Positions 1 through 64,000 of a stretch of DNA of 64,000 nucleotides are shown here, piece after piece. The stretch is from a virus (Duplodnaviria > Caudoviricetes). The notes beneath the pieces are model-generated. The model had not been told where the DNA came from and ran no database searches. It saw nothing but the letters and a program-made list of their open reading frames with translations. The DNA lies in the IMG/VR virus record IMGVR_UViG_3300031867_000034, positions 1 to 64,000 of that record; one strand, given 5' to 3'. Position 1 is the first letter of the stretch; every line of letters starts with the position of its first letter. The translations under genes were made by a program, and so were the position numbers.

Positions 1-127
1 AGTTTAGACGAGGGGAATGAAAGATGGGAATGTCGATTGAGAAAGCAATAGAGATAATAAACCATTATTTAGATTATCCCAAAGAAGAAGTAAGAAAAGC
101 CTTATTAGTAGCAATAGAAATCATGCG
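1..127 (+). repeat. Exact 127-bp direct repeat, copy 1
   Basis: Base-by-base identical to 36347-36473; first mismatch at 128 (g) vs 36474 (c). Confidence 0.97.
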
Positions 128-260
128 GAAGTATCAGAAGATTGAACAGATATACAACTCATGGAGAACAGGCGATTATAAAGGTTCAAAAGAGTGTATG
201 GAAGATATGGGAGAGGTATTAGAAGATGGGAATAACACAACTAACCCAAAAAATAATTGA
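24..260 (+). CDS. Small mosaic-array hypothetical protein
   Basis: RBS GAGGGG; contains MRKYQKI and EVLEDGN linker motifs shared with ORFs at 36039 and 36370. Confidence 0.7.
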   Translation: MGMSIEKAIEIINHYLDYPKEEVRKALLVAIEIMRKYQKIEQIYNSWRTGDYKGSKECMEDMGEVLEDGNNTTNPKNN

Positions 261-438
261 ACGTGAATTTTGTCCTCGTTGTTTAAACTACATTGATAAA
301 CAGTATATATTCAGAGATTGTGAAAGTGGCATAACTATTACAATGGGAACAGTAAAAGATTGTAAATTTCATACTGATACAAGTTGGATATGTGATTTCA
401 AGGAGCAGGAAAATGGTAATGACAAGACAAAAGGCTGA
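226..438 (+). CDS. Small Cys-containing hypothetical protein
   Basis: CPRC motif; ATG lies inside the GAGGTATTAGAAGATGGGAATA linker. Confidence 0.6.
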   Translation: MGITQLTQKIIEREFCPRCLNYIDKQYIFRDCESGITITMGTVKDCKFHTDTSWICDFKEQENGNDKTKG

Positions 439-652
439 AACAATATTTGCCAATGTATTGACTGATGATACAGTTATTAAAGAGTTAAAAGAAGCACTGC
501 TGTTAGCCATTGAAGATATGCACAAGATGGCAGTGATTGAAGAAATTGTGAGGGTAGAAGATGAAAATAATGATTAGTGGAACATCACCCTACTCCATGA
601 ATGTGAAAATGATGATAGCAAGATATGTTCTGCGGAAAGTGAGAGGTAGAAA

Positions 653-1036
653 ATGGGAATGACGATTGAGCAAGCCGAAAAACTTCTTGATGATTTAGCA
701 ACACAGGAAGAACTTCTTTGTAAAAGAGCAGATGATGCAAGTGGTTATACAAGAAGTGGCAACGAAAGCATACGAACGAGTAATGCCAAGACGCACGAAC
801 AACATGTAAAGGAATACAGACAGATTCTTAGATATTTGGCAGAGTACCGATTGATGCAAGCCGACTACGAAAACCGCTTAAAGGCTGATATGGTGGCTAT
901 GCTTACAGAGATACAGTTGGAGATTGAGGGGCTTGAAGTCCCATTGTTATATCTTGCAGAAGATTACGAAGGTGGAGTATTAGATTGTAAAAAGATTATT
1001 CAACAGAAAATCAATGCATTGGAAGGAAAAACATAA
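653..1036 (+). CDS. Mosaic-array hypothetical protein
   Basis: RBS GAGAGGT; RLKADMVAMLTE(I/L)QLEIE block shared with 36572-36916. Confidence 0.7.
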   Translation: MGMTIEQAEKLLDDLATQEELLCKRADDASGYTRSGNESIRTSNAKTHEQHVKEYRQILRYLAEYRLMQADYENRLKADMVAMLTEIQLEIEGLEVPLLYLAEDYEGGVLDCKKIIQQKINALEGKT

Positions 1037-1367
1037 TGATAATATTAAAAATTGCATTAGTGTTTGTGGTATATGAAATAGGTTATTTTATGGGATATAA
1101 GCATTGCAGAGATTATATTGATGAAATAATGGATGAATATGAAGAGGATGAAGAAGATGAAATGTGATAGATGCGGAAGGGAAATAAAATATGCGCATAT
1201 TATACGCAAAACAAGCACAGTTGGTTTTATAAATTCTATTCTTAGTGTTCAGATGGAGCAATACCATTTATGCCCCAGGTGTGCCGAAAGTTTTAGAAAA
1301 TGGCTTTACATGAAAAAGAATTGATTGATAGATTATTTAAACAAAATATGGTATAATTATTAAAAGA

Positions 1368-1439
1368 TGCCCTTTAACCAAGCGGTAAGGTAATGGATTT
1401 TGATTCCATGATGCGCCGGTTCGAATCCGGCAAGGGCAG
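1368..1439 (+). tRNA. tRNA-Gln (anticodon TTG)
   Basis: Acceptor stem TGCCCTT/AAGGGCA, D-loop AAGCGGTAAG, anticodon arm ATGGA-TTTTGAT-TCCAT, T-loop GGTTCGAATCC; extended -10 TGGTATAAT just upstream; no encoded CCA. Confidence 0.93.
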
Positions 1440-1564
1440 TTTTGGAGGCATGATGATTGAAGCAACATTGTTGGTTGATATGATGGCAAAGTATATCAAT
1501 GAAAACGGCATAAAGGAACTTATGAAACTTGTTATGCAAGCGATAGAAGCCACAAAGGAGTAGC

Positions 1565-1996
1565 ATGGATATACGGCGCATTAATGAGCATTATGCAGAA
1601 ATCGGTAAAGAACTTATTGAAACGGAACCGGCATTAGAAGATATACGCTTTAGTGAAGCCACAATATGCTATCTATCAAGTGAACATGAGAAAGTGGCAG
1701 ATGGTAAAGCGGTATTAGGGCAATGTGAGAAAATCCAAGAGAAGTATAAATGGGCAATCCCATGTGATTTCACCATTACTCTATTTGAGCCAAACATTGA
1801 AAACCTTACGGAAGAGCAAATAAGAATTGTGATATTGCATGAGTTGTTGCATGTAGGCATCCGGGTAAATAACGAAACCGGCGAAGAAGATTATTATTGC
1901 AAGCCGCATGATGTTGAAGATTTCCGGTTATTGATTGATAGATATGGCATTGATTGGGCGAAGCCCGGAGAGGATTTTGAAATTATAAAGAATTGA
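1565..1996 (+). CDS. Putative phage metallopeptidase
   Basis: HELLH (HExxH) motif followed by HDVEDF, typical of the small phage metallopeptidase family. Confidence 0.7.
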   Translation: MDIRRINEHYAEIGKELIETEPALEDIRFSEATICYLSSEHEKVADGKAVLGQCEKIQEKYKWAIPCDFTITLFEPNIENLTEEQIRIVILHELLHVGIRVNNETGEEDYYCKPHDVEDFRLLIDRYGIDWAKPGEDFEIIKN

Positions 1997-2075
1997 ATGA
2001 ATTTGGTATAAAGCCGTAGGGCTTATATAATTTATTATCCCACCACGGAGGAACGATGGTAGAAAGGAAACTTAC

Positions 2076-2831
2076 ATGAAAGAGGTAGCAACAGTTTATA
2101 GAACGGAGGATTTATCTATTTTCAAAACACTAAAAGGGAATAGAGAAGTAAAAGAAAACCGGAAACAAACATTGGTTGAAAGCATTGATAAGCATGGATA
2201 TATTACAAATCCAATTATTGTTAATGAGCGTTTTGAGGTTATTGATGGTCAAGGTAGGCTTGCGGCATGTAAGGAATTAGGTTCACCAATTGATTATGTT
2301 ATTGTGCCCAATATTGGCATTGAAGAATGCATGGTACTTAACATGAATATGAAAAATTGGATGACAATTGATTTTATTGATAGTTATGCCAAGCAAGGCA
2401 ATGAGGATTATAAAAGAATCCTGGATTTAAGCAGAATGGGATTTGGTATAAGAACATATATGTATGCCAATGGGCTTTATGGTGGCACTACAATTGTGGA
2501 AAGTGTGATTAGAGAGGGCAAGGCAAAATCAAGCGAAGAAACATACCAAAATGCAAAACGTGCATTGGAATTTCTTAAAATTGTAAAGCCTTTTACAGAT
2601 AATGTTGATGGAAGAAAAACCGATCTTGAATCGGCTGTTTTATTTGCATATCGTGATGAAAAGTGTGATAACGATAGATTGATAGATTGTTTGGCAAAAT
2701 ATTATAGTAATATAGGGAATGTAATTAGTATTTCTGTTGCTATGGATGAAATTTCTAAAATCTATAATAGAAATCTTAAAGGCAAACCAAGATTATATTT
2801 GCGTGAGGATTATGATAGATTTAGGCATTAA
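2076..2831 (+). CDS. ParB/Sulfiredoxin-like N-terminal domain protein
   Basis: NPIIVNERFEVIDGQGRL motif; RBS GAAAGGA. Confidence 0.7.
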   Translation: MKEVATVYRTEDLSIFKTLKGNREVKENRKQTLVESIDKHGYITNPIIVNERFEVIDGQGRLAACKELGSPIDYVIVPNIGIEECMVLNMNMKNWMTIDFIDSYAKQGNEDYKRILDLSRMGFGIRTYMYANGLYGGTTIVESVIREGKAKSSEETYQNAKRALEFLKIVKPFTDNVDGRKTDLESAVLFAYRDEKCDNDRLIDCLAKYYSNIGNVISISVAMDEISKIYNRNLKGKPRLYLREDYDRFRH

Positions 2832-3044
2832 ATAATATTAAGGGCGGTTGGGAACATCCGCCCTATAAATCAAGGAGCCGTATGAATAAGAATGAAGAAT
2901 TAACTGGAATTGATACATGGCATATTGTGGCACCAATATTGGTGAAGTATATGGAAGAAACTGAATTTGGGTTATTGGGCAAAGCATATGTAAATGTATA
3001 TTGTGCATTAAAGTATTGGGATGAACACCACAAGGAGAGGAAAG

Positions 3045-3416
3045 ATGGCTAATAAAGAAGATAACTTAAAGCCATTTACAAGTGAACAAAGCCGAGAAGA
3101 AGCCGCCAAGAATGGCTCAAAAGGTGGAATTGCATCCGGAGAAGCAAGGCGCAAGAAAAGGGATTTAAAGTTAGCAATCCAGGCACTTCTTGAAGCAGAT
3201 ATAAAAGATAAAAAGACCGGCGAAACAATGAGCGGTGCGGAGGCTTTAGCCGTTGCACAGTTCAGAAAAGCAATGAAGGGCGATACAAAGGCTTTTGAAG
3301 TATTGCGTGATACATCCGGACAATCAGTTGTGCAAAAAGTTGCGGTTGCGGAAGTAAACCAAGATATAATTGATGATATTGAAAAAATGGTTATGAATGA
3401 TGAATTAAAAGAATGA
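3045..3416 (+). CDS. terS: Terminase small subunit (phage A)
   Basis: NLKPFTSEQSREEAAKNGSKGGIASGEARR motif; position upstream of TerL. Confidence 0.8.
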   Translation: MANKEDNLKPFTSEQSREEAAKNGSKGGIASGEARRKKRDLKLAIQALLEADIKDKKTGETMSGAEALAVAQFRKAMKGDTKAFEVLRDTSGQSVVQKVAVAEVNQDIIDDIEKMVMNDELKE

Positions 3417-3516
3417 TTCATAATTTATTCCGAGAAATATTGATTTGAATATAAAGCAAATAGCGAAAGTGGTACACCTTATGATATAATTAAAAGAAAA
3501 AGGAGTACCACTTTTT

Positions 3517-4095
3517 ATGATTGGAATATACGCTATCAAAAATAATGATAATGGAAAAATTTATATTGGACAAAGTAAGGATTTATCACATAGGAAATCC
3601 ACACATTTATATGATTTGAAAAATAACCGGCATCATAATGAAGTATTGCAAGCAGATTATAACAAGAATCCGGATGCTTTTGTTTTTGAAATATTATGTA
3701 AGTGTGGTGCAGATGATTTGGATGATTTAGAGAAGTATTATATTCAGAAATTCAAAAGCATTGATGCGAAGTATGGCTATAATTTAGATGGTGGCGGATT
3801 AAAAAATTTTACATGTTCGGAATCCACAAGAAAAAAGAGAAGTAATTTCCAAAAAGGCAACAAGAATATGCGTGGAGTTAAGCTATCTGAAGAATGGAAA
3901 AGGCATATATCCGAGGCAAACCAAAAGAAAAAAGTTATTTGCATTGAAACCGGTATTGTTTATAAAAGCTCCACAGAGGCGGCAAAACTAACCGGATTGC
4001 ACCGAACAAAGATTGTTTCCGTATGTACCGGCAACAGAAAAACAACCGGAGGTTATCATTTTAAATACTATGAACAAGAAAACATTGATAGATAA
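3517..4095 (+). CDS. GIY-YIG homing endonuclease with C-terminal NUMOD1-like HTH
   Basis: GIY(4)...YIGQS, conserved E, YNL; C-terminal VICIETGIVYKSSTEAA; overlaps the TerL start. Confidence 0.9.
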   Translation: MIGIYAIKNNDNGKIYIGQSKDLSHRKSTHLYDLKNNRHHNEVLQADYNKNPDAFVFEILCKCGADDLDDLEKYYIQKFKSIDAKYGYNLDGGGLKNFTCSESTRKKRSNFQKGNKNMRGVKLSEEWKRHISEANQKKKVICIETGIVYKSSTEAAKLTGLHRTKIVSVCTGNRKTTGGYHFKYYEQENIDR

Positions 4096-5338
4096 GCTGA
4101 TAAATAATCCGGTAGAGTATGCACATATTCTTGGATTTACAAAGCTAACTGAATTACATAATGAATGGATTAAAGATATGGTTATGGGCAAAGAAGATGA
4201 ATCGTTGGAGGCGCATAGAGGTTCTTATAAAACTACATGCGTTTCCTTTGCCATTGCTCTTATTATGATTCTGTTACCAAAATTAAGAATAATGTTTATG
4301 CGAAAAACGGATGATGATGTTAAAGAGGTTGTGAAGCAAGTACAAAAAATTCTATTAGACCCACATACACAATACATTGTATTTTGTTTGTATGGAGTTG
4401 AGTTGCGGTTTACTGTTCAATCAACAACAGAACTTAACACAAACTTGGTTGCTGATGTTAAGGGAACTTCACAATTAGTTGGTATTGGTACGGGAGCATC
4501 ATTAACCGGCAAACACTTTGATAGGATTTTTACGGATGATATTATAAACATTCGTGATAGAGTGTCAAAAGCCGAAAGAGATAGAACAAAACTTATATAT
4601 CAAGAACTTCAAAATATTAAGAACAAAGGCGGCAGAATCTTCAATACTCTTACACCTTGGCATAAAGATGATGCGTCAAGTATTATGCCGGAGCCAAAGA
4701 AATATTCTTGCTATGATACCGGACTTATTACGCCGGAAGAATTAGAGGAAATTAAATCAAAAATGTTACCTTCACTATTTGCGGCAAATTATGAATTACG
4801 GCATGTTGCAAGTGAGGATGTTATATTCACAAGCCCACATATTGGAGGTAATCCTGGAATGTGTGAACAAGGAATGGCACATATTGATGCGGCATTTGGT
4901 GGCGATGATTACACAGCATTCACAATCATGCGAAAAGCCGGCGGCAAATATTATATATTTGGAAAATTGTGGCATAAACATGTGGAAAACTGTTATAGTG
5001 ATATTAAGAAATATTATGCCCAATTTATGTGTGGTAAGATGCCCATAGAGGATAATGGCGATAAGGGATTTACCGCAAGGGATTTGAAGAAACAAGGCTT
5101 AAGGGCTTATACTTATCATGAGAGCATGAATAAGCATATCAAGATTACAACATATCTTCTTAAGATTTGGGATGATGTAATTTTTGTTGATGGCACCGAT
5201 GAAGAATACATAAACCAAATATGCGATTACAATGAGGATGCCGAACACGATGATGCGCCGGATAGTGCATCAAGTTTGGCAAGGCTCTTATTAAATAAAA
5301 ATGAAAATGCGTATCAATCCATCTTACAAGGGAGGTAA
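4070..5338 (+). CDS. terL: Terminase large subunit (phage A)
   Basis: Walker A-like HRGSYKTT, GASLTGKHFDRIFTDD, nuclease IDAAFGGDD and HDDAPDS. Confidence 0.9.
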   Translation: MNKKTLIDKLINNPVEYAHILGFTKLTELHNEWIKDMVMGKEDESLEAHRGSYKTTCVSFAIALIMILLPKLRIMFMRKTDDDVKEVVKQVQKILLDPHTQYIVFCLYGVELRFTVQSTTELNTNLVADVKGTSQLVGIGTGASLTGKHFDRIFTDDIINIRDRVSKAERDRTKLIYQELQNIKNKGGRIFNTLTPWHKDDASSIMPEPKKYSCYDTGLITPEELEEIKSKMLPSLFAANYELRHVASEDVIFTSPHIGGNPGMCEQGMAHIDAAFGGDDYTAFTIMRKAGGKYYIFGKLWHKHVENCYSDIKKYYAQFMCGKMPIEDNGDKGFTARDLKKQGLRAYTYHESMNKHIKITTYLLKIWDDVIFVDGTDEEYINQICDYNEDAEHDDAPDSASSLARLLLNKNENAYQSILQGR

Positions 5339-5341
5339 ACA

Positions 5342-6781
5342 ATGAGGACATATCAAGATTTATTGGCATTAGGTGATAATGAATCCTTGAGGAAAGATTT
5401 TATCATTTCCGCTATTGCAGACCACAAGGCAACACCGGAATACAAGATTGCCAAAGATGCGGAAATGTATATGAAAACATTAAATCCTACGATAATGGAA
5501 TATAAAAAGCTATTATATACCATTACCGGTGAGGCGGTGCCGGATAACTTTAGTGCCAATCATAAATGTGCATCTTCATTCTTCAAAAGATTTGTTACCC
5601 AGGAAAACCAATATTTGCTTGGTAATGGTACAACTTTTGGAAATGATGCAACCAAGGAAAGATTAGGTGGAGAAGATTTTGATGTGCAATTGCAGAAAGT
5701 CGGAAGGGCGGCGCTTATTGGTGGTGTGGCTTTTGGCTTTGCTAACTTAGACCATATCGAAGTATTTAAGTACACAGAGTTTAAGCCATTATGGGATGAA
5801 GAGGATGGAGCATTAAAAGCCGGAATCCGTTATTGGCAAGTTGCTGATGATAAACCATTAAGGGCAACACTTTATGAACTTGATGGATATACGGAATATA
5901 TCAAGCACAAAGATGGTGAATTGGAAGTGCTGAAGGAGAAAAGACCATATCAACAGATTGTGGCAAAATCCGAAGTAGATGGCACCGAGATTCTTGATGG
6001 GCAGAATTATCCAACATTTCCAATTGTTCCTTTATGGGGCAATCCGGAACATCAATCCGAACTTGTAACCATCCGGAGCCAAATTGATGCATATGATTTA
6101 ATTAAATCCGGCTTTGCAAATGATTTAGATGATGCAAGTATGATTTATTGGACTATAACCAATGCCGGCGGAATGGATGATGTTGATTTGGCACAATTCC
6201 TGGAAAGAATGAAGGTTGTTAAAGCGGCTGTTGTTGGTGATGATGCAAGCGGAAATGCAAAGGCAGAGGCGCATACAATTGATGTTCCTTACCAAAGCCG
6301 TGAAGCATACCTTACAAGGCTTGAATCTGATATGTACAAAGATGCAATGGCTCTTGATACAACACAGATTGCCGCCGGGCAAGTAACAGCCACACAGATT
6401 GAAGCCGCTTATGAGCCACTAAATGAAAAAGTGGATATGTTTGAATATTGTGTATTAGAGTTTGTGCATGGCATCCTGGATGTTCTTGGAATTGATGATA
6501 CTGTTTCATTTGTTCGCTCAAAGATGGCAAACAAGGCGGAAGAAATAAATGCACTTCTTGCCGGTGCTGAATACTTAAGCCAGGAATACATCACAGAAAA
6601 ACTTCTTACAATCCTTGGCGATATTGATAAGGTTGAAGAGGTATTGAATCAGATTGCAGATGATTCCATGAGCCGCATGAGCGGTGGCAACAATGAAGAA
6701 AATCTTCAAGAAAGTGAAGAAAATCTTCAAGAAAGTGAAGAAAATCTTCAAGAAGAGGATATAAATAATGAAGTTGGATGA
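5342..6781 (+). CDS. Portal protein, SPP1 gp6-like
   Basis: 479 aa directly after TerL; NHK..SFFKRFV.Q..QYLLGNG N-terminal motif; acidic tail. Confidence 0.85.
   Translation: MRTYQDLLALGDNESLRKDFIISAIADHKATPEYKIAKDAEMYMKTLNPTIMEYKKLLYTITGEAVPDNFSANHKCASSFFKRFVTQENQYLLGNGTTFGNDATKERLGGEDFDVQLQKVGRAALIGGVAFGFANLDHIEVFKYTEFKPLWDEEDGALKAGIRYWQVADDKPLRATLYELDGYTEYIKHKDGELEVLKEKRPYQQIVAKSEVDGTEILDGQNYPTFPIVPLWGNPEHQSELVTIRSQIDAYDLIKSGFANDLDDASMIYWTITNAGGMDDVDLAQFLERMKVVKAAVVGDDASGNAKAEAHTIDVPYQSREAYLTRLESDMYKDAMALDTTQIAAGQVTATQIEAAYEPLNEKVDMFEYCVLEFVHGILDVLGIDDTVSFVRSKMANKAEEINALLAGAEYLSQEYITEKLLTILGDIDKVEEVLNQIADDSMSRMSGGNNEENLQESEENLQESEENLQEEDINNEVG
6695..6754 (+). repeat. 21-bp tandem repeat (EENLQES x~3) in portal C-terminus
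   Basis: gaagaaaatcttcaagaaagt x2 plus an 18-bp partial copy. Confidence 0.95.
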
Positions 6782-7736
6782 TGGCTTTAAAGAATCCGAA
6801 AAGTTATTAAATCAGCTTGAAAAAGAAGTGCATGATGTGTATGCCCAGGCAACAAAGGAAATGACCAAGAAAGTTGATAATTATTTTGCTAAGTATAAGG
6901 CGGAAGATGAAAAGCAAAGAGCCAAATATGAGCAAGGCGAAATAACCAAGAAAGAATATACAGAATGGCGGCAAAGAAAGATGCTTGCCGGCAAACAGTA
7001 TGTACAAATGCGAGATACACTTGCAAGGGATTTAACCAATACGGATTCTATTGCCATGAAAATGGTTGGCGATAAGATGATTGATGTTTATGCCTTAAAC
7101 ATGAACTATGAAACATACAACATAGAGCATGAAACAAGGCTTGATACATCATTTTCGCTATATAACCATGATTCAGTTGAAAGATTGATTAAGACCAATC
7201 CGGCAATCCTTCCAATACCAAAGCCGGATAAGATGCTTGATTACAAATGGAATAAACAGCATCTTCAATCCGCACTTACACAAGGCATTTTACAAGGTGA
7301 ATCCATAACCAAGATTGCCAAGAGATTCCAAAATGTTTCCGGAATGGATGAAAGAGCCGCTATAAGAAATGCACGTACCGCCATGACCGGTGCCCAAAAT
7401 GGTGGAAGGCTTGATGCAATGGAGAGGGCAAATGAAAATGGTGTGGAAGTTAAAAAAGGATGGATGGCAACATTAGATGATAGAACCAGGGATAGCCATG
7501 TTGAACTTGATGGCGAAGAACGTGAAATTGATGAAGAATTTTCTAATGGTGTTATGTTCCCAGGTGACCCGGAAGGAGAACCGGCGGAGGTTTACAATTG
7601 CCGATGCCGCATGATTCATGTATATCCCAAACATCCGGTGGATTGGAGTGATTTAAGCCTTAGAAACACCGATAAATTTGGTAATATGACATATGAAGAA
7701 TGGAAAAACAAACATAAAGAGGTGGATGATGGCTAA
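6768..7736 (+). CDS. Minor head protein, Mu gpF/SPP1 gp7 family
   Basis: ARTAMTGAQN, WMATLDDRTRDSH, PGDPEG...YNCRC motifs. Confidence 0.9.
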   Translation: MKLDDGFKESEKLLNQLEKEVHDVYAQATKEMTKKVDNYFAKYKAEDEKQRAKYEQGEITKKEYTEWRQRKMLAGKQYVQMRDTLARDLTNTDSIAMKMVGDKMIDVYALNMNYETYNIEHETRLDTSFSLYNHDSVERLIKTNPAILPIPKPDKMLDYKWNKQHLQSALTQGILQGESITKIAKRFQNVSGMDERAAIRNARTAMTGAQNGGRLDAMERANENGVEVKKGWMATLDDRTRDSHVELDGEEREIDEEFSNGVMFPGDPEGEPAEVYNCRCRMIHVYPKHPVDWSDLSLRNTDKFGNMTYEEWKNKHKEVDDG

Positions 7737-8118
7737 TATTGAAGTTAAGATTACAAATGATAATGTTAAAGAAATATTAGCGGCAACAGATGAAGCCATA
7801 TATAATGCCCTGGAAATAATTGGAAATGTTGCCGCAGATTATGCCGCCGGATTAGCACCGATAGCAATCGGCAATCTTAAAAACTCTATGACAAGTGAAG
7901 TAAATCAACAAGAAAAGGCGGTGTATGTTGGAACGGCGGTTGAATATGCGCCATTTGTGGAGTTTGGGCACCATCAAGAAGTTGGGCGATATGTGCCGCA
8001 AATTGGCAAAAGGCTTGTAAGGGAATTTGTACCGGCAAAGCCATTTTTGGCACCGGCTATTGAAAACCATTTGGATGAATACAAAGATATTTTAGAATCT
8101 GAATTGCATATAAACTAA
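7729..8118 (+). CDS. HK97 gp10-like head-tail/neck protein
   Basis: GNLKNS, YAPFVEFG, PAKPFLAPA motifs. Confidence 0.75.
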   Translation: MANIEVKITNDNVKEILAATDEAIYNALEIIGNVAADYAAGLAPIAIGNLKNSMTSEVNQQEKAVYVGTAVEYAPFVEFGHHQEVGRYVPQIGKRLVREFVPAKPFLAPAIENHLDEYKDILESELHIN

Positions 8119-8121
8119 AAT

Positions 8122-8149
8122 TTGACAAGATACCAAATCTTGTTATACT
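8122..8149 (+). promoter_or_regulatory. Sigma-A-type promoter with an inverted repeat in its spacer
   Basis: TTGACA-16-TATACT; ACAAGAT-N5-ATCTTGT palindrome overlaps the spacer. Confidence 0.7.
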
Positions 8150-8203
8150 AAAAATAGGTAGTACACAATCTAGGGTAGCACCCGTAACAGCGAAAGGATT
8201 GTA

Positions 8204-8815
8204 ATGGATATTATAGAAATTTTAAAGAAACATGTTGATGAAGGTGGTAATATAAGCGCCACAAAGTTTACTGATGTAGCAAATGCCATTAACAATGCTG
8301 TTGGCAAAGAATTTGTTGAAAAGAAAAGATACAATGACAAGCTAACAGAGATTGATGCACTTAAAGGCGAAAAGCAGAATGCCGAGGATAAGGCAACAAG
8401 TGCCGAAAAGTGGAAAACCAAATATGATGCTTTGAAAGAGGATTTTGAAGCATACAAAAAGGATATAACCGCAAAAGAAACCAAGGCAACAAGAACAAAT
8501 GCCTACAAAGAATTGCTTAAACAAGCCGGTGTTTCCGAGAAAAGATTGGATGCCATAATAAAGGTATCTGATATTGATTCCTTGGAAATGGGCGATGATG
8601 GCAAATTCAAGGATGCTAATAAGATTCTTGAAAACATCAAAACAGAATGGGCGGATTTTATCACCACAACCGAAACTCATGGAGCAAACACAGCAACACC
8701 ACCATCGAATAATGGCGGTGGAAAAATGACAAAGGCGGATATAATGAAGATTAAAGATACTTCAGAGCGTCAAAAGGCTATTGCTGAAAACATTGGACTT
8801 TTTAGGGCAGAATAA
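8204..8815 (+). CDS. Capsid scaffolding protein (GP20-like)
   Basis: Coiled-coil, G..FV.K.RY motif, position upstream of the capsid gene. Confidence 0.75.
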   Translation: MDIIEILKKHVDEGGNISATKFTDVANAINNAVGKEFVEKKRYNDKLTEIDALKGEKQNAEDKATSAEKWKTKYDALKEDFEAYKKDITAKETKATRTNAYKELLKQAGVSEKRLDAIIKVSDIDSLEMGDDGKFKDANKILENIKTEWADFITTTETHGANTATPPSNNGGGKMTKADIMKIKDTSERQKAIAENIGLFRAE

Positions 8816-8873
8816 GAGAAACGCATGTGTGGGGTAGGTTCCCACCGCTCTTCTAATACAAAGGAGAGCATAT

Positions 8874-9416
8874 ATGAAAAGTGAAATTTGGAAACCCATA
8901 AAAGGCTATGAAAACTTTTATGAAGTAAGCAACAAGGGAAATGTAAGAAGTGTTGAACATTTTGCAGAAGTAAAAAGGGGTAAACAATCCTTTATTCGCA
9001 AAATAAAGGGCAAACAAATCCATAGCAATCAAAACATACATGGATATTTACAAGTTAGCCTTTGCAAAAATGGAAGTGTACGAACCCATGCAGTACATAG
9101 ATTGGTACTTGAAGCATTTGTTGAAAATGTAAATAAACTACCTTGTATCAATCATAAAGATGAAAACAAATCAAATAATGATTTGGATAATCTTGAATGG
9201 TGTGATTATTCGTACAACCATAATTATGGAACTTGCATCGAGCGCAACATGGAATCCCAAAAGAAAAGAGTTGCACAGATTAAAGATGGAATAGTTATAA
9301 AAATATGGGATAGTACAAATGAAGCCGGAAGAAATGGCTATACGCAAAGTAGTATATCTCAATGTTGTAGAGGATTAAGAAAACACCATAAAAAGTTTCA
9401 ATGGAAATATGTTTAA
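8874..9416 (+). CDS. NUMOD4-HNH homing endonuclease
   Basis: EIWKPIKGYENFYEVSNKGNVRS (NUMOD4), VHRLV..AF, INHKDENKSNN..NLEWC. Confidence 0.92.
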   Translation: MKSEIWKPIKGYENFYEVSNKGNVRSVEHFAEVKRGKQSFIRKIKGKQIHSNQNIHGYLQVSLCKNGSVRTHAVHRLVLEAFVENVNKLPCINHKDENKSNNDLDNLEWCDYSYNHNYGTCIERNMESQKKRVAQIKDGIVIKIWDSTNEAGRNGYTQSSISQCCRGLRKHHKKFQWKYV

Positions 9417-9455
9417 CGAGTTGTTCGGTATCTAACCATTAGGAGGAGAAAAACA

Positions 9456-10346
9456 ATGGCAAAAGAAAAACTTACAGTACAAGCAGATATTACAGTTGCC
9501 GCAAGAGAGGTTGACTTTGTAACAAGATTTGCGCAGAATTGGGATGCTCTTAGAGAGATTCTTGGAATTATGCGCCCTATTGAGAAGGCACCCGGAACAA
9601 AACTTACATCATACATTGCATCTATGAAAGATGAAGCACTCCAAGGCGGAGCAAATGTTGGCGAGGGTGATGAAATCCCATACACAGAGTTCCAGGTTAA
9701 GCCGGCAACATATGCTGATGTAACACTTGAAAAGTATGCAAAGGCTGTTTCTATTGAGGCAGTAACAAAGTATGGTGCCGCTGTTGCCGTACAAAAGACA
9801 GATGAAGCATTCCTTAATGAACTTCAGAATGTTGTTATGGCAAGATTCTATACATTCCTTGCAACCGGAAGTCTTACAGACACAGCAACAACATTCCAAA
9901 TGGCTGTTGCAAAGTCTATTGGACTTGTTAAGGATAAATTCAAGAAGTTGCATAGAAATGTAACCGGTGTTGTTACATGGGTTAATACTCTTGATGCTTA
10001 TGAGTACCTTGGAGCCGCAAATCTCACAGTTCAAACCGCTTTTGGTATTGATTATGTTGAGAACTTCATGGGTGCGCAAACACTTATTCTTTCAAGTGAG
10101 ATTGCAAGAGGCAAGGTTATTTCTACACCTATCGAGAACATTGACCTTTACTATGTAAATCCGGCTAATAGTGATTTTGCACAGCTTGGATTGGTTTACA
10201 CCACAGATGGAGAAACAAACCTTATCGGATTTCATGCAAATGGTGATTACTCACATGCTGTTGGTGAATCATTTGCCCTTATGGGAATGGCTCTTTGGGC
10301 TGAATACCTGGATGGAATTTCAGTTGTTACAGTTACCGGAGCATAA
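9456..10346 (+). CDS. Major capsid protein (phage A)
   Basis: 296 aa after scaffold; VGEGDEIP, KYAKAVSIEAV motifs; strong RBS. Confidence 0.85.
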   Translation: MAKEKLTVQADITVAAREVDFVTRFAQNWDALREILGIMRPIEKAPGTKLTSYIASMKDEALQGGANVGEGDEIPYTEFQVKPATYADVTLEKYAKAVSIEAVTKYGAAVAVQKTDEAFLNELQNVVMARFYTFLATGSLTDTATTFQMAVAKSIGLVKDKFKKLHRNVTGVVTWVNTLDAYEYLGAANLTVQTAFGIDYVENFMGAQTLILSSEIARGKVISTPIENIDLYYVNPANSDFAQLGLVYTTDGETNLIGFHANGDYSHAVGESFALMGMALWAEYLDGISVVTVTGA

Positions 10347-10358
10347 TGCGGAGCGGAT

Positions 10359-10667
10359 ATGTATAGAGTTATAAAGTATTTCACAGATTTACAAGATAAT
10401 AACCATGCTTATCATGTGGGGGAGCAATTCCCCCATGATGGCATGGAAGTTTCTGAAGCAAGGCTTATTGAGTTATCAACAAATAAAAATAGGCAGAATG
10501 TGCCTTTAATTGCAAAAGTAGAAGTTGAGGCGGCGCAAGTTGATGAAGATGTGCCACAAGAGCCGGTTGAAGGCTTTATGAATCCACCGGAACAACCAAC
10601 ACCGGATGCAGTTGATACCGAGAAGCCCAAGAAAAAGAGGGGTAGACCAAGAAATGATGCTGAATGA
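10359..10667 (+). CDS. Hypothetical head-associated protein
   Basis: Follows the capsid gene; basic KKKRGRP tail. Confidence 0.6.
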   Translation: MYRVIKYFTDLQDNNHAYHVGEQFPHDGMEVSEARLIELSTNKNRQNVPLIAKVEVEAAQVDEDVPQEPVEGFMNPPEQPTPDAVDTEKPKKKRGRPRNDAE

Positions 10668-11097
10668 ACTTTGCCAGGAAATAAAAAATTACTTTGACAA
10701 AGGACAGCCGAAATTCTTTGGGCAAATCGAAATCCAAGATGGGGAATTTACGGATGCCGAAATTTTGGATAAGATGAAACCAAATCAATACTTCAGAATA
10801 GTAGGCTCTATCTTCAATGATGGGGTCTATTGTTTTAATGAAGAACTTGAATTAGAAGATGAAACCTTTGATGGTGCAATATGGCTTATGGCAATTCCTA
10901 AAGATTTCTTAGCACTTGCAAAAGAGATTGAGGATTGGCAAGAGAAATATTCCGGAGCCTTAAACAGCCCATATACATCGGAATCATTTGGGGGTTATTC
11001 ATATTCTAAGGCAAGCGGCAAGAATGGCGGCGGTGCCGTAACATGGCAAGATGCTTTTGCAACCAAGTTAAATCTATACCGGAGAATTAGGATATGA
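10654..11097 (+). CDS. Head-tail connector/adaptor
   Basis: SESFGGYSYS motif; synteny. Confidence 0.75.
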   Translation: MMLNELCQEIKNYFDKGQPKFFGQIEIQDGEFTDAEILDKMKPNQYFRIVGSIFNDGVYCFNEELELEDETFDGAIWLMAIPKDFLALAKEIEDWQEKYSGALNSPYTSESFGGYSYSKASGKNGGGAVTWQDAFATKLNLYRRIRI

Positions 11098-11447
11098 GTT
11101 TGATTGATGATTTTACAAGTGCATGTGTAATGCAAGATAGGGTAACAATACCGGATGGCTATGGCGGATTTAAGCCGGCATGGGTTGATGGGGCGGAATT
11201 TAATGCCGCTATTACTCTTGATACTTCCATGCAATCAAGGATTGCGGAGCAACAAGGGGTAACCGCACTTTACACAGTAACAACCAAGAAAAACATCAAT
11301 CTACAATATCACGATGTATTTAAAAGGCTTGATGATAATAAGATATTCCGTGTAACAAGCGATGGTGATGATAAGGCAACACCAATTAGCGCAAATCTTA
11401 ATATGCGCCAGGTATCGGCGGAAGAGTACGTTTTAAGCGACAGATAG
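11094..11447 (+). CDS. Head closure (stopper) protein
   Basis: PDGYGG motif; synteny. Confidence 0.7.
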   Translation: MSLIDDFTSACVMQDRVTIPDGYGGFKPAWVDGAEFNAAITLDTSMQSRIAEQQGVTALYTVTTKKNINLQYHDVFKRLDDNKIFRVTSDGDDKATPISANLNMRQVSAEEYVLSDR

Positions 11448-11462
11448 TGATATAATTAAGTT

Positions 11463-12140
11463 ATGAAGTATTGTGTTTATTGTCATACAAACAAACTGAA
11501 TAACAAAAAGTATATTGGTATAACACGAAATGTTCCGAAAAAGCGATGGCAAAATGGAAGAGGCTATATAAACAATGAGCATTTTTTTAGAGCAATTACC
11601 AAGTACGGATGGCATAATTTCACACACGAAATTCTTTATACCGATTTATCAAAATCTGAAGCGGAAAACCTTGAAATTCTTTTAATTAAAGAATACGATT
11701 CGGCAAATCCTCAATATGGATATAACATTGAATTAGGTGGAAATAGTACAGATAGAATCACTGATGTAACAAGGAATAAGATAAGCGATGCATTAAAAGG
11801 GCATGAGTGTTCCGCAGAAACTAGGCTTAAAATAAGTATAGCAAACAAGGGGAAAACGAGAGCCAAAAGAGGCAAAATGACCGAGGAACAATGCGAAATA
11901 AACCGCTTATCTCATTTAGGGCAAATTCCTTGGAACAAAGGTAGAGCGTGGAGCGATGAAGAAAAAGCGAAATGCGGCGGAAAATCTGTATATTGTGTTG
12001 AATTAGCCAAGGTTTATAGAACGGCTCACGAAGCGTCAAAAGATTTGCATATTGATTTTTCAAGTATATGCAAATGTGCTAGGGGCAAGGTAAAACGTGC
12101 CGGAGGTTATCATTGGAAATATTTGGAGGTGGAGCCATGA
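11463..12140 (+). CDS. GIY-YIG homing endonuclease with NUMOD3/NUMOD1-like tail
   Basis: VY..T...YIGIT, RWQNGRGY, YGYN; HECSAETRLKIS repeat. Confidence 0.88.
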   Translation: MKYCVYCHTNKLNNKKYIGITRNVPKKRWQNGRGYINNEHFFRAITKYGWHNFTHEILYTDLSKSEAENLEILLIKEYDSANPQYGYNIELGGNSTDRITDVTRNKISDALKGHECSAETRLKISIANKGKTRAKRGKMTEEQCEINRLSHLGQIPWNKGRAWSDEEKAKCGGKSVYCVELAKVYRTAHEASKDLHIDFSSICKCARGKVKRAGGYHWKYLEVEP

Positions 12141-12508
12141 CAAAAGGACAAGCAATACAAGCATTTTGGGAATCCTTTGGATTAACCGCATACGATGAAA
12201 CCACAGTTCCGGATGATGCCCCATTCCCATACATTACATACCAGGTTCACACCGGAAGTATTGGGGATGTATGCATTGTAAATACATCATTATGGTATAG
12301 GAGTTATTCTTGGAAAGAAATTTCCGAAAAAACCGAAGAAATTTCCGAAGCAATTGCCAAAATGTACCCACCAAGTATTAAAATAAATGGTGGAAGGTTG
12401 TATATTACAAAAGGAGCGCCATTTGCTCAAAGAATGGGTGATGCATCAGATGATGCAATTAGGCGCATGTTACTTAGTATCAACTATGAATTTTTAACCG
12501 AATATTAA
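12137..12508 (+). CDS. Tail terminator/completion protein
   Basis: VPDDAPFPYITY motif; synteny. Confidence 0.7.
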   Translation: MTKGQAIQAFWESFGLTAYDETTVPDDAPFPYITYQVHTGSIGDVCIVNTSLWYRSYSWKEISEKTEEISEAIAKMYPPSIKINGGRLYITKGAPFAQRMGDASDDAIRRMLLSINYEFLTEY

Positions 12509-12514
12509 GGAGGT

Positions 12515-13330
12515 ATGAAAATGGGAAGATTTACAGTTATTCCGGAAAATACTTTTTCCGCACTTCAACTTGATGCCGGTGTGCTTTTAAAGAGATTTAA
12601 TCCGGCAAATCCCACTATTGCGGATGAAGATATTATATGTGCAACAACCGGTGGCATTAATCCGGTATGTAAACCAACATTTTCTGATTTTGGAGAGGAT
12701 GTTGATAATGTACCCAACAACATGATGGAGTTTAAGCACCTTGATGGTTGGGAATGCTCAATTGCCACAACGTCACTTGGCACATCACCGGAACTTATCA
12801 AAATGGCTCTTGGATGTGCTGATATTGACAGCACAGATACATCCAAGATTGTACCTAGAATGGATTTGAAGCAAACGGATTTTGCATCAATTTGGTGGGT
12901 TGGTGATAGAGCCGATGGAGGATTTGTTGCGATTCAGTTGAAGAATGCACTTGCAACCGAAGGCTTTTCGCTTCAGACAACAAAGAATGGAAAAGGGCAG
13001 ATTGCAATAACCATTATGGGGCATGTATCAATCAATGCTCAAAAAGAAGTGCCTATGGTATTCTATTCCGCAGACCCAACCGAAGGAGTTACATACACAG
13101 TTAAACAAACACTTAGCCATGTAACATCATCATTTGCAGAAAATGCAATTGCATCCGGTGAGGCTCTTGAAGCAACACTTACCGCCGATGCCGATTACAC
13201 ACTTGCTAACGTTACTGTTCTCATGGGCGGTGAGGACGTAACTGATGATGTATACACAGCCGGAACAATAAATATTGCAAGTGTAACCGGTGATGTACAG
13301 ATTATTGCAACAGCAACACAAGGAGCATGA
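12515..13330 (+). CDS. Major tail (tube) protein with C-terminal Ig-like extension
   Basis: GATTGG-like ICATTGG motif; beta-rich C-terminal domain; synteny. Confidence 0.8.
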   Translation: MKMGRFTVIPENTFSALQLDAGVLLKRFNPANPTIADEDIICATTGGINPVCKPTFSDFGEDVDNVPNNMMEFKHLDGWECSIATTSLGTSPELIKMALGCADIDSTDTSKIVPRMDLKQTDFASIWWVGDRADGGFVAIQLKNALATEGFSLQTTKNGKGQIAITIMGHVSINAQKEVPMVFYSADPTEGVTYTVKQTLSHVTSSFAENAIASGEALEATLTADADYTLANVTVLMGGEDVTDDVYTAGTINIASVTGDVQIIATATQGA

Positions 13331-13333
13331 TAA

Positions 13334-13759
13334 ATGAAAAATTTAGCAACATGTAAGCCAAGCGAATTTGTGGCACAAACGGCGAAGATAAAAAATGCGG
13401 TGGCAAATTGGGTTGAGGTAATTGAACTTATGACTATAAGAGCAAATCAACCACAATATGAGCCAATACCACTTGAAGCAACAGTTGAAGAGAGGGCAAG
13501 GATAACAACCAAGAATGCCGAATTAAGACAAAAGAAGGCAATGGAAAATCTAAGCAAGATTCTTGATAAGATGCTTGTGGAGCATCCAACAGAAACTTTG
13601 AATGTGCTTGCGCTTTGCTGTTTTGTAGACCCGGAGCATGTTGATGATTACACCATGGATGAATATTTAGAATGCATTATGGATATGATGCAGAATAAAA
13701 GTGTGCTAAATTTTTTCTCCTTATTGGCTCAAGTACAGACAGTTGCGAAATCTATTTAA
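13334..13759 (+). CDS. Tail assembly chaperone (G-like)
   Basis: Between tail tube and tape measure; slippery T-TTT-TTC near its end. Confidence 0.75.
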   Translation: MKNLATCKPSEFVAQTAKIKNAVANWVEVIELMTIRANQPQYEPIPLEATVEERARITTKNAELRQKKAMENLSKILDKMLVEHPTETLNVLALCCFVDPEHVDDYTMDEYLECIMDMMQNKSVLNFFSLLAQVQTVAKSI

Positions 13760-14037
13760 AAAGTTTGGAAACCTTAAATTTCCAACTATTAGAAATAATG
13801 GGAATAGGCTATGTAATAGAACATTACATAGCCTTTTTAAAAAAAGAGCAACATGAAAAGGCATACAAATGTTATGTTGCCGATGCATTAAGGATTATTA
13901 CAGAGAACACGGCAAAGGCAAATGGCGGTAAATATTTGCAAGCCAGGTATATTGATTATATTGAGCCAAAGAAAGAGGAAACAAGAACCGCAGATGAAGT
14001 AATTACAAGTTTAAAAGAAAAATTGAGGCGATTATGA
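13711..14037 (+). CDS. Tail chaperone T-like extension reached by -1 frameshift
   Basis: -1 frame is open from the heptamer at 13711-13717 to the stop at 14037. Confidence 0.7.
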   Translation, partial: FFLLIGSSTDSCEIYLKSLETLNFQLLEIMGIGYVIEHYIAFLKKEQHEKAYKCYVADALRIITENTAKANGGKYLQARYIDYIEPKKEETRTADEVITSLKEKLRRL

Positions 14038-15956
14038 GCAATGTTGTATTTGAACTATTTGCCAAATTGGGGCTTGATTCAAGTGAATATGAAGAAGGAT
14101 TGAATGATGCCAAAGAAAAGGCATCGTCAATTGGTGGAGTAATTGCCGGAGGATTGCAAACAGTTGGAAAAGCCGGTGTGGCTGTTGGAGCGGCGGTTGC
14201 AACCGCAACAGTTGCCGCCGGAACCGCACTTGTAAAAGGTGCCGGGGATGTTGCCGCATATGGTGATAACATTGATAAAATGAGCCAAAAAATGGGAATT
14301 TCCGCACAAGCATACCAAGAATGGGATGCCATCATGCAACATAGCGGAACTTCTATTGAGGCTTTAAAGCCATCAATGAAAACACTTGCAAATGCCGCAG
14401 AAAAAGGAAATGAGGCATTCCAAAAACTTGGCATTTCTGAAGAAGAGGTTGCATCATTAAGCCAAGAAGATTTGTTTGCAAAGGTTATTACCGGATTACA
14501 AGGAATGGAAGAAGGCACAGAAAGAACATACCTTACAAGCCAACTTCTTGGAAGAGGCGCAACGGAACTTGGTGCCCTTCTTAATACAAGCGCAGAAGAT
14601 ACCGAGGCTATGCGCCAAAGGGTGCATGAACTTGGTGGAGTAATGAGCGATGAAGCTGTTAAAGCGGCGGCGGCTTATCAAGATTCATTACAAGATATGC
14701 AAACCGGCTTTGATAGCTTAAAAAGAAATTTGGTATCTGAATTTTTGCCATCTATTACCGGTGTTATGGATGGATTGACGGATATATTTGCCGGAGATTA
14801 TGAAAGTGGATTAAGCAAGATTTCAGATGGTGTGCAAAGCCTTGTAACCGGAATATCAGAGCAATTACCAAAGGTTGTTGAAGTTGGTTCTTCTATTATT
14901 GAAACATTGGCAACAGCAATCATAGATAATTTGCCAACTATCTTTGAAGCCGGAATGAATTTAATATTGCAACTTGGAATGGCTATAATTGAGAATTTGC
15001 CAAAATTGATTCAAGTGGGATTGCAACTTATTACCACTTTAGCGCAAGGAATTGTTGGGGCAATACCGCAGATTATACCGGCAATAATCAATGTAGTAAC
15101 AGAGATTGCAAGAATCCTTACAGACCCAGGAACATTAATACAACTTATAGATGCGGCAATACAAATTGTTGTTGCAATTGGGCAAGGAATTGTCGAAAAT
15201 ATACCATCACTACTTCAAGCACTTGGTGATTTAGTAAATGGAGCAATGGAGTTTTTGACAAATAGTAATCCGGAATTTATGCAAAAGGGCGTTGATATGA
15301 TTATGAATCTTATCAATGGATTTGTTGAGAATTTGCCCCAAATAGTTACTATGATTGCACAATTTATAGCGGCATTTGTTGCCAATATAGCCGCTAATCT
15401 TCCAACTATTATTCAACAAGGTATTGAGATAATTGCAAAACTCATTGTGGGCTTAATACAAGCTATTCCACAAATAGTTGCGGCTATCCCACAAATAATT
15501 GTATCTATCGTTGATGCTTTTGCTCAATATGATTGGTTGTCAATTGGTGTAAACATCCTGGAAGGTATTAAAGATGGTATTTTAAGTGCTGTTGGTGCTG
15601 TTATAGATGCCGCAAAAGAAGCCGCCGGAGCCATTTGGGATTCTATAACCGGATTCTTTGATATTCATTCACCATCTAAGAGAATGGCTTGGGTTGGTGA
15701 AATGTTGGATAAAGGATTGGCAAATGGTATTGATGCTTATAGTGGGCTTGTAGATAATGCCATTGGCAATGTATCTGATATTGCGGATATAAATGCAGAA
15801 ACAAACATAAATGGAAGTGGTACAAATGGCACCAATATGGCAAACAATGTTATAATAAATGTATATGGGGCACCGGGGCAAGATGAAGAGGAAATTGCAA
15901 TAAAGGTGGCAAATGTACTTAGGGATAAAGTTGTTTCAATAGGAGCAATGGGATGA
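14034..15956 (+). CDS. Tape measure protein
   Basis: FELFAKLGLDSSEY start, helical 11-residue repeats, FDIHSPSK C-terminal motif. Confidence 0.9.
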   Translation: MSNVVFELFAKLGLDSSEYEEGLNDAKEKASSIGGVIAGGLQTVGKAGVAVGAAVATATVAAGTALVKGAGDVAAYGDNIDKMSQKMGISAQAYQEWDAIMQHSGTSIEALKPSMKTLANAAEKGNEAFQKLGISEEEVASLSQEDLFAKVITGLQGMEEGTERTYLTSQLLGRGATELGALLNTSAEDTEAMRQRVHELGGVMSDEAVKAAAAYQDSLQDMQTGFDSLKRNLVSEFLPSITGVMDGLTDIFAGDYESGLSKISDGVQSLVTGISEQLPKVVEVGSSIIETLATAIIDNLPTIFEAGMNLILQLGMAIIENLPKLIQVGLQLITTLAQGIVGAIPQIIPAIINVVTEIARILTDPGTLIQLIDAAIQIVVAIGQGIVENIPSLLQALGDLVNGAMEFLTNSNPEFMQKGVDMIMNLINGFVENLPQIVTMIAQFIAAFVANIAANLPTIIQQGIEIIAKLIVGLIQAIPQIVAAIPQIIVSIVDAFAQYDWLSIGVNILEGIKDGILSAVGAVIDAAKEAAGAIWDSITGFFDIHSPSKRMAWVGEMLDKGLANGIDAYSGLVDNAIGNVSDIADINAETNINGSGTNGTNMANNVIINVYGAPGQDEEEIAIKVANVLRDKVVSIGAMG

Positions 15957-16669
15957 ACGATTATTTTGTTTTTAATGGTCTTTCTTCTTCAGATTGTGGG
16001 GCATATATAGTTGCAAGCGAACTTGACAATGCCCCACAAAGGGATGTTGAAAAAATAGAAGTACCTGGAAGGAATGGGAGCCTTATTATTGATAATGGGC
16101 GGTATAAGGATGATGAACAATCATACAATGGCATTATATATGATTCAAACAGATTTGATGAATATATAAGTGCATTTAGAAGCCTTATTTTATCTGATGC
16201 CGGCTATAAAAGATTGGAAGATACCTTTAAGCCGGATGAATACAGAATGGCTTATTTCAATGGCGATTTTTCACCCAAAACAATCCGCATGTGGAAGAAG
16301 ATGGGTAAATTTGAAGTAAGATTTACATGTAAACCACAAAGATATTTAAAAATGGGTGAAAAAACAACCGATTTTACCAAGAGCGGAATTTTGTTTAATC
16401 CTTCTTCACAAAATGCAATGCCAATGATAAGAGCCTTTGGATGGGGGCAAATTAATATTGGCGATTATGGAATATATATCGGTCAAAATCAATTGCCTTA
16501 TGTGGATATTGATTGTGAAAGAATGGATGCCTATTACAATAATATCAATTGCAATAATATGATTTCTTTAGAAAGTGATTTCCCTATCTTAAAACAAGGT
16601 GATACAGAAATTACTTTTGATAGAAGTATTACATTGTTGCAAATAGTGCCAAGGTGGTGGATGATATGA
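15953..16669 (+). CDS. Distal tail protein (Dit)
   Basis: VPGRNGSL, F.CKPQRY and PRWW motifs. Confidence 0.8.
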   Translation: MNDYFVFNGLSSSDCGAYIVASELDNAPQRDVEKIEVPGRNGSLIIDNGRYKDDEQSYNGIIYDSNRFDEYISAFRSLILSDAGYKRLEDTFKPDEYRMAYFNGDFSPKTIRMWKKMGKFEVRFTCKPQRYLKMGEKTTDFTKSGILFNPSSQNAMPMIRAFGWGQINIGDYGIYIGQNQLPYVDIDCERMDAYYNNINCNNMISLESDFPILKQGDTEITFDRSITLLQIVPRWWMI

Positions 16670-18687
16670 TACCAACACTATATGAAGAATATGAAACCGA
16701 ATATATATCAAATGGAATTGGGCGGTTATCTGATGCCATTTCTTGTGTAATAACACAGAATAAAGCCGGAACATATGAACTTGTTATGCAATATCCTTTA
16801 GATGGCATCCATGCGGAAGAAATAACAAATAATCGCATTATTTATGCGGTTCCGGAACGTGGTAAGAATCCACAACCCTTTAGGATAAGGAATGTTGAAA
16901 AAACACTTAATGGAAGAATGAAGGTAACAGCCAGGCATAATTGTTATGATTTGAATTATTATGCTTGTAAGGAATTTGGGCAAACCGATGTTGTACCATA
17001 TCAAATCACACCGAGCCTTTATGATTCAAGCGATGATTTAATTGGAGTGCTTACGGATTTGATTATGTATAATGTTGAAGTTGGCACAACCAAATGGATT
17101 TTAACACTTGTTTATCCGTATGATGGTGAATATGCTGAAGATTTAACCATAGGCAATTTTATATTTGCACAACCGGCAATTGGTAGAGATTTAGTAATGT
17201 TTAATATTACTGAAGTAGAAGAGCCATTAAGTGCAAGTGAAAATTATGTTGTAAAAGCCCAAGCAAACATTGTTCCATATGTTCCAAGTGAATACAATAA
17301 AATGACAGTAACACAAGCACTTGGATATATAAAATCATATGCAGATTCCATCCAGGATTGCCCATTTACATTTACAGCCGCCCCAACAACCGCCGGTGAT
17401 ACTTGGGTAACCACACAAAGAACATTTTGGAGTGATGTGCCAAAGCCGGTTAAGCCATTGTTGCAAGGTTCTGAAGGAAGTGTTGTTGATGTGTTTGGTG
17501 GTGAATGGGAATTTGACCATTTTAATTGCATCTTGCATGAACAAAGGGGTTCGGATAATGGTGTACAATACCGATATGGCAAAAACATTACTTCCATAAA
17601 TGAGAGAATCAATATTGATGAAATATATACACATGCATTCTCATTTTGGAAGGGCACAGCATCATCCTCAACCAACACGGAACAAGGCGAATATTATACT
17701 AAGATGGGAACTATTCTTAATATCTTAGATTTAGATTTTTCCGCAATGTTCCCCACACAAAGAACACTTATTATTGATGCATCGGATGATTTTGAATATG
17801 AGCCAACAGCACAACAGCTTGATGATTTCACCAGGAAATATGTTGCCGATAATTCATCCGGTACACCAACAGTTACAATCGAAGTTTCCATTGTTGACCT
17901 TGCAAATACAAAGGAATATGAGGATATAGCGGCACTTGAAGAAGTAAACTTGTATGATACAGTTACAATTGTATTTCCAAGGTTCGGAATCAATGTAAAA
18001 TCAAAGGTAACAGAGATTGAATATGATGTTTTAAAAGAAAAGAATAATCATGTAATTATTGGTAATGTAACAACCAAATTAGCCAACATTATTGCTAAGA
18101 ACAAAAGCGATATAATAAAAACCAAGGCTGATTTGAAGAAATGGGCTGATAAAGCCATGGAAAGAGCCACAGAAGCACTTGCCGGATGGAATGGCGGAAA
18201 TATAAGGAAGAATTATAATAAATCTGACCATAAACAGCAATCCATGTATATAATGAATGCAGATAATATGCAAAGTGCCGGAAAAGCCATTAAATTTGAT
18301 GGATATGGAATTGGGGTAAGCGGCAACGGGGCAGAAGGCAACTATACTTACATGGTCAATATGTCCGGAGGAGGGTTATATTTTACAGATTCCTTTGCCC
18401 AGGATGGTGATACAAATGCGAGTTTTTTGAAACGTGGTATTATAGTTAAAGGAAAGAGTTATTGGAATCTTAATAGTGGTGAAATCTATATTGAGCCTAT
18501 TGGAATAAGAGTAAAGGGCACAGCCAATATTGAAGATAATCTTAATGTTACCGGTGATGCAAGTGTTGGCGGAAGTCTTGTGGTAGGGGGGTATGATGTG
18601 GCTGAATCATTAGATGGATTAGGTAATATAAACGATGCAATCGAGGATTTAGATAGAAGAGTATCAGCCCTTGAAGGACAGAATTGA
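16654..18687 (+). CDS. Tal-like baseplate hub / prophage tail endopeptidase-family protein
   Basis: QPFRI, GGEWEFD, YGKNIT, V.LYDTV motifs. Confidence 0.8.
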   Translation: MVDDMIPTLYEEYETEYISNGIGRLSDAISCVITQNKAGTYELVMQYPLDGIHAEEITNNRIIYAVPERGKNPQPFRIRNVEKTLNGRMKVTARHNCYDLNYYACKEFGQTDVVPYQITPSLYDSSDDLIGVLTDLIMYNVEVGTTKWILTLVYPYDGEYAEDLTIGNFIFAQPAIGRDLVMFNITEVEEPLSASENYVVKAQANIVPYVPSEYNKMTVTQALGYIKSYADSIQDCPFTFTAAPTTAGDTWVTTQRTFWSDVPKPVKPLLQGSEGSVVDVFGGEWEFDHFNCILHEQRGSDNGVQYRYGKNITSINERINIDEIYTHAFSFWKGTASSSTNTEQGEYYTKMGTILNILDLDFSAMFPTQRTLIIDASDDFEYEPTAQQLDDFTRKYVADNSSGTPTVTIEVSIVDLANTKEYEDIAALEEVNLYDTVTIVFPRFGINVKSKVTEIEYDVLKEKNNHVIIGNVTTKLANIIAKNKSDIIKTKADLKKWADKAMERATEALAGWNGGNIRKNYNKSDHKQQSMYIMNADNMQSAGKAIKFDGYGIGVSGNGAEGNYTYMVNMSGGGLYFTDSFAQDGDTNASFLKRGIIVKGKSYWNLNSGEIYIEPIGIRVKGTANIEDNLNVTGDASVGGSLVVGGYDVAESLDGLGNINDAIEDLDRRVSALEGQN

Positions 18688-18708
18688 AGAGTATAAAGGA
18701 GGGATAAC

Positions 18709-21117
18709 ATGGCAAGTTATATTGTAACGGATAGGATAAGAGTAAATATTGTTCATAGCTTTGCAGTACCACCAAGAGTAAAGTGTGAGCAATATGATGG
18801 TGATTATACAAAGCTAATTCAAGCGATTGTTTATAATGGTGATGTTTTGTATAACATTCCAAGTGCTGTTAGACGTATTGTTGTTTCCGGTTTAAAGCCC
18901 GATGGTAATGGCTTTTCTTATGATTGCACATGGAGCGGCAACACAGTTTCTTTCTCACTGATGAGGCAAATGACTGCTGTTAATGGTGATGTGCCATGTA
19001 ATATAACAATGTTTGATTCAGAAAACAATCAAGTTTCATCGGCTGTTTTTGTTCTTGATGTTGAAAAAGCCGCTCTCCCTTCTGATGTCGTGGTATCATC
19101 TAATGATTTTCAGACTTTTGTTGATTATGTACAAGCGGCAAATTTATATTGGCAATACTCTAAATCTTATGCCGTTGGTAATACCGGTATTAGAAGCGGA
19201 GAAAATACTGATAATAGCCAATATTATGCACACCTTGCAAGGATGTATAATGGTGCCCCACGTAAAGCCGCAACAGCTAGTGCTATGACCGATGTTACCA
19301 AGATTTATGTATATGTTGGTTCAGAGAGTGGATATAACAATGGGCATTGGTATTTTTACAATGATTCCGAATGGGAAGATGGCGGCGTTTATAATGCGCA
19401 AGGACAGCAAACAGATACAGAATTTATAATACCCGGCATTGCGGCGGATGCGGAGGCTGTTGGCAATATATTAGGGCATGAAACGCTTGCTACACAAGCA
19501 CAAACTTTAATTGGTGGAATTAATGAAATTGCTAATCAGCTTGTTACACCACAAATGTTTGGTGCTAAAGGTGATGGAGTTACAGATGATACAGCCGCTT
19601 TTACAGCTTTAATAGCTTATTTAGATAGCCTTATTACTTCAAGAAATATGCATGATTATAGACCTGGTGGATATAAAGGTGGTGTTACACTTCATATCCC
19701 AAGCGGTACATATATTTTAAGTGAGCCATTTGTAATACCATCTTTTATCAAGGTTGTTGGTGATGGAAATGATAGCACCTTTTTAAAATTTTCATCTAGT
19801 GAGTATGGTATATCATTAGATGGTAAACCATATAACGGCTTAAAAACATATAGTGGCTCTATTAGCGATATTTGTATTGTTATGGATGGCACTGGTATTG
19901 GTTTATCAAATGCCGAGCTATCTACATCTATAACAAATCAGAACACTATATCGGATGCAGAATTTTCTAATATTCGTATTACTAATGCTAAAGCTGGTGT
20001 ACTAATACAAGGTGCTTGGAACTCTTTATTTGACCATATTGTCTGTGAGGGTTGTTCCTTTGGCTTTATCATGGATAGAAATGCGTTTGATGGTGGCAAT
20101 AATAATAATAGGCTTATCAATTATATGGGTACAAGTTGTAAAAATTGCGGACTATGGTGTGGTGCAAGTGGCTTGTATACCGAAAATCTAAATGTTGAAG
20201 CCATAGGAAATGTATGGCAAGGGGAATACTCAGATGAAAATATTACAGTAAATGGTAAAACATATTCAACTGAAAATCCTTGTGCTGTATATATTACTGG
20301 AACTGTTAGAGCAGATTTTATATCACCTTGGTTTGAACGTATTACTACTGTTAATGAAAATATCAATACTTACGCATTTTTATTTGCTAACTTGGACTCT
20401 GATGCAAATAATTATCCATTAACACGTGTTACTATTGATTCTCCACATTTTAATAATGATGTGTATAGACCAATTAAGTGTGATGGTAGTGCATATTTAT
20501 ATGTATCTAAAGTGTTTAGAAACCTTGGAGATTATCCTTTAGCAGAACTGACGAATGTTAGCCCTTATGGTATGTATATTTTTAGAGATATGACACAGTA
20601 TCAAGCTGATACAGTAACAGCAAGCCCCGTAGCAACTTATAATCAAATTATATTTGAAAATATAAGAGCAGAAATGGGTGTTACTGGTGTTATTAACACA
20701 TACCTTAATAGTAATTCAAAGGCAACAGTAATTGATAGGTCGTATTACAAATATGCCAGCAATTCAGCTTACAACTGTGAGCAATATAAAGCATTTAATA
20801 CAGGAATTAAAGCAATTAGCCATGTTACTAACAGTGTTGTCAATATGAAAGAATATTATGGTGACAGTAAAGCAATAGGCTTGCCATTAAATGTTGGTAA
20901 TGTTCAAGTTTCAAATGGCACAACTACAGTTGATATAATCCACCAAACAGATAAAACAAACTATTGTGTTATGTTTATTGCCGAGGATGCCACAGCCGCA
21001 CAAACATTAAAAGAGGGGTATTATATTTCTACAAAGGCATGGAATAAATTTACAGTTACATTTAATCGAGCATTTTCAGCGGATGCCACGTTGCATTATT
21101 TTGTAATGACTTCATAA
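18709..21117 (+). CDS. BppU-like baseplate protein fused to a pectate-lyase-like beta-helix tailspike
   Basis: N-terminal QYD..KPDG BppU-type domain; VTPQMFGAKGDGVTDDTAAF beta-helix start. Confidence 0.8.
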   Translation: MASYIVTDRIRVNIVHSFAVPPRVKCEQYDGDYTKLIQAIVYNGDVLYNIPSAVRRIVVSGLKPDGNGFSYDCTWSGNTVSFSLMRQMTAVNGDVPCNITMFDSENNQVSSAVFVLDVEKAALPSDVVVSSNDFQTFVDYVQAANLYWQYSKSYAVGNTGIRSGENTDNSQYYAHLARMYNGAPRKAATASAMTDVTKIYVYVGSESGYNNGHWYFYNDSEWEDGGVYNAQGQQTDTEFIIPGIAADAEAVGNILGHETLATQAQTLIGGINEIANQLVTPQMFGAKGDGVTDDTAAFTALIAYLDSLITSRNMHDYRPGGYKGGVTLHIPSGTYILSEPFVIPSFIKVVGDGNDSTFLKFSSSEYGISLDGKPYNGLKTYSGSISDICIVMDGTGIGLSNAELSTSITNQNTISDAEFSNIRITNAKAGVLIQGAWNSLFDHIVCEGCSFGFIMDRNAFDGGNNNNRLINYMGTSCKNCGLWCGASGLYTENLNVEAIGNVWQGEYSDENITVNGKTYSTENPCAVYITGTVRADFISPWFERITTVNENINTYAFLFANLDSDANNYPLTRVTIDSPHFNNDVYRPIKCDGSAYLYVSKVFRNLGDYPLAELTNVSPYGMYIFRDMTQYQADTVTASPVATYNQIIFENIRAEMGVTGVINTYLNSNSKATVIDRSYYKYASNSAYNCEQYKAFNTGIKAISHVTNSVVNMKEYYGDSKAIGLPLNVGNVQVSNGTTTVDIIHQTDKTNYCVMFIAEDATAAQTLKEGYYISTKAWNKFTVTFNRAFSADATLHYFVMTS

Positions 21118-21125
21118 AGAAAACA

Positions 21126-21167
21126 AAAGGGGCAACCACTATATTTTGTGGTTGCTTCTTTCCTTTT
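21126..21167 (+). terminator. Intrinsic terminator after the tail module
   Basis: GCAACCAC-N8-GTGGTTGC followed by T-rich tract. Confidence 0.75.
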
Positions 21168-21208
21168 ATGCTATAATTTGCTTAGATAATAGTTGATATT
21201 TTGAACAT

Positions 21209-21538
21209 ATGGGGGATTTTCTTATGGCAGAACCAAGTTATGTAACACAAAATGAATTTAACCTTGCTACAAAGAGAATAGATGAAGAAAATAAAAGGCA
21301 AAATGAGCGGTTGCAAAGCTTGGAAACAAATTATGCCATTGTAAATCAATTATCTATTCATATGGAGCGGCTTGCATCCAACATGGAGGCTATGGCAAAA
21401 GAACTTGCCAGGCAAGGTTTAAAACTTGATGATTTGGAAATGAAACCATCAAAACGATGGGATTTAATTGTTACATCAATCATTACCGGATTAGCCGGAG
21501 CCTTTATTGGATTACTGATTAAAGGATGGATGCTGTGA
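21209..21538 (+). CDS. Coiled-coil plus C-terminal TM protein (lysis-associated)
   Basis: One C-terminal hydrophobic helix; upstream of the holin. Confidence 0.6.
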   Translation: MGDFLMAEPSYVTQNEFNLATKRIDEENKRQNERLQSLETNYAIVNQLSIHMERLASNMEAMAKELARQGLKLDDLEMKPSKRWDLIVTSIITGLAGAFIGLLIKGWML

Positions 21539-21762
21539 GAAAAAGAAAAAACAAGGTTCCTAAAAAGATTGATAAAATTGTAAAGGGCGTTTGCATCTAT
21601 TGGGTAACATTTGTTGCGGTTGCCTGGATTACGTTTTGGGTAAAAGATAGTGTGCCGGATTCTCTTATACAATTTGGGCTTGGGGGTTCAGTATTAGAAC
21701 TTGTAATGACGGCTTTAATTGAAATTGCAAGGGATAAATACAACAAAGAAGAAAATGAATAA
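21526..21762 (+). CDS. Two-TM small membrane protein
   Basis: Two hydrophobic segments. Confidence 0.6.
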   Translation: MDAVRKRKNKVPKKIDKIVKGVCIYWVTFVAVAWITFWVKDSVPDSLIQFGLGGSVLELVMTALIEIARDKYNKEENE

Positions 21763-21803
21763 CATATGCCAAGGATAGTGATTTAAGGAAGAAGGTGGTT
21801 TAA

Positions 21804-22151
21804 TTGACTTGGTTTTTAAACAATTGGAGTTTTCTTGTTGTTGTGGTATGTGCCATTGGGGCAATTGTTATATATCTCAATAGGTTTATTGCCCTTCCAT
21901 CCGGCGAACAGCTTAACAAGGTTAAACAATGGCTTTTGTATGCTGTTATTGAGGCGGAAAAGCAATACCAGGGTGGCACCGGGGCATTAAAACTAAGAGC
22001 GGTATATAATGAGTTTTGCAAGGTATTCCCAAGCCTTGTGCCTATTATATCATTTGCGGTATTTTCCGAACTTGTTGATGAAGCATTGGAACAAATGAGG
22101 CATCTTTTAGAAACCAATTTAGATATTGCAAATTATATTGAGGGCGAGTAA
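21804..22151 (+). CDS. Holin, LL-H-like
   Basis: N-terminal TM; LLYAVIEAEK..GGTG.LKL motif; adjacent to the lysin. Confidence 0.7.
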   Translation: MTWFLNNWSFLVVVVCAIGAIVIYLNRFIALPSGEQLNKVKQWLLYAVIEAEKQYQGGTGALKLRAVYNEFCKVFPSLVPIISFAVFSELVDEALEQMRHLLETNLDIANYIEGE

Positions 22152-22817
22152 ATGAGTGTAATGATTTGCCATGCTTCAATAGATGAAAACGGAAGAGCCA
22201 AGGGCGGAAAAGCCGCCGACCAAACCGGAAAAGAAGTGTGCATCCGTACATGGTACAATAAGCCATGGGGATGTGTTATAAGGTTTAAGGATGCCAAGAT
22301 GGCGGAAAAGGTTGCCGCTTGCATGGAAATGGCGGCAAAGAATAACCATATTGGCTATGACCAAAACCAAAGAAACACACTTCTTACCAAAGCCAGGAAA
22401 TACAATTACAATGTTTCCAAGGTTGCGGAAGATTGCGAAACGGATTGTAGTGCCCTTGTATCTGTTGCTTGCATGTATGCCGGCATTCCGGAAAGTATGC
22501 TTACACTAAATGGAAATTGTGCCACAACAAGAACATTGCGCCCTATTCTTAAGGCATCCGGCGAAGTGGATGTATTTACAACACCACTTTACACATCCAA
22601 GCCGGATAAGCTGATAAGAGGCGATATTCTTTTAAAAGAAGGGGCACATGTTGCGGTGGTGGTAAAAGGGAATCAAAGCACAAAGAGCCTGGATGAAATT
22701 GCCAAAGAGGTAATTGCTCTTAAGTGGGGCACCGGCATTGAACGGAAACAGAGATTAAAAGCCGCCGGCTATAATCCGGAGGAAGTACAAAAAAGAGTTA
22801 ATGAGTTGTTAAAATGA
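22152..22817 (+). CDS. Endolysin: NlpC/P60-CHAP-like peptidase plus Cpl-7 (CW_7) domain
   Basis: GYDQ..R, DCSALV, GDILLKEGAHV; C-terminal IAKEVI..KWG.G..RKQRL..AGYN. Confidence 0.85.
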   Translation: MSVMICHASIDENGRAKGGKAADQTGKEVCIRTWYNKPWGCVIRFKDAKMAEKVAACMEMAAKNNHIGYDQNQRNTLLTKARKYNYNVSKVAEDCETDCSALVSVACMYAGIPESMLTLNGNCATTRTLRPILKASGEVDVFTTPLYTSKPDKLIRGDILLKEGAHVAVVVKGNQSTKSLDEIAKEVIALKWGTGIERKQRLKAAGYNPEEVQKRVNELLK

Positions 22818-22875
22818 TAGCTGATATTTCATTAAATCCATGTTATTATTCATGGTACAAAGGAGGGATAATTAC

Positions 22876-23139
22876 ATGGATGAAAAGATGATACCTTATA
22901 TTGCATTTGAGAGTGCCACATCAAGGCAAGAGAGAACCATTAAGCGGCTATGGATATTGTGTTTGGTGCTGATAATAGCACTTCTTGGCACTAATGCCGG
23001 ATGGATTTTCTATGAATCACAATGGCAAGTAGTAGAAACAACCACAGTTACACAAGATTTAGATGCGAGTGATGGCGGCGATGCTGTTATAAATGATGGG
23101 GTGCATATAAATGGCGAGAGCGAGGCAAACAGTAACTAA
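22876..23139 (+). CDS. Single-TM membrane protein
   Basis: RBS GGAGGG before MDEKM; hydrophobic helix LWILCLVLIIALLG. Start chosen from the RBS. Confidence 0.6.
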   Translation: MDEKMIPYIAFESATSRQERTIKRLWILCLVLIIALLGTNAGWIFYESQWQVVETTTVTQDLDASDGGDAVINDGVHINGESEANSN

Positions 23140-23245
23140 GAGCAAATCAAGGCAAAAGAAAACCGGCGGCAATTCCGGATATATTCAATGTAACATGTGT
23201 AAAGGTAGCGGAAGAATCCGAAATTGGCATAAGAACAAAAAATGA
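23111..23245 (+). CDS. 44-aa highly basic peptide with CxxCxGxG (not in ORF track)
   Basis: MARARQTVTKSKSRQKKTGGNSGYIQCNMCKGSGRIRNWHKNKK; stop overlaps the next ATG. Confidence 0.55.
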   Translation: MARARQTVTKSKSRQKKTGGNSGYIQCNMCKGSGRIRNWHKNKK

Positions 23246-23457
23246 TTGAGTATAGCAATTCAGAGATAACCAGGATAATCAATGAATATATCCATAATGA
23301 GCGCAACCGGAAATTGCTTTTAAGGCGTTATGTGGATGGCGTAACTTTGGAGAGATTAGCGGAAGAATTTGATTTATCGGTTAGGCAAGCAAAGAATATA
23401 ATATACAACAATGAAGATGTGATATTTAAGCATCTAGGTAAAGGAAAAGAGCAATGA
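23242..23457 (+). CDS. Sigma-70 region-4-like HTH protein
   Basis: RYVDGVTLERLAEEFDLSVRQ HTH motif. Confidence 0.7.
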   Translation: MIEYSNSEITRIINEYIHNERNRKLLLRRYVDGVTLERLAEEFDLSVRQAKNIIYNNEDVIFKHLGKGKEQ

Positions 23458-23481
23458 GTGATAAGCCCATTGCTCTTTTTT
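23445..23481. terminator. Bidirectional intrinsic terminator
   Basis: AAAAGAGCAATG-N11-CATTGCTCTTTTTT. Confidence 0.8.
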
Positions 23482-23638
23482 GCGTATTTCTATGATTTAT
23501 TTGGAGTGTTGTGGGGATATGGAAGGGGGATTCCATAAACTTATATTTATTATATCATAAAATTCTCTTTTGTTAAGTAGTCAATAATTGCCCATTTATT
23601 TCCTTTTATGGGCACTTTTCCCAACCTAAAATTGAATC

Positions 23639-23863
23639 ATGGATATTGTAAGAAATAGTGTAAATAGATTGGTTAGTATCGGATATGGTGATGCCGAGGC
23701 ATGGCGCATAGTTAAGGACTTTTTGAAAAATTACTATGGCTCAAAGGAACTAACCGAATTTATCGAAGAAAAGGAAAAAGAGAATGTGGATAGAATACAA
23801 TCCAAGCCCGGTAGGTGCCCGTGTGGGGGATTGTGCGGTTCGTGCAATTGCAAAGGCTCTTAA
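23639..23863 (+). CDS. Hypothetical protein
   Basis: ORF overlapping the next gene; first gene of the spore-coat-like operon. Confidence 0.5.
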   Translation: MDIVRNSVNRLVSIGYGDAEAWRIVKDFLKNYYGSKELTEFIEEKEKENVDRIQSKPGRCPCGGLCGSCNCKGS

Positions 23864-24179
23864 TACAACATGGGAAAAGGCATATTTACTTTTAGTTGTT
23901 AATGGCTTTGCTATGGGAGATATGCCAAGTGCAAATAATGTAATAGGCTCAGTATTAAGGCAACATGGTTTTAAAAGGGCAAATATACCAAGCGATTGCC
24001 CAGATTGTTTAACAATCAAAGAATTTTGCAAAGATAATCAACGAGGAATATTTGTAATTGGAACCGGAACACATGTTGTTGCTGTTGATTCCGGAAATTA
24101 CTATGATGCATGGAATAGTGGAAATGAATATGTTTCTTATGTGTGGTATTTGCAAAATCCACCTATTTTCTATATATAG
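23784..24179 (+). CDS. Putative papain-fold cysteine peptidase
   Basis: GDCAVRAIA (Cys), GTHVVAV (His), YYDAWNS (Asp/Asn). Confidence 0.55.
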   Translation: MWIEYNPSPVGARVGDCAVRAIAKALNTTWEKAYLLLVVNGFAMGDMPSANNVIGSVLRQHGFKRANIPSDCPDCLTIKEFCKDNQRGIFVIGTGTHVVAVDSGNYYDAWNSGNEYVSYVWYLQNPPIFYI

Positions 24180-24208
24180 CACATTTCTTTAAAAAAAGGA
24201 GGCTTTAA

Positions 24209-24700
24209 ATGGCTTATAACAATTTCTATCCACAGTATTATCAACCAATGCAAAATCAAGCATTTCAACAGAACTATCCACAAAATCAAGCATTTCAGCA
24301 ACAACCACAAAACTATCAACAACAGAACATGGCGCAGAATATGCCACAGAATCAACCGCAAATACAGAATGGCGGATTTATGCAGATTCCTACCGAGGAA
24401 ATGGCAAGGAGTTATCCGGTAGCACCTGGAAATTGCGTTACCTTCAAGATTGAGGGCAAACCGATTGTAATGGAAAAATCTATGGGATTTTCACAGCTTG
24501 AAGCACCAAGGATTGATAGGTATAGACTTGTTCGTGAAGAAGATGCCCCAAATGAGCAAAATTTGCCCCAAAATGAGCCAAAAAATAATCCAACAGAGAA
24601 TGAAACCATTAAAGGGTTAAAAGATGAAATAAAGGCTTTAAATGAAGAATTAGAGGATGTTAAAAAGCGGTTACATGAATTGGAGGATGTGGGAGCATGA
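24209..24700 (+). CDS. Q/N-rich low-complexity protein
   Basis: QNQAFQQ repeats; RBS GGAGG. Confidence 0.75.
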   Translation: MAYNNFYPQYYQPMQNQAFQQNYPQNQAFQQQPQNYQQQNMAQNMPQNQPQIQNGGFMQIPTEEMARSYPVAPGNCVTFKIEGKPIVMEKSMGFSQLEAPRIDRYRLVREEDAPNEQNLPQNEPKNNPTENETIKGLKDEIKALNEELEDVKKRLHELEDVGA

Positions 24701-24924
24701 ACAACATAAATCAGATTATGAACATGTACCAACAGTTGAGAAGTAATCCAATGCAATTACTTGCAAAGCGCTTTAATTTGCCCCAGGGCATGAACATAAA
24801 TAATCCAAATGATATTATTCAGCATCTTCTTAATACCCAGCAGATTAGCCAACAGCAACTTAATGCGGTTGTTGGAATGAGAGATAATCCATTGATTCAA
24901 CAGCTTATGCAAAGGAAATTCTAA
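24697..24924 (+). CDS. Small Q/N/M-rich protein
   Basis: NPNDIIQHLLN motif; translational coupling to the upstream gene. Confidence 0.7.
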   Translation: MNNINQIMNMYQQLRSNPMQLLAKRFNLPQGMNINNPNDIIQHLLNTQQISQQQLNAVVGMRDNPLIQQLMQRKF

Positions 24925-25016
24925 AGCTATTAAGGCAAGTGCGCATAGCCTTGATATACCGGTTATCCATCAAGTGAGGGTAGCCGCTAACCTTATCAAT
25001 TAAAGGAGGAAAAATT

Positions 25017-25949
25017 ATGGCATTAACAGATGATAACAACGGACTTGGAGCAACAATGCTTGTTAGCCCTACCAACGGAGTGCCTTACTATGGCGGAAAC
25101 ATGGGCGGAGGCTTTGGAAACGGCTTTGGCACAGATTGGGGTTGGATTATATTACTTCTTCTCTTTGCCGGAGGCGGATGGGGAAACGGATTCGGCGGTT
25201 ATGGCGGCGGACAGCTTGGCTATGATTTCCCATGGCTTATGAACGGACAGCAAGGCATTAACAACAATGTTTCTGATGGATTCCGTGATGCACAGCTTCA
25301 CGATTCAGTAACATCGGTTCGTGATGGTATTTCAGCACTTTCCACACAGCTTTGCGGATGTTGCGGCGATATTCAGAACAGCCTTTGCAACGGCTTTAAT
25401 GGTGTAAACATGAGTGTAAACAATGCGCAGAATGCCATTGCACAACAGCTTTACACAAATCAGATTGCCGACCTTAACAGAAGTTTTGATGCACAGACCG
25501 CAACAACAGCCGGCATGAATGCCATTGGCATGAGCCTTCAGAATTGCTGTTGCGAAAACAGAGCCGCAACCGCTGATTTGAAGTACACAATTGCAACCGA
25601 GAATTGCGCCGATAGAGCCGCACTTTCCGATGGTGTAAGAGATATTATTGCAAATCAGACCGCAAGCACACAGAGAATCCTTGACCAACTTTGCCAGGAT
25701 AAGATTGATGCAAAGAATGATGAAATTGCACGACTTAGACAGGAAATTTCAATGAAAGACCTTGCGGCTTCACAAGTGGCGCAGAACGCATTTATTCAGA
25801 ATGGATTTGCGAATGAAGTAGACCAACTCTATAATCGTTTGTCAAATTGCCCAGTTCCTACAACTCCGGTTTATGGTAGGACACCTATTTTCACATGCAA
25901 TCAGAATCAGTGCGGATGCGGATGTAGCGGAAACACCTTTTTTAACTAA
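25017..25949 (+). CDS. Gly/Cys-rich spore-coat-associated-like phage protein
   Basis: Gly-rich segment flanking a hydrophobic helix, QNCCCEN, LCQDKID, C-terminal CGCGC. Confidence 0.7.
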   Translation: MALTDDNNGLGATMLVSPTNGVPYYGGNMGGGFGNGFGTDWGWIILLLLFAGGGWGNGFGGYGGGQLGYDFPWLMNGQQGINNNVSDGFRDAQLHDSVTSVRDGISALSTQLCGCCGDIQNSLCNGFNGVNMSVNNAQNAIAQQLYTNQIADLNRSFDAQTATTAGMNAIGMSLQNCCCENRAATADLKYTIATENCADRAALSDGVRDIIANQTASTQRILDQLCQDKIDAKNDEIARLRQEISMKDLAASQVAQNAFIQNGFANEVDQLYNRLSNCPVPTTPVYGRTPIFTCNQNQCGCGCSGNTFFN

Positions 25950-25960
25950 GGAGGTGTGCT

Positions 25961-26416
25961 ATGGCAGAATATGTAACGACAACAGATGCTTTAGTTGCTC
26001 TTAATGGCACTATTCCATTTAGCGGAGTTTCTATCCCATGCAATACCGGAAATGTTGTTCCGCTTGCGGTTGGGATTCTTAATCTCAAAGGTAGCACATC
26101 CGGCAGATTCGCAAGATACAATGTAAGGGTGCAAGCAAATGTACAGATTCCGGAGGGTGGCGATGTAACACCAATTGCAATCGGAATTGCAATCAATGGT
26201 GCGGTTATTCCGGAAAGCGTTGCAATTGTAACACCGGCGGCGGCTGAAGAGTATTGGCACATTAACACAAGTGCGGTTGTAACAATCCCTTGTGGATGTT
26301 GTGCGACAATATCGGCGGTTTATGTTGATGGTACGGAAGATGATGCGGCAACAACACCAACACCATCCATCCAGGTACGCAGAAATGCATCTATTACAAT
26401 TGAAAGAGTTGCATGA
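25961..26416 (+). CDS. BclA C-terminal-like beta-sandwich protein
   Basis: All-beta pattern, IPCGCC motif; follows the coat-like gene. Confidence 0.5.
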   Translation: MAEYVTTTDALVALNGTIPFSGVSIPCNTGNVVPLAVGILNLKGSTSGRFARYNVRVQANVQIPEGGDVTPIAIGIAINGAVIPESVAIVTPAAAEEYWHINTSAVVTIPCGCCATISAVYVDGTEDDAATTPTPSIQVRRNASITIERVA

Positions 26417-26433
26417 GGAAAGGAGGGCAAAAC

Positions 26434-26859
26434 ATGGACGCACTTTATGATTTAAAGGACAAATTATGTCAAGAGTTGGAAGAATATGGCGATAAAGAAC
26501 TTTCAGCCGGCTCATTGTCAACAATTGATTCCCTTGCGCATACAATCAAGAATCTTGATAAAATCATCGAGAAATACGAAGAAGATGATTATTCCGGCGC
26601 TTATGATGGCTCTTACGATGATGGCAACATGAATAGAAATATGAATGGCACATCACGAAGATATTCTATGCGTAGATATTCCGGAGCAAGAGGCGATGGA
26701 AGAGGCAGAGGCAGAAATGCAAGGCGTGATTCCATGGGCAGATATTCAAGGGATGGCAAAATGATGGCGCAAGAATTAAGGGAACTTATGGAAGATGCGC
26801 CGGATGAAAGAATCAAAATGGAACTTCAAAAAGTGATTCAGAAGGTAGAGAATATGTAA
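26434..26859 (+). CDS. Conserved hypothetical protein with acidic and RG-rich segments
   Basis: RGRGRNARRDSMGRYSR motif; RBS GGAGGG. Confidence 0.7.
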   Translation: MDALYDLKDKLCQELEEYGDKELSAGSLSTIDSLAHTIKNLDKIIEKYEEDDYSGAYDGSYDDGNMNRNMNGTSRRYSMRRYSGARGDGRGRGRNARRDSMGRYSRDGKMMAQELRELMEDAPDERIKMELQKVIQKVENM

Positions 26860-26860
26860 T

Positions 26861-27196
26861 ATGATTACGGAAAAGGATTTAAGGGCGGCAATAGCCGAAT
26901 GCCAGGGCGCAAGAAACCCAAATGCGAATACATGCATAAAATTGGCGGCATTTTATACCATCTTGAATAATCTTTATCCGGAGCAAAAGGAAGAGCCGGT
27001 TGATGTAGGTTATTCCATTATGCCATCATATGAAGAGTATGTGCCCCAAATACGAGCCGGAAGTGAGTTTATGGATGTTTGCTCACAAAAGCCCATAACC
27101 GATGTATTAGAGGTGCTAGATGAACATATGGAGGCAATCAAACTTCTTTACCCAAAAGAATATGATTCTATCATTGAGAAAATCAAAGAGATTTAG
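26861..27196 (+). CDS. Hypothetical protein, last gene of the operon
   Basis: ORF followed by terminator GGAGGCTA-GAAA-TAGCCTCC-TTTT. Confidence 0.7.
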   Translation: MITEKDLRAAIAECQGARNPNANTCIKLAAFYTILNNLYPEQKEEPVDVGYSIMPSYEEYVPQIRAGSEFMDVCSQKPITDVLEVLDEHMEAIKLLYPKEYDSIIEKIKEI

Positions 27197-27249
27197 GAGG
27201 CTAGAAATAGCCTCCTTTTCTTTTTATTTAAAAATACATCAAATAATAG

Positions 27250-27278
27250 TTGACAATCCTATAAAAATAGTTTATATT
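27250..27278 (+). promoter_or_regulatory. Early sigma-A promoter P1
   Basis: TTGACA-17-TATATT; near-duplicate of 33008. Confidence 0.8.
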
Positions 27279-28148
27279 ATAATCAACAAATGATTTAGGA
27301 GGGCAACAAGATGAAGAGATATAGAGTAGAATTTGAATTTATGTATAGAGATCCGGAAATATCTGATGGCAAGTACCACATAGATTACTTGGATAACAAT
27401 GGTGAGGGATTCACATTACAAGAGGCGGAGGATGTTGCCAAGTTTGTGAGAGCAAGTGAAATTCTTTATATAAAGTGGGCTGAAGTGGTAGAAATGGAGG
27501 GATAACATGTTTTGGATATACGATACTAAGGAAAAGAGAACAGCAACAAGAACCGGATGGAGCATCAGATGCAATGCCGAAAGAGTATGCCAGGCAATGA
27601 ACATTAAGCATGAAGGCATTGAAGAAGTTGATAAGCCGGCAAATGAAAGAAGATTCATAATCAAGGAGGCATGAAATGAAAGTGGCTATTGTAAATCTTC
27701 ATGGAATAAAAGATGGCGATAAGGCATATTATAGGAAACTTGGGCTTTGCTATGATTTTGTATCTGATAAAACTATTTCCGGAACGGAATTGACCGAAGC
27801 GGAAGCCATTAATGTTTTGAATCATAAAGACTATTACTTGAAAATGTATGGTGCTGAAAAAATGGTGATTGAATCATAAGGAGGCATGAACATGGTAAGA
27901 ATGTATGGCAAATATAAGTGTTGTGAATGTGGTGAAATATTCCGGGAAAGTGAAATAAAGGTGGTGGAAGAGAACCGGGGAGAGTTTTGGGGATTCCCTT
28001 GCACCGAAAGAATGCATTATAGCCCTTGTTGCATGGCAAGTTTTGAAGAGGCTTATGAAGATGAAGAAGAATTGATTGATGAATAAATTTAAGGTTGTAC
28101 ATCATATCAATCAATAGTATAATAGGTGATAGGAAGGAGGCGAAACAC

Positions 28149-28337
28149 ATGGAATTAAAACAGTATTTAGAAGAACATGGAGTGAATCAGCAAGCACTTG
28201 CAAGGGAATTAAACATTTCCTACCAGGCTTTATATGTTAAGCTGAAGGGCAATGGCAATTTCTCAATCAAGCAAGCCTTGAAGATTAAAGATTTTCTTAG
28301 GCTAACATGGGATGAATTTGTTAAGTTTTTTGGTTGA
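28149..28337 (+). CDS. Cro/XRE-like HTH protein
   Basis: QQALARELNISYQALYVKLKG..FS HTH motif. Confidence 0.8.
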   Translation: MELKQYLEEHGVNQQALARELNISYQALYVKLKGNGNFSIKQALKIKDFLRLTWDEFVKFFG

Positions 28338-28353
28338 TATGGAAGGGGATTTC

Positions 28354-28971
28354 ATGAACGTATTTGAAACATTGAATAATGCCAATGTAAATGGGCATAC
28401 AGAAGAGAAAAACGGATTAACATATTTATCATGGGCTTGGGCTTGGGCTGAAGTAAAAAAGGCTTTTCCGGAGGCAAATTACACTATTGAGAAATTCAAT
28501 GGATTACCATATGTGTATGATGAAAACACCGGTTACATGGTTTATACAACAGTAACCATTGAGGGCATCACGCATGAAATGTGGTTGCCGGTTATGGATG
28601 GAGCCAACAAGGCTATGAAAGCAAAGCCATATACTTACACTGTAAAAAGGTATGGAAAAGAAGAAGCAAAAACAGTTGCCGCCGCAACAATGTTTGATGT
28701 AAACAAAGCCATTATGCGGTGCCTTGTAAAGAATCTTGCCATGTTTGGGCTTGGGCTTTATATATATGCCGGAGAAGATTTGCCGGAAGTGGAACAGAAT
28801 GCAAATCAAATGGCATATCCTTCCAAGGATGAAATGCTTAAAGAAGTATCAAAGAGTTATCCGGAAGGTTCCAAAAACCTTGCCGCCCTTCTTGGAACTT
28901 TTGGTGTGGATTCTTTGGATAAAGCAACTGATGAAATGTTAATGGCGGCATATAACAAGGTACATAAATAA
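28354..28971 (+). CDS. Sak-like single-strand annealing protein (DUF1071 / Rad52-like)
   Basis: KNGLTYLSWAWAW, MWLPVMD, RCLVKNLAMFGLGLYIYAGEDLP motifs. Confidence 0.88.
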   Translation: MNVFETLNNANVNGHTEEKNGLTYLSWAWAWAEVKKAFPEANYTIEKFNGLPYVYDENTGYMVYTTVTIEGITHEMWLPVMDGANKAMKAKPYTYTVKRYGKEEAKTVAAATMFDVNKAIMRCLVKNLAMFGLGLYIYAGEDLPEVEQNANQMAYPSKDEMLKEVSKSYPEGSKNLAALLGTFGVDSLDKATDEMLMAAYNKVHK

Positions 28972-29501
28972 TGGAAAAGATAACCGGAACCGCGCTTGAT
29001 ATAGTCACATTCTTAATGGGTGATAATGCTGATAAGAAGGCATTGTATGATTTATCCTTACATGAAGAAAAAAAGAAACGCTCTTTGGATTCTAACGCAT
29101 ATTTTCATGTGCTTGTTGCTAAATTAGCACAAGCACAGAATCCGCCCATAAGCAAAGCCAGGTGCAAAAATATGATGATTGCCGATTATGGGCAAGAAGA
29201 ATATATTGATGGGCAAATAGTAGTGCTTAAAAGCAATCTTCCGCCGGAAAAAATGTGCAATGTGGAATATTTGCATACATCATGTGTGAAGATTACGGAA
29301 GAAAATGGCAAGGAAGTGTACTTTTACAAGGTGTATCGAGGCACCCACACTTATGATACAAAGGAAATGGCAAAGCTGATTGATGGAACCATCCAGGAAT
29401 GTAAAAATGTGGGAATTGAAACAGCCACACCCAAACAGATTGAAGAAATGCAGAGGCTTTGGGAGCAACATTATTTGAATAAAAAGGAGAATAACAAATG
29501 A
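28971..29501 (+). CDS. NinB/Orf-like recombination protein
   Basis: RSLDSNAYFH and THTYDTKEMAKLIDG motifs. Confidence 0.7.
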   Translation: MEKITGTALDIVTFLMGDNADKKALYDLSLHEEKKKRSLDSNAYFHVLVAKLAQAQNPPISKARCKNMMIADYGQEEYIDGQIVVLKSNLPPEKMCNVEYLHTSCVKITEENGKEVYFYKVYRGTHTYDTKEMAKLIDGTIQECKNVGIETATPKQIEEMQRLWEQHYLNKKENNK

Positions 29502-29965
29502 ATTTGTACGAGATTGAAGATGCTATTTTGGATTGTGTTGATACAGAAACCGGAGATATTCTTGATGTTGAAAGATTGGATGCCCTGGAAATGGAGCGCA
29601 ATGCCAAGATTTCCAATATTGCATGTTGGATTAAGGATTTAAGAAGTGATGCCGCCGCTATCAAGACGGAAAAAGATGCTTTGGATAAGCGTATGAAGGC
29701 TAAAGATAATTTGGCGGATAGATTATCAAGTTATCTTGAAAACTTCCTAAATGGGGCAAAATTTGAAGATTCTAGGTGTGCTATATCATACCGCAAGAGT
29801 GAATCAACAGAGATTGCGGAAGATTTGGATTTAAATACATTGCCGGATGATTGCAAGAAAATCACAGTAACCGCCAACAAAACAGCAATTAAAACCGCTT
29901 TAAAGAGTGGTGTGGTAATTGATGGATGCGCCCTTGTTGTAAAGAACAATATTCAAATCAAATGA
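29498..29965 (+). CDS. Siphovirus Gp157-family protein
   Basis: MNLYEI, K..NIACWIK, ISYRKS, NKTAIK.ALK.G motifs. Confidence 0.85.
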   Translation: MNLYEIEDAILDCVDTETGDILDVERLDALEMERNAKISNIACWIKDLRSDAAAIKTEKDALDKRMKAKDNLADRLSSYLENFLNGAKFEDSRCAISYRKSESTEIAEDLDLNTLPDDCKKITVTANKTAIKTALKSGVVIDGCALVVKNNIQIK

Positions 29966-30249
29966 AAAGCATAATAACCGATGATGATAGGTGCTTTATA
30001 CACCGAATTTATTTATGTATAGATATTCCAGGAACAGAAGAACATCATTGCATACATGGCTTTGCTAATAGAAAATTGGCAGATGAAGATGGTTTAACAG
30101 TTAAATTGTGCCATACATGCCACCGGTTATTGCATGATAAAGGGTATCACGATAAGGATTTACAAAGATGGGCGCAAGAATCTTGGATGGAACATTATGG
30201 GAAAACCATAGATGATTTCATAAAAAGATATGGCAAATCATATCTATAA
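29962..30249 (+). CDS. Small HNH-like zinc-binding nuclease
   Basis: EEHHC...NRK...LCHTCH..LH motif. Confidence 0.65.
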   Translation: MKSIITDDDRCFIHRIYLCIDIPGTEEHHCIHGFANRKLADEDGLTVKLCHTCHRLLHDKGYHDKDLQRWAQESWMEHYGKTIDDFIKRYGKSYL

Positions 30250-30428
30250 CGTAACTACTCTTTGAGGTAAGGAATTTATCACAGAATCAGACCAAATGAG
30301 AGCCAATAAAATCCGGGTGATGCAAGTTGCCGGCAAGTTAGAAAACCGACTTATTTTGGGCACAGTTGCAAAAATCACCAAAATATAATTTACCTTGGCA
30401 ACTTAATTCATCCGGTGGAAGGAGGGAT

Positions 30429-30827
30429 ATGCATATTACAATTCCACTTGCGCCGATTAGCAAAAAGAATCACTCTCGCATTATTTGGAATAAGGCAACA
30501 AAAAAGCCAATGATTATTCCATCAAAGCAATATAAGGATTATGAAAAGGCATGTGCGGAATATATACCAAATGTGCCTTTTAATACATATGATTGCCCGG
30601 TTAATGTATGTTGTATATTTTATATGCCAACACGGCGCAAAGTTGATATTTCCAACTTATTAAATGCTATTCTTGATTTATTAGTACATTATGGTGTAAT
30701 ATTGGATGATAACAGAAATATAGTTTATTCGGTTGATGGTTCAAGGGTTTTGTATGACAAAAACTTTCCGAGAACCGAAATTGAAATAACAGAAATCGAG
30801 GATGCGGAAATATGGGTAAAAAAATAG
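30429..30827 (+). CDS. rusA: RusA-family Holliday junction resolvase
   Basis: RKVDISNL..AILDLLV...ILDDN motif. Confidence 0.88.
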   Translation: MHITIPLAPISKKNHSRIIWNKATKKPMIIPSKQYKDYEKACAEYIPNVPFNTYDCPVNVCCIFYMPTRRKVDISNLLNAILDLLVHYGVILDDNRNIVYSVDGSRVLYDKNFPRTEIEITEIEDAEIWVKK

Positions 30828-31477
30828 ACCTAACAGGGCAAAGATTTGGTAGGCTTGTTGTTATTGAAGAATCAGAACTTCGTAATAGTAGCGGTAATGT
30901 AAAGTGGAAATGTAAATGTGATTGTGGGAATATTACTTTTTCAAATGGGTATGATTTAAGAAAAGGTGTTGCGCAATCATGCGGATGTTATAATAGAGAT
31001 TTGGTAAAAAAAGATAATCCAAAATATAAAAGACCATTATATTATATTTATCATTCAATGAAATGTAGGTGTTACAATCCAAATGATAGAGCATTCCATA
31101 ATTATGGAGCAAGGGGAATAAAAATTAGTGATAAGTGGAATACATATGAAAAGTTTGAAGAATGGGCATTAGACAAAGGATATAAAAAAGGCTTATGGCT
31201 AGATAGAATTAATAACGATTTGGATTATTCGCCGGATAATTGTAGATGGGCAACACCTAAAGAACAGCAAAACAACAAGCGAACTAATCATTATATAACA
31301 ATTAACAACGATACAAAAACGATACAAGAATGGGCTGAAATATCCGGAATAAAACCCATGACAATAACAAGAAGAATTGAATTGGGATGGAAAAATGAAG
31401 ATTTATTAAAACCGGTAAATGCCAGGTATAGCCATCCTTTAGAAATAAAAAGAGCAATGAAGAGTTGTAAATTATAA
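30812..31477 (+). CDS. HNH homing endonuclease
   Basis: DLTGQRFGRLVV, CKCDCG, SCGC, YGARGI, LDRINND..YSPDNCRW motifs. Confidence 0.88.
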   Translation: MGKKIDLTGQRFGRLVVIEESELRNSSGNVKWKCKCDCGNITFSNGYDLRKGVAQSCGCYNRDLVKKDNPKYKRPLYYIYHSMKCRCYNPNDRAFHNYGARGIKISDKWNTYEKFEEWALDKGYKKGLWLDRINNDLDYSPDNCRWATPKEQQNNKRTNHYITINNDTKTIQEWAEISGIKPMTITRRIELGWKNEDLLKPVNARYSHPLEIKRAMKSCKL

Positions 31478-31652
31478 ACTAATCATTTATAATGTGATAT
31501 GTGATTGGGTAAATCATGTGCATATGCCTTGTTTGGTACTCGCACTACCGGCAAGGAGTAGAGAACTAAACAAGGCGATTAAAAGCCACTAGGATGCAAT
31601 GTGCGAGATTGCATCTTGGTGGTTTTTTATTACCAGTTGGAGAAATGGGGAA

Positions 31653-32438
31653 ATGGCAATTTATAGAAATGTGCAAATGGCTTTTTGGAATGATACAAAA
31701 ATTGCTGATGATTTCACAGCAAAAGAAAAATATTTGTATTTGTATTTGCTAACCAATCCACATTCAAATCTATGTGGATGCTATGAAATAAGCATTAGCC
31801 AAATGGCATTGGAAACAGCAATAGAGAAAAAAGAGATTCCGGAACTTATTTCCAGGTTACAAGATGCGCACAAAGTAATTCTTTTTTCTAAAGATACAAA
31901 AGAGGTTCTTTTATTAAATCATCATAAGTACAATTGGACTTCTTCAGAGAAATTTAGAAAACCATTAGAAAAAGAAATCAATAGTGTAAAAAATGAAGGT
32001 TTTAAGGCTTATCTATTGGATTTATTTAATGGTATTGATACTGTATCTATACCGTATCAATATGGTAGCGATACAACTGTTTCTGTTTCTGATACTGTTA
32101 CTGATACTGTTTCTGATACTGAAAAAGAGAAAAAGCCAAAAAAGCAAACTGAACCTAAAGAATCTTATGGCGCACTTGGAAATGTAAAATTGACGATTAA
32201 GCAATATGAAAAATTGATTGCTGATTATGGTTATGAACTTACTGAAAAAGCCATTGTTTTTTTGGATGGTTATATAGCGGATAAAAAATACAAATCATCG
32301 GATAACAACCAAGCATTGCGCCGGTGGGTGTTTGATGCTGTTAAGGAGCAAGAACAGAAAAGAGCCAGGATTGCCGGAAATAATAAGCAATCAAATTATG
32401 ATGATGCCATGCAAAGATTTTTGGCAAAAGGAGATTAA
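31653..32438 (+). CDS. Replication initiator (replisome organiser-like)
   Basis: F..D.K....KYLYLYLLTN N-terminal wHTH; internal GATACTGT iterons. Confidence 0.8.
   Translation: MAIYRNVQMAFWNDTKIADDFTAKEKYLYLYLLTNPHSNLCGCYEISISQMALETAIEKKEIPELISRLQDAHKVILFSKDTKEVLLLNHHKYNWTSSEKFRKPLEKEINSVKNEGFKAYLLDLFNGIDTVSIPYQYGSDTTVSVSDTVTDTVSDTEKEKKPKKQTEPKESYGALGNVKLTIKQYEKLIADYGYELTEKAIVFLDGYIADKKYKSSDNNQALRRWVFDAVKEQEQKRARIAGNNKQSNYDDAMQRFLAKGD
32037..32122 (+). repeat. Candidate origin iterons (GATACTGT, 12-bp spacing)
   Basis: Copies at 32037, 32091, 32103 and 32115, plus a variant at 32070. Confidence 0.65.
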
Positions 32439-32440
32439 GG

Positions 32441-33004
32441 ATGCAAAGAGAAGAGATTGCAAGTGTGCTTAATGTAATCCGTGATACATATGATGTGAAC
32501 TTTACGGAACTAACCATGGAAGTTTGGTTTAATGCTCTAAAAGAATTTGATTTTGAGGATGTAAAAAAGGCAACCTTCCAATATATCCGCACCGGAAAGT
32601 TTAAGCCAAAACCGGCAGATATTATAGAGTTGATTGTTGAGAATAAAGCCCCACAGATGCCGGAAGAAATGAGCGCACAAGAGGCATGGTCTTTAGTATA
32701 TAAGGCAATATGCAATAGTGCATATAATTCCATCCAAGAGTATGAGAAGTTGCCGGAAATGGCAAAAAAAGCCATTGGAAGTGCTGATAATCTAAGGAGC
32801 CATGCAATTGATGCGGATTTCAATATGGGTGTGGCACAAAGCCAATTTATAAAGGCGTACAACACTTTATTGGAGCGCAAGAAAAATGATTATGCCATGA
32901 GGCTTGAAGCTGTTAAGCGTGGTGATTTGTCTATTGAGCAATTAACCCAGGGTGTTATTGAGAAAATGGAAAATAAATTATTGTTAGAAGAAAATATAAA
33001 ATAA
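32441..33004 (+). CDS. Helicase loader/inhibitor-like protein
   Basis: W..AL.......V..A...YI..GKF.PKPADI motif; follows the initiator. Confidence 0.65.
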   Translation: MQREEIASVLNVIRDTYDVNFTELTMEVWFNALKEFDFEDVKKATFQYIRTGKFKPKPADIIELIVENKAPQMPEEMSAQEAWSLVYKAICNSAYNSIQEYEKLPEMAKKAIGSADNLRSHAIDADFNMGVAQSQFIKAYNTLLERKKNDYAMRLEAVKRGDLSIEQLTQGVIEKMENKLLLEENIK

Positions 33005-33007
33005 GTG

Positions 33008-33036
33008 TTGACAATCCTATAAATAAAGTTTATTAT
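33008..33036 (+). promoter_or_regulatory. Early sigma-A promoter P2
   Basis: TTGACA-17-TATTAT; shares TTGACAATCCTATAAA with P1. Confidence 0.8.
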
Positions 33037-33801
33037 AATATCAACAAGTAATTTATAGGAGGTATAAACATGGAACTTTTAGAATTATGGGATTTATCAA
33101 GAGTACCGCTTTTTGATATGGATGCACCTGGATTTTATGAATTGGCAAGGCTTGAAGCATTTGATAAGGATATATGCAAGATTCCGGGATATATGCCAAT
33201 TGAAACAGTTTTAAAGTATAAGGATGCAGAGGTTGAAGAAATTTCATGGCATAATTGCGGCATAGCGGTTAGATTTTACAAGGGTGATGAAGATGAAGCA
33301 TAACATGATTAAAAGGGGCATTACAATCAAAAATAAAAAGGGATTATACATTGTTGCTGATGTCGATACAATAGATGGCTTTGCCATCATCCGAGAGATT
33401 ATGAGAAATAAAAAGGGTGAGATATTTTATGGCAAGAATATCTTCATAGGCTTAAAGCAATTGGATGATTATGTGGTTGTATAAGGAGGGCGAAAATGTT
33501 TGATAAGCAAGAAAAATTAGTGGAGTTTTTTGAAAAGCATGGCATTGAATGCAAATGGATAAACCATGATAAGTACGGATTCAGCCGGCGTTTAATATTC
33601 ACGGCAAAAGATGCGGTATGTGAAATTGAGTGGTTTACCAATTATTCAACAATAATCCTGGATGGTGTGGCACATTATTGGTTCGATAAGATTGATGATT
33701 CAAACACATATCCATGTGAAGGTGATTGGCTTGAATTTAAATTTGGCAATGAAGAGCATGGGTTACATGTAAGGGTTAAATAAAATCCGGAGGGCGGAGA
33801 A

Positions 33802-34368
33802 GTGAAAAGAGTTTTGGCATGGGGAATAATTTTTGCATATTTGGCTTTTTTAGGCGTTTTAATTTATCCGGCGGTAAATTCTTCAACAGAAATAAAAGAA
33901 GTGAATTTTGAGCCGATAGAAAAGCAAATCGAGCCATCCAAAGAGATAAACGCACAAGAGATTATGGATGAACTTGTTACGGAATCCCAGGAAGAGCGGA
34001 TAAAGGGATTTGAGATTACATACGATGAAGCCCAAATGTTAATGAAGATTGCAATGGCTGAAGCGGAAAGTGATGGCATCCAAGGCAAAGCAATGGTAAT
34101 GGCGGTTGTTCTTAATAGGGTGGAAGATGATAGATTCCCGGATAGCATTGAAGAAGTAATATTCCAGGAACATCAATTTTCACCAATATCCGATGGAAGA
34201 TATGCAGAGGCACAACCGGATGTGGAGTGCCACTTGGCTTTGGCTGAAATTGAGCGAGGCGAATATGATACAGTTGATGCCTTATATTTTGAGAATGCGG
34301 AAGAAAGTTGGCAATCAAAGAATTGCGAATATCTTGGAACTGTTGGGCATCACCGGTTCTATAAGTGA
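33802..34368 (+). CDS. SleB-like cell wall hydrolase (Hydrolase_2) with N-terminal TM
   Basis: AEAES, VVLNRV...FPDSIEEVIFQEHQFSP, ALYF, GHHRFY motifs. Confidence 0.88.
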   Translation: MKRVLAWGIIFAYLAFLGVLIYPAVNSSTEIKEVNFEPIEKQIEPSKEINAQEIMDELVTESQEERIKGFEITYDEAQMLMKIAMAEAESDGIQGKAMVMAVVLNRVEDDRFPDSIEEVIFQEHQFSPISDGRYAEAQPDVECHLALAEIERGEYDTVDALYFENAEESWQSKNCEYLGTVGHHRFYK

Positions 34369-35044
34369 GGCAGAATATGAAATGCAATAAAGATTGTTTT
34401 AATTGCACATATAAAGATTGTGAATGGGATGAAAGCAAACTAAAAGACCGGAGCCAATACCACCATGACCGGTATATGAAAAAGAAACTTGGAACATGGA
34501 ATAACACATGCCGGTTTTGTGGAAAAGTTGTTAAAGGTGAAATGATTAGGATTCACAGCAAGAATTATTGCTCAATGGATTGTGTTTTATGCCATTTGTA
34601 TGAAATAAATGAGCGGTATATGAGAATTGTTAATGTATGAACTACCATCACCGAAAACATCGGAAATGATTTCTACAATACCTTGCGGTATAGTAAGGCA
34701 CATTCACAGTGCCGCTACTCCGTTGGGCAAAACCCTTCGGCATACTTGAAAATGTTATTTGATGCGCTTGCGGCGCTTGGGAACTAACACCTTGTATATT
34801 TTACGTGCTATAGGTTCTTGGTTTTTTAGATTCATGGCACAACTCCATATATACAGTTTTCAAGGTTCCAATTATGTTATTCTAACACGAACAATTGTTT
34901 GCGTAAAGCTGAATTTTATAATGCTAAAATGCCGCCGGCGGCTTTTGGTCCATCCGGATAGATACTAAAAAATAAGAAAGGAGAATCTCCCTTCAATTTG
35001 ATAGTGTAAAACCACTATCCGGATGGAAAATATAAAAGGTTGGA

Positions 35045-35107
35045 GTGAAAATAATTTATTTAATATTATTGGGGATTTTGATTTGGCTTTATAGCCGGGA
35101 TTATTAG
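35045..35107 (+). CDS. 20-aa hydrophobic peptide (candidate)
   Basis: GTG start, MKIIYLILLGILIWLYSRDY; purine-rich AAAGGTTGGA upstream. Confidence 0.35.
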   Translation: MKIIYLILLGILIWLYSRDY

Positions 35108-35117
35108 GAGGATTCTA

Positions 35118-35738
35118 ATGGGAATGACAAGAGAACAGATATTAGAGATTCTTGAAAACTATAAATTGCGCATACCGCCAACAGTTTTCTATGAATTAAA
35201 GGCAGATATTGTGAATTTTGAAGAGCCAACTACTAAGAATAATTTAGCGGTTGATTGTATGTCAAGCAAGATTGCAAAAGAAATGAATCTTGAAGTTGCA
35301 AACATGAAGAAAATTGTGCAAGCCTTATCCTCAGTAACGTCAACAAATAGAGAGTGCGTTGATTGTATATCAAGGGCAGATGCTTTGCGTGTGGCTAAAA
35401 ATGAATATTTAAGAGGTTGGCATAATGCACTTTGCAAGGCATTGAGTGAAAAATATTCAATTCATTGTGAAGAAGGCAATTTTAGCGTAATACAAGAAGA
35501 AACTATAACAGGGTTAGGACTATCAATGAATTGTGCATTAGGTAAAGATGCTGAAAGCTATATGAGCACTATGCCCTCAGTAACACCACAAGAGCCAAAG
35601 ACAAGGCATTGGATAAAAATCAAACCATATCCTTTACAGATGCACAACTACGAATGTAGTGAGTGTGGTCATGAAACAGATGATAATACAGAAAACTATT
35701 GTAGCGAATGCGGGGCAAAAATGGAAAGCGAGGGATAA
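35118..35738 (+). CDS. Multi-module mosaic protein with C-terminal Zn ribbon
   Basis: Internal repeated VDC(M/I)S and SVT linkers; CSECG..YCSECGAKME. Confidence 0.75.
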   Translation: MGMTREQILEILENYKLRIPPTVFYELKADIVNFEEPTTKNNLAVDCMSSKIAKEMNLEVANMKKIVQALSSVTSTNRECVDCISRADALRVAKNEYLRGWHNALCKALSEKYSIHCEEGNFSVIQEETITGLGLSMNCALGKDAESYMSTMPSVTPQEPKTRHWIKIKPYPLQMHNYECSECGHETDDNTENYCSECGAKMESEG

Positions 35739-36038
35739 ATATGGCAACATATGAAATCACAGCAGAATTGAATCTGAAAAAGATTATTGCAGAATCAAGG
35801 GAAGTTGCACAAGCCTTAAATGAGTTTGCGGATAATCTTGAACGGATTGAAAAGAAGTATGCAAAGCCACAGGAAAGTGAGGCAGACAATGGGAATAACA
35901 ATCAACATAACTGAGGGCATCAACGACTATGAATTTTATAATGTGCCGAAAAAAGTAGCAAAAGCAATAATTACACTTCTACATGAGTGTGAGAAGGAAG
36001 ATAGCACTATTGTTTCAGCTATCAGTGAGAGGTAGAAG

Positions 36039-36281
36039 ATGAAAATGACGATTGAAGAAAGTCTTGAATGGCTTATATCAAGAAAAGAACACTATGAAAT
36101 GGATGATAATTGTCAAGAATTAGCGAAAGCCTTAGATATAGCTATAGATACCATGCGTAAGTATCAGAAGATAAGAGAAATAGCTTTTCCATTACAGTTT
36201 TGTTCAACAGACAAACTTGAGCATGAAGCTATTATGAAAATATGTGAGGTATTAGAAGATGGGAATAGTAATTGCACATAG
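36039..36281 (+). CDS. Mosaic-array hypothetical protein
   Basis: MRKYQKI and EVLEDGN linkers. Confidence 0.7.
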   Translation: MKMTIEESLEWLISRKEHYEMDDNCQELAKALDIAIDTMRKYQKIREIAFPLQFCSTDKLEHEAIMKICEVLEDGNSNCT

Positions 36282-36346
36282 GCGTTGTCCTAAATGTGGT
36301 TGTAAATGTTTTAGAAATATGAATAGGTGTTGGCATTGTGGATATA

Positions 36347-36473
36347 AGTTTAGACGAGGGGAATGAAAGATGGGAATGTCGATTGAGAAAGCAATAGAGA
36401 TAATAAACCATTATTTAGATTATCCCAAAGAAGAAGTAAGAAAAGCCTTATTAGTAGCAATAGAAATCATGCG
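36347..36473 (+). repeat. Exact 127-bp direct repeat, copy 2
   Basis: Identical to 1-127. Confidence 0.97.
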
Positions 36474-36585
36474 CAAGTATCAGAAGATAGTCGATATAGT
36501 TTCCTTGAATGATGAAGAATTTAAACAATGTGGGTTAAAGGAATTAAAGGAAATATTGGAGGTTATAGCTGATGGTAGGAATTAA
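36370..36585 (+). CDS. Mosaic-array protein sharing its N-terminal half with ORF 24-260
   Basis: Identical up to MRKYQKI, then unrelated. Confidence 0.7.
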   Translation: MGMSIEKAIEIINHYLDYPKEEVRKALLVAIEIMRKYQKIVDIVSLNDEEFKQCGLKELKEILEVIADGRN

Positions 36586-36916
36586 AAACTTTGTAATGCC
36601 ATATAATTGCTATGATTGTGACCTACACAATTATCATGAGTGTGATTTTACAGGAGAGTCAATAGAAGAGGATTATTGTTGGAACGGAGATAGCAGAGAA
36701 AAGCATTGTCCTCTTAGAGAAGTAGAAGCAATTCCAAAAGACCAATACGAAGCAAGATTAAAGGCTGATATGGTGGCTATGCTTACAGAGTTACAGTTGG
36801 AGATTGAGGAATTAGATACACCGAATAATGGTAGTGCCTATATGGATTGTTCAGAGATTATCCAACAGAAAATAGACAGTTTGAAAGGGGCAGACAATGA
36901 CAGTAAAAGATCTTAA
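36572..36916 (+). CDS. Mosaic-array protein sharing its C-terminal module with ORF 653-1036
   Basis: CYDC...HCPL N-terminus plus RLKADMVAMLTELQLEIE. Confidence 0.7.
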   Translation: MVGIKNFVMPYNCYDCDLHNYHECDFTGESIEEDYCWNGDSREKHCPLREVEAIPKDQYEARLKADMVAMLTELQLEIEELDTPNNGSAYMDCSEIIQQKIDSLKGADNDSKRS

Positions 36917-37112
36917 AGAGCAGTTAAACAATTATCCTGATAATTTGGAAGTAATACTCACAAATGATGATGTTTTTCTGCCAGGGTTATACAAGGCAAC
37001 CGAAACAAGGCAAGAAGACGGATATTTGTATATTGATACGGATTTTGAAGAGAGGATTTAACATGAAGCATTAAATTTGTCCAGGAAGTCCGACTTCCGG
37101 TTAAAAAAAATA

Positions 37113-37141
37113 AAAAGCCCTTGGGAGCTATCTCTCAAGGG
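37113..37141. terminator. Bidirectional terminator at the convergence of the rightward array and leftward early operon
   Basis: AAAAG-CCCTTG-N12-CAAGGG-T. Confidence 0.7.
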
Positions 37142-37162
37142 TATTATTTTTGTCCTATTAAG

Positions 37163-37468
37163 TTAATCAATCCATCCAGAGTATTCTAAAACTGTTATTT
37201 GATCGTCTGTTATAGTTTCCGGTGTTCCTGAGTTATACATGATTGCTGCAGCTATATCGTTTATTTGCCAGTCTTCGCAGCCTTGCCAGGTGTAAACCAT
37301 GCCGGTGAACGTCTCAAGATAAACAATGTCATTTGTCCGGTCAATGTCCGTCACTATAAAAGTTTGTGGATATATTGAATCTTCGCCGCTTCTCTTGGCT
37401 TTTACTGTGGTGCTTGTCATAACTAAAATGCTGCTAAGTACTAACAATGCAAATATTATTCTTTTCAT
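37163..37468 (-). CDS. Secreted/membrane-anchored small protein
   Basis: N-terminal signal-like hydrophobic stretch; RBS GGAGG. Confidence 0.7.
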   Translation of the reverse strand: MKRIIFALLVLSSILVMTSTTVKAKRSGEDSIYPQTFIVTDIDRTNDIVYLETFTGMVYTWQGCEDWQINDIAAAIMYNSGTPETITDDQITVLEYSGWID

Positions 37469-37647
37469 GGTGTTGGCCTCCTTAATAATTTAAAAAATCT
37501 CTCATTTGATTTGTTGTATATCCGGTAAGATCAGCAGTCTCTTCCTCAATCCGCCCGTTTTTCGTCCTATAGTAACTAATTGCAAAAATATGTCCGTTTT
37601 CTATAAACCAGGTCCCACAATGCAGATCAATCAATTTTGCTATTTGC

Positions 37648-37863
37648 TTATTTGTTAACTGTCTCATTGTTTGCCTCCAAAATTGCTAAATGCTTTTTAG
37701 CGGTCTTCAGTGTCATTGTCTTAGCATATGAATAATCATAGCTCCATTTATAACCATTTTTTGATGTGCTCATCAGGTATAAGCCCCATTTACCAGGAAC
37801 GTCTGCGCCGGTTTGATGTATGACATATCCGTGACAGGTCTTTTCTAGTTCGTATTTTCTCAT
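37648..37863 (-). CDS. Early hypothetical protein
   Basis: RBS AGGAAGG; member of the leftward operon. Confidence 0.65.
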   Translation of the reverse strand: MRKYELEKTCHGYVIHQTGADVPGKWGLYLMSTSKNGYKWSYDYSYAKTMTLKTAKKHLAILEANNETVNK

Positions 37864-37909
37864 TTGTTGCCCTTCCTGCCGGTTTTAGGGTTGCCGGCGC
37901 CCTTTTCAA

Positions 37910-38410
37910 TTAGTCCATCCTTACACAATACGGTATGCCGTAAATATCTCTTAAATCAGTGTTGAATGATCTGCAGTAGGCTTCTAGTTTTTCCTTTGTC
38001 TGTCTTATGTACTCCTTAACATATTGCATGTTGTCGATTTCGCTCTCTATCTCGAAAGCATTTCGGAGAAGCTCTTCCCGGTGGATCTTCAGCGATTCAA
38101 TAATTTCATTTGCTGGAATCCTTTTTCCGTCCTTCAGTGCTTCAGTCTTGATGTATGCTAAATTGATTCTGTGGCTGTAGCCGTGGCGCTGGTATGTATA
38201 AATCTCTAAACAATAATCATTTTTGCTGCAAAAAACATTGTTTTCAGTTGCTTCCTTCAGGGCCTTTTCAAGTCTGCAATTATAAACTTTTCCGTCAAAG
38301 CTCTTAATGATCTGAGTTATTGTTGGAATATACTTTGTCGCTTCTCTGTAAGCTGTGGCGCGTTCCTGGGCTTCCTTGTTGGCTGCTTCTATATCTCCGT
38401 AAAATCTCAT
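37910..38410 (-). CDS. Early hypothetical protein
   Basis: 166 aa; RBS GGAG. Confidence 0.7.
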   Translation of the reverse strand: MRFYGDIEAANKEAQERATAYREATKYIPTITQIIKSFDGKVYNCRLEKALKEATENNVFCSKNDYCLEIYTYQRHGYSHRINLAYIKTEALKDGKRIPANEIIESLKIHREELLRNAFEIESEIDNMQYVKEYIRQTKEKLEAYCRSFNTDLRDIYGIPYCVRMD

Positions 38411-38469
38411 TTTGTCTCCATTCCTCCGGGAGTCTTTAGCTGCTCCCGGTCAGCTCGTTTTATGTCCTA

Positions 38470-39084
38470 TTAGTAAGCTACTACAGCATATTTGTTATTG
38501 ATTCTTTCAAGGATTTTGACGCCTTCAAAACCTAATGATTTATAATAATCGGCCTTATTCATGGCGCTTGTATAATCGTCTGCGAAGGGGTGCGCGTCCG
38601 GGCAATTGTCACACAGGAGAGCTTCTTCCTTTGTATAGCCGTCTGCGTTGCTTTTATAAAGCTCCATTGATGAAATATTGAAATATTTTGAGGTTGATTC
38701 AGGTTGTTCCATGATTCCGTGAAGTGTTAGCCCTGTTATCGGATCTTTATCTATAAAATAATAATCAACTTTTACTGGGGTGCCATTCTTGTAAATGTCG
38801 GCATAAATAGCATCATAGTGATAATGCCAGTCAATATTATTTTCTTTAAAAAGCTTTATCATGGCGCTCGCTGCGGTGTATGTGAATGTAAAAGTTAAGA
38901 AGTTCACCGGCTTTTCAACCTTTTCAATGATTCCAGCATCTAACCATGCGCGTGCTGTGACTTCTGATTTTTCAAGCGGCTGATATGCAAAACTTGCAGC
39001 AGTTCCGGCTTTTCTGTATTCCTGAAGATTGTTGTCTCTTGCGATCTGTTCAGCTTTTGCGGTATATACATAATTTGTTTTCAT
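38470..39084 (-). CDS. Early hypothetical protein
   Basis: 204 aa; RBS AAGGAG. Confidence 0.7.
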   Translation of the reverse strand: MKTNYVYTAKAEQIARDNNLQEYRKAGTAASFAYQPLEKSEVTARAWLDAGIIEKVEKPVNFLTFTFTYTAASAMIKLFKENNIDWHYHYDAIYADIYKNGTPVKVDYYFIDKDPITGLTLHGIMEQPESTSKYFNISSMELYKSNADGYTKEEALLCDNCPDAHPFADDYTSAMNKADYYKSLGFEGVKILERINNKYAVVAY

Positions 39085-39436
39085 TTGTTTTTTCTCCTTT
39101 TCTTTTAAGTGGTCCGGGGCTTTTAAGTTGCCCCGGTTGATTGTTATTTATGCCAGTTATTAAATTTTTCGATTGCTTCGGCTCTTGTCTCTGCTATTAT
39201 TTTGTCTTGGTAAAGGTCTTCGACTAAGATCCTACAAGATACCTGAGCAGGAAAATAATCGCTTGCGGGCCATTCATAATCTAAAATCAAACTTGCAAAG
39301 GCTCTTGACGCTATACATTCATTTTTTGGATTTAACATTTGTTTGTCCTCCTTGTTTTGTCCTATTAGGGTTATTTGGTAAAACCTTCCGCCGGTATCGG
39401 TCCGGTTGTGATTCTCTCCGGAAGGTGTGAAGGCTT

Positions 39437-39919
39437 TTAACCTTCAAGGGCTTTTTGCTGGTTCTCATATTGTTTGGATTCCCACATGTTGCGAAGGTCT
39501 TCCATGTTATAAACTTTTCCATTTCTCTTGTGGTATTCACCTTCGTGGAAGTACCAGGCCGCTTTTTTTGCTGAAAATCTAAAGTGTAATTCTTTTAGCT
39601 GATCCTTATATTCTTTTGTGTTACCTGTTACCCAGATCCAGAAACCAATCAGCTCAACTATGCAGCCGTTCATTTTTGTAAGTGTTCTAATCAGGTCGGC
39701 GAACTGTTCCGGTGTCTCGTCTGTTTCTTTTTCGTAAGTCTTGCCTTCATGATTCTTATGTACGTTCTTAAGTCTCTTAAATGCTTCCTGGTATTCTGAA
39801 AACATCTGTTTAAACTCTTCAGCGTTTCCGCCGTTGTCTGGGTGAAGATCCTTAGCTAACTTATGGAATGTTGCTTTAACCTCTTCAAGTGTTGTGCACT
39901 GTGCGAAATATCTTGTCAT
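39437..39919 (-). CDS. J-domain protein
   Basis: F.KLAKDLHPDNGG HPD motif; C-terminal WIWVTG..K..L.F.FSAKK.AWY domain. Confidence 0.8.
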   Translation of the reverse strand: MTRYFAQCTTLEEVKATFHKLAKDLHPDNGGNAEEFKQMFSEYQEAFKRLKNVHKNHEGKTYEKETDETPEQFADLIRTLTKMNGCIVELIGFWIWVTGNTKEYKDQLKELHFRFSAKKAAWYFHEGEYHKRNGKVYNMEDLRNMWESKQYENQQKALEG

Positions 39920-39983
39920 ATCTTTGTCCTCCTATATGATTTATTTGGTTGGGTTGTTTGTTGTTTGGTTATCTTGTAAGTTA

Positions 39984-40082
39984 ATAATAAAACGTAATGC
40001 ACATTACGTCAATAAGCATATTTAACAAAATGCACATTACGGTTTTGTATATTTTGCATAATGTGCATTATGATTATATGGT
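39984..40082. promoter_or_regulatory. Divergent promoters with three palindromic operators
   Basis: Leftward TTGACG-17-TATTAT (40012-39984); rightward TTGCAT-17-TATGGT (40054-40082); operators (G/A)TAATG-N2-CATTA at 39992, 40027 and 40057. Confidence 0.8.
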
Positions 40083-40142
40083 GTTATATTATCTTTAGGC
40101 GGTAGCTTTTCCCCTGTTTTTATATAGAGGAGGCTATAATAA

Positions 40143-40229
40143 ATGCTTTTATTTACTTATCAAGATATAATTCAGACTTGCTTATTATTAGTTGCTATCA
40201 TTGGAATAATATTGAAGGTTAAGAAATAA
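40143..40229 (+). CDS. Type I toxin, holin-like single-TM peptide (not in ORF track)
   Basis: MLLFTYQDIIQTCLLLVAIIGIILKVKK; RBS GAGGAGG; convergent antisense RNA unit. Confidence 0.7.
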   Translation: MLLFTYQDIIQTCLLLVAIIGIILKVKK

Positions 40230-40236
40230 AGACATT

Positions 40237-40325
40237 AAAAAACCGCCCCAAAGTTTGGCGACTCAGGCGGTTTTTTAATAAACTGTAACTGTTAACCAAT
40301 AGGGGCGAAGCTATCGCCTCTTTGT
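40237..40325 (-). ncRNA. Candidate type I antitoxin RNA
   Basis: Minus-strand TTGAAA-17-TATATT promoter (40360-40332); bidirectional terminator AAAAAACCGCC...GGCGGTTTTTT (40237-40276). Confidence 0.6.
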
Positions 40326-40374
40326 AATAAAAATATATCATAATGTTAACAATTTTTCAATAAGGGGGTATTAT

Positions 40375-40608
40375 ATGCCAATAGATATAGAAAAAAGAAA
40401 TAAGCGCCAATATGCTTGGGCCGTAGAAAATAAAGAGCGGCTTAATGTAATGCTAGACAAGGGAACCAGTGGAAGAATTGATAGTGTACTTACTGCCGGA
40501 GAAACAAGATCAAGCTTTATAAGGGAAGCAATAGAAAAAGAATTGTATTCTAGAGGATCAGAAAAGAAAATAGTAGTAGAAGATCCAGAGCTAAAAAATC
40601 AAAAATAA
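40375..40608 (+). CDS. Arc/ribbon-helix-helix DNA-binding protein
   Basis: ERLNVMLDKG...SFIREAIEKEL pattern. Confidence 0.7.
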   Translation: MPIDIEKRNKRQYAWAVENKERLNVMLDKGTSGRIDSVLTAGETRSSFIREAIEKELYSRGSEKKIVVEDPELKNQK

Positions 40609-40735
40609 AAAACTTGTGGCATGAAGGGACAGAAAATGTATTATATTGATATTGTGAGAAAGTTAAAAAATCCCCCTACATTTTTTTAACTTTAGTTGAT
40701 ACCCTCAAAGGCTACACTTTAGAAAGCGGAACGGA

Positions 40736-40770
40736 AAGCAGCTAATAATATTTTATTAGTTGCTTTTTTG
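40736..40770 (+). terminator. Intrinsic terminator
   Basis: AAAGCAGCTAATAA-TATT-TTATTAGTTGCTTTTTT. Confidence 0.75.
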
Positions 40771-40883
40771 TTTGCACTGGTTCAGGTGCTTCCGTTGTTC
40801 AGGATCATCCGACCAGGAAAAGAGAAAAGAAGCAAAAGAGAAAAAAATTAATAATTGTATAAAAGAACTAAGGATATAAAACT

Positions 40884-41495
40884 ATGGAAGTAAACAACAA
40901 TATTAAAATTGATCCTGAAAAACTAAATAATAAAATTGCTGCTGATCTTCCAGAAGTAAAAAGAACACCAGATGGAAAAATAGATATAAAAGCCATTGCA
41001 ATTGGTACAGATGAAAAAGGCCGTTACATTATACCGGATAATATATTTGATGCTTATTTAAAAGAATTGCCTCCGGGAACTGGTAACGCTTCAAAAACTT
41101 TTAGAGCTTACAACGGCGGCAAATTAGCACAGCTTGAAAATGATCCAGAAGAGGCTTCAAAGCGTGGAAAAGTTGGAGCACCAGCGAGTAACAAGACGCA
41201 AGCGACACGACGAAGTATTAAGGAAATACTTGAAGAATTAAGCAAAATGACAGTTACAGCGGAAGAAGCGGAAGAATACGGATTAAAAGAAGGTACAACG
41301 CTATTAGAGGCGGCGAACCTGGCACAGATCCGGCGAGCCATGAAGGGCGATACAAAAGCCGCCGAATATATTAGAGATACACTTGGAGAAAAACCCACAG
41401 ATAAAATTGATGCTTCAGTAACAGCCCTAACACCTGAAGACAAGGAAATGTTAGAGCGAGTATCTAAAAGACTTCAGGAAGATCCGAAAGCATAA
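40884..41495 (+). CDS. terS: Terminase small subunit-like protein (phage B)
   Basis: AQIRRAMKGDTKAAEYIRDT is homologous to phage A TerS AQFRKAMKGDTKAFEVLRDT. Confidence 0.65.
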   Translation: MEVNNNIKIDPEKLNNKIAADLPEVKRTPDGKIDIKAIAIGTDEKGRYIIPDNIFDAYLKELPPGTGNASKTFRAYNGGKLAQLENDPEEASKRGKVGAPASNKTQATRRSIKEILEELSKMTVTAEEAEEYGLKEGTTLLEAANLAQIRRAMKGDTKAAEYIRDTLGEKPTDKIDASVTALTPEDKEMLERVSKRLQEDPKA

Positions 41496-41679
41496 CCCTA
41501 ATAGGACATACCACAATATATTGTGTTTTGTTCAGGATCATATATAAAAGTGTTCGATTGAAATAGAGTATAAAATACTTGAAAGCTAGATGAATACTAG
41601 CGTTGAATGTATTTAAAAGTGTTCGATACTTATTCGCATAATTTAACATTTTGCGAAATAGTTTAAGACGATCAGTCGA

Positions 41680-41703
41680 AAGGTCAGAAGGTCAGAAGGT
41701 CAG
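41680..41703 (+). repeat. AAGGTCAG x3 tandem repeat
   Basis: Read directly from the sequence. Confidence 0.9.
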
Positions 41704-41923
41704 AAGCCCAACGGCCCACAATATAAAACACGGATCATATATAGATGTATCTCTTTTTTATAGCGGTATATATAGCGGCGCTGCTGCAGATCTGCGGCGG
41801 TGGTGGGGCTACCCCTCCCCCATGCGCCCCAGTTGGCGAAATTTTTTTCGGGACTCCAAATGTCCACTACAAAATTTTTACCAAAAATGAAACTGTTAAC
41901 ACTTAATAATAGAGATAAACAAA

Positions 41924-42238
41924 ATGGCTTTAAATCAGCTTATTCCGCAATTGAATAGAAGTAGTGTTCAACCTTGGAATAATAGTAATGCATTGACTAT
42001 AAGAAAAGAGTTGGCGAATGTTCCGAGGATGGATGCTGAGTATGATTCATATTTAGATACATTGGTTAACTACAGTGCATTAAGCCCAGAAACATTGAGG
42101 ATGTTGACTCAAATGGGAGTAAACAGACCTGAGACTGATGCAGTGCTTGGATATGGTGAAGATGATGCAAATGATGAATTAAACAGCATGATTTCGTTGT
42201 ATAGGTATTATTTGGAGAATCTTGCCCCACAACGATAA
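41924..42238 (+). CDS. Hypothetical protein
   Basis: 104-aa ORF. Confidence 0.6.
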   Translation: MALNQLIPQLNRSSVQPWNNSNALTIRKELANVPRMDAEYDSYLDTLVNYSALSPETLRMLTQMGVNRPETDAVLGYGEDDANDELNSMISLYRYYLENLAPQR

Positions 42239-42425
42239 TCTTGGCATATTAAGTTTCCTTCAGGGCGTTTTGGTGTCAAAGCCAGGGCGCCTTTTAGCTT
42301 GTCATTTTTTGGTAAGCTCCTTTCGGATTGGGTTGGACAAGAGCGTGTCAAAGCGCTTTTGTCTATTAAAGTTTTGATGGAGCAAGGAACACTATTTCTT
42401 AAAAAATGGGTGGATGTGAACCTAG

Positions 42426-42701
42426 ATGAAAACTACAGTGCTTGGAATAAGACTAAATGAATATCAGAGAGATAAGCTTAAAGGAATTGCGAAAGAGAAC
42501 GGCGTTATTGAGGCTGAGCTTGTTCGTATTTTGTTAGATAGGCTTATTGAAGGAAAGATACAGATAAGAAACACTGCTGTTTTTGATGGTGCAGATATCA
42601 GTGGACTTGTAAAGCTGGCAGACAAAAAAGGAATCAGTGTTCAATTATTGATAGATGCAATTGTGGAGCAGTTGAATGAGTCTAGCGGAAATAAGAGATA
42701 A
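42426..42701 (+). CDS. Ribbon-helix-helix (CopG-like) protein
   Basis: VLGIRLNEYQRDKL..IAKENG...AELVR pattern. Confidence 0.65.
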   Translation: MKTTVLGIRLNEYQRDKLKGIAKENGVIEAELVRILLDRLIEGKIQIRNTAVFDGADISGLVKLADKKGISVQLLIDAIVEQLNESSGNKR

Positions 42702-44178
42702 AGAAATAGAGTATTGTTCGCAGCATATTGTTTATTTTGTTGAGGAATATGGGCATATTGAGGATAGAAACAGCCCTGAGATAGTTGTTAAGTTCAATCT
42801 TTGGGATGAACAGAGACAGGCCCTTAAGGATATGCTGGCACATAAATGGACAATAATACTCAAAGCTAGACAGCTTGGTATTTCTTGGCTTGTATTGCAT
42901 TATGCTTGTTGGCTGATGCTTACCCATACAGGAAGATCCATTATTGGACTTTCAAAATCAGAGACAGAGGCTAAAGAGCTTGTTCGTAGAATGGTGCTTA
43001 TTCTTAGGAATATGAGGGCACTTGTCAGAGAAAAGACGGATAAGACAGGCTGGGATGGTGCTTGGTTTGATTGGAATGCCTTGTCGGTAACTATTCACTT
43101 TCCAGGTAAAAGCGATAGTACATTTCAGTGCTTTGCTTCTGGTGAGAATGCTGCAAGATCATTTACAGCGGACCTTATTATATTTGATGAATGGGCGTTT
43201 CAGCAATTTGATAGGTCAATTTGGACTGCTGCACTCCCGGTTGTAAATAGACCGCTTTCTGGTCAAGTAATAGGCGTTTCTACTATAGCAAGAGGCTCAT
43301 TGTTTGAAGAGTTGTATACGACTCCAGACAATGGGTTTTTTAAGATATTTATTCCTTGGTATGCAGATCCTACACGTACACAGGAATGGTACGACAATAC
43401 AATGAAGCTTTCAGGAAAAGCGGCTATGTGGGCTGAGTACCCAGCAACAGTAGAGGAAGCATTAGAAGTACCTGGTGGAAGATTTTTTGAAGAGGTTTCA
43501 GATAGTTCCATTCTGTCAGATACGAGGTTGACACAGAATATAGTCTGCTATGTGGCTATGGACTATGGACTGGATATGTTGGCAGCTTATTGGATTATTA
43601 GGGATGTATTTGGTAATTCTCAGATCATTCATGAAGAGCATGAGCCAAATTTGATTATAAGTGCTGCTGCCGACAGAATTTTAAGAGTCACACAGGAACT
43701 TATTGAAAGAGAAGAGATAACAAGGGTTGAAGATTATCTTGCACCGCCGGATTTATGGAATAGGTCACAAGAAACCGGTAAATCAAGGGCTATTTTGTTT
43801 GCTGAAGCCGGATTAAACCTTACAAAAGTAAACAATGATATGAAGGCTGGCTGTATGGCTATCAAGGAAAATACAGCGCATGGTGAAGGTCAGAAGTCAA
43901 AACTCACTATTTATAAGAATTGTGCGCCTAATCTTTTGAATAGCCTAAAGAAAATACAGCATGATGATAAAAAGCCTGACATATATGCTAAAGATCCCCA
44001 TGATTTAACGCATTCTGTTGATGGACTTAGGTATTATTGCATCTTTTGGACGCATGGTGGAAAGGTTCAGAAAGAGAATAAACGTAAAAAATGGCGTAAA
44101 GATCAGTGGGAAGACTATAAAAACGCTAATCTGAAGGATAAACAATACCTAATTAGTATATGGGGAGAACCTTACTAA
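42676..44178 (+). CDS. terL: Terminase large subunit (phage B)
   Basis: ILKARQLGISW Walker A, LIIFDEWAF Walker B, AMDYG, HSVDGLRY. Confidence 0.9.
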   Translation: MSLAEIRDKEIEYCSQHIVYFVEEYGHIEDRNSPEIVVKFNLWDEQRQALKDMLAHKWTIILKARQLGISWLVLHYACWLMLTHTGRSIIGLSKSETEAKELVRRMVLILRNMRALVREKTDKTGWDGAWFDWNALSVTIHFPGKSDSTFQCFASGENAARSFTADLIIFDEWAFQQFDRSIWTAALPVVNRPLSGQVIGVSTIARGSLFEELYTTPDNGFFKIFIPWYADPTRTQEWYDNTMKLSGKAAMWAEYPATVEEALEVPGGRFFEEVSDSSILSDTRLTQNIVCYVAMDYGLDMLAAYWIIRDVFGNSQIIHEEHEPNLIISAAADRILRVTQELIEREEITRVEDYLAPPDLWNRSQETGKSRAILFAEAGLNLTKVNNDMKAGCMAIKENTAHGEGQKSKLTIYKNCAPNLLNSLKKIQHDDKKPDIYAKDPHDLTHSVDGLRYYCIFWTHGGKVQKENKRKKWRKDQWEDYKNANLKDKQYLISIWGEPY

Positions 44179-46124
44179 TGTTCGAGAGGCTAAAAAGAAT
44201 GATAAAAAAGAACATAGAAACACCTAAAGACGTATCAATGTGGGCTAAAAGGCTTGAATTTGCTAAAAATCAGTATAATAGCGAACTTAAGAACATGAAA
44301 ACCTATGAAAAGTACTATGAAGGTACCAGGGATGTTCAGCCGGACGCTAATAGGGGTATTACACCAAGCAAAAAAGCCACAAATGTACGTAATATTGTGT
44401 ATGAGCTGATTGAATCTCAGGTTGACTCTTCAATTCCTATGCCAAAGATTAGGGCCATTCACCCTGAAGATGATGAACTTGCCAAGAAAATGGAAAAATT
44501 TCTTGAAAACAAGGTAAAAACATGTGGTCTTACACTTGTAAATGATGCTCAGGAAAGAACAGTACCTATTATTGGTGGTGATTTCATGAGAGTTGAGTGG
44601 GATCAGAGAAGAGGTTTACATTCAGAAATTGGAGATTTAAAGATAACAGAGCTTCATCCTAAGAAAATAATTCCACAGGTCGGAGTTATTGATTTTGATG
44701 AAATGGATTACTTCTTTATTCAGGAACTAATGACAAAGAAAACTGTAAAAAGAGTTTATGGTGAGGATGTTTCTGATTGTGAGAATGATTATCCTGATAT
44801 GACAGAGGACCTTGAAGGTGCTTCTACAAATGAAGATCTTGTAACTGTAAATACCGCATTCTACCGCAATGATGATGGTGGAGTCGGTATTTTTGTTTGG
44901 TGTGATTATGTAAAACTTCTTGATCTTGATGAATATGAGGCCAGATATCTTGATAGATGTGCTAAATGTGGCGCAGTTATGGTTAATGGTGTCTGTCCAG
45001 AATGTGGATCTAAGAAAGCCAAGAAATCTAAAGAGGATTATGAAGAACTGGTTGATGCTATTGAAGTCACTGTAACAGATGGTACAAAGCGTCAGATTCC
45101 GGCTGTAGATATTACTCAGGAGCCTATGATAGATGAAATGGGAAATCCTGTTCTTAATGAATTTGGACAGCCTCAGATGAAGGTGGAACATACTAAAAAG
45201 AAGATACCATATTATAGACCTAACATTTATCCGGTCGTTCTTAGAAAAAATATCACTGCTCAGAATAAATTTGTTGGTGGTAGTGACGTAGCTGTTGTAA
45301 TAGATCAGCAAGATACTATTAAAAAGCTTGGAACAAAGATAAATGAAAAGTTGCTAAAAGGTGGCTCCTATATAACTCTTCCTGAAGGAATAGAAATAGA
45401 AAAAGATGGAGAAGAGCTAAATATTATCCGCTTAAGAAATCCAGCAGATAAATCTATGATAGATACGCTTACTCTTCAGCCTAATGTGCAGAACGACCAA
45501 AACTATTTGGAAATCAATTATTCCTGGGCGAAGTCCTCACTTGGAATTACAGATGCTTTCCAGGGTAAATATGATGCTTCTGCAAGATCTGGTACTGCTA
45601 AGCAGTATTCAATCAATCAGGCTGCCGGACGTTTGGATTCTAAGAGAACACTTAAAAATGAAGCTTATGCAAAGCTTTATGAGGTTATGTTTAAGTTTTG
45701 GCTGGCCTTTTCTGATAGTCCTTCTGAGATTACAAGTGTTAATTCTGAAGGAACTGCAGAACATGAGACACTTGATAGAAAAGAGTTTTTAAGGCTTGAC
45801 AGTGCCGGTGAATTTTACTGGAATGATGAATTTATATTCGAGACTGATCCTACATCAACACTTATGCAGAATAGAGAAGCTATGTGGAATCAGACAGATA
45901 TGAAATTACAGTCCGGTGCTTTTGGTCCTGTTGGTGATCTTGAAACAGCTAGAGCATATTGGACTATCATGAAGGCTAATGGTTATCCAAGTGCATCTGT
46001 TGTTTTGAATATTATAGAAGAAAGAATACAGAAACAACAGGAACAGGCTGCACAGATGGAAGCATTATCGGCTCAGCCTATGCCGGAGGAAGGAGGCTTG
46101 CAAGGTGAAATGCCCCTTATGTAA
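44178..46124 (+). CDS. Portal protein (podovirus type) with internal CxxC-CxxC insertion
   Basis: 654 aa after TerL; NIVYELIESQV, DAFQG motifs. Confidence 0.8.
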   Translation: MFERLKRMIKKNIETPKDVSMWAKRLEFAKNQYNSELKNMKTYEKYYEGTRDVQPDANRGITPSKKATNVRNIVYELIESQVDSSIPMPKIRAIHPEDDELAKKMEKFLENKVKTCGLTLVNDAQERTVPIIGGDFMRVEWDQRRGLHSEIGDLKITELHPKKIIPQVGVIDFDEMDYFFIQELMTKKTVKRVYGEDVSDCENDYPDMTEDLEGASTNEDLVTVNTAFYRNDDGGVGIFVWCDYVKLLDLDEYEARYLDRCAKCGAVMVNGVCPECGSKKAKKSKEDYEELVDAIEVTVTDGTKRQIPAVDITQEPMIDEMGNPVLNEFGQPQMKVEHTKKKIPYYRPNIYPVVLRKNITAQNKFVGGSDVAVVIDQQDTIKKLGTKINEKLLKGGSYITLPEGIEIEKDGEELNIIRLRNPADKSMIDTLTLQPNVQNDQNYLEINYSWAKSSLGITDAFQGKYDASARSGTAKQYSINQAAGRLDSKRTLKNEAYAKLYEVMFKFWLAFSDSPSEITSVNSEGTAEHETLDRKEFLRLDSAGEFYWNDEFIFETDPTSTLMQNREAMWNQTDMKLQSGAFGPVGDLETARAYWTIMKANGYPSASVVLNIIEERIQKQQEQAAQMEALSAQPMPEEGGLQGEMPLM

Positions 46125-46308
46125 TTCTGAAATGAGAATAAAAGCTACCGACTATGTTATGAATGAAGGAAAGCTTTTTACTAAGCAGATTCTTACATGT
46201 CGAAAAAAGGATTGTCCTAACAGTGGTAAAGATGTGAAGACAATCTACACACCTATGATAGTCTCTGAAGACGCTGAGGCTAAAGAAGAGGTTACTGCAT
46301 CCGAATAG
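46105..46308 (+). CDS. Small Zn-ribbon protein
   Basis: CPLC...CRKKDC. Confidence 0.65.
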   Translation: MKCPLCNSEMRIKATDYVMNEGKLFTKQILTCRKKDCPNSGKDVKTIYTPMIVSEDAEAKEEVTASE

Positions 46309-46375
46309 GGTGCTTTTTTTATACCTAAAATTCGCAGTGAATAGCGTAAAAATCCAAAAAAGAAAGGAATTGAAT

Positions 46376-47245
46376 ATGAAAGAAAAAGACCTTTTAGCTA
46401 TGAATCTTCAGTTTTTTGCTGAAGGTGATGAAGCTGAGGCAGAAGGCGCAAACGAGACTGAAGCCGCCGATCAGTCACAGGAAACCGCTGAAGGTACTGA
46501 GACTGTTTCAAATGAAGGCGAACAGACTGAGGAAGCCGCCGAACCTCAAACACAGTCACCAGAAACCAACGCAGCGTTCGCAAATATGCGTAGACAGATG
46601 GAAGCAGCTAATAGAAGACTTGCTGACATTGATGCTATGTATGCGCAACAGTTCGGACAGTATACAAATCCTGAAACCGGACAGCCAATCAGGAGCGCAA
46701 AGGACTATATGGATGCTATGGCAGCCCAGCAGAGAGTACAGGCAAGGGAACAGCTTAAAGCAAACAATATTGATCCTTCCTTGATTGACAACATGATTGC
46801 TAATTCGCCAGCCGTAAGACAGGCAGAAGCAGCAACAGCAGAACTAAATGGAATAAGGGCACAACAGATGATTGAGGCAGACTATATAGAAGTTTTAAAG
46901 TTTGATCCTTCATTGTCAAGCAAAGAGGACATTTTAAATGATCCTTCTTATGTGAGTGTAGTTGATTATGTTCGTACACATCCTGGAATGAGATTTAGTG
47001 ATGCTTATAAACTTGTAAACTTTGACAGGCTTTCAAATTCTAAGAGTGAAGCGGCTAAACAGTCAGCTATAAATCAGGTAAAAAGCAAGAATCACCTTGC
47101 GACAGGTGCCGCACTTAATGTTGGCACAGCTCCGGAGGATATTCCGGCTAATATGTTGGAAACCTTTAAAGAGAGATTTCCTGAAAAGAGTGATAAAGAA
47201 TTGAAAGCCCTATACAACCAGGTGATTAAATCACAGAAAGGGTAA
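46376..47245 (+). CDS. Capsid scaffolding protein
   Basis: MNLQFFAE motif and acidic N-terminus; upstream of the capsid gene. Confidence 0.8.
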   Translation: MKEKDLLAMNLQFFAEGDEAEAEGANETEAADQSQETAEGTETVSNEGEQTEEAAEPQTQSPETNAAFANMRRQMEAANRRLADIDAMYAQQFGQYTNPETGQPIRSAKDYMDAMAAQQRVQAREQLKANNIDPSLIDNMIANSPAVRQAEAATAELNGIRAQQMIEADYIEVLKFDPSLSSKEDILNDPSYVSVVDYVRTHPGMRFSDAYKLVNFDRLSNSKSEAAKQSAINQVKSKNHLATGAALNVGTAPEDIPANMLETFKERFPEKSDKELKALYNQVIKSQKG

Positions 47246-47248
47246 ATT

Positions 47249-48274
47249 ATGGCAGTTACAGTTAGAGATAATACAAAGAATGGCGATCAGTGGAATGAGT
47301 GGGCAACCATCCTTGATGCTAAGATTTATGATGCTGATGCACAGCAGAACAAGTATGATGACCTTGTAAAAGATATTGTAGTAGAAAAGAAGTCTAAGAG
47401 ATGGGGCGAGAAGTCCACAGTAATGGGCGGTCTTGGAGATTACGATATCAAGGACGAAGGTCAGGACGCAGCAGAGGACAGCTACGCAGAGGGCTACGCA
47501 AAATTTATTGCGCACAATACCTTCTCAAAGAGCGTAGTTATCTCAAAGGAAATGAGAGACGATAATCAGTGGGATGAAGCAGAACAGAAGGTTGTTAATC
47601 TTGTTCAGGCTTCTAAGAGAACAAGAGCTAAGTTCGTTACTGCTGCACTTGCTGCTTCAATCGGATCAACAACTACAATGACTTTTGGTGGAAAATCAGG
47701 ACTTGACATTGCTTGCGCTGATGCACTTGCACTTTTCAATTCTGCACATCCTCTTAAGAACGCTGGACAGGGCGTTACACAGGGTAATCATTTCTCAAAT
47801 GTACTCGGCAGCAACACTGTTGTTCTTAACAAGGTTGCTAACGCTATGAGAAACTTCAAGGATGATCGTGGAGAGGTTCTTGGTTTCACAGCAGATACTA
47901 TTATCTGCCCTGGTAATGATCCAGAGTATGAGGATTTCATTAAGAGAGTAATCGGATCTGACGGTGAAGTTGGTTCAAACAACAACGATATCAACACACA
48001 GAGAGGCCGCTGGAAACTCATTGTAAATCCTCTTTGGACACCTACAATCAGTGCAACCAATCATCCTCTTATTATCATGTCAAGCGAAGCTCTTAAGGAA
48101 CTTCAGGGAACAAAGCTTTATAGCCGTACTCCACTTGATGTTGAGAACGAGGTTAAGGTTGAGTCCAGAAACATGGTATACAACGGATTTGAGAGATATT
48201 CTCTTGCATTCACAAACTGGCGCCATGTTGCACTTATCGGATCATCTGATGCTGATGCTCAGGCTCTTGCTTGA
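47249..48274 (+). CDS. Major capsid protein (phage B)
   Basis: 341 aa; ADALALFNSAHPL motif; highly biased codons; followed by a terminator. Confidence 0.85.
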   Translation: MAVTVRDNTKNGDQWNEWATILDAKIYDADAQQNKYDDLVKDIVVEKKSKRWGEKSTVMGGLGDYDIKDEGQDAAEDSYAEGYAKFIAHNTFSKSVVISKEMRDDNQWDEAEQKVVNLVQASKRTRAKFVTAALAASIGSTTTMTFGGKSGLDIACADALALFNSAHPLKNAGQGVTQGNHFSNVLGSNTVVLNKVANAMRNFKDDRGEVLGFTADTIICPGNDPEYEDFIKRVIGSDGEVGSNNNDINTQRGRWKLIVNPLWTPTISATNHPLIIMSSEALKELQGTKLYSRTPLDVENEVKVESRNMVYNGFERYSLAFTNWRHVALIGSSDADAQALA

Positions 48275-48501
48275 TCTGTAAGAAATGTTTAGGGGCCGGA
48301 TTAAATTCCGGCTCCTTTATTAATAGGAGAAAAGACATGTTAAAAGTTGGAGATAGGCTAACAGTTGATGGACAGCTCGTAGAAGTTACCTATGTAATGA
48401 ATGAGAAGTCTTATGGTTATAAGCCTGTTAAGGAAGAAAAAACTGTTGAAACTGAGACAGAGGAAATAGCTCCCAAAAGGAGAAAAAGAAAGGTATAAAG
48501 C

Positions 48502-49470
48502 ATGACTACCTGGTTTGATATAAAGTTTACAACTTTACAGAAAATGTTTTCCATTACAGGATCACAGAAAACTATTCCTAATGATTCTGCGACAATGGAA
48601 TATGTTAATGCTATGCCACAGGCATGTAATGAGGCGCTTCAGCTTCTTTCTACTTCTGGAAAATTCATCATAAAGGAATACCAATATGTGAATTATCCTT
48701 TTGAGAACATGCTTGGTAAGGATATGTTTCTGACATACTCCATAGTAAATGATTATAAAATCTTTTCAGTTGATGGGGCTAAGGCATATTATTTTAAGAT
48801 ATTCGGTAAACCTACTTCCTGTAAGCTTTATGTCGGTGATAAAGAGGTTATAAACTTCTATCCTGAAGACAATACGATTGATTCTAAAGTCTTTACTACA
48901 TTCAAGGGTAACATTACTTATCCTGCTTGGGGAGAAGATGAAGAGGAAAGCACCATTGTTAAGATTGTGATAGAGGCTAAAACCCCTGTTAATGTGACAA
49001 ATATGTGCTTTTATGACTGCGAGTTTGAGTCTGATAATGACGTACCACAGTATGAAAAGTATATCAAGATAAAGATGGATGATGTTCTGTCAGACTTCTA
49101 CCAGCTTGCACCGGCTGAGTTATATGATCTTGGCATGTCTGGTGATGATTATATTGTGGCTAATAAATATTTTCAGGAAGCAGACAAGACGCTTGTTATT
49201 CCTAGAAGTGAACAGGGAATATTTATTATTCACTATAGAGCATATCCACAGCAGATTACTTTAGAGACACCTGATGATGAAGAATTATCACTTGATCCGG
49301 AAGTCGCTGCATTACTTCCTTTATATATGGCTTCACAGCTATATAAAGATGATGATAACGCTATAGCTACAATTTACAGAAATGAATTTGAGGTAGGGCG
49401 TGACGCATTATCGCAAGGGGCATTGATACCTAAAAAAGAAAAATTTGTAACGTCTAGTGGGTGGGCATAA
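48502..49470 (+). CDS. Head-tail adaptor (tubular A-like)
   Basis: LLPLYMASQLYKDDD motif; synteny. Confidence 0.65.
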   Translation: MTTWFDIKFTTLQKMFSITGSQKTIPNDSATMEYVNAMPQACNEALQLLSTSGKFIIKEYQYVNYPFENMLGKDMFLTYSIVNDYKIFSVDGAKAYYFKIFGKPTSCKLYVGDKEVINFYPEDNTIDSKVFTTFKGNITYPAWGEDEEESTIVKIVIEAKTPVNVTNMCFYDCEFESDNDVPQYEKYIKIKMDDVLSDFYQLAPAELYDLGMSGDDYIVANKYFQEADKTLVIPRSEQGIFIIHYRAYPQQITLETPDDEELSLDPEVAALLPLYMASQLYKDDDNAIATIYRNEFEVGRDALSQGALIPKKEKFVTSSGWA

Positions 49471-51467
49471 TGGCTATTACATTTAATATTCCTTCAAGTC
49501 CAGCTAAACAAGTTTATCAAAGTGAGAATTTTCTTGGAGCAGATTTTACTTCTGAAGCTTCTACTGTAGATGATACTAAATCACCTAATGTAGAAAACAT
49601 GATAAGATCTGTTCCAGGCAAAATCCGGAAAAGGATGGGCTATAAGCTGTTTGCTGATTATGGCGAATGTATCTATGGTGTTCACCATCTTTCAACAACA
49701 GATGTATGGCTTATTCATGCTGGTAATAAACTTTATAATTTGACAGCGCCAAAAGGTTCTAAGTGGATAGATCATGTGAACAACTATATTGTGGATCATG
49801 ATACACCACCAAACAATATCCTTTTTCAGACTGGTGATGTAAGCATTACTCTTGTTTATACCGGAATGGCTGAGCATAGATCTGTTAGTTTTCAGCTTAA
49901 TCAGAAATTGGTTATCCTTGATGGAACAAAGATAAGAGTATATGACGGAAGTACTGTTCAGCCTATAGAAGATATTGCTTATATTCCTACACTTACTATT
50001 GCTAAGGATTATACTGGTGGTGGTACGGATTATGAGCCGCTTAATCTTTTGCAACCAGCATTTATAGAACTGTTCTATGTTAAAAGCGATCAGGCCAGTG
50101 TTAAGACGTTTCAATTATCATTTGGCGATCTTGACTCTACAACAGTAAAAGCATGGCTTCTAGATAGTAATGGTAATTGGGTTGAAAAGACAGAAGGTAC
50201 ACATTTTAGTGTTAATAGATCAACAGGAGTTGTTACCTTTACCGCTGCGCCAGGGGCAAGTCCTATAACCGGTGAAGATAATGTAAAAATACAGGCTTAT
50301 CGTACTGTTAGTGGTTATGCTGACAGAATAAACCATTGTACTATTGGTGCTATGTTCGGTGTTAATGGTGCTGGTGATAGGCTGTTTGTATCAGGTAATC
50401 CGGATCAGGGTGTTAATTCTGATGGTGACTTATATACCTTTATCAATTGTGACTGGTGGAGTCAGCAATATGATCCTACTTATTTTGCTGATGTGTGGTA
50501 TTCAAAACTTGGTTCAGATACTTCCGCAATTATGGGATATTCAATCATAAACAACTACCTTGCAGCACATAAAGATAGTAATGAGCTTACACAGTCAATA
50601 CTTATTCGTGAAGGCGATCTTGTAGATGATGAACCAGTATTCAAGTTAATAAATACTCTTCAGGGAGCCGGAGCTATTTCTAAGTATTGTTTTTCATACT
50701 TGGCAACAGAGCCGGTTTTTTTGACTCGATTAGGAATATTTGCTGTTACTGCACAGGATATAACCGGTGAAAAATATGCACAGGACAGAAGCTATTATCT
50801 TGAAGGAAAACTTTTGAAAGAGGACAACTTAGAGAATGCTATAGCTTATTCCTGGAAAGATTATTATATGTTGGCAATAAACGATCATTTATATATTCTT
50901 GATGGTTTGCAGCCAATACATACAGATAGATCTAGGCCATATGCTACTAGACAGTACGTAGGATTTTACTTTACAAATATTCCAGCTAATACAATCTTTG
51001 AAATCAATGGAGATTTATACTTTGGATCTTCTGATGGAAAAGTATTTAAGTGGTATACGGATGATAAAGCCTTGGATTCCTACAATGATAATGGTGAAGC
51101 AATAAGAGCCGTATGGGAAACAGCAGATATATCAGAAAAGTTATTTTATAAGAAGAAAACCTATAGATATGTAGCTTTAAGATGTATGCCAGAGATTGCT
51201 TCTTCTGTTCAGATATGGGCGCAGAAGGAAGGTCAATGGACAGAGCTTAAGGATGATAAGTCAACTCTTAAGTATTTCTCTTATGAAAACTTACAGTATT
51301 CCAAGTTGACATATTCCTGTAATAGAACTCAAAAAGTTACAGCTACAAAGATAAGGCTTAAGAAACTGGACCATGTGAGATTTAGATTTATAAATGATCT
51401 GTTGAATGAGCCTTTAGGCATAAATGATTTTGCTGTTGAATACACACAGGCCGGAAATGTTAGATAA
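49470..51467 (+). CDS. Tail nozzle / DNA stabilisation protein (P22 gp10 or T7 gp12-like)
   Basis: F.GADF, beta-propeller-like repeats, RLFVSGNP; synteny. Confidence 0.75.
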   Translation: MAITFNIPSSPAKQVYQSENFLGADFTSEASTVDDTKSPNVENMIRSVPGKIRKRMGYKLFADYGECIYGVHHLSTTDVWLIHAGNKLYNLTAPKGSKWIDHVNNYIVDHDTPPNNILFQTGDVSITLVYTGMAEHRSVSFQLNQKLVILDGTKIRVYDGSTVQPIEDIAYIPTLTIAKDYTGGGTDYEPLNLLQPAFIELFYVKSDQASVKTFQLSFGDLDSTTVKAWLLDSNGNWVEKTEGTHFSVNRSTGVVTFTAAPGASPITGEDNVKIQAYRTVSGYADRINHCTIGAMFGVNGAGDRLFVSGNPDQGVNSDGDLYTFINCDWWSQQYDPTYFADVWYSKLGSDTSAIMGYSIINNYLAAHKDSNELTQSILIREGDLVDDEPVFKLINTLQGAGAISKYCFSYLATEPVFLTRLGIFAVTAQDITGEKYAQDRSYYLEGKLLKEDNLENAIAYSWKDYYMLAINDHLYILDGLQPIHTDRSRPYATRQYVGFYFTNIPANTIFEINGDLYFGSSDGKVFKWYTDDKALDSYNDNGEAIRAVWETADISEKLFYKKKTYRYVALRCMPEIASSVQIWAQKEGQWTELKDDKSTLKYFSYENLQYSKLTYSCNRTQKVTATKIRLKKLDHVRFRFINDLLNEPLGINDFAVEYTQAGNVR

Positions 51468-51479
51468 TGGAGGTATAAG

Positions 51480-52079
51480 ATGGCTTTTGAAAAAATAAAG
51501 GATTCTGAGAGAACTGGAAAAGGTAATGTTGGACTTCCAGATACACCGGCGCTTACAACCTCAGAAATGCAAGAACAGATGGATTCACTACCAAATCTTG
51601 CACTTGATAAATTAAATGAACTTATTGACGCTTTGAATGTAGAAACAGCGGCAGTTAATATTGGGGCTTCTGTCCCTACAGGAATTAGCGCTCAACCTAA
51701 CATACAGTCTATTTTAAATGCTATGGTACTAAATTTAGCGTTGAATACTCAGAGTAGACATACTCATGCTAATAAATCTGCATTGGATAGTATTACACAG
51801 GAAGCGCTTGATGATTATAACAGATTATCTATGCTGCTTACTGCAATACTTTCAGTAGAAACAACTATTACAAAAAATAATACTGCTGTTCCTACTTCCG
51901 GTGCAGTGGTGGATTTTGTAGATACTTATGATTTCAAAGCGAAAATATTAGCTACTGCTTATCCTGTAGGTTGCGTGTTTAGTACTACAGGGACAAGTCC
52001 AACAACATTATTTGGTGGAACATGGAACCTTGTAGATACAGACGATCAAGGAATTAAAAGATATGTTCGTACAGCTTAA
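51480..52079 (+). CDS. Virion structural hypothetical protein
   Basis: AYPVGCVF..T motif of baseplate-type domains. Confidence 0.55.
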   Translation: MAFEKIKDSERTGKGNVGLPDTPALTTSEMQEQMDSLPNLALDKLNELIDALNVETAAVNIGASVPTGISAQPNIQSILNAMVLNLALNTQSRHTHANKSALDSITQEALDDYNRLSMLLTAILSVETTITKNNTAVPTSGAVVDFVDTYDFKAKILATAYPVGCVFSTTGTSPTTLFGGTWNLVDTDDQGIKRYVRTA

Positions 52080-52090
52080 GGAGGTACAAA

Positions 52091-52975
52091 ATGTCTGATA
52101 TTGCGATTAGCTCATTACCAACGATAACTACTGTAGGAGATAATTATTATATTCCAGTAGATGATGGTTCGACTTCTAGTAAAATAACAGTCAAAAAATT
52201 CAATGAAACAGGGGCAAGTTCAGCGGCACAGTCAGCGGCTGCAGCGGCTCAATCTGCTTCAGATGCAGATGATGCTAAGGTTGCTGCTGTTCAGGCTAAA
52301 AATGATACACAGGCACTTATTAGTTCTGCTCAGACTATTGTTTCTGATGCTCAGACATATGCAAATAGCGCTTCTAGTAGTGCTAATACAGCAACTACAG
52401 GAGCAAATACAGCTACAGCACAGGCAGCTATAGCAACACAGGCAGCTACACAGGCTGGTACTTATGCTCAGAACGTTGATAGTTTTGCTAAGACAGCTAA
52501 ATCATGGGCTGTCGGAGGGACCGGCACAAGACAGCAAGAGGACACGGATAATTCGCAGTATTACTCACGGCAAGCTCATAACGCAGAAATAAATGCTTCT
52601 GCTAGTGAACAGGCGGCAGCTACTTCCGAAAGTAACGCAGCGACTTATGCTTCAAGCGCTGGTACTTCAGAGAATAATGCAAGTAGTTATAAGGACGCAG
52701 CAGCTAATAGCGCAGCAGCGGCAGCCGGATATGCTTCTAATGCAAACACTTCAAGAGGAATAGCGCAGAACTCAGCCAATGACGCAGCAAGCGCTAAAAC
52801 AGATGCAGAACAGGCAGCCTTAGATGCACAGAACGCTTTAGCAAGTATAAATGCAATTATTGGCGATCCGCAATTTACAGTGGATTTCAACACTGGATTG
52901 TTAATGTATAACTCAAATACATTTACATTCCTGATAAACACAACAACAGGCAACTTAGAATGGGAGGTAGCTTAA
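52091..52975 (+). CDS. Ala/Ser-rich coiled-coil tail fibre protein
   Basis: SAAxA repeats; AKSWAVGGTGTR..EDTDNSQYYS motif. Confidence 0.7.
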   Translation: MSDIAISSLPTITTVGDNYYIPVDDGSTSSKITVKKFNETGASSAAQSAAAAAQSASDADDAKVAAVQAKNDTQALISSAQTIVSDAQTYANSASSSANTATTGANTATAQAAIATQAATQAGTYAQNVDSFAKTAKSWAVGGTGTRQQEDTDNSQYYSRQAHNAEINASASEQAAATSESNAATYASSAGTSENNASSYKDAAANSAAAAAGYASNANTSRGIAQNSANDAASAKTDAEQAALDAQNALASINAIIGDPQFTVDFNTGLLMYNSNTFTFLINTTTGNLEWEVA

Positions 52976-52976
52976 A

Positions 52977-55094
52977 ATGATTAGTGCCGGAAGAGTTTTA
53001 CTTATGCCAAAAGGCGATTATGATCCTACCACTACTTATGAAATGCTTGATATTGTTTCATATAACGGAAGTTCATATATCGCAAAAAGCACAACAATAG
53101 GTAACTTGCCAACGAACACAACATATTGGCAGTTATCAGCATATGGGGGACAGGCCGCCAATCTTGCTGGAAACTTTGCACCACTTGAAACAACAGAGTA
53201 TGCGTCAAGGGCATATGCGATTGATGATATCTTTGTTGACAAGGATAGCCAGTTAGTAATTGCGACAACGACAATTAATATTGGTGACGAAATAGAGATT
53301 GGCTCTAATTGTGATGCAACAACCATGGCTGAACTTTTAGATGCCATTGAAAATCGCTATGATGCGTTAGATCAGAGGAATAGAAAGTTAGTCGGAATTA
53401 ACCCTATTACTATACAGACAGACCTTCATCTACTTGCTCCTGGTGAATATTTCAAGAAACTCACAAACTTTTATGTAACCAATGCTCCTACTGGAATAAA
53501 TCAGGTTCCTGCCGCAATATTTAGACTGACAGTTGAAAGCGGCCTTGACGAAAGCGGTTCCTCGCTGCTTCTTACCTTAAGGACAATAGAGGGTGAAATC
53601 TATACACAGGCTTATGATGGTTCAGTATGGAGTGATTGGAGAAAGGCCGGTGACGTTGATAGTTCCGATCTTGGAACCGCCGCAGCAAAGGATAGTACCA
53701 ATGAAGTAACAAGCGATAGCACAGACCTTGTAGAGTCAGGTGCAGTTTATACGGAAATTCAGACTTTAACGAACCAAGTTAAAGATATGAATAATGTGCT
53801 TGGAGCGAAGAACATCTTACCGGATAACTATAAAACACAAACATTAGGAAACACTGTTGAAATAACTGCATTAGGTGAAGGAGCTTTTAAAGTTAATGGA
53901 ACAGCTAATGCCACTGGGAATTATCAAGTGTTACCTGCTTGGAACTATTCAACAAATGCTTTTAAAAAGTATGTGGGAAAAGAAGTTATTCTATCCGCAA
54001 CTAATAGTGATATTGTGCCAGTAGGAGTATTCCTTGTTGATAGTAATAATTCAACACTTGTTAATCTAAATACGTGGGGAAATGAGAAGAAAACTGTTCT
54101 TGATGGAAGTGTAAAATATAGTGTTTATATACAGCTTACAAGCGGTACAACATATGACAATGTTATCGTTAGGCCTATGATCCGCCTTGCATCAATACAG
54201 GATGATACCTATGTTCCATACTCTATGACAAACCAAGAAATAACACCTTATGTGCAGGCTATATCAAATCCTAACCTCTTAGATAATCCTTGGTTTACTG
54301 TGAATCAGAGGGGAGAGAGTAGTTATACACAAGAGACATCTTATGCTTATACTGTAGATAGATGGCAAATGTACAACATGGCATTAAGTGTCTTGAGTGA
54401 TGGAATAACATTGACACCGAACGCCTCAACACTTTGTGTTTTTTCTCAGTCTATTGAAAATTTTGATGAATTAATAGGAAAAACAGTGACCATTTCAGCT
54501 GTAATTAATGGTCAACTATACTCAGCAACCGGAATTTTTCCATCTAAGCCATCATCTGGTGAGAATAAAATTAGCGTTTCTTTTGGATTAAATAGATTAC
54601 AATTAACGTTTAATGCTTCAAACAGTTATCCAAAATTTGAAATAGTAACTTACGATACAACAGCAATTTCTATCAAAGCCGTCAAACTTGAATTAGGCTC
54701 AGTATCAACTCTTGCAATGGACACAGCACCAAACTATGCAACAGAGTTGTTGAAATGTCAGAGGTATTTTAACGCTATAAAAACAAGTAGTAGCCAAAAT
54801 GATTGGTTTGCAATAGGATTAGCAGTTAGTGGTTCTGCTGACTTTGTCTTGAACGTACCTCCAATGAGGACAGTACCTACAGTGACTTATAATAATTTGT
54901 CTGTTTCAGATGGAAGAGTTCCAGTAAAAGCAATAACTGCTGTTAGAACAATTCATGCTGACATCAATAATCAAGCAATACATTTTCCTGTAAATTATGA
55001 CAATAGTTCGCCTTATTCTGAAAGTACATTACCAGTAGGATTACGGGGTGAAGCTGGCGGTAATTCATATATATATCTATCAGCAGACCTATAA
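52977..55094 (+). CDS. Tail fibre / receptor-binding protein
   Basis: KGDYDPTTTYEMLDIV N-terminus; NPNLLDNPWF.VNQRG; VKLELG...YATELLKCQRYF. Confidence 0.8.
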   Translation: MISAGRVLLMPKGDYDPTTTYEMLDIVSYNGSSYIAKSTTIGNLPTNTTYWQLSAYGGQAANLAGNFAPLETTEYASRAYAIDDIFVDKDSQLVIATTTINIGDEIEIGSNCDATTMAELLDAIENRYDALDQRNRKLVGINPITIQTDLHLLAPGEYFKKLTNFYVTNAPTGINQVPAAIFRLTVESGLDESGSSLLLTLRTIEGEIYTQAYDGSVWSDWRKAGDVDSSDLGTAAAKDSTNEVTSDSTDLVESGAVYTEIQTLTNQVKDMNNVLGAKNILPDNYKTQTLGNTVEITALGEGAFKVNGTANATGNYQVLPAWNYSTNAFKKYVGKEVILSATNSDIVPVGVFLVDSNNSTLVNLNTWGNEKKTVLDGSVKYSVYIQLTSGTTYDNVIVRPMIRLASIQDDTYVPYSMTNQEITPYVQAISNPNLLDNPWFTVNQRGESSYTQETSYAYTVDRWQMYNMALSVLSDGITLTPNASTLCVFSQSIENFDELIGKTVTISAVINGQLYSATGIFPSKPSSGENKISVSFGLNRLQLTFNASNSYPKFEIVTYDTTAISIKAVKLELGSVSTLAMDTAPNYATELLKCQRYFNAIKTSSSQNDWFAIGLAVSGSADFVLNVPPMRTVPTVTYNNLSVSDGRVPVKAITAVRTIHADINNQAIHFPVNYDNSSPYSESTLPVGLRGEAGGNSYIYLSADL

Positions 55095-55111
55095 GAAAGG
55101 AGTTCTATATT

Positions 55112-55399
55112 ATGGAAGAAATCTTACAAGAAATAGAAGAACCTAAGTCAAGAGTATTTATACTCACAGACGATAACAACAGAATAACAAGGATTGAGGG
55201 AGAATACACACTCCCTCAAGACCTTACAAATTGGATTCAGATAGATGAGGGCTATGGCGATAAGTACAACCTAGCACAGACTCACTACCTCGAAAAAGGC
55301 TTAACAACAGATGATGGCATTTATCAGTATAAGTACGAAAACGAAGAAGTTGCAGAGCGTACAGAGGAAGAAATTGATGCTGATAGAAAAAGCAGGTAG
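55112..55399 (+). CDS. Tail fibre assembly/chaperone protein (probably C-terminally truncated)
   Basis: WIQIDEGYGDKYNLAQTHYL motif; ends abruptly in ADRKSR. Confidence 0.6.
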   Translation: MEEILQEIEEPKSRVFILTDDNNRITRIEGEYTLPQDLTNWIQIDEGYGDKYNLAQTHYLEKGLTTDDGIYQYKYENEEVAERTEEEIDADRKSR

Positions 55400-55470
55400 C
55401 ACAGTTCGTTATCAAAGAAGTAATCACAACAGAGGAATACAAGGAGATTACAGGTGAGGATTACGAATAA
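55396..55470 (+). pseudogene. XkdX-like remnant lacking its N-terminus
   Basis: Frame reads VAQFVIKEVITTEEYKEITGEDYE*, but has an in-frame TAG at 55384 and no start codon. Confidence 0.55.
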
Positions 55471-55957
55471 GACAGCTAAGTGGATTATTATAATTTATAC
55501 AATCATAGTATCTGTGATTATCTTTTCTTTGCCTGTCGAAGCAACAGAGTTTCCTGAGTTGTCACAAGAGGCAAAAGAGAAATATATCACTAACCTCACA
55601 AATTGCATATCAAAAGAGCTTGAATTACAGACCACTCCTAAACTTTATTTTTACAGTTGTGAAGAGTGGCCTGTGATAGCCAGCTACTATGACGGACTAG
55701 ATTACATTTATGTGAATATTGGTGCTATAACTTCTTATGAAGAGGCAGTAAAAACAATTGCGCATGAAATTCGCCATGATTACCAATATGAACACATGAA
55801 TGATGATACAGACTATGGAAGAGCTGTAAAAGCAAATAAGCAAAATTATGTGTCCTACTATAATGATTTAGAGGCATATAACAATCAGTTCATAGAACAG
55901 GATGCAAAAGACTATGCTGACGGCTACACAAAGAAATATTTTAACTTAGTTCGTTAA
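55454..55957 (+). CDS. Membrane-anchored zincin metallopeptidase
   Basis: N-terminal TM; IAHEIRH (HExxH) plus downstream E.DA. Confidence 0.7.
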   Translation: MRITNKTAKWIIIIYTIIVSVIIFSLPVEATEFPELSQEAKEKYITNLTNCISKELELQTTPKLYFYSCEEWPVIASYYDGLDYIYVNIGAITSYEEAVKTIAHEIRHDYQYEHMNDDTDYGRAVKANKQNYVSYYNDLEAYNNQFIEQDAKDYADGYTKKYFNLVR

Positions 55958-56042
55958 AGGTTACATTTTTTTACGAAGCAAATCAATTCATTTTTGGGGG
56001 CTATCATTCAAAGTGGTAGCTCCTTTTTATTGGAGGCGTAGC

Positions 56043-56480
56043 ATGAAAAACGGTCAAGTATTATCTATGGTTCTTGGAGTATTGGGAGCATTCTTTACAA
56101 CATTATTTGGGGGTTGGGACACTGGGTTGGCTACACTAATAATATTTATGGCAATAGACTACATTACCGGATTGATCGTAGCTGGTGTATTTAAACAGAG
56201 TAGAAAATCAGAATCAGGAGCACTTGAAAGTAAAGCCGGTTGGAAAGGGTTATGCAGAAAATGTGTAACTCTTTTATTTGTTCTGATTGCATATCGGTTG
56301 GATCTTCTTATTGGTACAGCATATATACGTGATGCAGTTATCATAGCTTTTTGTGCTAATGAGCTGATATCTATTGTTGAGAATGCTGGTCTTATGGGTA
56401 TTCCGTTACCGGCAGTTATTACAAAGGCAATTGAAGTGCTAAGGAGTAAGGCTGATTTTGAGGATGAAGCACATGAATGA
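56043..56480 (+). CDS. Holin (toxin-secretion/phage-lysis family)
   Basis: DYITGL, S..GWKGL.RK, NE.ISIVENAGLMGIP motifs. Confidence 0.9.
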   Translation: MKNGQVLSMVLGVLGAFFTTLFGGWDTGLATLIIFMAIDYITGLIVAGVFKQSRKSESGALESKAGWKGLCRKCVTLLFVLIAYRLDLLIGTAYIRDAVIIAFCANELISIVENAGLMGIPLPAVITKAIEVLRSKADFEDEAHE

Positions 56481-57264
56481 AGTACAAGGAATTGATGTTA
56501 GTCATCATAATGGAGTTATTGATTGGAAAAAAGTAGCTGCAAGTGGTAAGAAATTCGCTGTTTTGAAATGCCAGTATGAAGCACAGAGTCATAGAAAAGA
56601 TGATTGTTTTGAAACAAACTATAAAGGTTGCGAAGAAAATGGAATTGCCAGAGGTGTATATATTTATATTGCTAGGACTTCTATGGCTGATCCTGTTCAG
56701 GATGCTAAATCTCTTTTGGCACACCTTAATGGTCGCAAGCTTGAATATGGTATATGGCTTGACTTGGAAGATAAAACAGTGGATGTAAAAGGTAAAGCAT
56801 ACATAAGGGATCTTGCTTATCAGTATACAGATATCTTTATTAAAGCCGGATATTATGTTGGTATTTATTGTAATCGTGATTGGTACATAAGACTTATCCA
56901 TGATAATCTGAAACGTGATTTTGATTTTTGGATAGCAAGATATCCAAAACATGATAAGGGTGTTTACAATGAGCATTCAACCTTGAAGCCCAGTGTGAAT
57001 ATGGCTGTTGCTTGGCAGTATTCAAGCAAAGGTTCCGTTCCTGGAATAAAAGGAAATGTAGACCTTGATGTAGATTATGATGGTATTGTAAGTCTTATGG
57101 CTTCTACGCCAATAAGAAAAACTAATGAAGAAATAGCAAAAGAAGTCATAGAAGGTAAGTGGGGAACAGGATTTACTAACCCTACAAGAAAAGAACTACT
57201 GACAAGGGCCGGATATGATTACAACGTAATACAAAAAATAGTTAATAATATGTTGATTAAATAA
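56473..57264 (+). CDS. Endolysin: GH25 muramidase plus Cpl-7 domain
   Basis: GIDVSHHNG.IDW, WLDLED, WQYSSKG.VPGI.GNVDLD; IAKEVIEGKWG. Confidence 0.9.
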   Translation: MNEVQGIDVSHHNGVIDWKKVAASGKKFAVLKCQYEAQSHRKDDCFETNYKGCEENGIARGVYIYIARTSMADPVQDAKSLLAHLNGRKLEYGIWLDLEDKTVDVKGKAYIRDLAYQYTDIFIKAGYYVGIYCNRDWYIRLIHDNLKRDFDFWIARYPKHDKGVYNEHSTLKPSVNMAVAWQYSSKGSVPGIKGNVDLDVDYDGIVSLMASTPIRKTNEEIAKEVIEGKWGTGFTNPTRKELLTRAGYDYNVIQKIVNNMLIK

Positions 57265-57278
57265 AGGAGGATATAAAC

Positions 57279-58382
57279 ATGGCTTTAGGAACAGCGTATA
57301 TGACCGCAGATGGTGGAGGTAGTTCTAGTAAAAAGAAATTTGATATTGATGTATCAGGGATTAGAAACACTTTAACAAACCCTTCAAAGAGACTTCAACT
57401 TCAGACTCAGATGGATCTTCAGGGCTTTAATGGTGGATCTGGAAGTTACCCAGGGGCAAGTGGTTCAAGTTTATCTGGTTCAAGTGGTCGCTCTGGTGGT
57501 TCAGGTGGTTCAAGTTCAGGTGGTTCAGATTCTTATTCTGCTGAGTCTTATTCTGCGCCGGCTTTTGATTGGGCTGCTTATTATGCGGAGCTTCAGAGAC
57601 AGGCACAGGAAAGAGCTAATGCAGCATATGAGCGTAATATGGAAAGAATAGCAAGTGCTTATAATTCTGCTTATGGTAGCCTTTCAGGAAATTATGATTC
57701 TACTGTTAATAGATTGAATGCTGCAAGAGATAAATCTATGAGTGATGTTAACGCAGATGCAGAAAACTCACTCAGAGAAGCATATATCAACAATATGCTT
57801 TCAAAGAAAAACCTTAATCAGAGACTTTCTGCTATGGGTTATAATGGCGGTGCTACAGAGTCTACAATGGCTAGTCTTAATAATAACTATGGCAATTCAA
57901 GAACAGGCATAAATCAGACACTTAATGATAATATTGCTAACCTTGATGCTACATATGGTGATAATCTTGCTTCAGCACTTCAGAGCTTCAATTCTGCTAA
58001 GGCTAATCTTGATCTTCAGAGAATGCAACTTGAAATGCAAGCTGAAAATGCTAGACAGAACGCAGAAGCAAGCTCAATGTCAGGTGCTATGAGTATTGAT
58101 GGTTCTTATATGTCAGCGCTTCAGGCGGCACTTGCTAATCAGAGCAATTATACATACAACCAGTCACAGGCAACTAATGACTTCGTTGCTGGACAGGCTC
58201 AACAGGCCGCTAGTGCTTCAGAAGGTGCAAATTACTCTAAGTACTTAGCACAGGCACAGTTACAGGCTTCACAGGGAGCTAATGCAAATACAATTAGAAA
58301 CACCTTGTTTAATGCGGTTTCTAATGGTGATCTTGATATCAATTCTCTTTATAACATTCTTGCACAGTTAAGGGCAGCTTAA
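57279..58382 (+). CDS. Probable ejection (internal virion) protein
   Basis: Gly/Ser linker plus Ala/Asn/Gln coiled coil; precedes the giant ORF. Confidence 0.6.
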   Translation: MALGTAYMTADGGGSSSKKKFDIDVSGIRNTLTNPSKRLQLQTQMDLQGFNGGSGSYPGASGSSLSGSSGRSGGSGGSSSGGSDSYSAESYSAPAFDWAAYYAELQRQAQERANAAYERNMERIASAYNSAYGSLSGNYDSTVNRLNAARDKSMSDVNADAENSLREAYINNMLSKKNLNQRLSAMGYNGGATESTMASLNNNYGNSRTGINQTLNDNIANLDATYGDNLASALQSFNSAKANLDLQRMQLEMQAENARQNAEASSMSGAMSIDGSYMSALQAALANQSNYTYNQSQATNDFVAGQAQQAASASEGANYSKYLAQAQLQASQGANANTIRNTLFNAVSNGDLDINSLYNILAQLRAA

Positions 58383-58413
58383 TAGCTGTCCTTTTCTATT
58401 GGGAGGCTTATAG

Positions 58414-61400
58414 ATGGCTAAACAGTCAATGAAACAGCAGATATATCAATCAATAGCAAATAGTCAGGTACAAAAGGTAATGTCTCAGAAAAGAGATCAG
58501 GAGATTGCACAGTTACAAGCTGATTATGATGCTTGGGCTAAACAGCAAGCAGAAATACAGCAGTTACAGGCAGATTATGACGCATGGTTAAAAGAGAATA
58601 ATCCTCAGCCTGTTCAGACTCAGCCAGTACAACAGGCTACTGTTAATGAGATTAAACAGCAGATACCTTCTATTGCTGATTATGATAAGACAGCAGATAA
58701 TTTGCAGTACAGACAGGCCAAGAGGAATATCGCATTAAGAGATAAGCAGCGTGAGGACTACCAGCGTCAGCAGCAGATGGAACAGGAACTTGCTGATCCA
58801 AGATATGCTGAAAAAGAAAAGAAAAAGACAGAATTTAAGCAACTATCTAATCTTGCAGATTATCAGGCTGCTATGGATGCTCAGAAAAAGCAGACTCAAA
58901 ACAACTATGATGATTTAGTGTCTACTGTTCAGAATATGGAAAAAGCTGATAAGTGGCTTGATCCGTCCTATAAGTTGTCTAAGGAAGAGGAAAAGGAAGC
59001 TAAGAAGGTTGCTGAGACTGAGCTTGCAAAACTGAAGGGCAGAAGTCTTACAGATGAAGAAAAGGCAAGAAAGCAGACTTTTGAGGACCTTAAGACCAAG
59101 ACAAGCAATTTTAGATCTTTTGCTGTTGGTGCTGCTGATAAGGCATTGGATTACGGAAAGTTTATTTTACAGGGTGTGGCTGATACTCAGTCAAGACAAT
59201 TAGCGGCTCAGAATGAAACGGCTCAGGCTATGGGTGTTAATACTGGTTTAACTAATGAAGAGTTAAGCGGTATTGATGAAGAGACAAAAGAAAACATTCA
59301 GAGGCTAAATGATAGTACTGCTGATATTGTCCAGAATGTTAAGACTCAAAGTCCTAGAGCATATGGTCGCGGTCAAATGTCTACACAGCTTGCAGCATAC
59401 ATGCTTACTAATCCGGCTTTTGATTCTTTGGGTACTGCTGTAAATGCTGGTAGAATAGGTTCTTTTGCTGCTAATCAGGTCGGACAAAATGCTCAGGATC
59501 TTGTACTAGAAGAATTACCAATGCTTCAAAAGGCTATGAATGATGGTGATATATCTGAGGAAGAGAGAAATGAGATTTTAAAGACCGCCGGCTATAATGC
59601 TGTTGGTAATCTTATTCCTGGTATTGCTATGGAAGGTGTTAATAGTGTTATTGCTAAAAGGGCGGCTGATGCTGCGTCCAATGAAGCATTCAGGCAGAAT
59701 GTAAAGCAAGGCGCTGATTATCTTGAATACATCAATAAGAATGGTATCACTGGCCTTGAACCAAAGGCTAATGAAATTCCACAGATAGATCCTACCACTG
59801 CAGCTAATAATGATTTTACTAGGCTGATGAATGAATACAACAATACATTCAAGGATGATTCTGCCATGAGAAATATTTATAGCGAAGAGGATCTTGATGG
59901 TAGTCTTAACAAGCAACTTTCTGAGGCATTAGCAGATAATTCAAAGGCTTCTGTAAAAAAACCACAAATTGATAATATCAATGCTGCGCTTGATAAGGTG
60001 AATGCTGGAAGAACTACATATATTAAAGATTTTTATGAAGGCCCTAAACCAGTTTCTTTAGGTAATTCAGAACGTATAGAAATAGCTCCTGATACATATA
60101 ACAGGGCATTGGATATTTACAATAAGGCAAAACAGGATGGCTCCTTTGGTCCTAGGCTCAGGCAGTATGTAAAACAGTTATATGAATCAAAGTATAAAGA
60201 TCCGAAATATGGGCGAGTTATTTTAAATAACGTTTCTTTTAATGATGGTGATTATGTTGTTGAAATTGGTCACAGAGCTTTAAAAGAAGCTATTGATAAA
60301 GGACATTTATCACCAGAGAAAATTGCTACACTTGAAAAACTGGATGATCTTCTAGCAGATAGTGAGTTCATTGATAGCGGTTTACCCAAATATCATGGAA
60401 CAACTAATAAGTCACAACTTGTAAGATATGATTATTTTGAAACACCTATAACAATTAATGGAAAGAATTATATAGTTGGATTTGATGTAGAAGTAAATAA
60501 AGGTGGTAATAGATATAAAACACATAAGGTAGTAAATGAAATAAACCTCATCCCTACTGAGGGACAAGGTTTAACTTCAAATATTACTGAGACCACCGCA
60601 TCCAAGGGATTAACGGATGGAATTGGGGTAACACCCGATCGCATAACGGGGATCCCTACTCAGCAGTTAGAAAGATCTCTTTCTAACTCAAACATAGCAG
60701 ATGCTATCTCAGAAGTCAATAAAAAATCTGTAAAGAATATTGACATGCCACAAGATGCTCAGGAAAAGATATTATCTGACTTTGAGCAGATTTATAACAG
60801 CATGGATGATATGAATGCTGCGGCTGAAGCTTCCGGAAACGCTAAGGCAATTGAGAAGTTTGAAAAACTGCAGCAGTCAGTATTTGAGTATGAGGACTCT
60901 GTCTGGAAGTCTGAAAGTCTGGATGATGTTAATAAAGCTAAGAAAAAAGCGGATGCAGCTAGACAGGCTTTTGTACGTGAAATGCAGAAGACAGATCCTA
61001 ACTATAGGGCTAGTCTTACCGGCACTAAGCTTGGCAATGCTGAGTTTAGACGTACTTCAACAGCACCAACAGATAGCGCATTGTTGGATGAAATTGTTGA
61101 TGATATGGTTAAACAGGATATGGATAATCCTAATCGTTTTGTTAAAGATGCAAACAAAACCGATATTCCTGTTAATGCTCCTGTTAGCGGTAATGGTGAA
61201 CTTGAAATACACACTATACATGGTAGAAATGGTAGAGAGATTTACCAAGTTGTATCAAGGGAAGGAGATTTACTAACTCCGGTTGAGCCTGGAAAGACTT
61301 TCAACACAAGGGAAGAAGCAGAGAAAGCTATAGATCAGTACAGAACAATGGCTGAGTCTATAAGCAAACCTAAGAGCGACATTATCACATCTGAGCCTAT

Positions 61401-64000
61401 CGAGCCAGGAAAGTATGAGATACCAGATACACCGGAGAACGCGCCTAAAGATGTTCCTCCTGTTGATGGTATGAAAGAACGCGGAACATCTAAACATATC
61501 CGTAATGATGGCACTCCAATGAGGATGGAAGGCGTATCGGACGAAGTAGTATCAGACTTTAAAGACAATCCAGATATGTATAAGGCGCTTAAAAACTCTG
61601 ATACATTATCTAAGGCTGAGAAAATCTATAATGAGAGTTCAGATGCTTTAGTTGACTTTAGAGATATGGTTAGAAACCATGATCCCGCTGCCCTTCCATT
61701 AGGACACCAACTTGCTAAAGATTATTCTGCTGCCGGAAATCACGAAGCTGCTGCTCAGATTTATAGAGAAATGGGAGAACAGCTTACAAAAGCCGGTCAA
61801 TTCTCACAAGCGGCAGCAATTAATATGATGAAGAATGATCCTCTTACCGCAAGAGCCTATTTTGAACGCGAATTAGATGCGTTAAATAAAGCCGGCGCTG
61901 ACAAGTATGGTAAGAAGTGGAAAGATTTTGTGTTAACAGATGAAGAGCGAGCATTATTTGACAAAATCGCTCCTGGCGATTCTGAAGCCATTAAAAATGC
62001 AATAGATAAAATAGGCGTCAGAATTGAGAAAGAATATCCGGCTTCTGCATGGGAAAAGGTCCTTGAATTTAGAAGAGTAGCCATGTTATTTAACACTAGG
62101 ACTATTGTTAGAAATACATTGGCTAACCCTCCTACAGCGGCACTGCGATATGTTTCTGATAGGATTGAAGCTCTAGGCCAATATGCAGCACACTTAATCG
62201 ATCCGGACTTTGAGGTTACACAAGCAATTCGCGGAAGTAACCTAGAAACAAGAAAACTTGCAAAGGAGGTATATAATTCCAGCAAAGTTAAATCTTTGTT
62301 AGAAGGCGGAACAGGACGTTTATCTGAGATTCCTTCAGTTGGTGATTATGCCAAGTCGAAGCAGATGTTTAAAGGCGGATTTGTTTCTGACTGGGTTAAC
62401 AAAATGACTAATGGTGGCGTTGAAAAGCTTAACGCAAAACTCGGTAAGGAGAACGCAAAGTCTTTACTTGAACTAACTAGAAGTTCTGCTTATAAAGCCC
62501 TTGAAGTTACTGATAACCCAATGGTCCGTGAAAACTTTATATCAAGACTTGGAAGTTACATACGCGCAAAAGGAATAAAAAATGCCGCAGACGTTCCAGA
62601 CGAAGCTATATTGATGGCTTACGAAGAAGCAATGAAAGCTACTTATAAAGATAATAGCTTTATGGTTCAGGCTATTCGTAATTTTAAAAGCGGCATAGAA
62701 AGAACTGGAAACCATATTATTCCTGGTTTGGGTGATATGGCAAGTCAGGCTTTGATTCCTTACGTTCAGGCACCGGGAAATATTGCTGCAAGAACAATAG
62801 ACTATAGCGGCATAGGTTTTGGTAAAGGTATCGCCAAGATTGTTAAAGGCGCTTCTGCAAATGATGTAAAGATGATATCTAAAGGCATTGAAGAAGCTTC
62901 TAAGGGAGCAACAGGATCGTTAATGGCAGCGCTTGGATATGCTCTTTATAAATCTGGTGTCATAACAGGTACTTATTCTAATGACAACGATCAAAAAGCC
63001 TTTGAGAAAAAGAATGGATTTAGAGAGTTTGCTTTTAGATATAAGGTAAATGGACAGACAAAATATGACACTATAGACTGGATGCAACCATTTGTTGATA
63101 CAATTATGCCTGGCGTTTTGTTAGCTCAAGCAATAGAAAATTCTGATAAGTACGATTCAGATATTCTAAGATATTTTGGATTTGAAGGAACAAAACTAGG
63201 CAAAGTAACAGGCGTGGCAAAAGAAGGAGTAAAGAAGAATGTCAATTACTTCTTTGATTCAACGCCGCTTAAAAACCTTGGAGAACTGTTTAAAGGCAAT
63301 TATGGTAAAGAAACAGATTTAGCTGGTAATTTATGGGAAAATACAGTTGAAGATTTTGCAAGTGCATTAGTCCCAGCCGGAGTAAACGCCGTTACAAAGT
63401 CTGTTGATCCAATACAAAGGCAAACATACGACCCTAGCAATGCGTTTGGAACTTTTGTAAATGGTGTTGCTGCAAAGTTACCTAAAGTATCTGAGGCTTT
63501 GCCAGTTAAGTATGATACCTGGGGGCAGCCAATGACTTATGGCAATAGCAAGGGTGAGGCTGCTTTTGCAAAGATGTTATATCCTGGCGAACACACAAGT
63601 GATAAGGCAGATGAAACAGATAAAGAGCTTAATCGCTTGTTTGAAACAACAGGTAGCAACGCAGTATTCCCTCAAGTCGCCCCAAGTAAAGTAAATGGTG
63701 AGAAAATCAATAATAAAGAAGTCTCTCAGTATCAACAGGACGTAGGTGTTCGTAACAAATTACTGGTAGATGGTTTTATTAATTCCAGTTATTATGATGC
63801 TTTAGAAGACACAGACAAGGCCGATAAAATCGCTAAATTATATGGTGTTTCAAAAGCTATTACGGAGCGCGATAAGTTTGGCAAGGAAGTGTCTGAAAAT
63901 AGCGAATACAAAAAAGCTATTGAAGCATATGATGAAGCTGGTGGTGGAGAAAAGGGTGTAGATGCAGTAATTAACCATTATACAGCTAAAAAAATAACAG
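58414..64000 (+). CDS. Giant ejection / large polyvalent protein, 3'-truncated (>=1862 codons; not in ORF track)
   Basis: ATG with RBS GGAGG; the frame was stop-free wherever I translated it, though not checked codon by codon; helical and coiled-coil, with a putative BECR/LPD-like domain near 60120-60545. Confidence 0.8.
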   Translation, partial: MAKQSMKQQIYQSIANSQVQKVMSQKRDQEIAQLQADYDAWAKQQAEIQQLQADYDAWLKENNPQPVQTQPVQQATVNEIKQQIPSIADYDKTADNLQYRQAKRNIALRDKQREDYQRQQQMEQELADPRYAEKEKKKTEFKQLSNLADYQAAMDAQKKQTQNNYDDLVSTVQNMEKADKWLDPSYKLSKEEEKEAKKVAETELAKLKGRSLTDEEKARKQTFEDLKTKTSNFRSFAVGAADKALDYGKFILQGVADTQSRQLAAQNETAQAMGVNTGLTNEELSGIDEETKENIQRLNDSTADIVQNVKTQSPRAYGRGQMSTQLAAYMLTNPAFDSLGTAVNAGRIGSFAANQVGQNAQDLVLEELPMLQKAMNDGDISEEERNEILKTAGYNAVGNLIPGIAMEGVNSVIAKRAADAASNEAFRQNVKQGADYLEYINKNGITGLEPKANEIPQIDPTTAANNDFTRLMNEYNNTFKDDSAMRNIYSEEDLDGSLNKQLSEALADNSKASVKKPQIDNINAALDKVNAGRTTYIKDFYEGPKPVSLGNSERIEIAPDTYNRALDIYNKAKQDGSFGPRLRQYVKQLYESKYKDPKYGRVILNNVSFNDGDYVVEIGHRALKEAIDKGHLSPEKIATLEKLDDLLADSEFIDSGLPKYHGTTNKSQLVRYDYFETPITINGKNYIVGFDVEVNKGGNRYKTHKVVNEINLIPTEGQGLTSNITETTASKGLTDGIGVTPDRITGIPTQQLERSLSNSNIADAISEVNKKSVKNIDMPQDAQEKILSDFEQIYNSMDDMNAAAEASGNAKAIEKFEKLQQSVFEYEDSVWKSESLDDVNKAKKKADAARQAFVREMQKTDPNYRASLTGTKLGNAEFRRTSTAPTDSALLDEIVDDMVKQDMDNPNRFVKDANKTDIPVNAPVSGNGELEIHTIHGRNGREIYQVVSREGDLLTPVEPGKTFNTREEAEKAIDQYRTMAESISKPKSDIITSEPIEPGKYEIPDTPENAPKDVPPVDGMKERGTSKHIRNDGTPMRMEGVSDEVVSDFKDNPDMYKALKNSDTLSKAEKIYNESSDALVDFRDMVRNHDPAALPLGHQLAKDYSAAGNHEAAAQIYREMGEQLTKAGQFSQAAAINMMKNDPLTARAYFERELDALNKAGADKYGKKWKDFVLTDEERALFDKIAPGDSEAIKNAIDKIGVRIEKEYPASAWEKVLEFRRVAMLFNTRTIVRNTLANPPTAALRYVSDRIEALGQYAAHLIDPDFEVTQAIRGSNLETRKLAKEVYNSSKVKSLLEGGTGRLSEIPSVGDYAKSKQMFKGGFVSDWVNKMTNGGVEKLNAKLGKENAKSLLELTRSSAYKALEVTDNPMVRENFISRLGSYIRAKGIKNAADVPDEAILMAYEEAMKATYKDNSFMVQAIRNFKSGIERTGNHIIPGLGDMASQALIPYVQAPGNIAARTIDYSGIGFGKGIAKIVKGASANDVKMISKGIEEASKGATGSLMAALGYALYKSGVITGTYSNDNDQKAFEKKNGFREFAFRYKVNGQTKYDTIDWMQPFVDTIMPGVLLAQAIENSDKYDSDILRYFGFEGTKLGKVTGVAKEGVKKNVNYFFDSTPLKNLGELFKGNYGKETDLAGNLWENTVEDFASALVPAGVNAVTKSVDPIQRQTYDPSNAFGTFVNGVAAKLPKVSEALPVKYDTWGQPMTYGNSKGEAAFAKMLYPGEHTSDKADETDKELNRLFETTGSNAVFPQVAPSKVNGEKINNKEVSQYQQDVGVRNKLLVDGFINSSYYDALEDTDKADKIAKLYGVSKAITERDKFGKEVSENSEYKKAIEAYDEAGGGEKGVDAVINHYTAKKIT

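Follow-up and report, generated by a model that had tools for sequence, protein, structure and literature searches.

Ever since the modular theory of phage evolution was put forward, it has been debated whether the mosaic genomes of phages arise at special linkers or whether illegitimate joins are made at random and then sorted by selection. One known arrangement of recurring gene boundaries is the integron, whose gene cassettes are associated with an IntI integrase and with attI and attC sites. Among phages, the PeSL (promoter-early stem-loop) cassettes in the hyperplastic regions of T4-type phages are a further example, in which small genes whose function is unknown are flanked by short conserved regulatory sequences (PMC2839356; PMC4122927). 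PeSLs are sites of homologous recombination, at which genes are inserted, deleted or swapped without a dedicated integrase (Arbiol et al., 2010, PMC2839356; Comeau et al., 2014, PMC4122927), and the comparison with integrons was drawn by the PeSL authors themselves (PMC2839356). Within a single gene, the gp38 tail-fibre adhesin of T-even phages has conserved glycine-rich motifs that separate hypervariable segments (Trojet et al., 2011, PMC3157838; Tetart et al., 1998, cited there). Finally, phage-encoded Rad52-like annealing proteins recombine diverged substrates and drive mosaicism (De Paepe et al., 2014, PMC3945230; for Sak and Sak4, Neamah et al., 2017, PMC5499656).

Here we describe arrays of small phage genes that resemble each of these systems in some respects and differ from each of them in others. 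The window, that is the whole stretch of DNA analysed, is the first 64 kb of a single IMG/VR virus record of 79,797 bp. Its bases 1-1036 belong to a phage 'accessory' array, made up of small genes that overlap one another, and form the downstream part of it; the array is located between replication/recombination genes and a block of tRNA, homing-endonuclease and terminase genes. The features of this array and of its counterpart further along the contig are collected in Table 1. Our overall explanation, to which we assign a probability of roughly 0.7 on the basis of sequence comparisons, is that the modules of such small-gene arrays are exchanged at three kinds of conserved joint (linkers 1-3) by related ruminant-gut phages and prophages.

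Table 1. Features of the small-gene arrays and of the annealing-protein locus, in window coordinates.
Feature	Position	Strand	Basis or remark
Contig start, copy of cassette end 36347-36488	1..142	+	1-127 identical, mismatch at 128, then 14 identical bases
78-aa MRKYQKI family member; N-half identical to that of ORF 36370-36585, C-half different	24..260	+	
Linker 2: nucleotide island around the MRKYQKI codons (123-142), common to at least 6 related loci	110..152	+	
Linker 1 variant: ribosome-binding site, EVLEDGN C-terminus of ORF 24-260, MGI start of ORF 226-438	213..240	+	
70-aa Cys-rich small ORF; family match: none	226..438	+	
54-aa degenerate family member, motif MHKMAVI, ends ...VEDENND at a decayed junction	413..577	+	
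Startless 3'-end remnant of a homologue of the 48-aa gene 35889-36035	578..649	+	repeat comparison, sequence reading
Linker 1: ribosome-binding site, ATG, MGMTIE codons; island common to at least 6 loci	638..673	+	
127-aa all-helical protein: N-module + LKADMVAML...IIQQKI C-domain	653..1036	+	
Linker 3: island for the LKADMVAML helix segment, contains the 52-bp block	858..929	+	
Sak-like (Rad52-type) single-strand annealing protein, phage 1	28312..28971	+	phrog_659, E 6e-64
NinB/Orf-like mediator, directly after Sak	28971-29501		
585-bp cassette: 48-aa gene, 80-aa family member, 35-aa zinc ribbon, N-half of next family member	35889..36473	+	
48-aa gene in common cassette	35889-36035		
80-aa MRKYQKI family member, predicted three-helix bundle	36039..36281	+	
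71-aa family member; N-half as in ORF 24-260, other C-half	36370..36585	+	
114-aa protein: Cys-rich N-module + LKADMVAML C-domain	36572..36916	+	
Linker 3 island within ORF 36572-36916	36746-36811		

The contig carries two sets of terminase, portal, major head protein and recombinase genes, each of them complete and unrelated to the other. One set, which we refer to as phage 1, comprises a large terminase (phrog_38), a portal (phrog_64), a head protein (phrog_544), Sak, NinB/Orf and a DnaD-like loader; the other, phage 2, comprises a large terminase (phrog_2), a portal (phrog_156), a head protein (phrog_371), Sak4 (phrog_2872, E 1e-75) and a primase/helicase. Moreover, bases 1-127 of the contig are identical to 36347-36473 and its last 127 bases to 35889-36015, such that both ends are exact 127-nt copies of parts of one internal 585-bp segment, 35889-36473. 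End overlaps of one k-mer onto a single internal segment would be the product expected of a two-loop (figure-8) de Bruijn graph. Most likely, the contig thus consists of two circular phages (36.3 and 43.8 kb) that were joined by the assembler at a common cassette, namely phage 1 with 36,346 bp (bases 128-36473) and phage 2 with 43,782 bp (bases 36474-79670 and the common segment). If both circular genomes hold 35889-36473, it follows that the array at 1-1036 continues the phage 1 array at 35118-36473, and that 36474-37061 is the end of the phage 2 array. The sequence-only reading of this DNA had compared a 'left' with a 'right' array of one genome; given the two gene sets and the 127-nt end copies, this comparison is probably one between two phages. 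It also raises a flag on data quality, as a record scored 100% complete in IMG/VR probably contains two genomes.

It is rather unlikely that the record represents one real replicon of ~80 kb instead, be it a co-integrate of two phages or a pair of tandem prophages, in which the 585-bp segment would be a direct repeat and both arrays would belong to one genome. While the assembly path does pass from phage 1 via this segment into phage 2, the genes for packaging, head and recombination are present in two full unrelated sets, host flank is absent from the contig, and an ~80-kb molecule would be larger than either phage genome; the 127-nt end overlaps, for their part, are expected from a figure-8 de Bruijn graph under either pairing.

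How do these arrays compare with the systems described above? As with the PeSLs, genes are gained, lost and replaced between related phages at a conserved motif. However, the joint is here a coding overlap in two frames rather than an intergenic promoter and terminator, the arrays reside in ruminant-gut phages of ~36-44 kb rather than in T4-type phages, and joints are also found inside genes. We rejected a PeSL-type promoter/terminator cassette, as promoters are not enriched and the boundaries have no stem-loops: a search of the arrays for sigma-70-type promoters gave 7 promoter-like sites against 7.0 expected, the genes leave no intergenic space, and a search for terminators gave 2 terminator-like matches, neither of them at a gene boundary.

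With integrons, the arrays share small promoterless same-strand genes and the coming and going of whole genes at a recurring boundary sequence, yet the genes overlap and are not separated by recombination sites. No attC-like inverted repeats were found at the gene boundaries of 1-1400 and 35100-37100, and no IntI-type integrase beside the arrays. The only tyrosine integrase of the contig (sole PF00589 match, bases 64891-65358, minus strand, in a 363-aa frame of phage 2) is phage-type and lies kilobases off. The term 'integron-like', which had been applied to the array, is therefore to be understood as an analogy only, and the idea of a single genome that carries such a peptide library is not supported. 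A diversity-generating retroelement was likewise rejected, there being no RVT_1 match in the contig and the variable modules being 31-85 aa long and unalignable.

The likeness to gp38 lies in intragenic conserved motifs that divide variable segments, which in the adhesin are swapped by recombination between the motifs (PMC3157838). Unlike the proteins described here, gp38 is a virion adhesin, and host range is known to involve its variable segments; the array proteins are helical and ~75-130 aa long, and their variable modules differ in length and are unalignable. The exchanges attributed to relaxed recombination resemble the present case in that an identical mosaic segment, of 585 bp here, has short stretches of partly conserved sequence, above background, on its flanks, and in that an annealing protein is encoded by both phages (Sak with NinB/Orf in one, Sak4 in the other). 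By contrast, they are generic exchanges between phages and defective prophages, with neither dedicated recurring joints nor a combinatorial protein family (PMC3945230).

Four short repeats had been proposed as recombination linkers from the sequence alone, and all four are present, each of them above the chance expectation obtained from dinucleotide-preserving shuffles. The 20-mer ATGCGNAAGTATCAGAAGAT occurs at 123, 36153 and 36469 (three matches, against 0.04 expected); a 22-mer occurs at 213 and 36246, and a 32-nt block with a ribosome-binding site and a start at 638 and 36024 (0.00 expected for either); and 878-929 is identical to 36758-36809 in 51 of 52 bases. The largest repeat, which had been overlooked, relates 1-142 to 36347-36488 (141 of 142 bases), so that the copies of the 20-mer at 123 and 36469 are parts of one long repeat. 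The sequences flanking the four repeats had been described as otherwise unrelated. This is not true of all of them, as ORFs 24-260 and 36039-36281 are full-length paralogues (40% identity, E 3e-12) and the blocks at 638 and 878 sit within longer, weaker homology (584-669 with 76% identity and 858-929 with 88% identity, respectively). Nor are the blocks arbitrary microhomology; rather, they represent an overlap of translation initiation and stop, and two conserved helix segments of real protein families. Beyond the contig, the exact 22-mer of 213 and 36246 has no copy in IMG/VR, where only its core is present, and a search of GenBank phage DNA (50,697 records) returned no match to either array.

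Linker 1 is a cassette of ~27 nt with the consensus GGAGGTAGAAGATGGGAATGACGATTGA. It contains a ribosome-binding site and the beginning of the downstream gene, with its ATG and first five codons (MGMTIE); in another frame, EDGNDD-stop closes the upstream gene. Accordingly, GAAGATGGGAATGACGATTGA translates as E-D-G-N-D-D-stop in the frame of the upstream gene and as M-G-M-T-I-E/D in the +1 frame, which means that the C-terminal motif of one protein and the N-terminal motif of the next are the same DNA. The arrangement comprises a canonical GGAGG, a 6-nt spacer, the ATG and, 14 nt further on, the upstream stop. For the variant at 213, the coding assignment made from the sequence alone is correct: EVLEDGN ends both ORF 24-260 and ORF 36039-36281, and a start with MGI follows in the +1 frame, located at 36259 in the case of the 36246 copy. 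ORFs 24-260 and 226-438 accordingly overlap by 35 nt, with the downstream ORF in the +1 frame; further along, ORF 561-662 overlaps the remnant at 578-649 in another frame.

When an 18-mer of linker 1 was searched in IMG/VR, 22 stretches matched, every one of them at a gene boundary. The same 18-mer gave 43 matches in a scan of a genome collection, of which only loci L031, L044, L046, L049 and L055 were kept, the others being mostly chance matches (they lie within long genes of high-GC taxa, with no array around them). Linker 1 arrays are thereby found both in MAGs from the rumen and in an isolate, Butyrivibrio sp. INlla21 (L055). Across 41 non-redundant boundaries, 26 upstream clusters are joined to 22 downstream clusters without mutual similarity, and the genes so joined include membrane peptides, zinc ribbons and a 416-aa ORF. 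The overlap measures 17 nt at 27 of these 41 boundaries, and gene overlaps range from 14 to 35 nt. The 48-aa gene of the common cassette has different upstream and downstream neighbors in almost every locus that carries it.

Linker 2 is located within genes. Its 20-mer is found in 14 IMG/VR contigs and always encodes the motif MRKYQKI in a protein of 70-110 aa, which starts with MGMTI(D/E) and ends in ...E(V/I)xEDGN(D/N)D. Members of this family (~75 aa) in the present arrays are ORFs 24-260, 36039-36281 and 36370-36585, with ORF 413-577 as a degenerate one. In a structural model of ORF 36039-36281 (pLDDT 82), the protein is predicted to form a three-helix bundle with the motif in the middle of the long helix 2; the conserved motifs sit where helix 1 begins, midway along helix 2 and where helix 3 ends. 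An exhaustive profile search at E <= 1e-3 yielded 654 family representatives, clustered at 50% identity. None of ten array proteins has a match above cut-off in Pfam or an informative match in PHROGs; the models of ORFs 36039-36281 and 653-1036 have no Foldseek match at E <= 0.001 in the PDB and BFVD; and a feature search of the Atlas led to unnamed clusters only.

On either side of the motif, the halves of these proteins occur in many combinations. The 141 motif-bearing representatives (<=50% identity) comprise 94 N-half clusters and 75 C-half clusters, 31 and 32 of which, respectively, have at least two partners. In a set of 120 homologues of ORF 36039-36281, a single N-half (79-95% identical) occurs with 27 C-half clusters, and a single C-half (~70-90% identity) with 31 N-half clusters that measure 31-85 aa. 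The N-half of ORF 36039-36281 is found elsewhere with the C-half of ORF 36370-36585, and its C-half elsewhere with the N-half of ORF 653-1036.

The DNA of linker 2 is conserved down to its synonymous sites. In 12 family members from loci that were fetched independently of linker 2, although these are not phylogenetically independent of each other, codon usage in the linker is near-fixed, with AAG at 21/22 (background 0.42), TAT at 11/11 (0.68), CAG at 12/12 (0.46), ATA at 10/12 (0.40) and CGY at 6/6 (all Arg). At the protein level, the alignment shows no variation at M, Y, Q and I of the motif; residue 2 varies (R, H, K, Q, C, D). The near-fixed synonymous sites would fit a linker that is identical by descent and was spread by recombination, or else selection that acts on the DNA as such; amino-acid constraint alone would not account for them.

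Linker 3 resembles linker 2 in its intragenic location. The 52-bp block is part of an island of 67-72 nt, which encodes a conserved helix segment of the LKADMVAML C-domain that is common to ORFs 653-1036 and 36572-36916. ORF 653-1036 is modeled with long helices (pLDDT 91). Of its best 120 homologues, 65 match the C-domain only, joined to more than 12 different N-modules, and 4 match the N-half only. The two protein families also exchange partners: the N-module of ORF 653-1036 is found elsewhere joined to MRKYQKI C-halves, and N-halves of the MRKYQKI family are found elsewhere fused to the LKADMVAML domain.

Taken from public metagenomes, these comparisons provide good support for the view that the modules flanking each of the three linkers assort independently, and that whole genes change neighbors. 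The proposal that the linkers are joints between independently assorting modules is borne out both at the MRKYQKI joint (94 by 75 clusters) and at the gene boundary (26 by 22). A constant set of flanks at every linker had been named as the observation that would speak against it, and both joints turned out to have many different partners. The further claim that frame and start/stop overlap are kept holds by construction. It should be borne in mind that the comparison sequences are mostly metagenome assemblies, so that some of the mosaics could be assembly chimeras.

The ends of alignments are consistent with exchange at the joints. Where the arrays are aligned with related loci, the ends of long alignments form 22 clusters, of which 17 fall in linker zones; these zones make up 21% of the arrays (P = 3e-8). 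The test is partly circular, as the islands had been defined with this very BLAST output and modules of gene size would end at gene boundaries under any mechanism. With BLAST-defined islands only, the result was weak, 13 of 38 endpoints being located in islands; as this first version missed gene-boundary joints that are too short for a significant alignment, the test was redone with annotated gene starts.

A further example is provided by the contig itself. As 35889-36473 is identical in both of its contexts, this cassette is common to two otherwise unrelated phages on one contig. Its identity starts exactly at the ATG at 35889, which is the shared junction-type start ATGGGAAT, and the sequence upstream differs between the contexts. 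At its right end, one mismatch is followed by 14 identical bases within the MRKYQKI codons, whereupon similarity is lost. Linker 1 thus forms the left and linker 2 the right boundary of the cassette, a pattern that would be expected of a recent double exchange at the joints and that points to such an exchange.

As the same joints are found with different flanking modules in related phages, the modules appear to be exchanged by homologous recombination at the islands. Recombination would start in conserved islands of 27-72 nt and swap whole genes, N-halves or C-halves, and exchange at these joints would automatically keep frame and translational coupling. Homologous recombination at short conserved stretches is the most economical mechanism and the one that fits best. 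The Sak-type annealing protein that the sequence-only reading had pointed to is indeed encoded by phage 1 (Table 1), and we infer that each phage's own annealing protein, Sak in phage 1 and Sak4 in phage 2, may catalyze the exchange. When the flanks of related loci were searched for homologues of Sak and Sak4, only 2 loci gave a Sak homologue, the fetched flanks being short. Diversified array proteins may, in turn, benefit the phage, for example as host-interaction or counter-defence factors.

More tentatively, the joints could be maintained as recombination signals, fixed down to their synonymous sites, at which the annealing proteins would reassort small helical proteins of 2-3 modules and neighboring genes between phages that infect the same cell, even unrelated ones. 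We consider this possible, but doubtful. The conserved blocks have ordinary roles, as translation start and stop or as helix cores, and their conservation consequently needs no selection for recombination. It is rather unlikely that the joints are conserved for their molecular function only, that is for translation initiation and coupling or as helix cores that bind a conserved partner, with recombination as an unselected by-product. The spacing of ribosome-binding site, start and stop in linker 1 and the invariant M, Y, Q and I of the motif would follow naturally from this, but it leaves unexplained why synonymous sites are fixed beside a freely varying motif residue 2, and why unrelated proteins carry the EDGNDD tail. 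What separates this explanation from exchange at conserved joints is what is selected; the events are the same in both.

Exchange at the joints also has to be weighed against plain paralogy, in which a few small genes would have been duplicated and diverged to give the arrays, and the linkers would simply be the best-conserved motifs of these genes, with no exchange taking place there. The full-length paralogy of ORFs 24-260 and 36039-36281 and the structurally sensible sites of the motifs at the helix 1 start, mid helix 2 and the helix 3 end are in line with this. Nonetheless, we regard it as very improbable, since halves that are 80-95% identical are joined to unalignable partners of different length, one boundary cassette joins unrelated genes, and the synonymous sites of the linkers are near-fixed; as far as the compared sequences go, paralogy is already contradicted by the discordant similarities of N-halves and C-halves. 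The least credible alternative is that the mosaics, here and in the databases, are chimeras assembled at collapsed short shared sequences: this contig does end at graph junctions and the homologues are mostly on short metagenome contigs, but the linkers (15-72 nt) would not reach the length of a typical read or of the 127-nt end overlaps, a branch in a de Bruijn graph needs both continuations to be present in the reads, several mosaic proteins are found on up to 9 contigs from different sources, and an isolate genome (L055) carries a junction array too.

If modules are indeed exchanged at these joints, as we consider probable, the arrays would be a clear natural example of linker-guided gene shuffling. 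Given that the joints are short, countable and conserved at the nucleotide level, that there are hundreds of natural module combinations, and that one cassette is found in two phages, they make the linker hypothesis of phage mosaicism directly testable. They also define a large new family of small phage proteins, with 654 representatives at 50% identity and no entry in Pfam or PHROGs. Should the joints, in addition, be maintained as recombination signals, the arrays would constitute a recombinase-light cassette system that works in frame and diversifies proteins, plausibly in the service of host interaction or counter-defence.

Within the C-terminal domain that carries the LKADMVAML helix segment and is common to ORFs 653-1036 and 36572-36916, the stretch between ...LQLEIEE and C..IIQQKI (900-1000 and 36810-36860) occurs among homologues in at least five discrete versions, which cannot be aligned with one another. 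This variable segment adds a third level to the modular variation. The heptamer AGAAGAT is present in both the MRKYQKI linker (129-142) and the gene-boundary junction (222-228, also 647-653), where it lies in the spacer that separates the ribosome-binding site from the ATG; its presence in both linker types may be a coincidence.

A decayed copy of the junction provides the start of a 33-aa ORF, which overruns, in a different frame, what is left of a gene homologous to the 48-aa one at 35889-36035. This arrangement resembles a scar that a deletion or an unequal exchange would leave.

Features of the arrays and of the remaining contig (window coordinates unless marked; L001 is the stretch of the contig past the window)
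Feature	Position	Remark
33-aa ORF	561-662	start is a decayed gene-boundary junction
Startless gene remnant	578-649	3' end of 48-aa gene homologue
Free-standing homing-endonuclease gene	3517-4095	GIY-YIG/HNH-type
Free-standing homing-endonuclease gene	L001:14261-14776	HNH-type by our own reading of the sequence
21-nt unit, three tandem copies	6694-6773	3' end of portal gene
68-nt direct repeat	27230-27297, 32988-33055	79% identity
Short nucleotide islands	35221-35266, 35572-35615	
Short nucleotide islands	contig 77634-77681, 77972-77998, 78793-78810	

IMG/VR lists the record as linear, 79,797 bp long and 100% complete, and 127-nt copies of the 585-bp segment shared by the two phages are found at both contig ends (window 1-127 and L001:15671-15797). 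The record probably comprises two phage genomes, both circular and 36,346 and 43,782 bp long, with the shared segment as the probable point through which they look concatenated. The GIY-YIG/HNH-type homing-endonuclease gene overlaps the large terminase gene of phage 1 at the start of the latter, and the HNH-type ORF lies in the small-gene array of phage 2. By our reading, the 68-nt repeat contains a TTGACA box with a TATAAT-like box after it, and it probably represents an early promoter that recurs in phage 1.

The five islands, which are common to at least six related loci, sit within array genes other than those of the three studied joints, such as those at 35118-35738 and L001:13498-13986, which encode zinc-ribbon proteins. 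The pattern of linkers therefore extends beyond these three joints.

Follow-up and report, generated by a model that had tools for sequence, protein, structure and literature searches.

A structured RNA element with complementary, covarying hairpin loops at the head of a phage replication module

The window, by which we mean the whole 64,000-nucleotide stretch of viral DNA analysed here, contains a gap of 175 nt between an HNH endonuclease gene (30812-31477) and the gene for a DnaD-like replisome organizer (31653-32438, + strand, with a GGAG ribosome-binding site at 31639-31642 and ATG at 31653). This gap houses most of a compact transcription unit (31465-31631) in which a promoter is followed by a 5' hairpin, a bistable segment and, lastly, a 20-bp terminator ending in a U-tract. 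The promoter (31465-31493, +) is of the sigma-70 type and near-consensus, TTGTAA-17-TATAAT, matching at 10/12 positions in a promoter scan (-35 box 31465-31470, 17-nt spacer, -10 box 31488-31493), and the stop codon of the HNH gene (31475-31477) lies within its spacer. About 6 nt past the -10 box is a small hairpin, hairpin A (31499-31519, +; ATGTGATT, loop GGGTA, AATCATGT). An earlier note on this DNA had drawn the element at 31526-31627, which is too narrow, omitting both the promoter with which the unit starts at 31465 and this 5' hairpin.

Downstream of hairpin A, segment X (31526-31538, +; GCCTTGTTTGGTA) is the 5' strand common to two mutually exclusive helices. It is followed by loop 1 (31539-31545, +; CTCGCAC, with a YUNR-like CUCG start), which is the 7-nt loop of hairpin 1; by X'prox (31546-31556, +; TACCGGCAAGG), the 3' strand of that hairpin; by a variable spacer (31557-31564, +); and by X'dist (31565-31576, +; ACTAAACAAGGC), the distal partner of X, which together with X forms the basal stem of a long hairpin, B. 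The terminator hairpin (31581-31627, +) has its 5' strand at 31581-31600, loop 2 (GTGCGAG) at 31601-31607 and its 3' strand at 31608-31627. Its 20 continuous pairs, G-U included, were correctly described in the earlier note as a long terminator-like stem, and they end in the U-tract TTTTTTATT (31623-31631, +); a G+C-containing stem with a U-run directly after it is what defines an intrinsic terminator. A simple terminator scan did not list the site at 31581-31627, probably because the A-U extension used by the scan consumes the T-run. We infer the ends of a ~130-nt RNA from these features, with hairpin A probably forming the 5' end and the U-tract the presumed 3' end. The ribosome-binding site of the organizer gene begins ~10 nt past the U-tract. 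A search of the virus record for further copies showed the element to be single-copy.

X pairs either with X'prox, giving hairpin 1 with loop 1 displayed, or with X'dist, giving the long hairpin in which loop 1 is masked with the help of the variable spacer (GAG/CUC and AGU/ACU pairs). In the window hairpin 1 reads CCUUGUU-(bulge U)-GGUA / UACC-GGCAAGG, with a 7-nt loop and -11.3 kcal/mol; the hairpin and loop proposed in the earlier note are real, but are better drawn in this way, as 11 pairs with a U bulge. The 12-bp pairing that had been proposed to exclude hairpin 1, GCCTTGTTTGGT (31526-31537) with ACTAAACAAGGC (31565-31576), is likewise present; it covaries among relatives, and the minimum-energy fold of the + strand uses this alternative stem and lacks hairpin 1. 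Over 31478-31650 the + strand folds to -69 kcal/mol (z = -7.9 versus shuffles), compared with z = -4.8 for the - strand.

Loops 1 and 2 are exact reverse complements on the same strand, ~55-62 nt apart, at the positions first assigned to them (31539-31545 and 31601-31607). A perfect 7-mer complement of the terminator loop within 87 nt upstream arises by chance in ~0.001 of shuffles, a single-window value that is low yet not negligible over an inspected 64 kb. On this match alone, the locus might be nothing other than a promoter and an ordinary terminator of the upstream operon, which the terminator does in fact end, with loops that happen to be complementary; homologues decide this question.

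Pattern scans of viral and metagenome contigs, look-ups of organizer homologues, and profile and covariance-model searches together yielded 18 distinct homologues, all from contigs of rumen type; the sample names, too, suggest rumen phages. All 18 have the same order of parts: promoter, hairpin A, X, loop 1, X'prox, X'dist, terminator, U-tract. The promoter is TTGnnn-17-TAnnnT with a spacer of exactly 17 nt in 18/18, irrespective of the upstream gene, and a small hairpin A occupies the same place in every homologue while varying in sequence. GCCTTG...CAAGGC and a long terminator ending in GGTGGTTTTTT occur in every member, with GGTGGTTTTTT, the GGTGG at the base of the terminator stem and the T-run nearly invariant. 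The terminator itself is present in 18/18 as an 18-23 bp stem of -21 to -29 kcal/mol followed by at least six U. In the closest relative (L002) the organizer protein is 96% identical to that of the window and the adjacent rep DNA 91%, the element 75%; a 186-aa gene separates element from rep, and there is no HNH gene upstream.

The usual site of the element is past a set of recombination genes (Sak, Gp157, RusA or another resolvase) and before the replication module, which it heads in most homologues. To that extent its placement ahead of an initiator, as first proposed, holds; in many relatives, however, another gene intervenes between element and initiator gene, and the downstream gene is not always an initiator. 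Downstream variants comprise the DnaD-like organizer, a DUF559-like gene plus organizer, a RepA_N-like initiator (a label read from the N-terminal sequence, with no family search behind it) and small ORFs. The intervening gene seen in many relatives (L002:1719-2279, L129:3486-4004, L131:3436-3984 and L132:3402-3977) is absent from the window; it encodes a protein of 175-190 aa with weak matches to DUF559/MTES_1575 (nuclease fold) and a conserved N-terminal 'LDIFLKLP..Q..IW.DL'. The element is absent from phages whose organizer proteins are 47-60% identical (L280-L285), so the initiator family does not require it.

One contig, L124, carries two copies of the element 5.8 kb apart (L124:6804-6969 and L124:961-1118, both on the - strand), the second preceding the gene for a 76-aa protein with nothing beyond a LexA DNA-binding domain. 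Their loop pairs, CUCGACC/GGUCGAG and CCGUUAC/GUAACGG, are the most different of all. Two copies occur in just one of four related records, and the orthogonality of two copies is known from a single genome.

The HNH gene of the window (30812-31477) is an insertion, in that RusA directly precedes the element in most relatives. In L135 a different, I-HmuI-like HNH gene occupies the same site, and the presence of different HNH genes at one junction marks it as a recurrent landing site for free-standing homing endonuclease genes. The virus record from which the window is taken is 79.8 kb long and holds copies of both its ends near 35.9-36.5 kb at 99-100% identity (window 1-142 and 35889-36488; record end 79671-79797, outside the window). 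Relatives of its first part are contigs of 31-38 kb. The record has the appearance of two related phage genomes in head-to-tail order, perhaps made chimeric in assembly, and the element belongs to the first phage unit. An exact 12-nt copy of X (GCCTTGTTTGGT) lies at record positions 77165-77176, outside the window, in a small ORF of the second phage unit, against a chance expectation of ~0.01 for such a match in the record; it may be fortuitous, or may serve in trans as a target for the X'dist strand when this is exposed.

Base-pair changes were counted on an alignment (A9) whose model-based fit used hairpin 1 and the terminator and left the loop-loop pairs out; MAFFT alignments (A3, A4, A7) misplaced the L002-type loops, for which reason A9 was used, and a further model (R1) served for searching only and contributed no pair counts. 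In the loop-loop helix 97% of cells are paired, and five of its seven pairs have changed on both sides, none on one side only. Hairpin 1 is paired in 93% of cells (5/12 pairs changed on both sides), the terminator in 85% (11/16 stem pairs changed on both sides), and the B stem, X with X'dist, in 99.5% (5/12, through changes in L135, L138, L140 and L124b). The covariation score of the whole structure is 0.505 versus 0.223 for shuffled controls, with 0/500 reaching the observed value, and slid controls score 0.07-0.10. Covariation is thus seen in hairpin 1, in the long stem that excludes it and between the two loops, which bears out the earlier suggestion of an RNA conformational switch with loop-loop pairing. 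The most divergent member, L135, has changed X together with both its partners. That X is otherwise nearly invariant is explained by its having two pairing partners.

In each of the 18 members the terminator loop is matched by a perfect 7-10 nt complement whose position is the same throughout, 12-15 nt into the region of X, and this complementarity is kept through six loop types: CUCGCAC/GUGCGAG, CUAGCCC/GGGCUAG, AUAGCCC/GGGCUAU, CUCGACC/GGUCGAG, CCGUUAC/GUAACGG, and AUCGCCC/GGGCGAa, of which the last pairs at 6/7 positions in register and has its perfect 7-mer complement one base out of register. Covariation of the two loops across related phages had been named in the earlier note as a check, and it came out clearly in favor of pairing. 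Complementarity in 18/18 through six loop sequences, with both-sided changes at five positions, is far beyond chance and refutes the reading of an ordinary terminator with fortuitously matching loops, to which we now give practically no credence. One loop type can be found with several versions of the terminator upper stem and of hairpin A, and vice versa, while L129 and L130 share flanks and differ in both loops; this mosaic of loop types and flanks indicates that loop matching is kept by selection, and not by inheritance alone.

Changes in the loop-loop helix are always from C-G to A-U and never pass through a wobble pair (A/C in loop 1, U/G in loop 2), with the consequence that non-cognate loops give A-G or C-U mismatches and no wobble; cognate loop duplexes come to -8 to -11 kcal/mol, most non-cognate ones being weaker than -5 kcal/mol. 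Loop 1 has U2 in 17/18 and G4 in 18/18, and the YUNR-like start that results is a feature of fast-pairing recognition loops (PMC4485353). The absence of wobble is also what two copies of one DNA site would produce, and the element adjoins replication genes. It might accordingly be supposed to act as DNA, whether as a replication origin, a single-strand initiation signal or a set of protein-binding inverted repeats, with the loops as opposed copies of one recognition sequence. We regard this as improbable. G-U pairs occur in all three stems, where they would be A-C mismatches on the other strand, and their abundance marks the sense strand as the folding strand, in keeping with the much better fold of the + strand than of the - strand. 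The conserved promoter and U-tract are not expected of a DNA site, the same element stands beside unrelated initiators, contrary to what initiator-specific origin repeats would predict, and the two 7-bp sites sit at the centres of two different palindromes.

Predicted energies are compatible with two states of the RNA. Hairpin 1 can form in every member, with 11-13 bp, a 7-nt loop (8 nt in L124b) and -11 to -16 kcal/mol, and the long-hairpin fold, in which loop 1 is buried in an apical stem, is 5-17 kcal/mol more stable in every member. The loop-loop helix is predicted to contribute -8 to -16 kcal/mol, roughly offsetting this advantage, so that hairpin 1 plus kiss and the long hairpin would be close in energy. 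Since hairpin 1 is transcribed first, loop 1 should be exposed at least transiently; loop 2 is always displayed on the terminator in the predicted folds, which consist of serial hairpins.

An early operon begins near 28095 with a second near-consensus promoter (TTGTAC-17-TATAAT, read equivalently with a 16-nt spacer by the scan) and, as its first gene, one for a 72-aa Cro/CI-type HTH protein (28095-28337); it reaches the terminator of the element with no earlier terminator in between. From the U-tract to the ribosome-binding site of the organizer there is no other promoter, nor room for one, which makes the terminator an unavoidable gate for the replication genes. The genes for organizer and helicase loader span 31653-33004, and the next good promoter is at 33008: directly past the helicase-loader gene, at 33008-33036, is the best promoter match of the region (TTGACA-17-TATTAT, 11/12), which implies that only these two replication genes depend on read-through.

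An early operon (Cro-like HTH, Sak, Gp157, RusA) that meets a terminator with the replication genes behind it recalls protein-dependent antitermination, as at lambda nutR-tR1 ahead of O and P, or at PR'-qut-tR'. A phage protein would then bind the conserved X/X' hairpin or promoter-proximal RNA, with loop pairing serving only to stabilise the scaffold, and the sequence conservation of X and X'dist, far above what base pairing needs, could reflect such binding. We found no candidate antiterminator, however, and the two pairing partners of X account for its near-invariance as well. A nut-type site could do without a promoter, whereas one is present in 18/18 members, and diversification of the loops into orthogonal types is unexpected for a scaffold contact. 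On balance antitermination by a protein seems unlikely.

Plasmid replication control offers the most obvious precedents, and the earlier note had drawn its analogy from there. In IncI-alpha/IncB plasmids, repZ is controlled by a pseudoknot and the Inc antisense RNA, the hairpin loop pairing just upstream of the rep ribosome-binding site, with a leader peptide coupled to rep. In pT181, pIP501 and pAMbeta1, countertranscript-driven attenuation relies on mutually exclusive terminator and antiterminator helices, the terminator lying upstream of rep. The element resembles these antisense systems in having a structured leader before an initiator gene, a U-turn-type recognition loop and long-range loop pairing, and resembles pT181/pIP501 in its intrinsic terminator upstream of rep, found in 18/18 members. 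The analogy with IncI/IncB holds for this principle only. Loop 1 of the element pairs with the loop at the tip of the terminator, ~32 nt before the GGAG, and, across the element and 150 nt downstream in the 18 members, no antisense promoter with at least 10/12 consensus matches is conserved; a conserved antisense promoter was rejected on this ground. A conserved leader-peptide frame seems unlikely: the window has a 32-codon frame at 31494-31592, and small indels (1-3 nt) affect the loops and spacers of homologues.

Unlike pT181/pIP501, the element also has no terminator/antiterminator alternative. No helix was found that competes with the terminator: in truncated transcripts lacking its 3' strand, the 5' strand is left mostly unpaired or is paired weakly and without conservation, and an antiterminator helix was rejected on this ground. 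The terminator stem can stay closed while the loops kiss. These findings take away the most direct link between the switch and attenuation, and with neither a conserved antisense promoter nor an antiterminator the element is of neither the IncI/IncB nor the pT181/pIP501 type.

ColE1 RNA I and RNA II kiss through fully complementary 7-nt loops, loop changes alter their specificity, and the timing of co-transcriptional folding decides the outcome. The hairpin loops of the element are likewise 7 nt and fully complementary. In ColE1, though, the complementarity is automatic, arising from opposite strands of the same DNA, whereas both loops of the element are on one strand, and their complementarity has to be kept by selection; nor is the element known to act as a primer.

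Closer in logic are the P4 CI RNA and the P1/P7 c4 RNA (Rfam C4), which are sense-encoded leader immunity RNAs with a constitutive promoter and boxes complementary to the same transcript. The P4 CI RNA controls the replication operon, and its complementary boxes covary between heteroimmune relatives and define specificity. In the P4 and P1/P7 RNAs the boxes lie near a ribosome-binding site or a Rho-dependent site, and the RNA ends by RNase P processing. The element would similarly be a sense-strand leader RNA with covarying self-complementary sites. It differs in that pairing joins two hairpin loops, of which one caps the terminator, that an intrinsic terminator would end the RNA, and that a bistable X/X' switch is added; the Rfam C4 model has no match in 30500-32500 at E up to 10. 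A further parallel is IsrK of the Gifsy-1 prophage, where a single promoter gives rise both to a short terminated RNA and to a longer mRNA by read-through, and the short form acts in trans on the long one via alternative structures; IsrK activates translation of a downstream ORF (PMC4825925). It has no sequence or structural relation to the element, the likeness lying in one promoter with a short and a long product. The P4 and P1/P7 immunity RNAs and the IsrK isoforms are the closest analogues in logic.

The packaging RNA of the phi29 family also has two mutually complementary loops that are kept as sequences diverge, and through them it associates with itself hand in hand (PMC4201828). The element shares the two complementary loops and their retention across relatives. 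It differs in pairing over 7 bp versus ~4 bp, in lacking a three-way junction, in having the terminator loop as one of its loops and the other conditionally masked, and in belonging to a replisome-organizer phage and not to a phi29-type genome. This comparison nonetheless raises the possibility of a stand-alone small RNA, whose complementary loops would produce dimers or rings, or which would be a compact decoy, sponge or anti-defence RNA, its position at the replication genes being incidental. A consensus promoter running into a very strong terminator ~130 nt on is how an sRNA gene is built, such an RNA would be stabilised by its 5' hairpin and its 3' terminator, and two complementary loops on one RNA are what define pRNA self-association (PMC4201828). 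The missing antiterminator and the second copy ahead of a non-replication gene point the same way. Against this, the replication genes have no promoter of their own past the terminator and are gated by it, the element heads replication modules of unrelated initiator types, the Rfam pRNA model has no match at the locus and no three-way junction is present, and a bistable masking of loop 1 is hard to square with a purely structural RNA. A stand-alone RNA is thus possible, and we would put its chances at around half those of the regulatory reading that follows.

We hypothesize, with a probability of roughly 0.5, that the element is a leader or small RNA that gates replication-gene expression through loop-loop recognition. 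The main product of the strong promoter would be a stable terminated RNA of ~130 nt, and read-through transcripts would be the mRNA of the replication genes. In the K fold, hairpin 1 (X with X'prox) would form first in transcription and show its 7-nt U-turn-type loop; in the B fold, the long hairpin (X with X'dist) would mask it. The abundant terminated RNA would show loop 2 and could bind loop 1 either of its own molecule or of leaders still being transcribed. Such recognition would set the state of the leader, and through it the amount of replication-gene expression, with the loop sequences acting as specificity types between related phages. We infer that the RNA is produced and that the kiss forms, acting in cis or in trans, with read-through, translation or stability as the output. 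The occurrence of the element at the head of modules with different initiator types (DnaD-like, RepA_N-like) favors this riboregulator reading; the copy that precedes a LexA-type regulator, and downstream genes that are not always initiators, speak against it, as do the phages with 47-60% identical initiators that lack the element and the missing helix by which the switch might compete with the terminator. Attenuation of the initiator for copy-number control, as the earlier note had it, is a reasonable conjecture for the locus.

It is tempting to go further and picture a 'sense countertranscript', in which the terminated leader RNA would be its own regulator. Accumulating with phage genome copies, it would catch with its terminator loop the U-turn loop of nascent leaders before masking by the long hairpin, and so set replication-gene expression; the loops would then sort co-infecting rumen phages into incompatibility or immunity types and would prevent cross-talk where one genome has two copies. 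We offer this version as speculation, doubtful as it stands. No targets of loop 1 or loop 2 were found elsewhere in the genome.

Database and literature searches returned no description of such an element. An Rfam 15 scan of 30500-32500 (E up to 10) gave only spurious matches, the best of them miRNA-type hairpin models at 22 bits versus gathering thresholds of 58-89. The GenBank phage collection contains no near relative, the HNH gene alone matching, and distantly. A search of viral contigs with the hairpin A 15-mer returned at least 117 chance matches, only the L002 contig being real among the matches listed, and a three-block pattern run against genome contigs gave, among the matches listed, only L259 (the contig of L129) as real, the others being chance matches in GC-rich genomes, so that cultured genomes may contain further prophage copies. 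Literature searches found no description of the motif. Several further identities were set aside because their defining features are lacking: a riboswitch (the conserved bases are in stems, not junctions), a retron ncRNA (no reverse transcriptase), a type I or type III toxin-antitoxin RNA (no ORF, no repeats), and a tRNA-like anticodon loop (position 37 is a non-purine in most loop types).

The element is an undescribed structured RNA class that puts known principles into a new arrangement. Loop-loop recognition and bistable leaders are at the core of plasmid copy-number control and of P4/P1 RNA immunity. In the known systems complementarity is either automatic, through an antisense gene, or resides in linear boxes; here it is between two hairpin loops of the same strand and is held by selection. 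Even if its function should prove to be a different one, this would be a well-supported new class of structured RNA, absent from Rfam. If the RNA does regulate the replication module, it would give phages with Firmicutes-like hosts in the gut and rumen a new and highly compact means of controlling dosage or immunity, and its loop types would be a natural set of orthogonal kissing pairs.

Follow-up and report, generated by a model that had tools for sequence, protein, structure and literature searches.

The region at 35118–37061 of the window (the whole 64,000-nucleotide stretch analysed, corresponding to positions 1–64,000 of contig IMGVR_UViG_3300031867_000034) is the small-gene, nin-like region between the replication/recombination and terminase genes of temperate rumen phages, and it is here that two phage genomes, A and B, are joined in the record. 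The proteins encoded in this region are modular and occur in many partner combinations among their relatives, the linkers between modules are conserved at silent sites, and breakpoints in DNA similarity fall at these linkers. We consider it likely that the seam between two phages, together with linker-joined modules for which recombination at the linkers is the most plausible mechanism, explains the region as a whole. Mosaicism in phages is normally described gene by gene, and it is an old debate whether mosaic joints depend on homology or are made at random and then selected. The joints described here lie within small genes, measure only 20–45 nt, are kept constant at silent sites, and are found again in many genes and phages; the homology model is therefore directly testable on them.

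Two Phage Genomes in One Record

The contig carries two terminase/portal/head gene sets. One belongs to phage A (~36.3 kb), which has a tape-measure tail and Sak recombination genes, and the other to phage B (~43.8 kb), which has its own integrase and repressor. Contig positions 79671–79797 are an exact copy of 35889–36015, and positions 1–127 of 36347–36473 (127 nt in each case), such that the two repeats mark the ends of a segment common to both phages:

35889–36473 (no strand): 585-bp segment common to phages A and B, both ends exactly repeated (127 nt each) at the contig end and start
1–1036 (+): continuation of the phage A small-gene region, with ORF24, ORF226, ORF392 and ORF653

The left edge of the 585-bp segment falls exactly at a start codon and its right edge at the MRKYQKI linker (see below). 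As its interior occurs only once in the contig (collapsed), identity between A and B is demonstrated for the two 127-nt ends. Relatives of the phage B TerL lie on contigs of up to 43 kb and those of the phage A TerL on contigs of 34–55 kb, none of which carries both. The record is two phage genomes fused by the assembler through the 585-bp segment that both carry, with the 127-nt end repeats as the trace of this fusion. The earlier note had described a single array within one genome, divided into left and right parts; the two gene sets, the end repeats and the relatives' contigs contradict this, and what was taken for two parts is one and the same nin-like region, seen once in each phage. As a caution, common linkers or segments can lead assemblers to merge different phages into one "complete" record.

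In phage lambda, the nin region lies between the replication and late genes, and consists of small, dispensable and highly mosaic ORFs. The present region resembles it both in map position and in being a run of small mosaic ORFs, and we know of no sequence family common to the lambda nin region and 35118–37061.

ORF35118 as a String of Modules

The first gene of the region has the following organization, in which the structural descriptions are based on AF2 models:

35118–35738 (+): ORF35118, 206-aa modular protein, comprising the N-module, linker 1, m1, degenerate linker 2 plus linker-1 core, m2, linker 2 and a Zn ribbon
35118–35222 (+): N-module, two-helix unit, residues 1–35, pLDDT >90
35223–35264 (+): first copy of linker 1, EPTTKNNLAVDCMS, with the 17-mer at 35250; 91% DNA identity to contig 77634–77679, with unrelated flanks
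35265–35327 (+): m1, short helical module, residues 50–70 (AF2 helix at residues 42–76)
35328–35375 (+): degenerate linker 2 (SSVTS, CCTCAGTAAC at 35329), then a second linker-1 core (CVDCISR, 17-mer at 35358)
35376–35573 (+): m2, central helical module, residues 87–152; with the linker cores, a block of 92–93% DNA identity in L086 and L088
35574–35612 (+): linker 2, PSVTPQEPKTRHW, holding CCTCAGTAAC at 35575
35613–35738 (+): C-terminal Zn-ribbon module, CxxC...CxxC; sub-cut-off Pfam match, phrog_10714 at residues 166–205

Most of the 272 homologs of ORF35118 cover 20–74% of the protein and match one or two modules only, at up to 98% identity. Coverage of at least 90% is reached by only 12 of 119 relatives, every one of them at 50% identity or less, with single modules being matched at 84–98%. 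The edges of the matches concentrate at the linkers: among 80 high-identity HSPs, 26 start at residues 79–84 and 27 end at residues 157–168, while the HSPs of relatives that carry m1 and m2 together start at residues 46–61. The AF2 model has the appearance of beads on a string (pTM 0.38), with confident mini-domains and low confidence at the linkers, and pLDDT dips at residues 37–42 and 79–82.

The same modules are found with different partners. The N-module is present at 76–85% identity, with other middles and tails, in the relatives P0055 and P0118, the former of which is also 98% identical to ORF35118 over residues 158–206 while having a different middle. Among relatives, m2 is joined to at least five types of C-terminal module, and the 81 proteins that were parsed give 53 distinct N-M-C combinations, with the Zn-ribbon tail accompanying 30 types of middle. 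The predicted Zn ribbon consists of two knuckles (C180-x2-C183 and C195-x2-C198) on beta strands (pLDDT ~88), and its four Cys are invariant in 13 relatives, with Pfam scores (DUF7129/Zn_ribbon_15) of 25.3 and 23.2 lying under the cut-offs of 30 and 28.9. The two CxxC knuckles, the module-wise relatives and the AF2 mini-domains bear out the earlier reading of ORF35118 as in-frame micro-modules, of which the last is probably a Zn ribbon. The module order, which the earlier note had expected to vary, is constant, as is the gene order, and it is only the content of each slot that differs.

Linker DNA, Breakpoints, and Silent Sites

The repeated motifs listed in the earlier note (the 17-mer, CCTCAGTAAC and, further downstream, GGCAGACAATG) are all present at the positions it gave. 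The two copies of the 17-mer, GTTGATTGTAT(G/A)TCAAG, are in frame, lie 108 nt apart, and code for VDCMS and VDCIS, respectively; 0 of 100 shuffles gave a match. Short repeats are abundant in the region overall, with 10 repeated 11-mers (1.9 in shuffles) and two repeated 14-mers (0.05 in shuffles). The repeated 10-mer CCTCAGTAAC (expected number 0.04) is by itself weak evidence; its second copy is the core of a widespread PSVTPQEP linker. The consensus peptides of the three linkers are EPTTKN(D/N)LxVDC(I/M)S(R), PSVTPQEP(K/R)xGHW and MRKYQKI, and the junction of linker 2 followed by CxDxISR recurs in L074 and further relatives.

Breakpoints in DNA similarity were found in two independent metagenome genes. 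L086:4001–4600 matches ORF35118 over nt 244–470 only (L086:4145–4371), and L088:4001–4501 over nt 245–480 only (L088:4047–4282), both at 92–93% DNA identity, such that the span of identity runs from the DCISR core to PSVTP(QEP). The L086 gene has a WxxxSEKLP-type tail. In a paralog at contig 77498–77986, the two linkers alone are shared, one over 46 nt (91% identity) and the other over 34 nt (94%). Together with the single-module relatives of ORF35118, the limits of DNA identity at the two linkers uphold the earlier proposal that shuffling occurs below the level of the gene and yields chimeric proteins.

The linkers are also conserved at the level of codons. Linker 1 codons are near-invariant across phages, and in 12 ORFs that were found via linker 1, the linker-2 codons are CCC in 8/10, TCA in 11/12, GTA in 11/11, ACA in 11/11, CCA in 12/12 and GAG in 9/9 cases. 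These near-fixed codons include the minority codons CCC (background 0.16), TCA (0.21) and GAG (0.32), whereas both codons are in use at the conserved Cys positions of the Zn ribbon (21 TGT vs 25 TGC). Two linker sets came from exact DNA search, with each linker being scored in ORFs found through the other linker. As all loci belong to related rumen phages, they do not count as independent samples of codon usage, and binomial P values are too strong.

The three linkers are present with identical DNA in family members from IMG/VR (~15, 17 and 14 loci). Searched as exact strings, the 17-mer and the 20-mer also reach unrelated IMG/VR genes: one encodes an ATPase containing DDVDCISSK, another a tape-measure-like protein containing LLPSVTPQETEQP, and there is out-of-frame noise besides. 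Raw match counts therefore overstate the size of the family. Similarly, single-linkage clustering places 73 array ORFs into one component via their common linkers, and thus cannot define families. Literature searches for the motifs PSVTPQ, DCISR and CISRQ gave nothing relevant, and what was retrieved on intragenic mosaicism or conserved linkers dealt mostly with the shuffling of endolysin domains.

Small Genes Downstream of ORF35118

The remainder of the region is a run of short, partly overlapping genes:

35741–35914 (+): 57-aa helical gene, its tail overlapping the start of the next gene; no family match
35889–36035 (+): 48-aa gene, starting at the ATG of the first GGCAGACAATG; 48-aa relatives in L047 and L074
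36039–36281 (+): 80-aa member of the "MGMTI ... MRKYQKI ... EDGN" small-protein family; linker DNA at 36153–36172
36255–36266 (+): gene-boundary cassette GAAGATGGGAAT (tail EDGN of one gene, ATG of the next)
36259–36366 (+): 35-aa mini Zn-ribbon gene, CxxC...CxxC
36370–36585 (+): ORF36370, 71-aa MRKYQKI-family gene, phage B allele; linker at 36469–36488, differing from ORF24 beyond the linker
36572–36916 (+): ORF36572, 114-aa protein, its N half conserved and rich in Cys/His, its C half a helical hairpin; block of 52 bp in common with ORF653 at 36758–36809
36897–37061 (+): 54-aa gene with its start at the second GGCAGACAATG; phrog_9912
37116–37142 (no strand): two-way terminator hairpin closing the small-gene operon

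The boundary cassette GAAGATGGGAAT is also found at 222–233 and at contig 79667–79678, as well as in 21 other loci examined, with up to four copies in each. GGCAGACAATG occurs at 35881 and 36889 (0.04 expected), each copy ending in the ATG that starts the respective gene. We considered GGCAGACAATG as a general cassette or linker, and rejected this because it is missing from 97 other loci examined.

The first 40 residues of ORF36370 and ORF24 are identical, after which the sequences diverge, the A and B alleles parting exactly at the MRKYQKI motif. The earlier note, according to which the two share only their first half, is correct as to the common half and slightly overstated as to "only", because an alignment of the two proteins nonetheless runs over their whole length, with 70% identity. 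The relatives of ORF36370 are mostly full length (55–70% identity), with a subset sharing the N half only (75–93%).

ORF36572 and ORF653 do share their C-terminal halves only, as had been claimed: residues 59–106 of the former align with residues 72–125 of the latter at 57% identity, with a 52-bp block at 98% DNA identity. The AF2 model of ORF36572 has helices at residues 56–80 and 88–105 (pLDDT ~90), with the N half unmodelled. The part of the claim that made ORF36572 a chimera does not stand, as this protein has the full-length form usual in its family of more than 1100 homologs, which are mostly full length at 60–83% identity; for this gene we therefore find the full-length homologs that the earlier note had named as evidence against shuffling. 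It is ORF653 that is a two-module chimera, and shuffling below the level of the gene holds for ORF35118, ORF653 and the ORF24/ORF36370 pair. Not every gene of the region is shuffled, since ORF36572 and most relatives of ORF36370 form ordinary full-length families.

As to function, blastn of 35000–37100 against GenBank phages gave no match, and searches of Pfam, PHROGs and NCBIfam with the eight proteins returned only weak Zn-ribbon matches and two function-unknown PHROGs. A Foldseek comparison of the ORF35118 model with the PDB gave no match at E <1, the ESM Atlas returned viral hypothetical clusters only, and Rfam no family on 33500–41000. No family, fold or atlas match assigns a function to the proteins of the region, or speaks for or against the host-interaction or anti-defence role that the earlier note had considered plausible. 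We infer that these are early accessory proteins with binding partners in the host or the phage.

Proposed Mechanism and Alternatives

The genes consist of small, separately folding modules of ~20–80 residues, joined in frame by short linkers, the stop/start cassette GAAGATGGGAAT among them, whose DNA is preserved to the letter, at silent positions too, across many phage genes that are otherwise unrelated. In the proposed mechanism, the linkers would provide homology patches of 20–45 nt for phage recombination enzymes, which could swap, duplicate or delete modules with the reading frame intact, and the result would be slot-by-slot replacement in which gene and slot order stay constant and contents vary. 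Homologous recombination at the linkers is the probable cause of the joints. The wider proposition, that the linkers are in-frame crossover points maintained as DNA, a phage counterpart of exon shuffling that draws on a common pool of mini-domains both within genes and across gene borders, is one to which we give only slightly less than an even chance. Phage A encodes Sak (Rad52-like), NinB/Orf, Gam and RusA, with the NinB/Orf homolog in the recombination module at 28971–29501, outside 35118–37061, and L086 encodes RecT. Mosaicism is driven by phage recombinases of the Rad52-like type, for which short and diverged homology suffices (PMC3945230), and patches of 17–45 nt are at the low end of recombinase usage. 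With such a grammar, thousands of unannotated small phage proteins could be read as strings of reusable mini-domains, which should aid in finding domain partners.

Among the alternatives, the least implausible is that the linkers are conserved hinges at domain boundaries, with random non-homologous joining, selection retaining those joints that fall at domain borders, and DNA conservation reflecting descent and codon bias. The position of the linkers at predicted flexible, low-confidence sites of the AF2 models, the constant slot order, which fits a conserved architecture, and the origin of all loci from related rumen phages, which makes the counts non-independent, are in keeping with this explanation. 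We nevertheless think it unlikely, since minority codons (CCC, TCA, GAG and GGG) are fixed at the silent sites of the linkers while the Cys codons of the modules are mixed, linker DNA is 91–94% identical between genes whose flanks have no detectable DNA similarity, and, if joining were random, independent breakpoints would not come to lie a few nt at most from the same two motifs. Somewhat less probable still is that the DNA or RNA of the linkers is frozen by a second job, as the target of a homing endonuclease or site-specific enzyme that drives gene conversion, or as a peptide processing site. The array of phage B does contain a free-standing NUMOD4-HNH_3 endonuclease gene (L009:14261–14776), and a GIY-YIG endonuclease gene lies just upstream of the phage A terminase, yet there are several distinct linkers rather than a single site, there is no RNA family match and no enrichment of promoter or terminator motifs, and the proteins are probably non-virion early proteins, with no protease gene evident nearby.

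That the repeated blocks and half-shared ORFs were made by a chimeric contig, and the mosaic is only apparent, seems to us very improbable, even though the exact 127-nt end copies of internal sequence fit a k=127 graph walk and two complete phage genomes are present on the contig. Such an artefact accounts for the left/right layout only, whereas module sharing, linker codons and breakpoints are seen in independent contigs from other samples and assemblers, and the alleles ORF24 and ORF36370 are both intact and have full-length relatives. We also considered and rejected a shufflon or other site-specific inversion system, as there are no inverted repeats and no adjacent dedicated recombinase: all linker copies are direct, in frame and on one strand, and the only integrase, in the lysogeny module of phage B, is ~13 kb from the nearest array. 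No diversity-generating retroelement (reverse transcriptase with template and variable repeats) was noticed among the annotated ORFs.

Comparison with Known Systems

In the tail-fibre adhesins of T-even phages, recombination takes place between glycine-rich motifs of gp38 and between His boxes of gp37 (PMC3157838, citing Tetart et al. 1998). There, as here, short conserved in-frame motifs part variable segments that are swapped between phages at the motifs; in the present case the modules next to linker 1, linker 2 and MRKYQKI vary from one relative to another, and the edges of exchanged DNA coincide with motifs (DCISR and PSVTP(QEP) in two genes, and MRKYQKI in the A/B segment). Unlike these host-range adhesins, the proteins considered here are small and probably non-structural early proteins, what varies in them is entire mini-domains, often without any relationship to each other, and the same linkers are found in many different genes and several times per gene.

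PeSLs, the mobile regulatory cassettes of T4-type phages, lie between genes and consist of a promoter and a stem-loop, both non-coding (PMC2839356, PMC4122927). They resemble the linkers in being short, conserved and located where small accessory genes adjoin, and they mediate modular shuffling in hyperplastic regions. The present linkers, unlike PeSLs, are coding, in frame or across a stop/start overlap, and act within genes as well. The promoter count in the region is 12 (11.4 expected), and the sole strong hairpin is the operon-end terminator. The relaxed homologous recombination of PMC3945230 resembles the present case, in which phage A encodes the Rad52-like Sak, a relative encodes RecT, and exchanges occur on short homologies; that work, however, concerns gene-scale mosaics of lambdoid phages and prophages, with hundreds of bp of diverged homology, and not in-frame linkers of 20–45 nt.

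Finally, the Ea22 variants of lambda and Stx phages have portable C-terminal domains, including DUF551 (PMC10834534), and are, like the proteins described here, early accessory proteins with a common front and interchangeable tails. Our phages differ from these in having Firmicutes as hosts, no DNA-frozen linkers have been described for Ea22, and none of the eight proteins has a Pfam match to the Ead/Ea22 signature (Ead_Ea22 coiled coil). PF04448 (DUF551) is nevertheless found on 14 of the 120 listed relatives of ORF35118 that share its central module, ORF35118 itself carrying the Zn ribbon.

Probably Two Phages in One Record

The IMG/VR virus record is 79,797 bp long, and the window covers its first 64 kb. 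Bases 36347–36473 are repeated exactly as bases 1–127 (base 128 is the first mismatch), and bases 35889–36015 are repeated exactly as the last 127 bases, 79671–79797. A de Bruijn graph walk at k = 127 leaves an exact repeat of 127 nt at either end of the contig and, from how such assemblers work, we infer that the end repeats here are the trace of such a walk. Drawn as a graph, the record makes a figure of eight, in which a shared segment of 585 bp (35889–36473) connects two loops. Loop 1 (1–35888) is one complete phage, and loop 2 (36474–79670) holds a second gene set unrelated to that of loop 1, including its own integrase, an ImmA-like protease with an HTH repressor, and an antirepressor. 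The structural and replication markers are located as follows:

4013, large terminase, loop 1
5342, portal, loop 1
9456, major head protein, loop 1
14034, tape measure, loop 1
31599, DnaD-like initiator, loop 1
42676, terminase, loop 2
44160, portal, loop 2
47249, head protein, loop 2

Relatives of the loop 1 terminase (terminase A) lie on contigs mostly of 34–47 kb (55 kb at the longest), and those of the loop 2 terminase (terminase B) on contigs of 42.8–43.0 kb at most; among the contigs carrying such relatives, none has relatives of both. Because of the end repeats, the two gene sets, and the lack of a contig with both terminases, we consider it quite probable that the record comprises two phages, A (~36.3 kb) and B (~43.8 kb), joined via a segment common to both. 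Less probably, the record may be a real co-integrate of A and B. We note that the record is catalogued as one linear virus with a completeness of 100, despite the figure-of-eight walk through genomes of ~36.3 and ~43.8 kb.

The earlier note had described 35118–37060 as the right part of a mosaic array. With two phages in the record, this right part (35118–37061) and the left part (1–1036) are therefore not two ends of one array, but corresponding stretches of the two phage maps: in both A and B, a run of small genes with the replication/recombination genes on one side and the terminase genes on the other. This region of A resumes at base 1, and that of B starts at contig position 77498 (L009:13498). 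The right part is divided as follows:

35118–35888, A
35889–36473, A and B
36474–37061, B

ORF35118 as a Chain of Modules

Every motif reported by the earlier note is present at its position, and the Zn ribbon at the end of ORF35118 is real. The 17-mer pair (35250 and 35358) is far beyond chance, the 10-mer (35329 and 35575) and 11-mer (35881 and 36889) repeats are each only mildly unlikely, and short repeats are in excess over the region as a whole. Most of the 272 database relatives of ORF35118 span 20–74% of the protein at 60–91% identity; coverage of at least 90% is seen in 12 of the 119 listed relatives, all at ≤50% identity, and single modules are matched at 84–98% identity. Alignment starts cluster at residues 79–84 (the CVDCIS motif, 26 of 80) and alignment ends at residues 157–168 (the PSVTPQEP motif, 27 of 80). 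In the AlphaFold model, the confident small units are the helices at the N-terminus (pLDDT >90), a middle made of helices, and a Zn ribbon of beta strands (pLDDT ~88); the dips in confidence at residues 37–42 and 79–82, together with a pTM of 0.38, indicate beads on a string, with the following layout:

Residues 1–35, N-module
Residues 36–49, linker 1
Residues 50–70, short module m1
Residues 71–86, degenerate linker 2 and second linker 1 core
Residues 87–152, central module m2
Residues 153–165, linker 2
Residues 166–206, Zn ribbon

From this layout, the repeated 17-mer and 10-mer correspond to a [linker 1–module–linker 2] unit in two tandem copies, a form also found in the related locus L074 and other relatives. 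Upstream of ORF35118, ~470 nt (34640–35110) are without a convincing ORF or an Rfam match, and contain a terminator-like hairpin:

34976–34994, minus strand, terminator-like hairpin

Breakpoints and Silent Sites at the Linkers

We compared ORF35118 with L086:4001–4600 and L088:4001–4501, related loci from independent metagenome assemblies. Their genes match ORF35118 at nt 244–470 and nt 245–480 only, respectively (92–93% identity), from the linker 1 core GAT TGT ATA TCA to linker 2, CCC TCA GTA ACA CC(A CAA GAG CCA), with no match outside that span. A paralog in B (contig 77498–77986) has only the two linkers in common with ORF35118 (46 nt at 91% and 34 nt at 94%).

The DNA of both linkers hardly varies among 24 distinct family ORFs, linker 1 being spelled ACT ACT AAG AAT GAT TTA GGA GTT GAT TGT ATA TCA AGA and linker 2 CCC TCA GTA ACA CCA CAA GAG CCA. 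As a guard against circularity, linker 2 was scored only in 12 ORFs found through linker 1.

Codon use in linker 2 (codon, occurrences, background frequency)
CCC, 8/10, 0.16
TCA, 11/12, 0.21
GTA, 11/11, 0.38
ACA, 11/11, 0.51
CCA, 12/12, 0.42
GAG, 9/9, 0.32

The phages sampled are related, such that per-site P values for these codons overstate independence. In the Zn ribbon, the Cys residues do not vary but are coded by TGT and TGC in nearly equal numbers (21 vs 25). Despite the relatedness of the phages, the silent sites of the linkers are frozen, in clear contrast to the module interiors. Raw hit counts of the exact 17-mer are inflated by a coincidental match in a P-loop ATPase gene (motif DDVDCISSK) that is unrelated to the family and is found in L010, L011, L020, and ~12 further loci on near-identical viral contigs.

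Module Combinations, Other Joints, and Gene Order

Among protein relatives, P0055 combines the N-module and Zn ribbon (98% identical) of ORF35118 with a different Cys-rich middle between them, P0118 the N-module with another middle and tail, and P0021 the middle with another front and a DUF551 tail; in P0362, the front half of ORF653 is joined to a Zn-ribbon tail. The 81 relatives that can be cut at the linkers show 53 distinct front–middle–tail combinations, with at least 5 tail types attached to the ORF35118-type middle and 30 middle types to the Zn-ribbon tail, figures that illustrate rather than measure, the sample having been picked by likeness to ORF35118. One related phage (L022 and L039; IMG/VR 3300031994_000050 and 3300024486_000612) carries more than 10 consecutive genes of the linker-connected network, and arrays can thus far exceed the one here.

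Joints of other kinds are also present. The peptide MRKYQKI is coded by ATGCGNAAGTATCAGAAGAT at 123, 36153, and 36469, and this sequence recurs exactly in 14 IMG/VR contigs, always in small proteins of the form MGMTI(D/E)... MRKYQKI ... E(V/L)(V/L)EDGN, with the sequence on either side of MRKYQKI varying independently. ORF24 (the A allele) and ORF36370 (the B allele) part directly after MRKYQKI. That these two share only their first half holds for the first 40 residues, which are identical before the divergence, but the rest is still alignable; relatives of ORF36370 are mainly full length, with a minority having the front half only (75–93% identity). GAAGATGGGAAT encodes the EDGN tail and also contains the ATG of the next gene; this cassette is found at 222, 36255, and contig 79667, and a further 21 of the loci fetched carry up to four copies of it (~0.1 expected). 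On its left side, the shared 585-bp segment starts precisely at a start codon of the GAAGATGGGAAT-cassette kind. The 11-mer GGCAGACAATG was rejected as a general joint, occurring in this record only.

ORF36572 and ORF653 indeed have only their C-terminal halves in common, as the earlier note had it, but the chimera is ORF653: the >1100 relatives of ORF36572 are mostly full length (60–83% identity), and 1 of 150 cluster representatives matches ORF653 end to end, the others matching its front or back half. Gene order is kept in at least seven other phages, running from the modular Zn-ribbon/DUF551 gene(s) through the MRKYQKI gene(s) to a coiled-coil gene, followed in four phages (L083, L019, L038, and L060) by an ORF1036-like gene. 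This conserved order points to replacement within slots, not free permutation.

Possible Mechanism

Taking together the frozen silent sites, the breakpoints at linkers, and the tandem linker–module–linker duplication, the simplest account is homologous recombination at the linkers, which would swap modules. Enzymes that could serve this purpose are at hand in A (and RecT is encoded in L086):

28312, Sak-like annealing protein
28971, NinB/Orf mediator
29498, Mu Gam-like end protector
30366, RusA resolvase

The full recombination module of A spans 28312–30827, with an HNH endonuclease next (30812–31477). In recombineering, homology arms of 35–50 nt suffice for such recombinases. Rad52-like phage recombinases are known as drivers of mosaicism where the homology is short and diverged (PMC3945230). 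Homing endonucleases in the array of B and beside the terminase of A could add local gene conversion:

L009:14261–14776 (contig 78261–78776), free-standing NUMOD4 + HNH_3 homing endonuclease gene, between two array genes of B
3517–4095, GIY-YIG endonuclease with I-HmuI-like NUMOD domain, directly upstream of the large terminase of A, slightly overlapping its listed start

Function, Host, and Known Systems

Family, fold, and atlas matches gave no functional lead for the small-gene proteins, and the evidence speaks neither for nor against the anti-defence role that the earlier note thought plausible. We suggest, with low confidence, that they could be early accessory proteins with mini-domains that bind host or phage partners. 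In map position and in having portable tails, they are reminiscent of the nin and ea regions of lambda and of Ea22 variants in Stx phages. An Ea22 variant with DUF551 has been described (PMC10834534), and the same domain is carried by 14 of 120 listed relatives of ORF35118. Recombination occurs at conserved motifs in T-even adhesins (PMC3157838) and at non-coding PeSL cassettes between small T4 genes (PMC2839356); we found no literature description of the present linkers or protein network. Rumen Firmicutes, for example Butyrivibrio, are the probable hosts.

Other Features of the Two Phages

Within a 68-nt direct repeat (27230–27297 and 32988–33055, 79% identity) lies a promoter close to consensus (TTGACA ... 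TATAAT-like); the repeat is probably an early promoter of A in two copies. Between the array and packaging genes of B lies an oppositely oriented gene block (37163–39919, minus strand), bounded by a two-way terminator (37116–37142), that looks like a moron cluster; its 166-aa and 204-aa proteins, the two scanned, have no family match. A SleB-type hydrolase sits among early genes, distant from the lysis genes. Individual features are:

39437–39919, minus strand, DnaJ-domain protein in the oppositely oriented block
33802–34368, SleB-type cell-wall hydrolase (Pfam Hydrolase_2, E 1e-21) with N-terminal membrane anchor
6694–6773, three tandem 21-nt repeats (EENLQES-type unit repeated) at the 3′ end of the portal gene of A

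What the first reader, a model, noticed from the sequence alone, without database searches (positions are those of the whole stretch)
60546..60719. Antisense promoter and structured RNA hidden in-frame right behind the putative nuclease domain
Seen: the linker after the domain (…NSNIADAISEVN) is, on the minus strand, a TTGACT-17-TATGTT promoter (60719-60691). Directly downstream are a perfect inverted repeat GTTAGAAAGA/TCTTTCTAAC (60666-60687), hairpins CCCG/CGGG, CATCC/GGATG and TCCCT-CAGT-AGGGA, and a near-duplicated TCCCTACT(G/C)AG (60551, 60654). This dual-coded stretch would give a ~140-nt or longer RNA pointing into the domain's coding sequence. Established: type III TA systems neutralise RNase toxins with structured RNAs, and type I systems use antisense RNA. 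Inference: a mobile toxin-domain plus RNA-antitoxin cassette inserted in-frame in a virion protein. It would keep the RNase inert in the producer cell and release it on injection. I know of no description of this arrangement.
Basis: partly seen in the sequence, partly recalled or inferred. Interest (0 to 1): 0.8.

Follow-up and report, generated by a model that had tools for sequence, protein, structure and literature searches.

The report
Hidden antisense small-RNA gene behind LPD3
A complete small-RNA gene (promoter, folded ~150-nt RNA, terminator) is written backwards inside the flexible linker that follows the LPD3 domain of a giant phage protein, and nearly every relative of that domain keeps such an RNA gene, so domain and RNA appear to work as a pair.

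Summary
At 60533-60719 the minus strand carries TTGACT-17-TATGTT with an extended -10, a ~150-nt RNA and a 14-bp hairpin plus U tract. All of it lies in frame in a 2027-aa polyvalent ORF of a temperate phage, just after a Pfam LPD3 domain.

One sequence alone would not prove it, because promoter-like hits in the area are at chance level. Comparison does:
- Both RNA alignments show compensatory pair changes beyond every shuffle and slid control.
- G-U versus A-C counts and folding energies pick the minus strand.
- Synonymous sites are most constrained exactly here along the whole gene.
- 26 of 27 LPD3 loci examined have a minus-strand TTGAC-17-TA promoter 103-198 nt after the domain. In one of them the promoter lies beyond the stop codon.

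Rfam has no match and I found no paper describing it. Earlier notes of this scan report the same theme on other DNA.

The most likely role is a cis-antisense regulator of the LPD3-bearing message, like lambda OOP or 3'-overlapping type I antitoxins. This is inferred, not shown. The "RNase toxin" label for LPD3 has only weak fold hints (best Z 5.5), and the antitoxin role is untested.

The parts
58414..64000 (+). Polyvalent protein ORF. It is 2027 aa in full and runs past the window end to base 64497 of the record (L004:414-6497). It is the last gene of the second morphogenesis module.
   Evidence: terminase, portal, capsid and adaptor lie upstream; integrase, ImmA-like peptidase and HTH repressor lie downstream on the minus strand
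60157..60516 (+). LPD3 domain (Pfam PF18798), residues 582-701
   Evidence: 36.8 bits, cut-off 27; AlphaFold2 pLDDT 70-86 over the domain; BFVD matches are other LPD3 polyvalent proteins
60535..60735 (+). In-frame linker (NEINLIPTEG...SEVNKKSVK) that is the protein-side image of the RNA gene. It is predicted to be disordered.
   Evidence: pLDDT below 40 for model residues 146-202; highest synonymous-site constraint of the whole gene
60691..60719 (-). Sigma-70-type promoter: -35 TTGACT (60719-60714), 17-nt spacer with TG at 60699-60698, -10 TATGTT (60696-60691)
   Evidence: the same design on the minus strand after LPD3 in 26 of 27 LPD3 loci; background of the pattern about 0.03 per kb per strand
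60534..60687 (-). Predicted small RNA of about 150 nt. The start is predicted near 60687-60684 and the 3' end in the U tract at 60541-60534.
   Evidence: fold z = -5.55; consensus structure with 18 of 49 pairs compensatory; minus strand favoured
60666..60687 (-). 5' hairpin P1 (GUUAGAAAGA / UCUUUCUAAC)
   Evidence: helix 1. Replaced by different but still pairing sequences in L008, L009 and L010.
60586..60664 (-). Multibranch domain closed by GCUGAG/CUCAGU (60659-60664 with 60586-60591). It has inner hairpins at 60634-60650 and 60593-60620. This insert is specific to this lineage.
   Evidence: helices 2-6, 12 pairs with changes on both sides. It is absent from the shorter RNAs of other LPD3 lineages.
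60534..60573 (-). Terminator-like 14-pair hairpin (60573-60542) plus U tract (UUUCAUUU). It overlaps the codons VVNEINLIPTEGQGL.
   Evidence: helix 7 includes G-U pairs that would be C-A mismatches on the plus strand; there is no T run after it on the plus strand

Best explanation
The flagged stretch is a self-contained small-RNA gene on the minus strand: a near-consensus host-type promoter, a ~150-nt structured RNA and an intrinsic terminator. It is overprinted in frame on the disordered linker that follows the LPD3 domain of a polyvalent protein. That protein is encoded as the last gene of a temperate phage's morphogenesis module. The RNA belongs to an uncatalogued family of short hairpin RNAs that sit antisense at the 3' edge of LPD3 coding sequences, whether LPD3 is embedded in a giant protein or ends a smaller one. 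These points are shown here by comparison. The inferred mechanism is as follows. Host RNA polymerase transcribes the RNA from the strong promoter. The RNA pairs with the perfectly complementary LPD3-linker part of the late mRNA and lowers its expression, by duplex cleavage, decay or a block to translation. This would keep the LPD3-bearing effector silent when it should not be made, for example in the lysogen. Lambda OOP does this to cII, and RatA and SR4 do it to their toxin mRNAs. The conserved 'linker motif' [NST]-I-x6-V-[NK] is the imprint of the -10 and -35 boxes, not a protein feature.
For: Promoter: a minus-strand TTGAC(A/T/C)-17-TAnnn(T/C), mostly with an extended TG, lies 103-198 nt after the YRTH motif in 24 of 24 phage loci with enough sequence, covering about 12 distinct promoter sequences. 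It is also present in both LPD3 loci found in a 401-genome Bacillota sample. The background rate is 7 hits in 262 kb of strand-bases. In L086 the promoter lies after the stop codon of a 541-aa LPD3 protein, so a peptide motif cannot explain it. The valine under the -35 box is GTC in all six close relatives and GTCAA recurs in the other lineages, although GTC is only 4-14% of valine codons in the six genes. Structure: in alignment A1, 91.7% of cells are paired against 41-49% when partners are slid, 18 pairs are compensatory, and 0 of 500 shuffles reach this. In A4 the figures are 88% against 31-48%, 14 compensatory pairs and 0 of 500. Some compensatory changes are synonymous. Strand: the minus strand folds more stably in 15 of 15 loci. 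The consensus energy is -47.95 on minus against -29.62 on plus, with 31 G-U against 4 A-C cells. Constraint: identical codons among identical residues are 0.82 in the linker, 0.54 in LPD3 and 0.48 elsewhere. The top 7 of 196 sliding windows over the gene all fall at residues 698-798. The linker is predicted to be disordered. Domain and RNA are gained or lost together in P0113 and P0109. Precedents for the mechanism: lambda OOP (PMC5869508) and bsrG/SR4 and txpA/RatA (PMC3834814, PMC3531473).
Against: There are no expression data, so the transcript, its ends and any effect on the polyvalent mRNA are all predicted. The -10 box in this window is only 4 of 6 (TATGTT), and promoter-like sites in this region are no more frequent than chance in a single-sequence scan. 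One relative (L010/P0009) keeps a well-preserved RNA gene without any LPD3 in the 12 kb held. This fits poorly with a role tied only to LPD3 expression. One degenerate LPD3 (L013) has no promoter. LPD3 toxicity is not shown. The sequences compared fall into perhaps ten lineages and are not independent.
Confidence: 0.55

Rival explanations
1. The RNA is a protein partner of LPD3 rather than an antisense regulator. It would bind the domain, as a type III-like antitoxin or decoy for an RNase-like fold or as a cofactor, and the antisense position would merely keep the two genes linked.
For: The RNA gene is tightly co-inherited with one particular domain family across very divergent lineages. A GUAGG element, the image of the conserved Pro-Thr, recurs in the RNAs of all lineages. 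LPD3 has many conserved polar residues (K, R, D, E, N, H). Its model's best solved-structure matches, though weak, are RNase toxins: CdiA-CT 6cp9_A at Z 5.5, rmsd 3.0 over 93 residues, then BrnT, colicin D, MqsR and RelE at Z 3.3-4.7.
Against: The fold matches are below the level that tool's own notes call meaningful, and Foldseek against the PDB gave nothing at E below 0.001. Apart from the terminal hairpin, RNA length and architecture differ greatly between lineages, from 74 to 150 nt, which is unusual for a specific protein ligand. GUAGG may be conserved only because of the peptide. The RNA is not repeated and is on the opposite strand, unlike ToxI-type antitoxins.
Confidence: 0.2
2. The RNA acts in trans, like a 'moron' small RNA expressed from the prophage. 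Possible targets are host genes, other phage genes, or the mRNA of superinfecting related phages that carry the same cassette. Its position in the linker would be incidental.
For: It has an autonomous promoter-to-terminator unit. It sits in the last late gene, next to the integrase end of the genome, where autonomous lysogen-expressed genes often lie (own knowledge; context). L010 keeps the RNA without LPD3. The cassette is more alike between phages than its flanks, at 66-77% nucleotide identity, higher than in the neighbouring LPD3 segment in all five pairs. There is a conserved unpaired CAAUUCC stretch and a 15-nt match of the cassette sequence to 18305-18319 in the same genome (E = 0.046).
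Against: The near-universal link to LPD3 in otherwise unrelated genomes is not expected for a general trans-acting RNA. The single trans match is at chance level and was not followed up. No conserved seed is shared between lineages.
Confidence: 0.15
3. The conservation is at the protein level, for example a protease-processing or docking linker of the polyvalent protein, or the structure serves the plus-strand mRNA through pausing or stability. The minus-strand signals would then be coincidental.
For: Parts of the peptide (NEINL, QGL, APTQ, NVNK) are conserved. The plus strand also folds well in this window, with z = -6.56. Polyvalent proteins are thought to be cut into their domains (PMC5512222).
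Against: Hairpin interiors change sequence and peptide while keeping pairing. Synonymous sites are constrained. G-U asymmetry and energies favour the minus strand in every locus. The promoter persists outside the ORF in L086. The linker is predicted to be disordered. A processing site could coexist with the RNA gene, but it does not explain these data.
Confidence: 0.05

Closest known systems
Phage lambda OOP RNA with its promoter pO and terminator tO (PMC5869508)
   Same: It is a short RNA from its own promoter in a temperate phage. It is transcribed against the 3' part of an upstream protein gene (52 nt overlap with cII) and ends at a hairpin terminator. Its functional promoter reaches into the next coding sequence (gene O). 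It lowers expression of a toxic or regulatory protein through RNA duplex formation.
   Different: There is no sequence or structural homology. Here the whole unit, promoter included, is translated in frame as part of one giant protein. It is tied to a protein domain family across many unrelated phages and bacteria rather than to one regulatory circuit. The RNA is larger (about 150 nt) and multibranched in this lineage.
Type I toxin-antitoxin systems of Bacillota with 3'-overlapping antisense RNAs (bsrG/SR4, txpA/RatA; PMC3834814, PMC3531473, PMC6563280)
   Same: The partners are convergent, tail-to-tail. A strong constitutive promoter drives a structured antisense RNA that overlaps the 3' end of the partner's coding region. 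They are prophage-borne. The expected action is through duplex formation and RNase III.
   Different: The partner is not a small hydrophobic peptide. It is a soluble domain of about 130 aa, here inside a 2027-aa protein, and its toxicity is not shown. In fused forms the RNA pairs in the middle of a long mRNA rather than at its end.
Type III toxin-antitoxin systems (ToxIN, CptIN, TenpIN; own knowledge)
   Same: A structured RNA is genetically coupled to a protein that may be an RNase, on mobile elements and phages.
   Different: ToxI-type RNAs are tandem repeats upstream of and on the same strand as the toxin, and the toxin processes them. Here the RNA is single-copy, downstream and antisense.
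LPD3 (Pfam PF18798) of polyvalent proteins (Iyer et al. 2017, PMC5512222)
   Same: The protein domain next to the RNA gene is a bona fide member.
   Different: The paper and Pfam describe only the protein domain and list its function as unknown. No associated RNA or antisense promoter is mentioned.

Membership tests
Pfam PF18798 (LPD3) | Match to the family profile above the curated cut-off | tested here: met
   36.8 bits against a cut-off of 27, residues 582-701, profile positions 6-113 of 114
Independent bacterial small-RNA gene | Own promoter of the host type at a fixed position | tested here: met
   TTGACT-17-TATGTT with extended TG; present in 26 of 27 LPD3 loci against a background of about 0.03 per kb per strand
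Independent bacterial small-RNA gene | Intrinsic terminator (GC-containing hairpin followed by a U tract) on the same strand | tested here: met
   14-pair hairpin at 60573-60542 plus UUUCAUUU; hairpin plus U tract in the other lineages
Independent bacterial small-RNA gene | Secondary structure maintained by compensatory change | tested here: met
   18 of 49 and 14 of 27 pairs have changes on both sides, with 0 of 500 shuffles reaching this
Independent bacterial small-RNA gene | A detectable transcript with defined ends | not testable with these tools
   No transcriptome data were available
Type I toxin-antitoxin system | Antisense RNA complementary to the partner's mRNA | tested here: met
   By position: the RNA is the exact complement of 60534-60687 of the polyvalent ORF
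Type I toxin-antitoxin system | The toxin is a small (usually under 60 aa) hydrophobic peptide | tested here: not met
   The partner is an LPD3 domain inside a 2027-aa protein. The 58-aa minus-strand ORF at 60468-60644 has no conserved start in relatives and runs past the terminator.
Type I toxin-antitoxin system | The partner is toxic and the RNA relieves the toxicity | not testable with these tools
   Needs expression experiments
Type III toxin-antitoxin system (ToxIN-like) | Tandem RNA repeats upstream of the toxin gene on the same strand | tested here: not met
   The element is single-copy in the 79.8-kb record. It lies downstream of the domain on the opposite strand.
BECR / RelE-like RNase fold (for the 'nuclease domain' claim) | Structural match of the domain to solved RNase toxins of that fold | tested here: inconclusive
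   VIA-align wide search: 6cp9_A at Z 5.5 (rmsd 3.0, 93 aligned), and BrnT, CdiA-CTs, colicin D, MqsR and RelE at Z 3.3-4.7, all below the tool's stated noise level. Foldseek against the PDB gave no match at E below 0.001. A profile search of PDB sequences found nothing.

The most novel reading that the evidence does not exclude
LPD3 and its antisense hairpin RNA form a previously undescribed, portable two-part module: an RNase-like effector domain and an RNA that controls or neutralises it. The module can exist as a stand-alone gene pair or be fused in frame into injected polyvalent proteins, with the RNA gene's promoter and terminator being translated as a linker. This would be a new class of toxin-antitoxin-like system and a general case of a non-coding gene shaping a 'protein motif'.
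Probability: 0.25. Interest if true: 0.85.

Novelty: new variant of a known kind. Interest (0 to 1): 0.72.

Why it matters
It shows that a conserved 'linker motif' in a widespread family of phage and conjugative-element effector proteins is really the footprint of a promoter and terminator on the other strand. An entire non-coding gene is hidden inside a coding sequence. Intergenic-only RNA searches such as those behind Rfam would miss it, and so would protein-domain annotation. It gives LPD3, a domain with no known function, its first functional handle: whatever LPD3 does, evolution keeps an antisense RNA against it. That makes a concrete experiment possible, namely recoding the promoter synonymously and watching the domain's expression and toxicity. 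It may also reveal how phages keep injected weapons harmless in the cell that makes or harbours them.

Tried and rejected
- Rfam: no credible family in the window region (best E = 0.37, a eukaryotic snoRNA model) and none in ten related loci.
- Mobile repeat or MITE idea: the element is single-copy in the 79.8-kb record.
- Nucleotide and protein searches of the phage and plasmid collections found nothing.
- The first viral-contig scan with a single protein and a DNA pattern scan found nothing.
- Loose DNA patterns in genome contigs and metagenome contigs returned 54 loci, all chance matches by BLAST.
- A protein search restricted to the 76-aa linker found only one relative.
- A small protein on the minus strand (the 58-aa ORF at 60468-60644) was rejected. 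Its start position is not conserved, it runs through the terminator, and it is absent in other lineages.
- PHROGs gave no match.
- PADLOC gave only a marginal RmrT hit at E = 0.0023.
- A profile search of PDB sequences found nothing meaningful.
- Foldseek against the PDB gave only weak NTF2-like rows.
- The ESM Atlas structure library was unavailable.
- L013's genome is not held, so relatives of that host could not be sampled.
- The other minus-strand promoter-like sites in the same ORF, such as 62743, were not pursued. The synonymous-constraint scan shows nothing there.
- No covariance model was built, because the comparative evidence was already clear.
Full report
**Setting**

The window is the first 64 kb of a 79,797-bp virus record. 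The finding lies inside one long ORF, 58414 to beyond the window end (2027 aa in full, L004:414-6497). This ORF closes a morphogenesis module of terminase, portal, capsid and SU10-like adaptor genes. It is followed on the opposite strand by an integrase, an ImmA/IrrE-type peptidase and an HTH repressor, so the phage is temperate. The only Pfam domain in the ORF is LPD3 (PF18798) at residues 582-701, nt 60157-60516. Iyer et al. 2017 list LPD3 among the polyvalent-protein domains whose functions remain elusive, and not among those they flag as potentially enzymatic (PMC5512222).

**The observation**

The consensus scan independently lists two minus-strand features:
- the promoter TTGACT-17-TATGTT (60719-60691), with TG upstream of the -10;
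- a terminator-like 14-pair hairpin at 60573-60542 followed by a T run.

The 161 nt between them fold much better than shuffles on both strands, with z = -5.55 on minus and -6.56 on plus. In that 8-kb region the number of promoter-like sites equals the chance expectation (19 against 23). One sequence alone therefore proves nothing.

**Relatives**

A search of 5.8 billion proteins gave homologous polyvalent proteins at 31-54% identity. I fetched the DNA of nine of them. An alignment-based scan of viral contigs added 18 more LPD3 loci from several lineages. A 401-genome sample of Bacillota gave two more.

**Promoter conservation**

In 24 of 24 phage loci with enough sequence, the minus strand has TTGAC(A/T/C), exactly 17 nt, then TAnnn(T/C). 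The site lies 103-198 nt after the conserved YRTH motif of LPD3. These loci carry about twelve different promoter sequences, including GC-rich ones, and most have an extended TG. Both bacterial loci have it too: TTGACT-17-TATAAT and TTGACA-17-TAAACT. Outside this spot the pattern occurs 7 times in 262 kb of strand-bases in the loci and 3 times on the two strands of the 64-kb window.

The peptide image is a fixed-spacing motif, [NST]-I-x6-V-[NK]. The cause, however, lies in the nucleotides:
- The valine is GTC in all six close relatives, and GTCAA recurs in the other lineages. GTC makes up only 4-14% of valine codons in the six genes.
- In L086 the LPD3 protein is 541 aa and stops at 1891-1893. 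The promoter (1926-1898) lies beyond the stop codon.

There are two exceptions. L013, a degenerate LPD3, has no promoter. L010/P0009 keeps the RNA gene but has no LPD3 in the 12 kb held.

**RNA structure**

For the window's lineage (A1, six sequences), RNAalifold gives these elements:
- a 5' hairpin;
- a multibranch domain closed by CUGAG/CUCAG;
- the terminator hairpin.

In A1, 91.7% of cells are paired against 41-49% when partners are slid. Eighteen of 49 pairs have changes on both sides, against 2-6 in the slid controls. None of 500 shuffles reaches this. Examples seen directly:
- ATCCCT/AGGGA becomes GTTC/GAAC, CACCT/AGGTG or CCTTA/TAAGG in the terminator stem, while the encoded peptide changes freely.
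- CGAC/GTCG, CCGC/GCGG and CGGC/GCCG occur in an inner hairpin. Between L009 and L010 this is achieved by synonymous changes only.

A second group (A4, seven sequences of three or four lineages) shares one long hairpin plus U tract. It has 88% pairing against 31-48% slid, 14 of 27 compensatory pairs and 0 of 500 shuffles. The two bacterial loci give 74-85-nt single-hairpin RNAs with U tracts. The family core is therefore promoter, long hairpin and U tract. The window's lineage has a 5' hairpin and an inserted multibranch domain, giving about 150 nt.

**Which strand**

- The minus strand is the more stable in 15 of 15 loci, by 2.6-16 kcal/mol.
- The consensus energy is -47.95 on minus against -29.62 on plus.
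- In the minus structure, 31 cells are G-U and 4 are A-C. Even in the structure predicted from the plus strand, A-C cells (16) outnumber G-U cells (8).
- No T run follows the hairpin on the plus strand, so the long mRNA is not terminated there.

**Constraint on the coding side**

Among identical residues, the codon is also identical in 82% of cases in the linker, 54% in LPD3 and 48% elsewhere. In an unbiased 40-codon sliding scan of the whole gene, the seven highest of 196 windows all lie at residues 698-798; the median is 0.45 with sd 0.11. AlphaFold2 models LPD3 with pLDDT 70-86, but the linker scores below 40. The protein side is a disordered spacer, and the conserved letters serve the RNA gene.

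**Domain and RNA as a unit**

Homologous polyvalent proteins P0113 and P0109 lack roughly residues 460-770 of this protein, which is both LPD3 and the RNA cassette. L086 and L087 show the pair where LPD3 lies at or near the C-terminal end of a much smaller protein.

**What LPD3 is**

- Foldseek against the PDB gives nothing below E = 0.001.
- BFVD returns only other LPD3 proteins.
- An exhaustive VIA-align search puts RNase toxins at or near the top: CdiA-CT 6cp9_A at Z 5.5, then BrnT, other CdiA-CTs, colicin D, MqsR and RelE at Z 3.3-4.7. By the tool's own calibration these values are within noise.

LPD3 has many conserved polar residues. An RNase-like toxin is therefore a reasonable guess, but it is not a result.

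**Mechanism**

Shown here: a conserved, strand-specific, structured transcription unit antisense to the 3' edge of LPD3 coding sequences.

Inferred: it acts by pairing with that mRNA. The closest precedents are lambda OOP and the prophage type I pairs bsrG/SR4 and txpA/RatA. OOP is a short leftward RNA from pO that overlaps 52 nt of the end of cII, its functional promoter reaches into gene O, and it suppresses CII activity and toxicity (PMC5869508). The type I pairs are silenced through RNase III (PMC3834814, PMC3531473).

This is not a member of type I, because the partner is not a small hydrophobic peptide. It is not a member of type III either, because the RNA is single-copy and on the opposite strand. 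A protein-binding role and a trans-acting role remain open. L010, which keeps the RNA without LPD3, argues for some function beyond cis control.

**Novelty**

Rfam 15 has no match. Full-text searches found no paper linking LPD3 or polyvalent proteins to an antisense RNA. Earlier notes of this scan describe the same theme on other genomes: phage darA-like genes, gut Clostridia, and small LPD3-like genes in ultra-small bacteria. I reached the reading before consulting them and tested the phage-side claims myself. The claims about ultra-small bacteria were not tested here.

Noticed in passing
window 4013-22000 and 42676-64000: The record holds two separate phage morphogenesis modules. One has an SPP1-type portal at 5342-6781 and a tail fibre or pectate-lyase-like protein at 18709-21117. 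The other has a terminase, portal, capsid and SU10-like adaptor at 42676-49470. The 79.8-kb 'complete' record may be two phages in tandem or a chimeric assembly.
   Followed up: partly
window 27250-27278 and 33008-33036 (+): Two near-identical plus-strand promoter-like sequences (TTGACAATCCTATAAA..AGTTTAT...) lie 5.8 kb apart. They are probably a repeated phage regulatory element.
   Followed up: no
L086:268-1926: LPD3 is the C-terminal domain of a 541-aa protein. The antisense RNA overlaps the last ~90 nt of the ORF, and its promoter TTGACA-17-TATATT lies in the intergenic DNA after the stop codon.
   Followed up: yes
L010:4453-4674 (protein P0009): A relative keeps the RNA cassette, with its promoter and compensatory changes intact. 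The LPD3 domain upstream is missing, and homology to the window's protein resumes exactly at the U-tract codons (NEINL).
   Followed up: partly
window 18305-18319 (+): A 15-nt exact match to 60617-60631 of the cassette lies inside the 677-aa ORF at 16654-18687. The antisense RNA would be complementary to that mRNA. The match is at chance level (E = 0.046).
   Followed up: no
Only the second copy (CCTACTCA, the closing helix of the multibranch domain) is conserved in relatives. The first copy lies in the variable interior of the terminator hairpin.
   Followed up: yes
L004:6792-9961 (record 64792-67961, minus strand): A lysogeny module lies directly after the polyvalent gene: a tyrosine integrase, an ImmA/IrrE M78 peptidase with a double zinc ribbon, and an HTH repressor. 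The close relatives L006-L010 have a similar layout.
   Followed up: partly
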